This document shows, piece by piece, positions 1 to 14,647 of a DNA stretch of 14,647 nt (within the stretch, counting starts at the first letter, position 1; the number at the start of each line of letters is the position of its first letter). Under the pieces are notes generated by a model. That model was not told the DNA's origin, searched no databases, and saw only the letters and a program-made list of their open reading frames with translations. The stretch covers positions 1-14,647 of the forward strand of contig JAJHRB010000040.1 of the NCBI GenBank assembly GCA_020833025.1, in the 5' to 3' direction. The stretch is from Thermoproteaceae archaeon. Its GTDB lineage: Archaea; Thermoproteota; Thermoprotei; Thermoproteales; Thermoproteaceae. The position numbers and the translations under genes were made by a program.

Positions 1-2
1 CG

Positions 3-884
3 GGCCGCGGCGTTCTCGTTGACGCCCCTAGGCGCGAGCTCAGGGTAAGGAAGCTCGGCACTGGCACGATCGTCCTGCCGCTAGGCGAGAGCGCGGTGAG
101 GTGGGTTCTTGAGCGCGTGAGGGAGGGAGCGAGGCTGGTCCTCGCAATGGTGTGGGTGGAGGGCGGCATGTTACGCGTCGCGCTTGTCTTCAGGCGCGAG
201 GTGGAGCCCGTCGAGCCAAAGCGCCTGCTCGCGGTGGACCTCAACGCGCTGCACAACGGCATCGCGTGGGCCGTTGTGGAGCGAGATAGGGTGCTAAGGC
301 GCGGCGCGCTGAGGCCCCATCTGCGCAGACTAGAGAAATTGCAGCGCGAGATAGCCAGGCTCGACTCGCTGTGCGCGAGGAGGGGAGGCCCTCACTGCGA
401 CACGGCAAGAGGCGCGAAGAGCAGGCTCTGGAGACTGCTGGGGGAGTGGACAAAAGAGGCTGCAAAATTCGTCGTCAGGCTCGCGCTGCAGTACAGGGCT
501 GCCATAGTTGTGGACACGCCGGAGAGCGAGTCAATGCAGGAGCTCAAGCAGAGCGGGAGCTACCCCGCCGATAGGAAGGCGTTGCTGAACTTCGGCAGGC
601 TGAGGAGGCTGATTGAGGGGCTGGCCGCATGGCACGGAGCCACGTGCATCGAGGCGAGACTCTACTCAACGCTGTGCCCGCAGTGCGGAACCAAGATGAC
701 GGAGCTGCAAAACAGGCAAGTCAGGTGCCCGAGGTGCGGCATGGAGGCGCGCCGCGACGAGGTGCCGGCGATGTGGGCGCAGAGGAGGCTTGACGGGCTG
801 ATAGGGCCCGCAAATCCCCGCCGCGGCCCCGCCCCGCGATTAGTGAGCGGGGACTCCGGCCCCCGGAGTGCGGCGGGGAGATGA
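3..884 (+). CDS. tnpB: TnpB-like RuvC protein (IS200/IS605 OrfB), 5'-truncated by the window edge
   Basis: The frame of ORF 96..884 is open back to position 3 (GRGVLVDAPRRELRVRKLG...). RuvC-I LLAVDLN (D at 237-239), RuvC-II-position AIVVDTPE (D at 513-515), Zn finger CPQCG...CPRCG and RuvC-III-position RRDE (D at 756-758) occur in TnpB order. Confidence 0.88.
   Translation, partial: GRGVLVDAPRRELRVRKLGTGTIVLPLGESAVRWVLERVREGARLVLAMVWVEGGMLRVALVFRREVEPVEPKRLLAVDLNALHNGIAWAVVERDRVLRRGALRPHLRRLEKLQREIARLDSLCARRGGPHCDTARGAKSRLWRLLGEWTKEAAKFVVRLALQYRAAIVVDTPESESMQELKQSGSYPADRKALLNFGRLRRLIEGLAAWHGATCIEARLYSTLCPQCGTKMTELQNRQVRCPRCGMEARRDEVPAMWAQRRLDGLIGPANPRRGPAPRLVSGDSGPRSAAGR
815..879 (+). ncRNA. 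Candidate omegaRNA/reRNA scaffold or right-end structure overlapping the tnpB 3' end
   Basis: A perfect 10-bp stem TCCCCGCCGC (815-824)/GCGGCGGGGA (870-879) encloses two hairpins, CCCCGC (832-837)/GCGGGG (847-852) and ACTCCGG (853-859)/CCGGAGT (863-869), forming a three-way junction. TnpB omegaRNAs are known to overlap the tnpB 3' end and the element right end. Confidence 0.55.
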
Positions 885-895
885 AAGGGGGCGCA

Positions 896-1026
896 GCTGT
901 CCTTGCCGCCCGAGACTGCGACGTAAATGACGTCTCCCATCTCCACCATGCGGTACCGCCTGATCGTCCAGAACACCCTTCTCTTGTATGCGTTAATGTT
1001 GGCGCCCACAGCGCTGACAGTTTCAA
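896..1026 (-). pseudogene. N-terminal remnant of a TtuA/TtcA-like (TIGR00269-type) tRNA thiolation PP-loop ATPase
   Basis: The minus strand reads YKRRVFWTIRRYRMVEMGDVIYVAVSGGKDS (PP-loop SGGKDS at 913-896) and then runs into IS sequence. An out-of-frame CQRCGR lies just after a TTG at 1026. Confidence 0.78.
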
Positions 1027-1141
1027 GAGTTCTTGAGCTCAACCCTCCCTTGCGGGTTTTAAGACGCTCCTCAATCTGCACTGGCGCGCCAAGCCGGCCG
1101 CGGCTTAAGGCAAGCGTCTAAATACCGGTGCGCGCAGCTCC

Positions 1142-3895
1142 GTGGTCTTTCATTTGCTCCACCCGAGACTCCAGGAGGCTGTCAGGAGGCTCGGGTACTT
1201 GGAGCCCACGCCGGCTCAGCAGGCCGCGATACCGGTAATACTTTCCGGCGCACATGTATTGCTGGCGGCCCCGAGCGGGTCCGGCAAGACCGAGGCTGCG
1301 CTCTTCCCCGTCCTCTCGAGAATGCTGAGCGAGACCAAGACTGGAGGTGCAGTGCGCTGTCTTTACATCACGCCGCTCAGATCCCTAAACCGCGACTTGC
1401 TGAGGCGCGTTTACGCCGTGACAGACGCCATCGGCGTGACAGTCGCCGTCAGGCACGGCGACACCACGGCATCTGAGAGGAGGCTAATCTCGTCGAGACC
1501 CCCCGACGTGCTCATAACCACGCCGGAGTCGCTGCAGATACTACTCCTGCACCGGAAACTACGCCAGAGCCTCAGGGGAGTTAGATACGTGATAGTTGAC
1601 GAAGTGCACGAGCTCGTGAACAGCAAGAGAGGTGCCCAGCTAGCGCTGGGTCTCGAGAGGCTTGTAGAGCTGGCCGGCGAGTTCCAGAGAGTAGGTCTCT
1701 CGGCGACTGTCGGGGCGCCGGAGCTCGTCGCGGCGTTTCTCGGCGGCGTGGGCAGGAGGGTGGAGGTAGTGAGCGTCTCGGCGAAGAAGCACTACGAGAT
1801 CAACGTAGTGCTCCCCACGCCGTCTGACGGGGACTTCGCCGACGCCGAGAGGCTAGACGCGACGCCGGAGGCTGTGGCGAGGATCAAGAAAGTTGTCGAG
1901 CTCGTGAGGCAGGCGGGGGGCTCTGTCTTAGTGTTCACGAACACGAGGGACGGCGCGGAGTTCCTCGCGTCGAGGCTCAGGAAAATTCTCGGCGACGTCA
2001 TTGAGGTGCACCACTCGTCACTCTCCAGGGAGCATAGGGTGTCCGTCGAGGAGAGGCTCAGACGCGGCGAGCTAAAGGCAGTTGTCGCCACGTCGAGTCT
2101 CGAACTGGGAATTGACATAGGCGAGATAGAGCTGGTGATCCAGTACGGCTCTCCGAGGCAGTCCTCCAGGCTTCTCCAAAGAGTCGGGAGGGGCGGGCAC
2201 AAAGTGGGCGCGATCTCGCGGGGGGTTATTGTCGCGCTTGACTTTGAGGACTACTTAGAGTCAAAGGTCATAGCCGAGAGGGCAGCAAGGGGGGAGCTCG
2301 AGGCTGACATTGAGTATCACGAGAGCGCCCTTGACGTGCTGCTGCACCAGGTCGTTGGCATGGCGCTTGAGGCGAGGCTGGACGGGCGGGAGTTGACTGC
2401 AGAGGGCGTAATGCGCGCCGTCAGGAGGGCGCACCCGTACAGGAACGTAACCGAGGAGGACTTACGCCTCGTACTGGACTTCGCCGAGAGGCACGGGCTG
2501 CTCCGGGGGCTTAGGCCAAGGCGCGGCAGCGTGAAGTATTACTTTGAGAATGTTTCCGTGATACCAGATGGCAAGAGCCTCAAGGCTGTTGACGAAACGA
2601 CGGGAAGGGCCGTCGGCGAGCTCGACGAGGAGTTCGTGCACTCGCTGGAGCCGGGCGCGAGGATAGTGCTCTCCGGCAGGGTCTGGACGCTGACGAGGCG
2701 TGAGGGCGATGTGGTGTACCTGTACCCCGACTATGACGTACGGGGGGCCGTGCCGGCGTGGCTCGGCGAGCAGATACCCGTGCCGTACGAGGTAGCGCGC
2801 GAGGTCTGCGCAAGGCGCGCAGCGGCTCTCCGCGACGCCCTCGCCAGCCGCGCCGAGGTGCCCGTGGATCTGGAGGGCCTTGCAGAGGATCTCATACCAA
2901 AGCCGGGGATGCTCCACATTCACGTCGTGGAGAGAAGGTATGCCGTGATTCACAGCTGTTTGGGATCCAGGGGAAATGAGGCGCTCGGCATGTACCTATC
3001 GCACGCGCTCTCGGCGTATGCCGGGCCCGTGGGGTACAGGTCAGACGCATACAGGGTGCTCCTAATATTCCGCGAGCGCGCCGTCGTGGACGCAATTATC
3101 GAGCTCTTGAGGAGGCCGCAGCACTTCATTTACGCGACGCTGAGAAATGCTGTAAGGAGCTCAAGATTGTTTGCATACAAGTTCCTGCAGGTTGCCAGGA
3201 GGGTTGGCATTGTCAGCAGAGATGCCGAGGAGGTCCCCGCGAGACTCTACGAAGCCTACATAGACGACTTGCCGGGGCTGGAGGCCGTGAACGAAATATT
3301 TGTCGAGAGACTTGACGTGATGGCGTTAATGTCGCTAGTGGAGGGAGTCTCGAGCGGCAGGATGCAAGTCGCCGTCAAGAGACTCGCGAGGCCGACCGCG
3401 CTCGAGAGGCCGGTGCTCGAGGAGGCCCTGCGCGCGGACTTTGCATTCCGCGGCCTCTCGAGGGAGGCCCTCGCAGACCTCGTGAGGAGGCGCATATATA
3501 GCAGGCAGGTAACGCTCCTGTGCCTCAATTGCGGGTGGGCGCTGACAGTGAGGGCCGCGCTGCTTCCCGACGACGTCCGCTGCGCGCAGTGCGGCTTCAG
3601 GGCACTGGCAGTTGTCAAGGGAGTCGACCTGGAGACCGCGAAGCGCGCGCTGAGCAAGTTTAAGCTGCGCCAGGGAATGAGTAAGGAGGAGAGGAAGGTG
3701 CTGGAGACTCTCAGGCAGAGCGCGTCAATAGTGCTCGCGCACGGGAGGCTGGGGGCTCTCGTGCAGCTAGCACATGGCGTGGGCCCGAGAGCTGCCATCA
3801 AGGTGCTTAATAGAGTGAGCAGCGGGGAGGACCTCTGGGCGGCGATAATGGAGGCAGAGAGGCAGTTCGCCGCAACCCGGGGCTTCTGGAGCTGA
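1142..3895 (+). CDS. lhr: Lhr-family SF2 (DEAD/H) ATP-dependent helicase with C-terminal Zn finger, 917 aa
   Basis: Motifs Q (PTPAQ), I (APSGSGKTEAA), Ia (YITPLRSLNRD), II (DEVH), III (SAT), HHSSLS, V (ATSSLELGIDIG), VI (QRVGRGGH), YHESALDVLLHQ, and C-terminal CLNC...CAQC. Confidence 0.95.
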   Translation: MVFHLLHPRLQEAVRRLGYLEPTPAQQAAIPVILSGAHVLLAAPSGSGKTEAALFPVLSRMLSETKTGGAVRCLYITPLRSLNRDLLRRVYAVTDAIGVTVAVRHGDTTASERRLISSRPPDVLITTPESLQILLLHRKLRQSLRGVRYVIVDEVHELVNSKRGAQLALGLERLVELAGEFQRVGLSATVGAPELVAAFLGGVGRRVEVVSVSAKKHYEINVVLPTPSDGDFADAERLDATPEAVARIKKVVELVRQAGGSVLVFTNTRDGAEFLASRLRKILGDVIEVHHSSLSREHRVSVEERLRRGELKAVVATSSLELGIDIGEIELVIQYGSPRQSSRLLQRVGRGGHKVGAISRGVIVALDFEDYLESKVIAERAARGELEADIEYHESALDVLLHQVVGMALEARLDGRELTAEGVMRAVRRAHPYRNVTEEDLRLVLDFAERHGLLRGLRPRRGSVKYYFENVSVIPDGKSLKAVDETTGRAVGELDEEFVHSLEPGARIVLSGRVWTLTRREGDVVYLYPDYDVRGAVPAWLGEQIPVPYEVAREVCARRAAALRDALASRAEVPVDLEGLAEDLIPKPGMLHIHVVERRYAVIHSCLGSRGNEALGMYLSHALSAYAGPVGYRSDAYRVLLIFRERAVVDAIIELLRRPQHFIYATLRNAVRSSRLFAYKFLQVARRVGIVSRDAEEVPARLYEAYIDDLPGLEAVNEIFVERLDVMALMSLVEGVSSGRMQVAVKRLARPTALERPVLEEALRADFAFRGLSREALADLVRRRIYSRQVTLLCLNCGWALTVRAALLPDDVRCAQCGFRALAVVKGVDLETAKRALSKFKLRQGMSKEERKVLETLRQSASIVLAHGRLGALVQLAHGVGPRAAIKVLNRVSSGEDLWAAIMEAERQFAATRGFWS

Positions 3896-3956
3896 CGCCC
3901 CTTTCGGCGGCCCCGAGACGCCGCTAGGCCTCCCGGGCGGGGCCGGCTGACGCGCC

Positions 3957-4388
3957 TCAGCCAAGGCCCTTGGACTTCAGAAACTCCTCGAAGACTTGCC
4001 TCGCGCGCTCCGCGAGCGGGCCCGCGCCCTCCACTCCTATCTCGCTGACGCGAACCTTATCGCCTATCACGACAGTATTAGTCTCCTCTATGTACTTCAC
4101 CATGCCAGGGAATATCCTCTCGGCATACTTTGCGAACTCCCGCATGTCTATCCTCCTCTCAATGCTGTCTATGTGCACGACGAATCTGTGCATTACGAAG
4201 ACGCGCGTATATCTCTCGCCGGTCTTGCTCACGGCATTTGCGAGCGCGATGTTGAGCTGGCTGTCTACTGCGTGCAGCACTCCTCTGTAGACCTCTCCCG
4301 TGGAGAGCACTACCTGGACCTCCCGCCCGATCATGCTGTTGAGTTCTGCCACGAATCGCTTGCTGGATTCCGCAAGGGTCAGAGCCAT
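3957..4388 (-). CDS. Sm-like archaeal protein SmAP3 (Lsm fold plus C-terminal extension), 143 aa
   Basis: Sm1 motif (IGREVQVVLSTGEVYRGVLHAVDSQLNIALANA), Sm2-like RVFV, and a C-terminal domain ending VEGAGPLAERARQVFEEF, as in crenarchaeal SmAP3. Confidence 0.92.
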   Translation of the reverse strand: MALTLAESSKRFVAELNSMIGREVQVVLSTGEVYRGVLHAVDSQLNIALANAVSKTGERYTRVFVMHRFVVHIDSIERRIDMREFAKYAERIFPGMVKYIEETNTVVIGDKVRVSEIGVEGAGPLAERARQVFEEFLKSKGLG

Positions 4389-4410
4389 GAAATTCCCCAG
4401 GTGCTCAAGG

Positions 4411-4417
4411 TTATAAA
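4411..4417 (-). promoter_or_regulatory. TATA box of the SmAP3 gene
   Basis: TTTATAA on the minus strand, 23-29 nt upstream of ATG 4388, which fits a leaderless transcript. Confidence 0.65.
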
Positions 4418-4530
4418 GTTGGCCTAGAGCTGTCGGCGCGGCGACGGAACGCCGCGGGGATGTGCTCCCCGAAATGTGGACTCTGAAGGGGGTCTCAACG
4501 GCGCGCGATCCCTAGCCGGGGACGTGGCGA

Positions 4531-4848
4531 TCACGCAATGCCGATATACACCTTCTCTCCGATCCTAAGTGGCAGCTCTCTCATTATGTCTAGCTGCAAG
4601 CCCCCGATGGAAATTCTTGTCATGCTGCTGTTCACATGGTAGACCACGCCCCATGCGTACACCCTAAACTTGCTCTTGTAGTCCGGATCCTTCTCTTTCT
4701 GAATGACCAGTCTAACGCCGTCTCCCGGGGACAGCTTAATGCCAAGGAGCTCTAGCGGCAGCTCTATCCTAACGTCAGCATCGCCCTTGAGGGTGATGAC
4801 ATTTGGTAGGTCGTTACTCACGCTCTCCACGACGAGAGAGAACTCCAC
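4531..4848 (-). CDS. rpo8: DNA-directed RNA polymerase subunit Rpo8 (RpoG, Rpb8 homologue), 105 aa
   Basis: Small beta-rich protein with YAWGVVY...ISIGGLQL...VYIGI, matching the Rpb8/Rpo8 signature YxxxGxxY...ISxGGLL. Confidence 0.78.
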   Translation of the reverse strand: MEFSLVVESVSNDLPNVITLKGDADVRIELPLELLGIKLSPGDGVRLVIQKEKDPDYKSKFRVYAWGVVYHVNSSMTRISIGGLQLDIMRELPLRIGEKVYIGIA

Positions 4849-4867
4849 GGAGAGCGGGAGCCTGTCG

Positions 4868-4882
4868 CTAAAAAGTTTTTAG
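4868..4882 (-). promoter_or_regulatory. AT-rich palindrome: probable rpo8 TATA element and/or thermosome T-tract terminator
   Basis: CTAAAAA-G-TTTTTAG is a perfect 7-bp inverted repeat, about 20-34 nt upstream of GTG 4848 and about 30 nt downstream of the thermosome stop. Confidence 0.5.
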
Positions 4883-4912
4883 TTCTTTGCTAGCCTGGAG
4901 GCCGGCTGCCGC

Positions 4913-6571
4913 CTAGTCGAGCTCCCCCGTTTTCTTCTCCTCCTCCTTCTTCTCCTCTTTCTCCTTCTCTAGCTTCGACGCGGCGATTATCTCGTCAATT
5001 CTCAAGATCATTGACGCGACCTCCACCGCCACCTTAAGCGCGTTGAGCTTGACCGATAGCGGCTCGATGATGCCGAGGGACATCATGTCGACGACCTTGC
5101 CCTGATACACGTCGAGGCCGTACTTCCAGCCGTCAGACTGCTCGTGCCTGTGCCTCAGCTCGGTGATTATATCAATTGGGTCCAGGCCGGCATTCTCGGC
5201 AAGCGTCTTGGGTATTGCCTCTAGGGCCCTTGCAAATGCCTCTATTGCGTACTGCTCCCTGCCGCCAACCTTGGACGCGTAGCCGAGCGCAGCCCTGGCG
5301 GCCTCTACCTCGGCTGCGCCGCCGGCCGGCAGGATGTACGGCTCCTCGATCACGTCGGCCACCACAGACAGCGCGTCGTCGAGATTGCGCTCTGCCTCGT
5401 CAACGAGCCTCTCAAAGCCGCCCCTGACTAGTATCGATACGGCCCTCGGGTTCTTGCACTGCTCGACGAATACCATCTTCTCGTCGCCAACGCGTCTCTC
5501 CTCGACGAGGCCCGCGAAGCCGAGGTCGGCCTCAGTCAGGTCCTCAATACTTGTCACCAGGCGGGCGCCGGCCGCTCTCACTAGCTTCTCGATGTCGCTG
5601 CGCTTCACCCTTCTCACGGCAAGGATTCCGGCCTTTGCCAGGTAGTACTGCGCTATATCGTCAATCCCCTTGGTCGTGAAGACGGCATTCACGCCGAGAG
5701 ACTTGAGCTTCTCGACGTAGCCTCTGAGGATTTTCTCCTCCTCCTCCAGGAATGCCCTGAGCTGGCTCGGATCGTTAATTCTGATCTCAGCATCTATTTC
5801 GGGCTTCTCAACCTCAAGCGGCGCGTCGAGCAGCGCTATCCTGGCATTAATTATGCGCTTTGGCATTGCCGCATGGACCACTTCCTTGTCGATGACAATG
5901 CCGTAGACAAGCTGCGTGTCGAGCAGAGACCCGCCGTGCTTCTTGACGATCTGTATATTGTCCAGGTCGACGTACCACTTCTCTCCTCTCTCCTCGGCCA
6001 CCTGTAGCACTGCCTTGACGGCAATGTCGGTGAAATACTCCTTGACCGTCTCGCTTATCTTGCCGCTCATTGCCGTCATCGCTATCTTCTTCAGCGTGTC
6101 GACCTCGTTGCGTGACGTCGGCACGGCAATCTTGCGCAGGTGCTCGGTCGCGACGTCGAGCGCCCTCTTGTAACCGCTGACTATCACCGTGGGGTGAATA
6201 TTCTTCTCGAGAAGCTTCTCGGCCTCCTCCAGCAGCGCGCCGGCAAGGACTACGGCAGTTGTGGTGCCGTCGCCGGCCTCCTCCTCTTGCGACTTGGCAA
6301 TCTCGACCATCAGCTTAGCTATTGGGTGCTGGACGTCCATCTCGTCCAGTATTGCGGCGCCGTCGTTGGTTATCGTTATGTCGCCTAACGAGTCTATTAG
6401 CATCTTGTCCATGCCCTTAGGTCCTAGAGTCGTCCGGAGGACCTCCGACACAGCCCTGGCAATCATTATATTAAGCCTTAGCGCCTCCTTGCCGTAAGCC
6501 CTCTGCGTGCCCTCCTTGAGCACTAACACAGGGACGCCGCCAATCTGCGTCAGTATTGCCTGGCTGCTCAC
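4913..6571 (-). CDS. ths: Thermosome subunit (group II chaperonin, beta-like); start probably GTG 6571 rather than ATG 6589
   Basis: [29 protein letters not shown] equatorial motifs and a charged C-tail. The TATA at 6592-6599 abuts ATG 6589 but lies about 24 nt from the in-frame GTG 6571 ([21 protein letters not shown]). Confidence 0.97.
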
Positions 6572-6591
6572 GCCCTTTACAAACGCCATGC

Positions 6592-6599
6592 ATATAAAA
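6592..6599 (-). promoter_or_regulatory. TATA box of the thermosome gene
   Basis: TTTTATAT on the minus strand. Confidence 0.65.
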
Positions 6600-6630
6600 A
6601 CGTTTCCCCGTCTCTGCTGCCGGTAAAGTA

Positions 6631-6636
6631 TTTAAG
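6631..6636 (+). promoter_or_regulatory. TATA box of tRNA-Glu with a purine-rich BRE-like upstream sequence
   Basis: GGTAAAGTA-TTTAAG, about 26-31 nt upstream of the tRNA 5' end, divergent from the thermosome promoter. Confidence 0.65.
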
Positions 6637-6661
6637 AGATTGCCGCCCCTGGGTCAACCGG

Positions 6662-6756
6662 GCCCCGGTAGTCTAGCCCGGTCAAGGGCGCGGTCCGGCC
6701 ATGGATGCGGGCCTCTCGAGCCCGTGACCCGGGTTCAAATCCCGGCCGGGGCACCA
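6662..6756 (+). tRNA. tRNA-Glu(CUC) with a 17-nt non-canonical intron at position 21/22 (6686-6702) and encoded CCA
   Basis: Acceptor GCCCCGG/CCGGGGC, anticodon stem CGGGC/GCCCG with loop CT-CTC-GA, T arm CCGGG-TTCAAAT-CCCGG, ACCA end. Removing 6686-6702 restores the D arm GTCT-AGCCCGGTCAA-GGAT. A central helix GGTC/GGCC is flanked by 3-nt bulges AAG and ATG (BHB-like). Confidence 0.95.
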
Positions 6757-6787
6757 ACCTCCCGCCGGTCCTCAATTCTGTAAAGCG

Positions 6788-6825
6788 ACGCCTTTGCATC
6801 AACGGCGCGCCGCTTCCAAAGGCGT
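6788..6825. repeat. Nested inverted repeat downstream of the tRNA (terminator-like or att-adjacent hairpin)
   Basis: ACGCCTTTG (6788-6796)/CAAAGGCGT (6817-6825) encloses the perfect palindrome CGGCGCGCCG (6803-6812). Confidence 0.5.
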
Positions 6826-6897
6826 TCCAATCTTTTGCAACGGAAAGTTTCCACCTCTGTGCCACCAGTGTGCCAACACCAGCGAGCCGGCAAGCCG

Positions 6898-7752
6898 CTA
6901 GGGCCCCGCTGGCGCCCCGCCGGCTTGCTCGCCGCGCTGCCCGTCCCTGCAGAGCCCCCTCAGGAGCGCGTTCAACTGACTTTTTTGCACGACGCGGTGG
7001 GCAGCGAACTCAATTGCGTAGCGGAGCGCCCTGCTCCTGGCATCCAGCCAGGCGTCTCGCGCTGCGGCGAAAAGCGCCGTGTAAACACTATCATACAGTT
7101 CAAAATAGTCCACCAGATCGTCAACGACGAAGCGCGGCCCCTGCCTGAGTAGCGAGGAGAGCAGCAGGGGGTCTCGTATGTGCCTGGCAATGTGTTTTTT
7201 CAGATATTCGGCCAACTCTCCCGGCCCCGCGCCGACGTAGACGTCGCCCCCGGCGCCGTCGCTGTACACCGCGCAGAGCGCCAGGAGCTCGTGGTCGTCG
7301 AAATACGCGAGCGCGGCCGCGAGACAGCGCCGCGAGAGCTCTAGGGCCCTGTCCAGAGTTTTGGCCGGCCGCGCGTCCCCGCGGGGCTCTCTACACTGCT
7401 GTTCAGCCTTGAAAAGCGCTTTCAGCTCTCGCGACACGAGCAACATGTAGACGTGGGCGTTCCTCTCGCCGAGCCGGCACACCCTGTCCCCGGCGGCGCT
7501 CACGGGAAACAGTTCAATGTAGCTGTTTACTACGGCGGAAAGCCGCACCTCCAGCGACCTCCTGTTGGCGCGGGGGTCGCAGGCCTGCGCAAGCCTGAGG
7601 ATCTCGCCGAGGAGCGCCGCCCTCTCGACGCACTCCCCCGGCTTGAGGATGTGCCTCGCGGCGGCCAGTGTGAACTCATCCAGCGTGCCCTCTGCATAGA
7701 TTTGGCACAACCCGGCGGGAGTCTCCCCCGTTTGACGGCGCTCAGCTCCCAC
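6898..7752 (-). CDS. Hypothetical protein, about 284 aa; start probably GTG 7752
   Basis: Long open frame with protein-like composition. TTTATAA on the minus strand (7782-7776) lies about 24-30 nt upstream of the in-frame GTG 7752. No family recognised. Confidence 0.7.
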   Translation of the reverse strand: MGAERRQTGETPAGLCQIYAEGTLDEFTLAAARHILKPGECVERAALLGEILRLAQACDPRANRRSLEVRLSAVVNSYIELFPVSAAGDRVCRLGERNAHVYMLLVSRELKALFKAEQQCREPRGDARPAKTLDRALELSRRCLAAALAYFDDHELLALCAVYSDGAGGDVYVGAGPGELAEYLKKHIARHIRDPLLLSSLLRQGPRFVVDDLVDYFELYDSVYTALFAAARDAWLDARSRALRYAIEFAAHRVVQKSQLNALLRGLCRDGQRGEQAGGAPAGP

Positions 7753-7916
7753 AGGGTTTTTACAAAGTTCCAACATTATAAACTCTCCGGCGCGGGACGG
7801 CGCCCGGCGCGCCGTCAAAAAGCGGCGCCAGCAGGAAGCCGCGCCGTCAAACGGCGGCCCCGTTATCAGAGCGCGCCGTCAAAAAGCGGCGCCGCCCGCC
7901 GCGGCGCGCCGTGAAA
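7731..7916. repeat. Phased GCGCCGTCAAA repeat array (iteron/operator-like)
   Basis: Direct copies start at 7809, 7841, 7873 and 7906 (the last is GCGCCGTGAAA), with spacing 32/32/33 bp. A perfect inverted copy is at 7731-7741 and a partial inverted copy at 7796-7803. An exact 23-bp duplicate occurs at 7807-7829 and 7871-7893. Confidence 0.88.
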
Positions 7917-7954
7917 GTAGAAAACGAGAAAAGCCCGGCGCGGTAGTTGGGGGC

Positions 7955-8344
7955 ATGGAGCCCGAGAGGAGACCCGGAACGGCCGCAGTCGCGCCGGTGC
8001 CGATCCCAGCAATCCCCGCCCGCGTTATCAACATGGACAGATTTGGCAGCAAGATAGAGATATCGCTAAGGCCGCCCGCCCACTGGCTGCACAAGATCCG
8101 GCCGGACGCCCGGCACTACGACGCCGTCCTGCTGCTGCCGAACGGGGTGGCGTACTTCGCGCAGCTGACGCTCCACAGGATCACGCGCGGCGGGATGTGT
8201 CTCTTCTACGTCAGGCGCCCCGCCAGCAAGGCAGTCGCCGAGGTGCTGAGGGCAGCGGAGGCGAAGTACATCGGGGTTCTCGACATAGTGCCGAGCCCGC
8301 CGCTGGAAAGGGGACAAGCCGCAGCAAGTAGGCGGCGCCCATGA
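7955..8344 (+). CDS. Hypothetical small beta-rich protein, 129 aa; first gene of the overlapping operon
   Basis: ATG preceded by a G-run; its stop overlaps the next start (ATGA at 8341-8344). It shows weak similarity to the ORF at 14397. Confidence 0.68.
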   Translation: MEPERRPGTAAVAPVPIPAIPARVINMDRFGSKIEISLRPPAHWLHKIRPDARHYDAVLLLPNGVAYFAQLTLHRITRGGMCLFYVRRPASKAVAEVLRAAEAKYIGVLDIVPSPPLERGQAAASRRRP

Positions 8345-11271
8345 CGGGGGCGCCCGCGGCGGCGCTCGCGGGGGCCCGAGACTCCGTACAGGGCCGCGCC
8401 GCCCCGGCCGCCGAAGTGAAGGAGGATTTAAACGCTGCGCTCGCGGGGGAGCGGGGCGCCGGGACGAAAAATGGGGGGAGTCCCTCCCCGGGGGGCGCGC
8501 TGCACGCGGCGCCTGCACGGGGCGCGCACGAGCCCAGCACAGCTCCTGCACAAGCCCTGCACGCGGCGGGGGAGCAGGGCGCGGGCTGCAAGTGCAGGGC
8601 CGCGTCGCGGCGCCTTGTAGAGTGTAAATGCACGGCGGAGAGCGGCGAGGAGGTAGCGGTCTCCGTGGTGGTTGAGCTTGAGTATGGCTACCGCGTGATA
8701 ATCAACGGCAAGACCGCCGTGAGGGCCGAGAGTCTCGCCGCAATCAAGGTGCTGGAGCCCCTGGAGAAAGCCGGCGTGCCCGACCCAGAGGCGCTGGTGA
8801 GAGAGATTGAGAAGCTTCTTAGAGAAGCAAAACGGAGGGCCCGCGTCTCATGTAGAATGGAAAGCGCCGCGCCGCCCACGATAACCTGCCGCGTTGAGAA
8901 CGAGACGCTTGTCGTTAAGCGGGTCGGCGCCGAGTGGTACCTTGTCGAGCCTTACGTGAGGAGAATAGGGCGGCGCTTGAGCCTTGCCGCCGTCGCGGCG
9001 ATAGCGGAGAAATTCCTCGTAATGCCCGAGCGACTGTACGCCGCACTTGCAGAGGAGATCGGCGAGGTGTGTCCCGAGGCGTGGCGCGTTGTGTACTTCC
9101 ACCCCGCCCACGACTACGTCGAGGGCCTCGGCCCCGTTCTCGGCGTGAGGTACACGAGCGGCGAAAGGGAGCACTTCGGCTACGTCTACGTCAGGGACGG
9201 CAGGCTGGAGCTGGCGGACGTCGCCGCGCCCGTCAAGGATGAGGACGCCATGATCATCTACCGCCCCGCGGTCTCCGACCTCCCCAGCATAAGCGGCGTC
9301 CGCGTGTACTTGCCCGACTTCGTCGAGATTCTAGAAGCGTGGAGGGAGGCGCCGACGTTTGCGGGCGTCGCGCGCGAGGCGGAGACGTACATCCGGAGCC
9401 GCGTGACGGCCCCCGACGTCGACGTCAGGTTCGCAACTGCGTTCATCGTTACGTCGCACTTCTTCGTCGTTGCGAGCTATTACCCGGCCTTCGTCATCGG
9501 CAAGCCCGGCTTCGCCGCTGGCGGCACGACGGCGGCAAAGGTTCTGGCGGCGCTCATGCCGAGACCCGCCGTCCTCCTGGATCCCTCGTGGGCGTCGCTA
9601 TTCAGGGCGGCGCACATCTTTCGCCCGACGTATCTTATAGATGAGGTAATCATGGAGCTCGGCGACGAGGCCCTCCGGAACATCCGCCTGTACCTCGTCG
9701 CGCGGTTTGATCAAGACATGTCAGTGCCGAGGGCGGACGATGGCGGGGCACGCCTCGGCACCTATGTTGTGTACTCCAACGCCATCATAGTTGACCCGCA
9801 GGGTCTCGTTGCAAATCTGGCCGTTGTGAGGCGATCACCGCGCGTCGTTCTCTGCCCTGACCCGAACCGGCGGGAAATTATCACCATAAAAAAAGAGCTG
9901 GAGAAGCCTGAGGTCAGGCGACTCGCCGCGAGACTCTACGCGCTGTTCTTGCGCCACGCGGCGGAAATCAAGGCGGAGTACGACAGGGTGGGCGAGATCT
10001 TCCCCTGCCGCGGCGCCGTCCTGCAGGGCTTCGGGCTCCTGCTCCTCGTGGCGAGGCGCATGGGGCAGGAGTACTTAGACGCCGTGGCGGCTAAGATTCG
10101 CGAGTGGGTTGATGAGGTAGGCCTGATGTATGTTATCGGGGATCCTAGTAAATTGGTCTTGGCCAAGGTGCTGGAAGACATCGAGAACCTCGAGGCTTAC
10201 GTCCGCGCGCGGCTCTCGCCGGAGACAGGTTGGTTGACCCCCGAGTCCGTCAGCGGCTCCGAGCCGCCGAAGCCGTGGCGCGTCGACGTCGAGGGCGGGC
10301 GGGTCGTCCTGTGGACGTATTTAGAGTCCTGGCGCAAATACTTACAGCACGCGCTGGGCGAGCTGAAGCAGGTCAGCCGGCGGAAGGGGACTGGGGAGGA
10401 GACGGAGTGGGTGGACACGAGGGTCAGGGACCTGGGCCCAGCGCTCGATCGGAAGGCCTTCGCCGCGTTGCTAAGACCATACCTCTCACACGTTTTGAGA
10501 CGCGAGGAAACTCGGCGGAACCTTAGAGTCGCTTTCACCTCGCTTGACGACATCGCGAGAGCAAGGGAGGCCCTGAGGAGGGCGCTGCCGGAAGGCAGTC
10601 TCGCCGCGTGCCCGCCCGAGCCGCAGCCGGCGGGAGAGACACGCCCCGTGCATGAGTCACCCGCGCCGGGTGCAGAAACAGTGCAGTCCTCGTGCACGCT
10701 GGGTGCGCCGCCGCGTGCAAGCGCCGAGTGCAAGGCTCGGGGGGAGGAGGGGGAGGGGCATGAAAACACTGAGAGCGGCGGGAGCGGCGCCGCCGCCCCG
10801 CCAGCCCCCGCTGCCCAGCAAGAAGCTGCCACCTCCGCACGGCGCGGGCGCGAGGAGGAGACACCGCAAGACGAAGAAAGGGCGAGGGAGGAGCTTGAAC
10901 GCTTTATCGCGGAGCACGCGGCGGGCCGGTCTCCCTCCCCGCCGGCCGTGGCGCCCCCGGGCGCGAGTGCCGAGGAGAGCGCGCGTGCACGGCACGAGGA
11001 CAGAGTTGAGCGGTGCAAGGCGAACATAATTTGCTGGAACCGCTTGCAGGTCTGCATCTGGCGCGAGCTGAGGGGCTCCCCGGAGGAAAAGAAGAAAGCG
11101 GCGCTGGAGGAGCTGGAGAGACAAGGCGAGCTGTTCCGCAAGTGTCTCGCTGACGCGGAGGAGTATGCCGAGAGGGAGACAGGAAGGGGCGGGAGCTCCG
11201 AGAGCGGCGGGATCAGGAAAATGAGCGCGAGGGAGGTGATAGGACGAGTCAGGAAACTGCTCGGCCTGTGA
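8341..11271 (+). CDS. 976-aa multidomain protein with a degenerate P-loop NTPase domain (MGE replication helicase-like)
   Basis: Walker A-position GKPGFAAGGTT (9499-9531), P(S)WASLFR, Walker B TYLIDE (9631-9645), VPR and a late VVRRS. This order and spacing resemble the P-loop domain of primase-associated MGE proteins, such as those with DUF3631. Confidence 0.75.
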   Translation: MTGAPAAALAGARDSVQGRAAPAAEVKEDLNAALAGERGAGTKNGGSPSPGGALHAAPARGAHEPSTAPAQALHAAGEQGAGCKCRAASRRLVECKCTAESGEEVAVSVVVELEYGYRVIINGKTAVRAESLAAIKVLEPLEKAGVPDPEALVREIEKLLREAKRRARVSCRMESAAPPTITCRVENETLVVKRVGAEWYLVEPYVRRIGRRLSLAAVAAIAEKFLVMPERLYAALAEEIGEVCPEAWRVVYFHPAHDYVEGLGPVLGVRYTSGEREHFGYVYVRDGRLELADVAAPVKDEDAMIIYRPAVSDLPSISGVRVYLPDFVEILEAWREAPTFAGVAREAETYIRSRVTAPDVDVRFATAFIVTSHFFVVASYYPAFVIGKPGFAAGGTTAAKVLAALMPRPAVLLDPSWASLFRAAHIFRPTYLIDEVIMELGDEALRNIRLYLVARFDQDMSVPRADDGGARLGTYVVYSNAIIVDPQGLVANLAVVRRSPRVVLCPDPNRREIITIKKELEKPEVRRLAARLYALFLRHAAEIKAEYDRVGEIFPCRGAVLQGFGLLLLVARRMGQEYLDAVAAKIREWVDEVGLMYVIGDPSKLVLAKVLEDIENLEAYVRARLSPETGWLTPESVSGSEPPKPWRVDVEGGRVVLWTYLESWRKYLQHALGELKQVSRRKGTGEETEWVDTRVRDLGPALDRKAFAALLRPYLSHVLRREETRRNLRVAFTSLDDIARAREALRRALPEGSLAACPPEPQPAGETRPVHESPAPGAETVQSSCTLGAPPRASAECKARGEEGEGHENTESGGSGAAAPPAPAAQQEAATSARRGREEETPQDEERAREELERFIAEHAAGRSPSPPAVAPPGASAEESARARHEDRVERCKANIICWNRLQVCIWRELRGSPEEKKKAALEELERQGELFRKCLADAEEYAERETGRGGSSESGGIRKMSAREVIGRVRKLLGL

Positions 11272-11588
11272 TGCTGCCAAGCTACCGTATCGCGCTTGCG
11301 GTCGCGAAGTATCTCTGCCGCCACCTAAGCGCGGGAATCTTCAGGCTCGTCGACGACATCGTCAGGGACCCCTCGCTGCTGCCCGTCCTGGCGGGGCTCG
11401 GCGCTGTTGAGACCGTCGGCGGCGTGCCCGCGGCGCCGAGGCCGGGAGCGCCGGGGTGGTGGCGCGCCCACGACGCCGTGCTCGACGCCGTGCTCTATCT
11501 CGAGGCCAGGGGCGTCGCCAAGTATCTGCCTGACGTGGGGGTGGTCAACTGGGCGGGCAGGCCGTGCGCTCCCGGCGCGCGGCCGTGA
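11268..11588 (+). CDS. Hypothetical protein, 106 aa, possibly winged-helix
   Basis: Overlaps both neighbours by 4 nt. The C-terminal VLDAVLYLEARGVAKYLPDVGVVNW resembles a wHTH helix plus wing. Confidence 0.65.
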   Translation: MMLPSYRIALAVAKYLCRHLSAGIFRLVDDIVRDPSLLPVLAGLGAVETVGGVPAAPRPGAPGWWRAHDAVLDAVLYLEARGVAKYLPDVGVVNWAGRPCAPGARP

Positions 11589-12733
11589 GCGCCATCACCC
11601 TCAGCGGCCTTTACGGCTTCGCGGATCTGTACGTCAGGGGCAGGCTGGCCGAAGAGTTTGCTAGACAGCGCGGCGTCGCGCCGTGCCGCGAGTACGGCGC
11701 GCCGGCGAGGCTCGGCCTCGTCTGCGACGGCGGGGAGCTCGTCCGGCTGATCCTCGAAGCAGAGAGGGGGCGGCTCAAGAGGGGCGGCGGCCCCAACCAC
11801 CTCTTCATCAGCATGGCCCTGGTGGACTGGCGGCTGTACCACGACCCGCAGGCAAGGCCGCAGTCGTACGTCGCTCTCGACAGGGCGTGCATCGACCTGG
11901 ACATCCCTGCTGAGTGCGCACAGGACAAGTGGTGCCGGGCCGCCAGGCTCGGCAGGCTGAAGGCCGCGCTGCGGGAGAAGCTCCGCAAGTATAGGGACGT
12001 CCTTTGGGCCGAGTGGACCGGCTTCAAGGGCTACCGCCTATGCGCGTGGCTCCCGCGCCTCCTGCCCGCGGACAGGGCGGTGCTGGAGAGGATACAGCTC
12101 TGGCTCGCGAGGGGGCTCGAGGAGTGGCTTGACCGCCACGCCGTCGGCGACGTAAAACGGCTGTTCCGCGTGCCGTACTCAATTAACCCCAAGTCGGGAG
12201 ACAGGGCTGCCATCGTCGACCACCTGCTCGAGGAGCTGTCAGCGCGGGAGACGGCAGAGCGCCTAATGTCGCTAAGGCCGCTCGACGCGCGCGTGCTCGA
12301 CAGGCTCGCGCGGGAGGCCGTTCTCGAGGCGTTCGCGAGGGAGCGCGGGGCGCGCGAGGCCAGAAGGCCGGGGGGCCGCGCGGCGGGGAGGCTCCCGCGC
12401 TGGATCCAGGCGCTGATCGAGTACATGAGACAGACCGGCAACCTGTGCCACGCCGCGCGCGTCGCGGTGGCGCGCTGGCTTTACTTCGCGGGATACAGCC
12501 GCGAGGAAATCATTGGGGTCTTCAGGGCGGCGGCGGACTTCGACGAGAGGAAGACGGCCTACCACGTCGACTACGAGATAAGGCGCATGGGCGAGGAGTG
12601 CCGCGCGTGGCAGCCCGAGGAATGCAGGGAGAGACCGTGGCGCTGCGAGACGGTAGTGAGGACGTGCGAGGGCAAGAAGGTGCCGCCGAGCCTGCCGGAG
12701 CTGTGCCCGGGGCGCCGTGAGGACGTGCATTAA
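11585..12733 (+). CDS. Archaeo-eukaryotic primase: PriS-like catalytic domain fused to a PriL C-terminal-like domain; start probably GTG 11585
   Basis: Motif I IDLD (11891-11902), motif II TGFKGYR (12017-12037), motif III GDVKRLFRVPYSINPKSG (from 12146). The C-terminal LPRWI...GNLCHAARVAVARWLYFAGYSREEIIGVFRAAADFDERKTAYHVDY...PWRCET...C matches the PriL-CTD pattern. GTG 11585 overlaps the upstream TGA. Confidence 0.85.
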   Translation: MSAITLSGLYGFADLYVRGRLAEEFARQRGVAPCREYGAPARLGLVCDGGELVRLILEAERGRLKRGGGPNHLFISMALVDWRLYHDPQARPQSYVALDRACIDLDIPAECAQDKWCRAARLGRLKAALREKLRKYRDVLWAEWTGFKGYRLCAWLPRLLPADRAVLERIQLWLARGLEEWLDRHAVGDVKRLFRVPYSINPKSGDRAAIVDHLLEELSARETAERLMSLRPLDARVLDRLAREAVLEAFARERGAREARRPGGRAAGRLPRWIQALIEYMRQTGNLCHAARVAVARWLYFAGYSREEIIGVFRAAADFDERKTAYHVDYEIRRMGEECRAWQPEECRERPWRCETVVRTCEGKKVPPSLPELCPGRREDVH

Positions 12734-13277
12734 GGTCCTCAGGGAGCTCGAAGAGGCCGCCCGCCGCTGGAACCTCGGCGCGGTCAAGGAGCTGGTGCGG
12801 GAGGCCGCCAGGCGCTGCGGGCCGGGAGAGCTGCGGGAGGCCCTCGCCGCGAGGGTCGCACCGGCGCTCGCGGAGGCGGCGCTCAGAGTTGCGGTGGAGC
12901 TGTACAGGCGGCTCGAGCCGGCGGTGGGCCGGGGCCGCGCGCTGGAGGCGGCGCTCGAGGAGGCCTCCGGCAAGCTGGCGCGTCTCGAGTCGCCGTGCTG
13001 GCTGGCGGAGGCGGCCGCGAGGGCCGTGCCGCAGGCGCTCGCGCGGCTGGGCTGGGAGGGGCCGAGGTGGCCCTTCGCCGCCAGGCTGCTGGTGACCCTC
13101 CACCTCGACTGTGGCGGCGTGCCTGACGGCGTGCTGGAGGCGTTCGGCCCCGAGGAGGCGGCGGCAATACTGTCATTCCTCGAGGAGGGGGCGGCCGTCC
13201 TCGACGCGGGCCCCGCGCCCGTGGCGCTGTACTCGTCGCGTCTCCTGCTGCGCGGCGGGCGGCGGTCACGGCCGTGA
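12717..13277 (+). CDS. Hypothetical Ala/Glu/Arg-rich helical protein, 186 aa
   Basis: Overlaps the primase stop by 17 nt and closes the operon. No family recognised. Confidence 0.65.
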   Translation: MRTCIKVLRELEEAARRWNLGAVKELVREAARRCGPGELREALAARVAPALAEAALRVAVELYRRLEPAVGRGRALEAALEEASGKLARLESPCWLAEAAARAVPQALARLGWEGPRWPFAARLLVTLHLDCGGVPDGVLEAFGPEEAAAILSFLEEGAAVLDAGPAPVALYSSRLLLRGGRRSRP

Positions 13278-13341
13278 CCCCGGCGCCCGGCTCTGCCTCC
13301 GGGCGCGCGCATGTGCTTTCTCTAGTCTCCACGCCCGGTGC

Positions 13342-13492
13342 CCGGTGGTTAGCGTGGTGAGCGTGTTGAGTCTCCGAAGCCCTTGGCAGATATTGAAAAA
13401 TGGGCGGCAAATGTCGAAACCGCTCTCCCGGCTGGCATCGACTCAAGTAAAGCGCAAAGGGGACTAACCACTATCACCGCGCTAACCACCGG
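13342..13492. repeat. 31-bp imperfect inverted repeat, each arm CCGG plus three 9-bp units, flanking an 89-bp spacer
   Basis: Left arm 13342-13372 reads CCGG TGGTTAGCG TGGTGAGCG TGTTGAGTC. The reverse complement of 13462-13492 reads CCGG TGGTTAGCG CGGTGATAG TGGTTAGTC (26/31 identical). Confidence 0.85.
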
Positions 13493-13638
13493 CCGCCGTG
13501 GAGCTGGTCGTGGCTGTTCTTCTATTGCGCGCTTGCCGCCCGGTGGCCGCGGGCCGGCGCGCGCCGGAACCGGCCGGTTCTCGCGCCGCGCGCCAGAACC
13601 CCCGAGTGGCTTATCAAGCCGGAACCACCCCTTGCGGC

Positions 13639-14271
13639 GTGGCCCTCCGCCTCGTGGCCTACGTCCGCGTCTCGCGGGAGGACGAGCGGCCGGAGAACCA
13701 GGAGTTCGCGATATTCCGCTGGGCGGCAGAGAGGGGCCACCAGATAGTCGAGGTCGTGAGGGACGCTGGCATCTCCGGCGCGCTGCCGCCTAATGAGAGG
13801 CCCGGCTGGCAGAGGGCCATGGAGCTGCTCGGGCAGGCAGACGGCGTTGTCGTCTACGCGCTGGACCGCGTGGCGCGCAGCCTGTGGGACCTGGCGCAAG
13901 TCGTCAGGGAGCTCGAATCAAAAGGCAAGCTGCTGATATCCGTGCGAGAGGAGTGGCTGCAGCAGCTGGACCCGAGGGTGCGCCAGCTGATTGTCGGCAT
14001 TCTGGGCTGGGCCGCCGAGATGGAACGCGAGTTCATCCGCGAGAGGACGCGCGAGGCGCTGGCCAGGCTGAGGGCAATGGGCAGGCGCGTGGGCAGGCCC
14101 CCGAGGTGGAGCGAGACGCTGCGCCGCCGCATAATCGACCTCGTGAGGAGGGGCATCACGCTGAGAGATGCCTGCAGGCTCGTGGGGGTAGGCTACAGGA
14201 CGGCGCTCAGGTACCTCAGCCGCGACCCGGAGTACCTCAAGGCGAGGGCCGAGGCGAGGCTCAAGGGCTGA
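13639..14271 (+). CDS. Small serine recombinase (resolvase/invertase type) with C-terminal HTH, about 210 aa
   Basis: Catalytic YVRVS, D-x-G-I-S-G, RPG, LDRVARS, the E-helix AEMEREFIRERTREALARLRAMGRRVGRPP, and HTH GITLRDACRLVGVGYRTALRYL. TTATCAA at 13611-13617 supports GTG 13639 rather than 13498 as the start. Confidence 0.93.
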   Translation: MALRLVAYVRVSREDERPENQEFAIFRWAAERGHQIVEVVRDAGISGALPPNERPGWQRAMELLGQADGVVVYALDRVARSLWDLAQVVRELESKGKLLISVREEWLQQLDPRVRQLIVGILGWAAEMEREFIRERTREALARLRAMGRRVGRPPRWSETLRRRIIDLVRRGITLRDACRLVGVGYRTALRYLSRDPEYLKARAEARLKG

Positions 14272-14396
14272 GCCTGCGGGGAGGGAGCACGCCTCCTGTC
14301 GGCGGAAGTGCATCTCCTCACCTCTCGGCAGCACAGCAACTCGCCACCGCCAGGAGGGCCGCGCGCCAATTTAAGCGGCGCCGCGCCCATGCCGGC

Positions 14397-14647
14397 ATGC
14401 CGCGCTACAGGCCGATAGTCATCAAATACCCCCTGCCCTGCGCGCTGGCGCGAATCATCAAGTGCGGCGACAGGGAGCACCCCTGGCAGATGTGTCTCTC
14501 GCTGGCGGGCCCGTCGAGAGAGCTCGCCGAGCTGCTCGTGCAGACGCGGCGGGTGACCCTGTACGTGGCCGTGCGGGAGAGGCTCTACGGCTGGCGCGCC
14601 CGCCTCTGCCGCGTTAAGAGACACGTGTATCAATTCTGCCTGCTGGC
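14397..14647 (+). CDS. Hypothetical protein, 3'-truncated by the window; absent from the supplied ORF track
   Basis: ATG 14397 lies about 22-27 nt after TTTAAG (14370-14375). The frame stays open to the end: MPRYRPIVIKYPLPCALARIIKCGDREHPWQMCLSLAGPSRELAELLVQTRRVTLYVAVRERLYGWRARLCRVKRHVYQFCLL... Confidence 0.72.
   Translation, partial: MPRYRPIVIKYPLPCALARIIKCGDREHPWQMCLSLAGPSRELAELLVQTRRVTLYVAVRERLYGWRARLCRVKRHVYQFCLL

Follow-up and report, generated by a model that had tools for sequence, protein, structure and literature searches.

pXZ1 of Sulfolobus islandicus (6,970 bp, NC_010365) is an integrative pRN-like plasmid and, like the element described here, a small crenarchaeal replicon. It integrates into a tRNA-Glu gene (PMC8371274), as our element probably does, and its integrase is of the SSV type (PMC2926602). 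The pRN family (pRN1, pRN2, pSSVx) is marked by a RepA of the ORF904 type (Prim-Pol plus SF3 helicase), CopG and PlrA; pXZ1 itself is devoid of a pRN1-type RepA (PMC2926602). In actinomycetes, RepAM (DUF3631) initiators, often paired with Prim-Pol genes, occur in ICEs such as pMEA300 (PMC3218068). Single-chain primases that combine an AEP catalytic domain with a PriL-like C-terminal domain are represented by PolpTN2 (Thermococcus pTN2) and by the fused PriS-PriL primases of Nanoarchaeota/DPANN (PMC3973330, PMC3914693). Thaumarchaeota harbor cryptic tRNA-integrated elements with an integrase and a replication module and with no recognisable virion or conjugation genes (PMC6563490). For Pyrobaculum, the literature searched reports a single extrachromosomal element, that of P. 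oguniense, 16.9 kb in size (PMC3558965).

The window (the whole 14,647-nt stretch analyzed) is the entire contig C115 of a Pyrobaculum MAG; position 14647 is therefore the end of the assembly and not of the element, the right end of which is missing. Host genes (TnpB, Lhr helicase, Sm protein, thermosome) at 1-6589 are contiguous with the element. We consider it quite probable that positions 6757-14647 constitute the ~8 kb nearest the tRNA in a plasmid-like mobile element that is integrated into the chromosome of the hot-spring archaeon Pyrobaculum sp. and belongs to a family with element sizes of 8-12.5 kb. The family is apparently undescribed; its kind is ordinary and its helicase unusual. 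Every feature reported in an earlier note on this DNA (tRNA, orphan gene, repeats, five-gene operon, inverted arrays, and recombinase) was present where that note had placed it. The features are as follows.

6662-6756, plus strand: tRNA-Glu(CUC) with a 17-nt intron (6697-6713) and encoded CCA; the presumed integration target
6898-7818, minus strand: near-orphan gene, 292-306 aa, divergent from the replication operon; the ATG at 7776 is the likelier start
7805-7916, no strand: four phased 32-33-bp repeat units with a CGCGCCGTCAAA core, in the divergent promoter region
7955-8344, plus strand: 129-aa small beta-barrel protein, first operon gene; 4-nt overlap (ATGA) with the start of the helicase gene
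8341-11271, plus strand: 976-aa helicase-like Rep protein; MCM/Cch-like AAA+ core at ~9313-10125
8497-8583, no strand: array of CTGCAC motifs in a low-complexity stretch near the 5' end of the helicase gene, the inverse of the 3' array
9502-9531, plus strand: non-canonical P-loop K388-P-G-F-A-A-G-G-T-T397 (protein numbering from 8341)
9640-9645, plus strand: Walker B D434-E435, kept in nearly all of 150 aligned relatives
10648-10780, no strand: within the helicase gene, six GTGCA motifs and one GTGCG phased at ~11 bp and followed by a G-run and an A-rich patch
11268-11588, plus strand: 106-aa conserved operon protein (GTGA junction); homologues of 142-163 aa in relatives
11585-12733, plus strand: probable single-chain primase, 382-389 aa (GTGA junction), AEP-type catalytic domain fused to a PriL C-terminal domain; putative Fe-S-type PriL domain at ~12350-12661
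12717-13277, plus strand: 186-aa protein, last operon gene; 17-nt overlap with the primase gene
13336-13384 and 13450-13498, no strand: inverted arrays of three nonamers each (TGGTTAGCG-like), with an AT patch at 13390-13401 in the spacer
13639-14271, plus strand: small serine recombinase, 210 aa, resolvase/invertase type; likely start 13639, VRVSRED N-terminus, C-terminal HTH
14397-14647, plus strand: paralogue of the 129-aa gene, 5' portion only, truncated where the contig stops

When run without introns, ARAGORN returned Gly(GCC) for the tRNA, and when run with introns, tRNA-Glu(CUC) with the 17-nt intron; this result and the Rfam tRNA score of 54 bits bear out the original call of tRNA-Glu. 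Homology between the window and the tRNA loci of congeners ends at 6753-6761, and in three congeners a host gene lies at most ~70 nt 3' of tRNA-Glu(CUC), representing empty sites. The attL crossover would lie somewhere in the 3' part of this tRNA gene. The helicase family was found in one of the 17 other species of the genus and in three of 120 Thermoprotei species genomes (the window's own genome included), the latter figure indicating that the element is accessory. Thus, with these frequencies and the three empty sites, the genes are not the syntenic core genes that the earlier note had allowed for. Nor do they match a described plasmid or virus along their length; the sole plasmid match is that of the helicase core to pXZ1 Rep, at 25% identity. 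Searches for phage relatives among 50,697 phage records and in IMG/VR gave none, and tblastn with the helicase and primase against the phage collection and 72,556 plasmids gave no match except pXZ1. In these collections, then, neither gene was seen to be shared with known Pyrobaculum/Thermoproteus viruses or with any record therein of the P. oguniense element. There was no Pfam match to Prim-Pol, pRN1_helical, RHH or PlrA in any window protein, and no CopG or PlrA homologues were detected in the window.

The earlier note proposed looking for a repeat of the tRNA 3' end and an integrase. Both were found in five related loci: three whole elements (two in the congeneric genome G006, one on contig C12 of the MAG itself) and two from metagenome contigs; the window contig stops earlier. 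In all five, a 3' part of a tRNA gene recurs as a direct repeat at the element's two ends, over 26-83 nt. In G006, the 3' 26 nt of a tRNA-Gln are repeated 8.2 kb away at locus L022, and at L023 the repeat of a tRNA-Ser is 61 nt; on C12, an 83-nt repeat of a tRNA-Ser bounds 10.8 kb. The repeats of L028 and L033 (40-41 nt), which are common to tRNA-Ser(GGA), begin exactly where the called integrase gene begins. Each bounded relative has a tyrosine integrase of 406-440 aa at the tRNA-far end, adjoining the distal repeat and matching Pfam Phage_integrase, Phage_integr_3 and HTH. The reading as an integrative replicon was thus supported, with one correction: the integrase would be a tyrosine recombinase encoded further to the right than the contig reaches, the serine recombinase being an accessory enzyme of the resolvase/invertase type. 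Unlike pXZ1, the relatives keep a full-length integrase ORF when integrated, a trait of tRNA-integrating archaeal elements with a non-splitting (pNOB8-type) tyrosine integrase. The thaumarchaeal elements are of the same kind, but they belong to a different phylum and no gene families are shown to be shared beyond the integrase superfamily. The gene order common to L028-L038 is a 129-aa-like gene, helicase, small genes, primase, a gene of ~180 aa, and then the recombinase. The relatives also hold variable cargo, including an nSTAND-like gene and a gene for a 397-aa ATPase. No circular or free form was seen, and no related contig had terminal overlaps.

The 976-aa protein consists of a conserved CxC...CxC N-terminus, a beta-rich N domain, the AAA+ core, a winged-helix-like C part, a low-complexity linker, and a C-terminal tail that is common only to C12. 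Its AF2 model had a pLDDT of 84.5 and a pTM of 0.79. In a Foldseek search with this model, the SCCmec Cch helicase (DUF927, 5dgk) ranked at the top, with MCMs next. VIA gave a Z of 15.3 over 345 residues against 5dgk (model residues 144-636), and a Z of ~15 with an rmsd of 3.6-3.9 over ~240 residues against MCM AAA+ domains (model residues 217-487). These best structural matches have the same layout at 7-12% sequence identity, and as modeled the protein is of the MCM/Cch-type fold, i.e. an N-terminal beta domain, an AAA+ core, and a C-terminal winged helix. Cch is described as an active helicase and resides in an integrative element using serine recombinases; in contrast with Cch, the window protein has Gly at the position of the Walker A lysine.

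In BLASTP, the protein matched residues 432-826 of pXZ1 Rep (9e-25, 25% identity), so that the central 400 residues of the 1,077-aa Rep are homologous to the window helicase core. The helicase profile found 2,820 proteins, and in its distant members the helicase domain overlaps DUF3631 and is preceded by a primase domain (RepB_primase, Prim-Pol, DnaG-Toprim or DUF3854); the 976-aa protein itself does not reach Pfam DUF3631. Judged by sequence, its relatives are the middle portion of pXZ1 Rep and, at a greater distance, the DUF3631/RepAM proteins. The earlier note could not assign the replication module to a named family, and no described plasmid or virus matches along its length; the module is nonetheless not wholly unassignable, since its helicase-like protein falls, albeit distantly, into a group with pXZ1 Rep and the primase-associated AAA+ proteins of DUF3631/RepAM type. 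The helicase thereby ties the unexplained pXZ1 Rep to actinomycete RepAM, to Toprim-DUF3631 phage primases and, by fold, to MCM/Cch. RepAM elements resemble the window element in being of the tRNA-type integrative kind, with a primase-associated AAA+ replication protein and often a separate primase gene nearby; they differ in being bacterial and in transferring by FtsK-like Tra proteins.

Where a canonical Walker A motif has its lysine, the window protein has Gly395 (G-G-T-T). In distant relatives, G-K-[ST] aligns at this place, whereas the close clade has the upstream Lys388 instead, and pXZ1 Rep and the window helicase both have the P-loop K-x-G-[FY]-x-x-G-G-[ST]. Because the canonical lysine is missing, ATPase activity is not assured, and the clade-wide swap of this lysine for glycine, with a new lysine upstream, poses a concrete biochemical question. 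R498 is invariant in 55 sequences and may serve as the arginine finger. As for the GTGCA array inside the helicase gene, its density was six per 90 bp, compared with three or fewer in 500 simulations. L033, L030 and L031 have homologous arrays 5' of their recombinase genes, and the array is a candidate origin or set of Rep-binding iterons.

The longest ORF of the primase gene starts at 11564, and homologues align from 11585. AEPs are defined by motif I (D/E)xD, motif II sGxGxH, and motif III hD plus RxPG-like. The window primase has (numbering from 11564) I D111xD113, II G153xK155GYR158, and III D190...R202xP204; motifs I and III are invariant, and motif II keeps G and K, but its His is replaced, by Arg or otherwise. 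A PDB profile match was obtained to the catalytic core of the Marinitoga CRISPR-associated Prim-Pol (7nqd, 1e-6), and the AF2 model of the N-terminal domain was poor (pLDDT 30-65). Residues 263-366 matched NCBIfam PriL (2.4e-14) and Pfam DNA_primase_lrg (PF04104, 7e-7), with a model pLDDT of ~90 for residues 280-345. A PriL C-terminal domain is expected to have four cluster cysteines; the first Fe-S ligand position reads PRW versus PPC in the host PriL, and six other Cys are nearly invariant. Since its PriL part shares 37.5% identity with the PriL of the host itself, the primase is a candidate example of gene capture, in which a mobile element would have taken up a replication domain from the cell. 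In pXZ1, an AEP (RepB_primase-like) domain is fused before the helicase, whereas the window element encodes its primase, with the PriL C-terminal domain, in a gene of its own. PolpTN2 exceeds 900 aa and has PriCT-1 and WH domains, in contrast with the 382-389 aa of the window primase, and no sequence match to PolpTN2 or the PriS-PriL primases was detected (no plasmid match).

The serine recombinase matched Pfam Resolvase (4.9e-33), HTH_23 (3e-5), and a PHROG DNA invertase (3.6e-40); the match to the Mpi-family invertase model (3e-18) was under that model's cut-off. The protein is 85% identical to the C12 copy and 80-82% identical to those of L033, L030 and L031. The inverted-array region 13336-13498, in which the nonamers lie at 13342-13370 and 13463-13492, is 91% identical to C12 7995-8310 and is a candidate res/inversion site or origin.

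As the sole recombinase inside the window, adjoining a repeat-rich site, this enzyme might be taken for the element's integrase and the inverted arrays for its attachment site. Serine integrases have a large C-terminal domain, for which 210 aa are too few, and the enzyme is of the resolvase/invertase type with a C-terminal HTH. The relatives bounded by tRNA repeats always have a tyrosine integrase, and one of them, L022, has att repeats and an integrase but no serine recombinase, while in L028 the recombinase gene is split. Being dispensable in relatives, the enzyme is probably a resolvase or invertase, and with the nonamer arrays being unlike tRNA, we regard it as extremely improbable that it is the integrase.

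The possibility exists that the locus is a decayed, immobile remnant that has lost its integrase and attR, with genes persisting by chance or domestication. The contig ends at 14647 and neither integrase nor attR of this copy was found, so it could be truncated or immobile; no further copy of the tRNA-Glu 3' end accompanied by an integrase turned up in the MAG, the integrases of which belong to other elements (C12, C17), with integrase remnants on C19 and C69, and the surroundings of tRNA-Glu are rearranged in local synteny relative to congeners. Against decay, all genes of the operon are intact with overlapping junctions and under purifying selection (dN/dS 0.15-0.32 versus metagenome relatives), and the C12 integrase lies 0.6-1.8 kb past the point equivalent to the stop of the window contig. 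An assembly break is thus the simplest reading, and a remnant is quite unlikely. Slightly less unlikely, although still improbable, is a provirus or virus satellite, in which the small genes would encode virion or packaging functions or a helper virus would package the element, as SSV does pSSVx. pRN-type plasmids such as pSSVx can indeed be packaged (PMC2926602), the relatives' cargo is variable, and several conserved genes have no detectable family or assignable function, which leaves room for virion or transfer functions. On the other hand, no PHROG structural or packaging family was matched, except by the HTH of the recombinase; 0 of 69 CRISPR spacers of this MAG target the element or its relatives, which are also absent from phage records and IMG/VR; and the conserved core comprises integrase, replication genes, and recombinase only.

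For the integrated plasmid-like element, integration and excision would be carried out by a tyrosine integrase of ~410-440 aa with an N-terminal HTH, encoded at the tRNA-far end next to attP, which would recombine attP with the tRNA 3' part to give the 26-83-nt direct repeat. This step is shown in relatives and presumed for the window copy, the contig stopping before that end. The excised circle would replicate via its own operon, comprising the beta-barrel protein, the AAA+ Rep helicase, one or two small proteins, and the single-chain primase, whose folds and domains are shown and whose activities we infer. The 32-bp phased units, the GTGCA iterons, and the inverted nonamers might act as operator or origin, three different repeat sets thus competing as candidate origin. 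Acting on the nonamer arrays, the serine recombinase would be a multimer resolvase or invertase, as its type and its absence or decay in relatives suggest.

More speculatively, and in our view rather doubtfully as a combination, this could be the first autonomous plasmid-type replicon family of Pyrobaculum/Thermoproteales, its clade (with pXZ1 Rep) having moved the Walker A lysine seven residues upstream of GK[ST] with ATPase kept. The origin would be the 11-bp-phased iterons inside the helicase gene, duplicated by the recombinase gene in some relatives and letting the enzyme shuffle or delete the primase module. The lambda ori similarly sits within gene O. Known replicons are few in this group, and a compact one in which Rep, primase, integrase, and a candidate origin are identifiable could become a starting point for Pyrobaculum genetic tools.

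Of the remaining operon products, the 129-aa protein is a candidate copy-control or DNA-binding factor, and the 186-aa protein has weak homologues after the primase gene in L028 and L033. The phased repeat copies start at 7805, 7837, 7869, and 7902 (spacing 32, 32, 33) and include two 100% identical 23-mers, copies 1 and 3 being palindromic 23-mers; they form a candidate operator or iteron set, and relatives have other, element-specific repeats in this place. The product of the divergent gene at 6898-7818 had no match in Pfam, PHROG, NCBIfam or PADLOC, and only a self-match among 5.8 billion clustered proteins, besides a 30% paralogue at the same position on C35. Positional counterparts of the gene lie at C12 692-1585, C35 6980-7882, and L038 531-1409.

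The segment at 6757–14647 is an insertion and probably mobile, the bounding repeats and integrase being seen in its relatives. It lies on contig C115, which is the complete 14,647-base window and belongs to a metagenome-assembled genome (MAG) of 1.56 Mb, 126 contigs and 62.6% G+C; NCBI labels close homologues of the window's proteins 'MAG: Pyrobaculum sp.'. The host genes (1–6589) encode a partial TnpB, an Lhr-type helicase, an Sm protein and a thermosome, the last with 73–79% DNA identity to 17 other species of the genus. The TnpB-like partial ORF at the left contig end (3–884), outside the element, contains a Cas12f1-like TNB domain (3.9e-9). When ARAGORN was run with introns allowed, the tRNA at 6662–6756 was called tRNA-Glu(CUC) with a 17-nt intron, supported by Rfam and as the earlier note had claimed; the default call, Gly(GCC), arose because the intron was ignored. 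The orphan gene, phased repeats, operon, inverted arrays and recombinase described in that note after the tRNA were all confirmed in place:

6898–7818, minus strand, after tRNA-Glu: gene for a protein of 292–306 aa
7805–7916: four phased 32-bp units
7955–13277: operon of five genes, with overlaps ATGA, GTGA, GTGA and 17 nt
13336–13498: inverted nonamer arrays
13639 (likely start): serine recombinase gene, 210 aa
14397 to the contig end: ORF cut by the end, a paralogue of the first operon gene (129 aa)

The cut ORF is 46% identical to 9598–9825 of contig C12 from the same MAG, and this C12 region also matches the 129-aa protein (E 1e-6). The most likely primase start is 11585, the position from which its homologues align, giving the third junction as GTGA; for the recombinase it is 13639. 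Gene calling placed the start of the helicase-like protein at residue 109 (868-aa form; window 8341–8660). Because conservation with metagenome contig L033 sets in as early as residue 49, with a CxC...CxC motif in the conserved part, the ATG at 8341 (ATGA overlap) or a nearby start is more likely.

The possibility that these are syntenic core genes did not hold, as the 976-aa helicase-like protein is present in one of 17 other species of the genus and a family profile detected it in three of 120 Thermoprotei species genomes, the present one included. In three congeneric genomes (G016, G011 and G007), a host gene homologous to C72:13050–13767 of this MAG lies within approximately 70 nt after the orthologous tRNA-Glu(CUC), and homology to the window stops at 6753–6761, the tRNA 3′ end. 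The repeat of the tRNA 3′ end and the integrase that the earlier note proposed to look for are present in five related loci. One element of congener G006 follows tRNA-Gln, whose last 26 nt are repeated 8.2 kb away, and a second is located at tRNA-Ser with a 61-nt repeat; C12 carries a 10.8-kb relative between tRNA-Ser and an 83-nt repeat; and in metagenome contigs L028 and L033, tRNA-Ser(GGA) shares repeats of 40–41 nt with the start of the integrase gene. There the repeat (L028 4778–4817; L033 5770–5810) begins exactly at the first base of the gene as called, so that the first approximately 13 integrase codons are antisense tRNA-Ser sequence. In a further relative, L030, tRNA-Glu(UUC) directly follows the recombinase gene.

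On the host side (6590–6760), tRNA-Glu(CUC) and the thermosome gene are 72 nt apart in the window, compared with approximately 4–5 kb of intervening genes in congeners (L046, L047, L049, L009–L017). Those genes are homologues of C89:51400–51800 and C1:14100–16200 of this MAG, indicating that the host side of the tRNA has been rearranged too.

Every bounded element encodes, at its tRNA-distal end, a 406–440-aa protein with the Pfam Phage_integrase and archaeal Phage_integr_3 domains and an N-terminal HTH, and this ORF keeps its full length after integration. The serine recombinase, a 210-aa enzyme of the resolvase/invertase type, was considered as the integrase and rejected: it is missing from the bounded G006 element L022 and its gene is split in L028, and it is thus an accessory, the tyrosine enzyme being the integrase. 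The simplest account of the missing integrase and attR of the window copy is the contig break, because the C12 integrase gene starts approximately 0.6 kb past the point equivalent to the window's last base. Searches of the MAG by tblastn with three family integrases and by blastn with the tRNA 3′ half returned other elements and remnants only. Nor was attR located through the gene that follows tRNA-Glu in congeners (C72:13050), because this neighborhood is rearranged in the MAG. Integrase genes or remnants occur elsewhere in the MAG (C17 186–1412, C19 38658–38994 and C69 879–1004), a 38%-identical serine recombinase is encoded on C18 (25532–26179), and the tRNA-Glu 3′ end with the following 30–70 nt is matched at two places, on C18 (tRNA about 17187–17270) and C102 (1956–2057). 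The MAG seems to contain many related elements or scars.

The 976-aa protein has 24 metagenome homologues of approximately 70% identity, all unnamed and devoid of Pfam domains, and it matched nothing in Pfam, PHROGs, NCBIfam or PADLOC; its family profile matched no PDB chain by sequence. An AF2 model built from 55 relatives was confident (pLDDT 84.5, pTM 0.79). Foldseek ranked the SCCmec Cch helicase first, followed by MCMs and the NrS-1 helicase region, the N-terminal 140 residues being barely covered by the fold search. VIA comparison gave Z 15.3 over 345 residues with Cch, and Z of approximately 15 with MCM AAA+ domains (rmsd 3.6–3.9 over approximately 240 residues). Matches in the ESM Atlas were Thermoproteota proteins and, further, bacterial and phage proteins that carry DUF3631 and in which a Toprim or DUF3854 primase domain precedes the fold. 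The RepAM initiators of integrative elements in actinomycetes are DUF3631 proteins, often with a paired Prim-Pol gene (PMC3218068). The profile search found 2,820 relatives; in distant members the domain follows a primase domain of the RepB_primase, Prim-Pol or DnaG type.

The helicase core is 25% identical (9e-25) to residues 432–826 of the 1,077-aa Rep of the Sulfolobus integrative plasmid pXZ1, which has an AEP domain at its N-terminus. Soler et al. grouped the N-terminal polymerase region of this Rep with RepA of pTN2, pP12-1 and pTIK4 (PMC2926602). The P-loop is non-canonical, and the profile alignment showed this to be a clade trait: the 976-aa protein and approximately 50 close relatives, pXZ1-like Reps among them, read G-G-[ST], whereas distant members read G-K-[ST]. 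In these close sequences a lysine is instead found seven residues upstream (K388 in the 976-aa protein), and Walker B (D434-E435) and R498 are retained. From this alignment we infer that the protein may be an ATPase working through the relocated lysine K388. Its N-terminus shows a weak alignment (E 5e-4, one pair) to the sequence around motif II in the AEP domain of pXZ1, a lead to a possible AEP remnant. The C-terminal tail (871–946) did not match the 100–117-aa gene that follows the helicase gene in relatives.

In the 389-aa primase, AEP motif I (DxD) and motif III are invariant and motif II is without the histidine. The family profile matched the catalytic core of the Marinitoga CRISPR-associated Prim-Pol (7nqd; 1e-6); the AF2 model of the catalytic domain was poor. 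Residues 263–366 match PriL (NCBIfam 2.4e-14, Pfam 7e-7) and share 37.5% identity with the PriL that the host itself encodes on C19; the PPC ligand position reads PRW, and six other cysteines are nearly invariant. The primase had no match in the plasmid collection. Aligned to the pXZ1 AEP domain by hhalign, it scored a probability of 7%, and a specific kinship is not claimed. The dN/dS values against relatives were 0.15–0.32 for the helicase, primase, 106-aa and recombinase genes.

Three repeat sets are candidates for the origin. The phased units sit in the divergent promoter region, where relatives carry different repeats, e.g. three 47-nt palindromic units in L022, as would suit operators or iterons specific to each element. 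Within the helicase gene, six GTGCA motifs and one GTGCG are spaced by approximately 11 bp (10648–10728), and a G-run and then an A-rich patch come after them; six in 90 bp compares with a maximum of three when 500 sequences were simulated under a first-order Markov model. The inverse motif, CTGCAC, forms a set at 8497–8583. In L033, L030 and L031, homologous arrays are found in two places, the 3′ end of the helicase gene and the non-coding stretch that precedes the recombinase gene, which speaks for a role of the DNA itself. The inverted nonamer arrays, 91% identical to those of C12, surround an AT patch before the recombinase gene, and by this position they are the likeliest of the three sets to be where the recombinase acts. 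The iteron/nonamer region occurs twice in direct orientation in L033 (10266–10394 and 14667–14795), L030 (1655–1724 and 5320–5389) and C12 (5502–5637, a diverged copy, and 8085–8240), on either side of the primase module and beside the gene for the serine recombinase; such doubled regions could let site-specific recombination delete or exchange that module. For the helicase core the nearest relatives are L033 and L031 (65%); for the helicase tail (871–946), the nonamer region and the recombinase, the nearest is the co-resident element on C12 (74–91%), which has an unrelated large protein of 1,198 aa. Co-resident elements evidently exchange modules.

The 306-, 129-, 106- and 186-aa proteins matched nothing in Pfam, PHROGs, NCBIfam or PADLOC. 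In the ESM Atlas, the 129-aa protein gave generic small beta-barrel matches alone (PilZ or FAD-binding-like, TM 0.5–0.6) and the 292-aa protein gave none.

No described virus or plasmid matched along the whole length: phage records and IMG/VR contained no relative, and the only plasmid match was that of the helicase core to pXZ1 Rep (25% identity). The family was not described in the literature searched. The kind of element is already well known: it includes pXZ1, integrated pRN-type plasmids and other cryptic plasmids that integrate in Crenarchaeota, cryptic elements integrated in thaumarchaeotal genomes, and AICEs carrying RepAM and Prim-Pol. The family itself seems new, and its most unusual points are the helicase P-loop and the gene-embedded iterons. 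CRISPR spacers, which the earlier note had proposed to check, gave no link: none of the 69 from the MAG arrays (C47 26216–30234 and C89 65936–66556; 62 and 10 repeats of approximately 24 nt) matches the element or any related locus. Some spacers match other contigs of the MAG exactly or nearly (C94 16792–16830; C79 and C16, 43/43; C6 approximately 2023–2348, three spacers), which suggests self-targets or binned foreign DNA.

A second element type is present in the MAG on C35 (1–8131) and C63 (1–5559), next to tRNA-Met (C35 c8005–8081). It has in common with the window a divergent pair of 300-aa and 113-aa genes and a gene like that for the 106-aa protein; its replication genes instead encode a UvrD-like SF1 helicase (615 aa) and a 587-aa LigD-Prim-Pol-like protein.

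Follow-up and report, generated by a model that had tools for sequence, protein, structure and literature searches.

The locus and its genes

The window, i.e. the whole stretch of 14,647 nucleotides that was analysed, carries on its forward strand a tRNA gene, a large open reading frame, a single-chain primase gene flanked by two small genes, and a serine recombinase (Table 1). Positions 11585-12733 (+) hold a real gene, whose product, read from the GTG at 11585, has 382 aa. The frame is open from 11564 or 11585 through 12733, and the in-frame GTG at 11564 would give 389 aa; the start at 11585 is likelier because its GTG overlaps the upstream stop codon as GTGA and because homologues begin at that residue. 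Residue numbers throughout refer to the 389-aa frame (from 11564), and subtracting 7 gives the numbering of the 382-aa protein. More than 40 metagenomic homologues of equal length show 68-75% identity, and the AlphaFold2 model reaches a mean pLDDT of 93; together with a PF04104 match above the cut-off, this places the identification as a primase far beyond chance. All named relatives that we encountered carry the label 'hypothetical protein'. A single-sequence phmmer search against PDB chains returned noise only, and matches came with the family profile.

Table 1 Features of the window, with the residues and evidence that define them.
Feature	Position	Strand	Evidence
tRNA gene, left border of island	6662..6756	+	ARAGORN tRNA-Gly(GCC); Rfam tRNA 54 bits
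Large neighbour, 976-aa ORF (868 aa as called elsewhere)	8341..11271	+	Upstream of primase in L005, L007-L009
106-aa protein, translationally coupled to primase	11268..11588	+	Conserved in related elements
Single-chain primase gene	11585..12733	+	ORF translation, GTGA overlap, homologue starts, >40 homologues
AEP (PriS-like) catalytic domain, aa 10-265	11591..12358	+	AF2 model, VIA-align, Foldseek, hhalign
Motif I, D111-L-D113 (IDLD; metal ligands)	11894..11902	+	Conservation, alignment to host PriS DID
Motif II, G153-F-K155-G-Y-R158 (TGFKGYR)	12020..12037	+	Conservation among 86 relatives
Motif III, Asp D190	12131..12133	+	D in 82/86 relatives
Motif IV (sense of Kazlauskas et al. 2018), R202-V-P-Y-S-I-N208	12167..12187	+	Conservation
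Basic flexible linker, aa 255-277	12326..12394	+	Arg-rich sequence, low pLDDT
PriL C-terminal-domain-like helical domain, aa 278-389	12395..12730	+	PF04104, hhalign, VIA-align
P278-R-W280, site of canonical PPC first Fe-S ligand	12395..12403	+	Aligned to host PriL PPC
L294-C295-H296-A-A-R299, relocated Cys beside invariant His and Arg of PriL initiation surface	12443..12460	+	
Insertion with C346 and C354 (CX7C), small beta hairpin in model	12587..12628	+	Lineage-specific
C361, C368, C381, counterparts of Fe-S ligands 2-4	12644..12706	+	Aligned to host PriL Cys
186-aa protein, overlaps primase 3' end by 17 nt	12717..13277	+	ORF list
Serine recombinase (Resolvase + HTH)	13498..14271	+	PF00239 E 4.9e-33

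Genomic setting

Left of the tRNA gene lie chromosomal genes (Lhr helicase, thermosome). The 3' half of this tRNA has a single strong repeat elsewhere in the genome, which is a complete second tRNA gene on contig C19; the search turned up no att site, and the right end of the island lies beyond the contig. Repeat arrays at 7807-7893 and 13336-13498 are candidate origin or recombination sites. The large protein, a small protein, the primase and the serine recombinase form a module that is also present on other contigs, in one case next to a tyrosine integrase. The 106-aa protein always sits just upstream of the primase (66% identity in L007-L009, 37% in L005), a weak homologue of the 186-aa protein follows the primase in L005, and recombinase copies of about 80% identity accompany the module in L005, L007 and L008, the homologue in L005 being split. 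The recombinase is likely the integrase or resolvase of the element.

Neither the large neighbour nor the 106-aa protein matched a Pfam, NCBIfam or PHROG family, and Pfam searched at E up to 10 gave nothing for either the large or the small neighbours. The large neighbour is P-loop-like with an atypical motif, i.e., a Walker A-like motif without the lysine; its AF2 model failed (pLDDT 50), and an ESM Atlas structural lead pointed to DUF3631/DUF3854 proteins linked to Toprim primases. It may be described as ATPase-like and possibly a helicase, the ESM Atlas lead being the one pointer to a helicase nature. In wider searches, PHROGs yielded nothing useful, tblastn against phage and plasmid collections gave no match, a GTDB genome scan for related loci produced no confirmed relative, and a literature search for a prior description of the primase family or of a 'Pyrobaculum genetic element' retrieved nothing specific.

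The host genome encodes its own PriS (contig C91) and PriL (contig C19). Of 62 genomes of the order, only 3 carry a match covering both domains of the single-chain protein, as do roughly 10 of the 301 genomes sampled across the phylum; one relative was deposited as 'Pyrobaculum genetic element 1'. Separate host subunits and patchy full-length copies are not what is expected of the cell's replicative primase. It is highly probable that the gene lies on an integrated mobile element of a Pyrobaculum-like (Thermoproteales) archaeon and encodes the primase of that element.

A minimal AEP catalytic domain

The N-terminal domain adopts the AEP fold, with VIA-align Z-scores of 10-13 over 170-210 residues against PRIM1, Sso and Pho PriS, S-2L PrimPol and RepB' (13.1 for human PRIM1, 10.8-10.9 for archaeal PriS). 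Foldseek paired the domain with CAPP Prim-Pol (E = 4.8e-7, probability 1.00), hhalign matched host PriS to the family profile at 97.9% probability, and the profile retrieved solved PriS structures at E of about 1e-14. PF01896 (DNA_primase_S) gave no match to the query and matched 25 of 86 relatives.

Both metal-binding positions of motif I align with the DID of host PriS and are acidic in nearly all relatives (82/86 at 111, 83/86 at 113). Motif II is conserved at G153 (81/86) and at K/R155 (82/86), and carries Arg158 where AEPs usually have His, so that the sxH signature is not found. This position is variable across the family (H in 43, Y in 16 and R in 15 of the 86 relatives); R158 is present in 13 of the 13 close homologues aligned, and since it is fixed in all of them, the His-to-Arg change is no lone lesion. 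Other AEP families are documented as active although they have lost this His, and in mobile-element AEPs the position varies and motif IV compensates (PMC5862659). Motif IV is here strongly conserved (R202 in 82/86, P204 in 82/86, H/N208 in 80/86). The Zn-knuckle that follows motif I in PriS is absent, with only a lineage-specific CX5C (C118, C124) in this region and nothing there in most relatives. The AEP domain is minimal, without the PriS Zn-knuckle and without the PriS C-terminal domain.

A PriL-CTD-like domain on a flexible linker

Residues 270-273, within the linker, form the sole stretch of the model with pLDDT below 50, and a pTM of 0.72 against a pLDDT of 93 suggests two rigid domains joined by a free hinge. 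Beyond it, PF04104 matches residues 270-366 at 29.3 bits (curated cut-off 22.4; E = 6.9e-7), NCBIfam PriL models match in part, and host PriL matches the family profile at 99.3% (hhalign, E = 7e-21); the profile also hits the yeast and human PriL-CTD structures. VIA-align of the modelled domain returned photolyases/cryptochromes (Z = 7.8), PriX (6.6) and yeast PriL-CTD (6.3) over about 90-105 residues; these scores, modest for a helical domain, accord with the sequence evidence and point to a PriL-CTD/photolyase-like fold. The His/Arg/Tyr surface of PriL-CTD is kept (H296, R299, Y333), with H296 in 84 and R299 in 82 of the 86 relatives.

A sequence-only reading of this DNA had proposed a PriS catalytic core joined in a single chain to a PriL-CTD-like domain, with the PriL N-terminal domain missing and the first Fe-S cysteine displaced. 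Every element that it named is present (AEP motifs, basic linker, LPRW, six C-terminal Cys), and both halves of the proposal, once tested, were supported: the core by its AEP/PriS fold in VIA-align and the match to host PriS, the second domain by PF04104 above cut-off and the match to host PriL. It had further predicted that the enzyme would be host-independent and thermostable. The same reading had named two outcomes that would speak against it. Neither was found, as the C-terminal domain is PriL/PriX-like and PolpTN2, the one fusion from a known mobile-element primase family that was compared, has a similarity of 0.2% probability to the family profile (hhalign, profile against the single PolpTN2 sequence).

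Relocation of the first cysteine

The C-terminal part holds exactly six Cys: C295 (NLCH), C346 and C354 (EEC), C361 (WRC), C368 (RTC) and C381 (ELC). The canonical four-ligand set of PPC plus three C-terminal Cys is incomplete, with Trp280 at the first position and the other three aligned. Alignment to host PriL and the pattern among relatives bear out the earlier claim of PRW at the PPC site and a displaced first Cys. Of its six Cys, all indeed present, four are conserved within the clade, and the two EEC residues occur only in a lineage-specific insertion, found in 20 of 86 relatives, with strand signals at residues 346-349 in the model.

Among the 86 relatives, 40 have C and 33 have W at position 280, while C361, C368 and C381 are Cys in 74, 75 and 76. 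The combined states are nearly exclusive, with PPC+L[S/D]H+CCC in 38, PxW+LCH+CCC in 34 and no Cys in 10 of the 86, a covariation that counts sequences and not independent events because the relocation is a single evolutionary event. Indeed, the relocated state, which occurs in Thermoproteales names and genomes, forms one deep clade (SH-aLRT 97, with 0.4-1 substitutions per site on internal branches) in which C295, C361, C368 and C381 are each kept in 34/34; the canonical clade has S/D at the position of C295. Where ligand 1 disappeared and no C295 arose, the other three Cys are gone as well, so that the four Cys appear to have been selected together.

C295 lies 15 residues after the canonical PPC position. 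It aligns with Arg351 of yeast, and its counterpart in human PriL-CTD is presumably Arg302. The yeast residue and its human counterpart belong to the surface that binds nucleotide and DNA, at the end of helix 1 opposite the canonical ligand (PMC2852410), and C295 may for this reason be too far from the canonical cluster site without remodelling. In the model, half of whose input alignment consisted of canonical sequences, the C-terminal stretch aligns with yeast PriL-CTD to residue 471, a hint that the canonical site is where the last three Cys lie. In NEQ395 of Nanoarchaeum equitans, a [4Fe-4S] cluster is bound through four Cys whose spacing is much like that of C295/C361/C368/C381 (PMC10250227).

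From these patterns, C295, C361, C368 and C381 would make up a putative four-Cys metal centre, most likely a [4Fe-4S] cluster, whose first ligand moved from PPC to LCH with Trp280 in the old place. That C295 itself is the true fourth ligand of the cluster we put at slightly under even odds. A more specific proposal, which we consider doubtful, is that the metal site was rebuilt in the Thermoproteales mobile-element clade, either as a cluster that now lies roughly a helix length closer to the His/Arg surface that binds the nucleotide, its former pocket being occupied by Trp280 and Trp305, both specific to the clade, or as a three-Cys cluster with an open iron.

Comparison with known primases

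The single-chain PriS plus PriL-CTD architecture is already known, and what is new here is an uncharacterised variant with a displaced Cys. As one-piece NEQ395 and PolpTN2 were described before, we regard the protein as a variant rather than a new kind of primase. NEQ395 and related fused primases of small DPANN archaea are closest in layout, in that a PriS core, a linker and a PriL-CTD share a single chain of about 400 aa from which the PriL N-terminal domain is absent (PMC10250227, PMC3914693); NEQ395 also has four Cys (C289, C364, C376, C384), the last three close together near the C-terminus (PMC10250227). However, NEQ395 is described as the cellular replicative primase of its organism (PMC10250227), whereas the gene described here lies on a mobile island in a host with separate PriS and PriL. 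Compared by description only, NEQ395 has the typical PriL arrangement of Cys, whereas here the first Cys is at LCH and a Trp occupies the PPC position; the change of the motif II His to Arg, likewise compared by description only, also sets the query apart.

PolpTN2 of the Thermococcus plasmid pTN2 (PrimPol-PV1 supergroup) likewise comes from a mobile element and joins an AEP to a PriL-like Fe-S domain; its motif II His is unconserved and its motif IV Arg conserved (PMC3973330, PMC5862659), as R202 is here. In contrast, PolpTN2 is 923-945 aa long and includes PriCT-1, the two PriL domains and a winged helix, and the 382 aa of the present protein leave no room for such extra domains. PolpTN2 furthermore keeps four Cys aligned with the PriL ligands, the first of which is displaced here, and has Gln in motif II where the query has Arg.

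[quoted passage not shown] The pRN1 ORF904 and RepB'-type plasmid primases are likewise monomeric mobile-element primases with a tethered helical domain needed for initiation, and VIA-align to RepB' gave Z = 12.0 when only the catalytic domain was compared and Z = 11.7 (rmsd 10.2) with the helical domain included in the chain. Their helper domains (helix-bundle or PriCT), however, lack a Cys cluster and are distant from PriL, whereas the query has a PF04104 PriL-CTD and, unlike these primases, no fused SF3 helicase.

Proposed function and alternative explanations

Overall, the best explanation is that the protein is the replicative primase of an integrated mobile element, with an AEP domain tethered to a PriL-CTD-like domain (probability about 0.7). 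If the protein works like PriS-PriL and NEQ395, the AEP domain would use D111, D113 and D190 to catalyse the addition of nucleotides, and the incoming nucleotide would be positioned by the triad of R158, R202 and N208, which stands where His, Lys/Arg and His are usual. The tethered CTD, through its H296/R299/Y333 surface, would hold the initiating nucleotide and the template, leading to the first dinucleotide. The primase may act alongside the conserved large ATPase-like neighbour, a possible helicase, and the serine recombinase.

A less probable though serious alternative accepts the same mobile-element primase with a CTD that has no intact four-Cys Fe-S cluster, the Cys being disulfides, a Zn site, or a three-Cys cluster with an open or non-Cys fourth position, C295 lying at the nucleotide/template surface by H296/R299, and the domain working like the cluster-free PriX/PriCT. 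The position of C295 faces the substrate surface in yeast and human PriL-CTD, PriX matches the domain as well as PriL-CTD does (Z 6.6 vs 6.3), and the ten relatives without any Cys imply that the fold works without a cluster. The extra paired Cys of the close family (CX5C after motif I, CX7C in the CTD insertion) resemble hairpin staples, and conserved Cys could also serve in disulfides, for which the cytosol of Pyrobaculum is known. Furthermore, NEQ395 mutants with a disrupted cluster still prime in vitro (PMC10250227), and Fe-S-independent priming has been reported in Sulfolobus (PMC5700102). Against this, each of the three C-terminal Cys has its own counterpart among the Fe-S ligands of host PriL in the alignment, these three are invariant, together with C295, across a very deep clade (34/34), and the loss of the other three Cys after an unreplaced loss of ligand 1 is what co-selection of four ligands predicts.

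The replicative role itself is challenged by two other readings. That the gene is a primase-polymerase domesticated by the host, with a part in repair, damage tolerance or defence much like that of PrimPol, NHEJ polymerases or CRISPR-associated Prim-Pol, and not in replication of the element, appears improbable: CAPP (E = 4.8e-7 and 2.6e-15) and LigD/NHEJ polymerases are among the top Foldseek and profile matches, and the LigD_Prim-Pol Pfam model touches 22 of 86 relatives, but Pfam, NCBIfam and PHROG annotation revealed no CRISPR, Ku or ligase genes nearby, a serine recombinase and a large ATPase-like protein accompany the gene on a mosaic, patchily distributed island, and a PriL-CTD is the hallmark of de novo initiation and not of gap filling. 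A reported link of the cellular archaeal primase to double-strand-break repair (PMC12019639) also favours a repair role. A very slim chance is left to an inactive remnant of a decaying element, in which the motif II His-to-Arg change and the lost first Cys would be disabling lesions. While two canonical signature residues are missing, the Walker A-like motif of the large neighbour lacks its lysine, and the recombinase homologue is split in L005, both changes in the primase are fixed amid strict conservation in dozens of full-length homologues at 68-75% identity, the gene has no frameshifts or stops, the model is confident (pLDDT 93), and translation is coupled to that of the neighbours. We rejected the decayed-pseudogene reading on these grounds (fixed changes, intact frame, confident model, translational coupling).

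Implications

Whether the [4Fe-4S] cluster of archaeo-eukaryotic primases serves as a structural brace or as a redox switch has long been under debate. The family described here offers three natural versions of one helper domain, with canonical ligands, with a displaced ligand and with no Cys, all fused to a catalytic partner. Such a fused three-state series in one small monomeric primase would be simple to express and compare, and could be used to test what the Fe-S cluster is for. Thermoproteales mobile elements are sparsely catalogued, and the finding contributes a replication module that had not been annotated before; a 382-aa primase from a hyperthermophile could be of practical use. In one sister group, the CTD is 75% identical to that of the query and the AEP domain only 21%, indicating that the helper domain can be swapped between unrelated catalytic domains, which supports a view of the primase as two autonomous modules.

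A single-chain primase of two recognisable domains

The sequence-only reading had described a single-chain primase, a PriS-like catalytic core fused to a PriL-CTD-like domain with rearranged cysteines. All the features it listed (motifs I-III, the linker, LPRW280 and the six C-terminal Cys) were found in the translation, and both the finding and its interpretation proved real and correct. The reading frame is uninterrupted from 11564 to 12733 in a region of ~70% G+C, and the GTG at 11585 shares GTGA with the stop of the preceding 106-aa ORF. Since the N-termini of homologues coincide with the residue at this GTG, the most likely protein length is 382 aa. Residue numbers here follow the 389-aa frame from 11564; subtracting 7 converts them to the 382-aa numbering.

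Features of the primase, its surroundings and the other AEP loci of the same genome (window positions unless a contig is named)
Feature	Position	Detail
Primase gene	11585-12733 (+)	
Motif I	D111, D113	IDLD
Motif II	R158	TGFKGYR158
Motif III	D190	D190, then R202-VPYSI-N208
Interdomain linker		Arg-rich
Place of PriL PPC	W280	LPRW280
Six C-terminal Cys	C295, C346, C354, C361, C368, C381	
CX5C pair	11915-11935	directly after motif I, at the place of the PriS Zn-knuckle
CX7C pair	12599-12625	in a CTD insertion
C-terminal domain compared with P0044-P0051	12395-12730	
ORF off the contig start	3-884	Cas12f1-like TNB (TnpB-type) zinc-ribbon domain
tRNA-Gly(GCC)	6662-6756	by ARAGORN, ~95 nt
Three 23-nt repeats	7807-7893	32-nt spacing, between divergent genes heading the operon
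Large neighbour	8341-11271	
Small protein	11268-11588	106 aa
Imperfect inverted repeat	13336-13498	49 nt, 65-nt spacer, just upstream of the serine recombinase
Serine recombinase	13498-14271	
AEP + SF1 helicase pair	contig C35 (L023), 2140-3903 and 3435-5282	minus strand
AEP + SF1 helicase pair	contig C63 (L003), 309-1760 and 1742-2689	minus strand

The N-terminal part is an AEP catalytic domain. Fold-search matches cover residues ~10-265 of the model, led by human PRIM1 (Z 13.1), cyanophage S-2L PrimPol (12.3) and RepB' (12.0), with the PriS of Sulfolobus (10.9) and Pyrococcus (10.8) following; Foldseek matched this domain to a CRISPR-associated Prim-Pol (E 4.8e-7). The family profile recognised the host's own PriS (97.9%, E 5.6e-13) and found archaeal PriS among PDB sequences (E ~1e-14). 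The PriS Zn-knuckle is absent from the protein, where only the lineage-specific CX5C follows motif I.

The C-terminal part is a PriL-CTD. PF04104 (primase large subunit) covers residues 270-366 with a score over the curated cut-off, and the same stretch is matched by four NCBIfam PriL models far under their whole-protein cut-offs, as expected because the PriL-type domain stands alone here; the PriL N-terminal domain is absent. Residues 271-389 resemble photolyases and cryptochromes (Z up to 7.8), PriX (6.6) and yeast PriL-CTD (6.3), the match set expected of a PriL-CTD, whose likeness to the photolyase active-site region has been published (PMC2852410). The family profile also recovered the host's own PriL (99.3%, E 7e-21) and the yeast and human PriL-CTD among PDB sequences (E 2e-8 to 5e-7). 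The AlphaFold2 model from 86 relatives (mean pLDDT 93, pTM 0.72) falls below pLDDT 50 at residues 270-273 only, suggesting two rigid domains joined by a hinge.

Catalytic residues are conserved: the acidic motif residues, G153, K155, R202 and P204 are near-invariant across the 86 relatives. The motif II position is occupied by His in 43, Tyr in 16 and Arg in 15. We considered Arg here as damage and rejected this, since it is fixed in 13/13 aligned close homologues and is thus a family trait. In mobile-element AEPs, conservation of the motif II His is relaxed and coupled to a conserved motif IV Arg that stands six residues ahead of Asn/His and is essential in PolpTN2 (PMC5862659). The corresponding triad in this primase is Arg, Arg, Asn.

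Displacement of a cysteine in the PriL-like domain

When the query family was aligned with host PriL using hhalign, P-R-W paired with P-P-C, and the three C-terminal Cys of PriL paired with C361, C368 and C381. The relatives fall largely into three states: 38/86 are canonical (PPC or RPC, L-[S/D/other]-H and three C-terminal Cys), 34/86 are relocated (PxW, LCH and three C-terminal Cys), and 10/86 have neither Cys280 nor Cys295 and have also lost the C-terminal Cys. Two more relatives (P0080 and P0108) carry Cys280 and Cys295 together. In a tree built after removing five trait columns, the relocated state lies within a single clade (SH-aLRT 97, 36 rows) whose internal branches are deep, and the Cys-free sequences form two groups nested in the canonical side. 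Because the relocated state is one deep clade, the shift occurred once and was then retained.

Within the relocated clade, C295, C361, C368 and C381 are each present in 34/34 sequences, accompanied by clade-specific W280, V281, W305, R360, V364, P374 and mostly H334; the stretch separating the last two Cys is also longer in this clade. The insertion that holds C346 and C354 occurs in only 20 sequences, and these two Cys are outside the conserved set. As loss of ligand 1 without replacement went with loss of all cysteines, the sequence pattern speaks for joint selection of the four Cys. It makes C295 a candidate ligand, without proving it. By simple helix geometry, C295 and the canonical ligand would be about one helix length apart; the yeast counterpart of C295 is Arg351, which belongs to the nucleotide/DNA-binding surface (PMC2852410).

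PriL-surface residues are conserved. The His/Arg/Tyr surface is kept in the ten Cys-free relatives (P0079, P0093, P0105, P0112, P0115, P0117, P0118, P0125, P0131 and P0132) despite loss of all four cluster Cys, and Cys-free copies with this surface also occur in two genomes from a different family of Thermoproteota (L034, L035). The CX5C and CX7C pairs are additions of the close family only and may act as disulfide staples, which would fit the abundance of disulfides reported for the Pyrobaculum cytosol.

A second group of single-chain primases (metagenomic proteins P0044-P0051, ~330 aa) shares 73-75% identity with the query in the C-terminal domain, CX7C insertion included, which is as near as the query's own orthologues. 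In their AEP domain, where motif II reads GGKSLY, identity is only 21%. Judging from these identities, two catalytic lineages seem to have exchanged the helper domain.

Comparison with known primases and proposed mechanism

One-piece primases joining PriS and PriL-CTD are already established in NEQ395 and its DPANN relatives, which are cellular, bind [4Fe-4S] and still prime after cluster removal (PMC10250227, PMC3914693), and plasmid-borne PolpTN2 (>900 aa) keeps four Cys in line with the PriL ligands (PMC3973330). Raymann et al. had already proposed that integrative elements might commonly carry fused primases. The family studied here differs in being small and mobile-element-borne, in its motif II Arg, and in its displaced Cys with Trp at the old site, of which we found no description in the literature; hhalign detected no similarity when its profile was compared with the single PolpTN2 sequence. 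With canonical, displaced and absent ligands, the family is valuable mainly as a compact set of natural variants on which to probe the primase Fe-S domain.

By analogy with the biochemistry of PriS-PriL, NEQ395 (PMC10250227) and pRN1, the AEP domain would extend the primer, while the tethered CTD would hold the initiating nucleotide and template and swing to the active site so that the dinucleotide can form. The finished primer would then pass to a polymerase encoded outside the visible part of the island.

Genomic setting and distribution

The primase lies in a mobile-element setting. An Lhr-type helicase, a thermosome subunit and a tRNA stand to the left of the island; beyond the tRNA, G+C content goes up and no gene except the primase and the serine recombinase has a Pfam family. 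The host also encodes canonical PriS (contig C91) and PriL (contig C19). Close homologues (68-75% identical, all labelled hypothetical, two from named Pyrobaculum sp. MAGs) lie in this same module, composed of a large protein, one or more small proteins, the primase and a serine recombinase. On a 146-kb Pyrobaculum-like contig (L005), a tyrosine integrase flanks the module and the serine recombinase is split into two ORFs; there, the large protein is 39% and the primase 71% identical to those of the window, pointing to a mosaic origin.

The large neighbour carries a GKPGFAAGGTT/YLIDEV pair, akin to Walker A and B except that the Walker lysine is missing, between long low-complexity ends. No family match was found for it, and its AlphaFold model reached a pLDDT of only 50; an Atlas structure search showed resemblance to phage DUF3631/DUF3854 proteins, often fused to Toprim primases. 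From the motif and this modelled likeness, it may be the helicase, which is still a lead.

Among the order's 62 species genomes, two-domain matches occur in the window's genome and two others only; one further genome has N-terminal-only homologues, and the remainder show cellular PriL only. Two-domain copies turned up in about 10 of 301 sampled phylum genomes, and stops interrupt two of these copies. The two same-order copies belong to the LCH type, and two from another family are Cys-free. One more distant LCH-type relative comes from 'Pyrobaculum genetic element 1', where it is deposited as a hypothetical protein, and another from Thermoproteus MAGs. Searching phage and plasmid collections for the primase gave zero matches. 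The gene also marks a so far uncharacterised family of integrative elements in Thermoproteales.

The window's genome encodes two more AEP proteins (587 and 483 aa), each adjoining a UvrD-like SF1 helicase and probably belonging to other mobile-element replication modules. The alignment of the C35 protein with the family profile extends from motif II to where the PriL-like helices begin; its sequence there is RW...LRH, and the cysteines are missing.

The related element on L005 (4778-16751) lies between the tyrosine integrase and the split serine recombinase; its genes include one for a thermopsin-like protease and about ten without annotation. In the window, the two sets of repeats are candidate origin or recombination sites. 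The border tRNA probably contains an intron, given its length, and contig C19 bears a paralogous tRNA whose 3' half is 98% identical to it.

Follow-up and report, generated by a model that had tools for sequence, protein, structure and literature searches.

The window, a stretch of 14,647 nucleotides, corresponds to contig C115, which belongs to a Thermoproteales genome of 1.56 Mb that was assembled from a hot-spring metagenome. Its unitigs broke at 6732/6733, inside a tRNA gene, and beyond this point the depth in the best-matching run fell from approximately 250–280 to 140–150. The right-hand half of the window, from about 6733, is accordingly an integrated mobile element, and this point inside the tRNA gene is where it integrated. 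ARAGORN detected a tRNA at 6662–6756 only. This tRNA carried an insert of about 25 nt in the D-loop region; it was identified as Gly(GCC) by ARAGORN, while the Rfam alignment gave the anticodon CUC (Glu).

The element consisted, in order, of a small gene, a 976-aa P-loop protein, a 106-aa gene, a primase-like gene, a 186-aa gene, a palindrome and a serine recombinase. The coding features were delimited as follows.

7955–8344: small gene, the first of the element's listed genes
8341–11271, plus strand: 976-aa P-loop (helicase-like) replication protein, with the family consensus GKPGFGTGGTT..K and VIDE
10996–11178, plus strand: C-terminal module (CTD) of the 976-aa protein, beginning RVERCKANIICWNRLQVCIW; candidate binder of the nonamers described below
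11564–12733, plus strand: primase-like protein (Pfam DNA_primase_lrg, 6.9e-7; NCBIfam PriL, 2.4e-14, corresponding to the PriL C-terminal domain)
12717–13277, plus strand: last gene of the operon, 186 aa, taken from the ORF list; 31% identical to the gene that follows PolB in the related contig L012
13639–14271, plus strand: small serine recombinase of the resolvase/invertase type, 210 aa (Pfam Resolvase, 4.9e-33, plus HTH_23; PHROG DNA invertase, 3.5e-40)

The palindromic module lay 59 bp 3' of the last operon stop (13277) and 140 bp 5' of the recombinase start, the true start of that gene being the GTG at 13639 and not 13498. Among the window ORFs scanned with Pfam there was no Orc1/Cdc6 domain. 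The 976-aa protein had no Pfam match and no sequence match in the PDB, nor did its family profile match the PDB; AF2 yielded only a low-quality model (pLDDT 59.5), for which no structural match was significant, Cch (5dgk) standing at rank 25 (E = 0.18).

Two other sets of short repeats were noted in the element. Three CCRGAACC sites were situated at 13564–13626 (spacing 29 and 26 bp), just 5' of the recombinase start, accompanied by a GAACCGGCCGGTTC palindrome at 13567–13580 and by CTTATCAAG at 13610–13618, about 25 bp 5' of the GTG. The window contained four CCRGAACC sites where 1.2 were expected, which is a weak signal; the cluster, the palindrome and CTTATCAAG may together form an operator and promoter belonging to the recombinase itself. 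The second set comprised four palindromic GCGCCGTCAAAAAGCGGCGC-type units at 7807–7894, 5' of the replication operon. At the same position in a related element of G043, a complete genome of the same genus, about five TGCACC repeats occurred beside AT-rich DNA (L020:3960–4050). The repeats 5' of the operon in the window are a candidate for an alternative origin or operator.

Anatomy of the palindromic nonamer module

The initial annotation had reported inverted arms with 26 of 31 positions identical around an 89-bp spacer, and a recount gave the same figures: 13342–13372 matched the reverse complement of 13462–13492 at 26/31 positions, while shuffling of the surrounding 2 kb (n = 20) gave inverted matches over 31 nt of 19–22/31 at best. 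A repeat search extended the arms to 49 nt each, 76% complementary and 65 nt apart. The arms had also been described as built of 9-bp repeats, and this was borne out by five exact matches to GTGKTKAGY in the window, every one of them within the arms (0.44 expected; five or more in 0 of 200 shuffles). These started at 13345, 13354 and 13363 on the plus strand, and at 13463 and 13481 on the minus strand; a sixth nonamer was degenerate. Each arm consisted of direct nonamers, and neither contained a reverse-complement half-site or an internal dyad. The 65-nt centre had a G+C content of 52%, in a neighbourhood of approximately 70%. When 13325–13505 was folded as a single strand, the predicted energy was -86 kcal/mol, with z = -5.7 for the plus strand and z = -4.5 for the minus strand. 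The parts of the module were placed as follows; C12a and M1 are copies on the contigs C12 and L012, respectively.

13326–13505: whole imperfect palindrome, extended stem plus centre; the minimum free energy structure pairs 13326–13332 with 13499–13505 onward
13336–13384, plus strand: left arm with flanking complementarity; GTGGTTAGC at 13345–13353, GTGGTGAGC at 13354–13362 and GTGTTGAGT at 13363–13371
13450–13498, minus strand: right arm; GTGGTTAGT at 13463–13471, the degenerate GCGGTGATA at 13472–13480 and GTGGTTAGC at 13481–13489
13374–13385, plus strand: core block A, CCGAAGCCCTTG, unchanged across all three copies from this genome; a single T to C in M1
13390–13401, plus strand: AT patch, ATATTGAAAAAT, within the variable block of the core; replaced by GGCGTTGGGGAA in C12a
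13404–13423, plus strand: core block B, GCGRCAAATRTCGAAACCGC, conserved between copies
13445–13459, plus strand: core block C, AAGTAAAGCGCAAAG, identical in four copies and part of the pattern that retrieved L012

Both the AT patch and the situation of the spacer, between the end of the operon and the recombinase gene, were as originally reported. The feature in the window is one copy of a palindromic iteron module of approximately 165–180 bp, in which opposed arrays of two to four GTGKTKAGY nonamers surround a 65–92-bp core of lower G+C content with three conserved blocks.

Copies of the module and the constraint upon them

Two further copies were found on another contig of the same genome, C12 (L013), which represents a separate integrated element. 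C12b (8070–8250) was 94% identical to the window module and lay 5' of a recombinase gene that was 82% identical to that of the window, while C12a (5502–5637) was 74% identical to the window module. C12 was bracketed by 83-bp direct repeats (520–602 and 11340–11422; 97.6% identical), which are probably the attL and attR of an integrated replicon of about 10.8 kb; it encoded a tyrosine integrase (10055–11284, minus strand) and a family B DNA polymerase. Only three patches were common to the two elements, namely the 3'-terminal 60 or so codons for the large replication protein, the module itself, and the region of the recombinase. The patch containing module and recombinase corresponded to 13250–14451 in the window and to 7995–8310 and 8753–9653 in C12, and the CTD patch of the window started just past the point matching the end of C12a. 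Between its module and recombinase, C12 had approximately 440 bp that were absent from the window; this extra segment opened with an AT-rich stretch (TTTTCAATAATCAAAATAAGTATTAAATACTT, 8311–8345) and possibly contains an ORF on the minus strand.

A search with a pattern made of two invariant core blocks identified L012, a hot-spring metagenome contig of 14.5 kb that is a relative of C12 at about 70%. It contained M1, at the position of C12a; M2, a full copy beside an integrase; and M3, a partial copy. Next to the gene for a 249-aa tyrosine integrase, at L012:307–385, nine 9-bp units akin to the arm nonamer (consensus TTCACTAAC) also formed a direct array, which may be a control or handcuffing locus. 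In both C12 and L012, a module was located inside the large replication gene, next to the family B polymerase. The contexts of the copies were a coding linker, an intergenic position after polB, a position beside an integrase, and a position after the primase operon.

The application of DNA searches to 62 genomes of the order revealed no module outside the source genome (G000), and among 401 phylum genomes the arm-core-arm pattern matched G000 but none of the other 400. A viral contig collection returned no match to two core patterns or to the C12 PolB protein, and within the host genome there were no copies beyond those of the window and C12. The integrative replicons that carry the module form a small pool within hot-spring Thermoproteales. 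Literature searches found no published description of this element family.

C12a and M1 were both in frame within long ORFs, of 1198 aa and 1526 aa respectively, where they form a linker just before a conserved C-terminal domain. A HMMER search with the C12 protein recovered the translated module in the linkers of P0028, P0031, P0033 and P0040; the copies in these proteins and in P0004 were deduced from their translated peptides. P0028 had three tandem module-derived units (residues ~1075–1230) and P0031 likewise had multiple units (two or three). Differences between the window copy and C12a were distributed over the codon positions as 12/12/12, and those between C12a and M1, both of which are coding, as 6/6/8. 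The left arm was read in different frames in these two copies, giving GVERVEF in C12a and MVSGGEVVS in M1 through compensating 1-nt indels. The module stood out as an island of 44–50/60 identity, while the adjoining linker had 25/60 or consisted mostly of gaps. The even spread across codon positions, the differing arm frames and the island of identity indicate a constraint on the nucleic acid rather than on the peptide, and the module accordingly functions at the level of DNA or RNA, most likely as DNA. The window copy has a TAG in the linker frame and is intergenic.

The number of nonamers varied between arms and between copies. In C12a there were two units on the left and four on the right, and the near-identical proteins P0004 and C12 differed by one unit, (LNT)3 as against (LNT)4. 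Together with the direct nine-unit array of L012, these variable numbers mark the nonamer as a unit in its own right, which would favour protein binding over a simple stem. The two arms also changed together, however: GTGTTGAGC was accompanied by GCTCAACAC in C12a, and GTGGTTAGT by ACTAACCAC in L012; both arms of P0028 had altered, to VVN at the left and FTT at the right, and those of M2 formed a perfect 29/29 mirror, including an irregular 10/8 spacing. This covariation and the M2 mirror imply that the two arms also interact or recombine, and it counts against a pure binding-site reading.

Recombinase, core orientation and CTD

The serine recombinase was separable from the module. In the G043 element, the helicase, small gene and primase are followed, after 225 bp, by a serine recombinase approximately 69% identical to that of the window, but this spacer contained no such repeats. 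A recombinase-based search of genome contigs yielded three loci, none of which had the module; relatives of the recombinase without a module comprised those of L020 (the G043 element just described, 69%), L009 (62%) and L010 (58%) and the C18 paralog (38%). No serine recombinase was found on the 14.5 kb of L012, though the module was present there. To judge from these loci, the module is inherited independently of the recombinase.

The orientation of the core relative to its flanks was not constant. With the flanks of M2 (L012:12905–13057) and M1 (L012:6511–6660) aligned, their 92-bp cores matched only as reverse complements (score 22, against -7 for the direct comparison and -15.5 ± 4.6 for shuffles); the right flanks scored 27 over 60 nt. 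Independently, at the orthologous in-ORF site, residues 167–214 of P0033 matched L012 on the strand opposite the ORF (48 aa at 67% identity, E = 1e-10), and an opposite-strand match was seen in C12 and the window also, while the arm peptides and the downstream flank were colinear with the ORF. The reading frame of P0033 was open through the reversed core; in M1 the reverse frame is interrupted by a stop. The other core orientation was observed in C12a, M1, P0004, P0028, P0031 and P0040. As cores of either orientation exist between colinear flanks, the segment has been inverted during evolution, by these alignments at least once, and probably twice over the history of the family, with at least one in-frame coding copy surviving. 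The flipped orientation anticipated by the initial annotation was therefore found among relatives (M2 and P0033), but at the module the assembled contigs of three runs had no strand-switch joint, a weak test given that contigs drop rare variants. All three recombinase-adjacent copies (in the window, in C12b and in a C12-like contig of run X2) had the same orientation.

Two explanations centre on recombination; an invertible switch and a res site had both been raised at the outset. If the segment were invertible by programme, a site-specific recombinase, the adjacent one or another, would flip the core and thereby switch a directional signal, or else, in relatives, the replication protein's linker peptide. 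A small recombinase of the invertase/resolvase type only 140 bp away, the reversed cores of M2 and P0033, and the mirror symmetry of the M2 arms, which is expected if arms recombine, all agree with this, and the Hin, Gin and Mpi systems likewise combine a small serine recombinase beside inverted repeats with a segment found in both orientations among relatives. Hin and Gin, however, act at dyad crossover sites of about 26 bp that are inherited with the recombinase; the arms of the module have no internal dyad, recombinase relatives lack the module (including one of 69% identity in the same gene context), L012 holds a flipped copy with no serine recombinase, and neither the recombinase-adjacent copies nor the assemblies examined showed a flipped form. 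Inverted repeats of 27–49 bp can, moreover, invert unprogrammed, by homologous recombination or template switching. The original proposal of a phase-variation switch had depended on a TATA-like element, but the AT patch is variable and is GC-rich in C12a, so it was rejected as a conserved TATA box. Programmed inversion was accordingly judged quite improbable, and a true archaeal flip-flop, in which site-specific recombination, or the processing of a hairpin/cruciform at an origin, would serve as a dedicated means of inverting the core, was considered doubtful to the same degree. Alternatively, the module could be another kind of recombination site, either a res-like site for dimer resolution by the serine recombinase or a hotspot for module exchange between co-resident elements. 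Its position directly 5' of the recombinase in the window and in C12 resembles that of res beside resolvase genes, the Tn3/gamma-delta res likewise being a site of approximately 120–160 bp directly 5' of a resolvase-type gene; furthermore, module and recombinase form one patch common to two otherwise unrelated elements, and the CTD patch of the window starts just after the end point of C12a. Unlike res, though, the module has no dyad-symmetric subsites, where res has three, and it occurs in replication genes far from recombinases. It fails to co-occur with the recombinase here just as for the switch; the two direct copies in C12, as efficient res sites, would delete polB; coding-linker copies have been kept in six or more relatives near which no recombinase is known; and the CCRGAACC cluster at 13564–13626, itself weak, offers a different possible operator for the recombinase. 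The position anticipated for a res site was thus confirmed while its subsites and co-inheritance were absent, and a recombination site of either sort appears rather unlikely.

The CTD, by contrast, followed the module. The window CTD (10996–11178) was 87.6% identical at the nucleotide level to C12 5694–5875, and the CTD (RVERCKANIICWNRLQVCIW...EEYAERE) was present in all three module-bearing replicons: the window, C12 and L012. It was absent from all 23 metagenomic homologs of the window helicase (62–74% identical), which stop at or shortly after an ELERFIxEH motif, and both related elements of G043 lacked the CTD and the module alike. On this distribution the module would travel with the CTD and not with the recombinase, although the evidence from co-occurrence is thin, since three replicons carry the module at the DNA level and two of them share a host. 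The CTD was also found on P0042, a primase-polymerase-like protein, and as small stand-alone proteins; its relatives included P0042, P0043, P0045 and P0046, and in the window it is inserted in the tail of the helicase. Its occurrence on several types of protein identifies it as a portable module. AF2 modelled the CTD with confidence (pLDDT 79) as a four-helix bundle, and four of its cysteines are invariant. Fold searches with Foldseek and VIA-align returned only generic helical matches (Z <= 5.1), with no DNA-binding or PDB match, and the Atlas contained no usable match. At about 60 residues, helical and Cys-containing, the CTD is the best candidate for the binder of the nonamers, a role proposed from its co-occurrence with the module; the structural matches were uninformative. 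It could instead be a protein-protein module, being found on other replication proteins also.

A putative iteron and stem-loop origin

Three explanations remained in which the module acts, or spreads, without the recombinase and without being an origin. The first two concern DNA. An array that binds protein in another role, as a copy-number or handcuffing locus, a centromere-like partition site or an operator, would be served equally well by the evidence that the nonamer is the unit, and by the occurrence of several arrays per element, including the direct nine-unit array of L012; multiple arrays of this kind are comparable to the control loci of iteron plasmids, such as P1 incA and F incC. 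Pfam recognised no ParA/ParB-like or repressor genes in the elements of the window, C12 and L012, however, and a simple operator needs neither a conserved asymmetric core nor a long palindrome, so this role was regarded as unlikely. A selfish palindromic repeat (MITE-like, or a quasi-palindrome), spreading in mobile elements and tolerated in frame within a disordered linker, would account for the varied contexts, for the one to three tandem units of P0028 and P0031, and for the partial copy in L012. But there was no target-site duplication, since the flanks simply continue the inverted repeat, and no associated transposase; copies occurred only inside related mobile elements, being absent from the rest of the host genome and from 400 phylum genomes, and the three asymmetric core blocks were strongly conserved over protein relatives of about 57% identity. 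A MITE was therefore rejected, and selfish spread in general is improbable. The last explanation is a structured RNA, that is, a long hairpin with a regulatory or stabilising role at the 3' end of the operon and within rep mRNA, or alternatively a small RNA gene. The folding z-scores of both strands and the joint changes of the two arm sides would suit it; yet Rfam 15 contained nothing relevant at the gathering score or at E <= 10 (the best matches, at E ~ 9, were unrelated, one of them just touching the start of the left arm), the RNAalifold covariation term was +2.36, which amounts to no net support, and the inner nonamer pair was mismatched at 2/9 positions in the window copy and in C12b (left GTGTTGAGT, right GTGGTTAGT). 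Unit numbers were also unequal between arms, a flipped core alters the RNA sequence while the DNA site stays, and a direct nonamer array is unable to form a stem. An RNA function was consequently thought highly improbable.

Given the repeats and their conservation, the constraint on nucleotides, the position after the operon, the co-occurrence with the CTD and the independence from the recombinase, the module was tentatively interpreted by analogy as the iteron and stem-loop origin of the replicon, or its initiator-loading site, or a copy thereof; the likelihood of this was put at a little under even. Of the three models in the initial annotation, the origin fits best, because the module lies directly after the helicase-primase operon, because its short repeats are opposed around a centre of lower G+C content, and because it co-occurs with the CTD. 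In such an origin, a replication protein encoded by the element would bind the nonamers, in opposite orientation on each side, with the CTD of the helicase as the proposed binding part; helicase would then be loaded on both sides, the lower-G+C centre or an extruded stem-loop would be opened, and the neighbouring primase would start synthesis. Several observations count against it. There is a second candidate at 7807–7894, 5' of the operon; C12 and L012 carry two or more copies each, which is unusual for an origin; the AT patch is missing from C12a, although a reduced G+C content (54%) persists in its core; and the CTD, as modelled, has no DNA-binding signature.

Three characterised origins offer precedents. 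The anatomy agrees with that of origins in replicons whose helicase is self-loading. In staphylococcal pathogenicity islands (SaPI), which are of this type, ori lies just 3' of rep, opposed iterons flank an AT-rich centre, and the C-terminal domain of Rep binds them (PMC9371898). The module is similar in being directly 3' of primase and helicase genes, and in its opposed repeats around a lower-G+C centre (three per side, one degenerate). SaPI specificity resides in the helicase C-terminal domain, while the CTD is a candidate binder only, a predicted Cys-containing four-helix bundle for which fold searches gave no winged-helix match; the SaPI units are penta- or hexamers rather than nonamers, and the present host is archaeal. 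The conserved asymmetric core blocks and the copies embedded in coding DNA are further differences. In pRN1 of Sulfolobus, a 100-nt stem-loop 3' of orf904 is needed for replication and works when moved (PMC4234260). This too is a crenarchaeal replicon with a long, stable stem-loop 3' of a replication gene; the resemblance is one of anatomy, and the module differs in having a stem of repeated nonamers, in being approximately 180 nt long and in being present in several copies per element. The iterons of ori-lambda are four dyad-symmetric 19-mers, whereas the units of the module are direct nonamers in two opposed sets. Gene O contains ori-lambda (PMC6022878), and the module is comparably translated, as a linker of the replication protein before its C-terminal domain, in C12, L012, P0028, P0031, P0033 and P0040; the window copy differs in being intergenic. 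Because it has neither the crossover sites of Hin and Gin nor the subsites of res, no Rfam match and no MITE hallmarks, the module falls outside every described family, and by analogy with these precedents it might well, with a probability approaching one half, work like an iteron and stem-loop origin.

To our knowledge, the origins of crenarchaeal plasmids and integrated elements have been established for very few families, pRN1 being the main case. What is new here is the window copy with its recombinase context, the dissociation of module and recombinase, the link to a portable CTD, and the two orientation classes. For this undescribed family of integrative replicons from Thermoproteales, the module provides a concrete candidate origin that can be tested, and the CTD a candidate specificity domain that has moved among helicase, primase-polymerase-like and other replication proteins. 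If the flip-flop were real, relatives would invert the core inside the ORF of a replication protein with both orientations open, and the roles of coding linker, origin-like site and invertible segment would coincide in a single stretch of DNA. Since the same DNA is translated as a linker in relatives, in both orientations, the module offers a system in which DNA-level and coding constraints can be compared near boiling; if functional, it could seed vectors for Pyrobaculum-type hosts.
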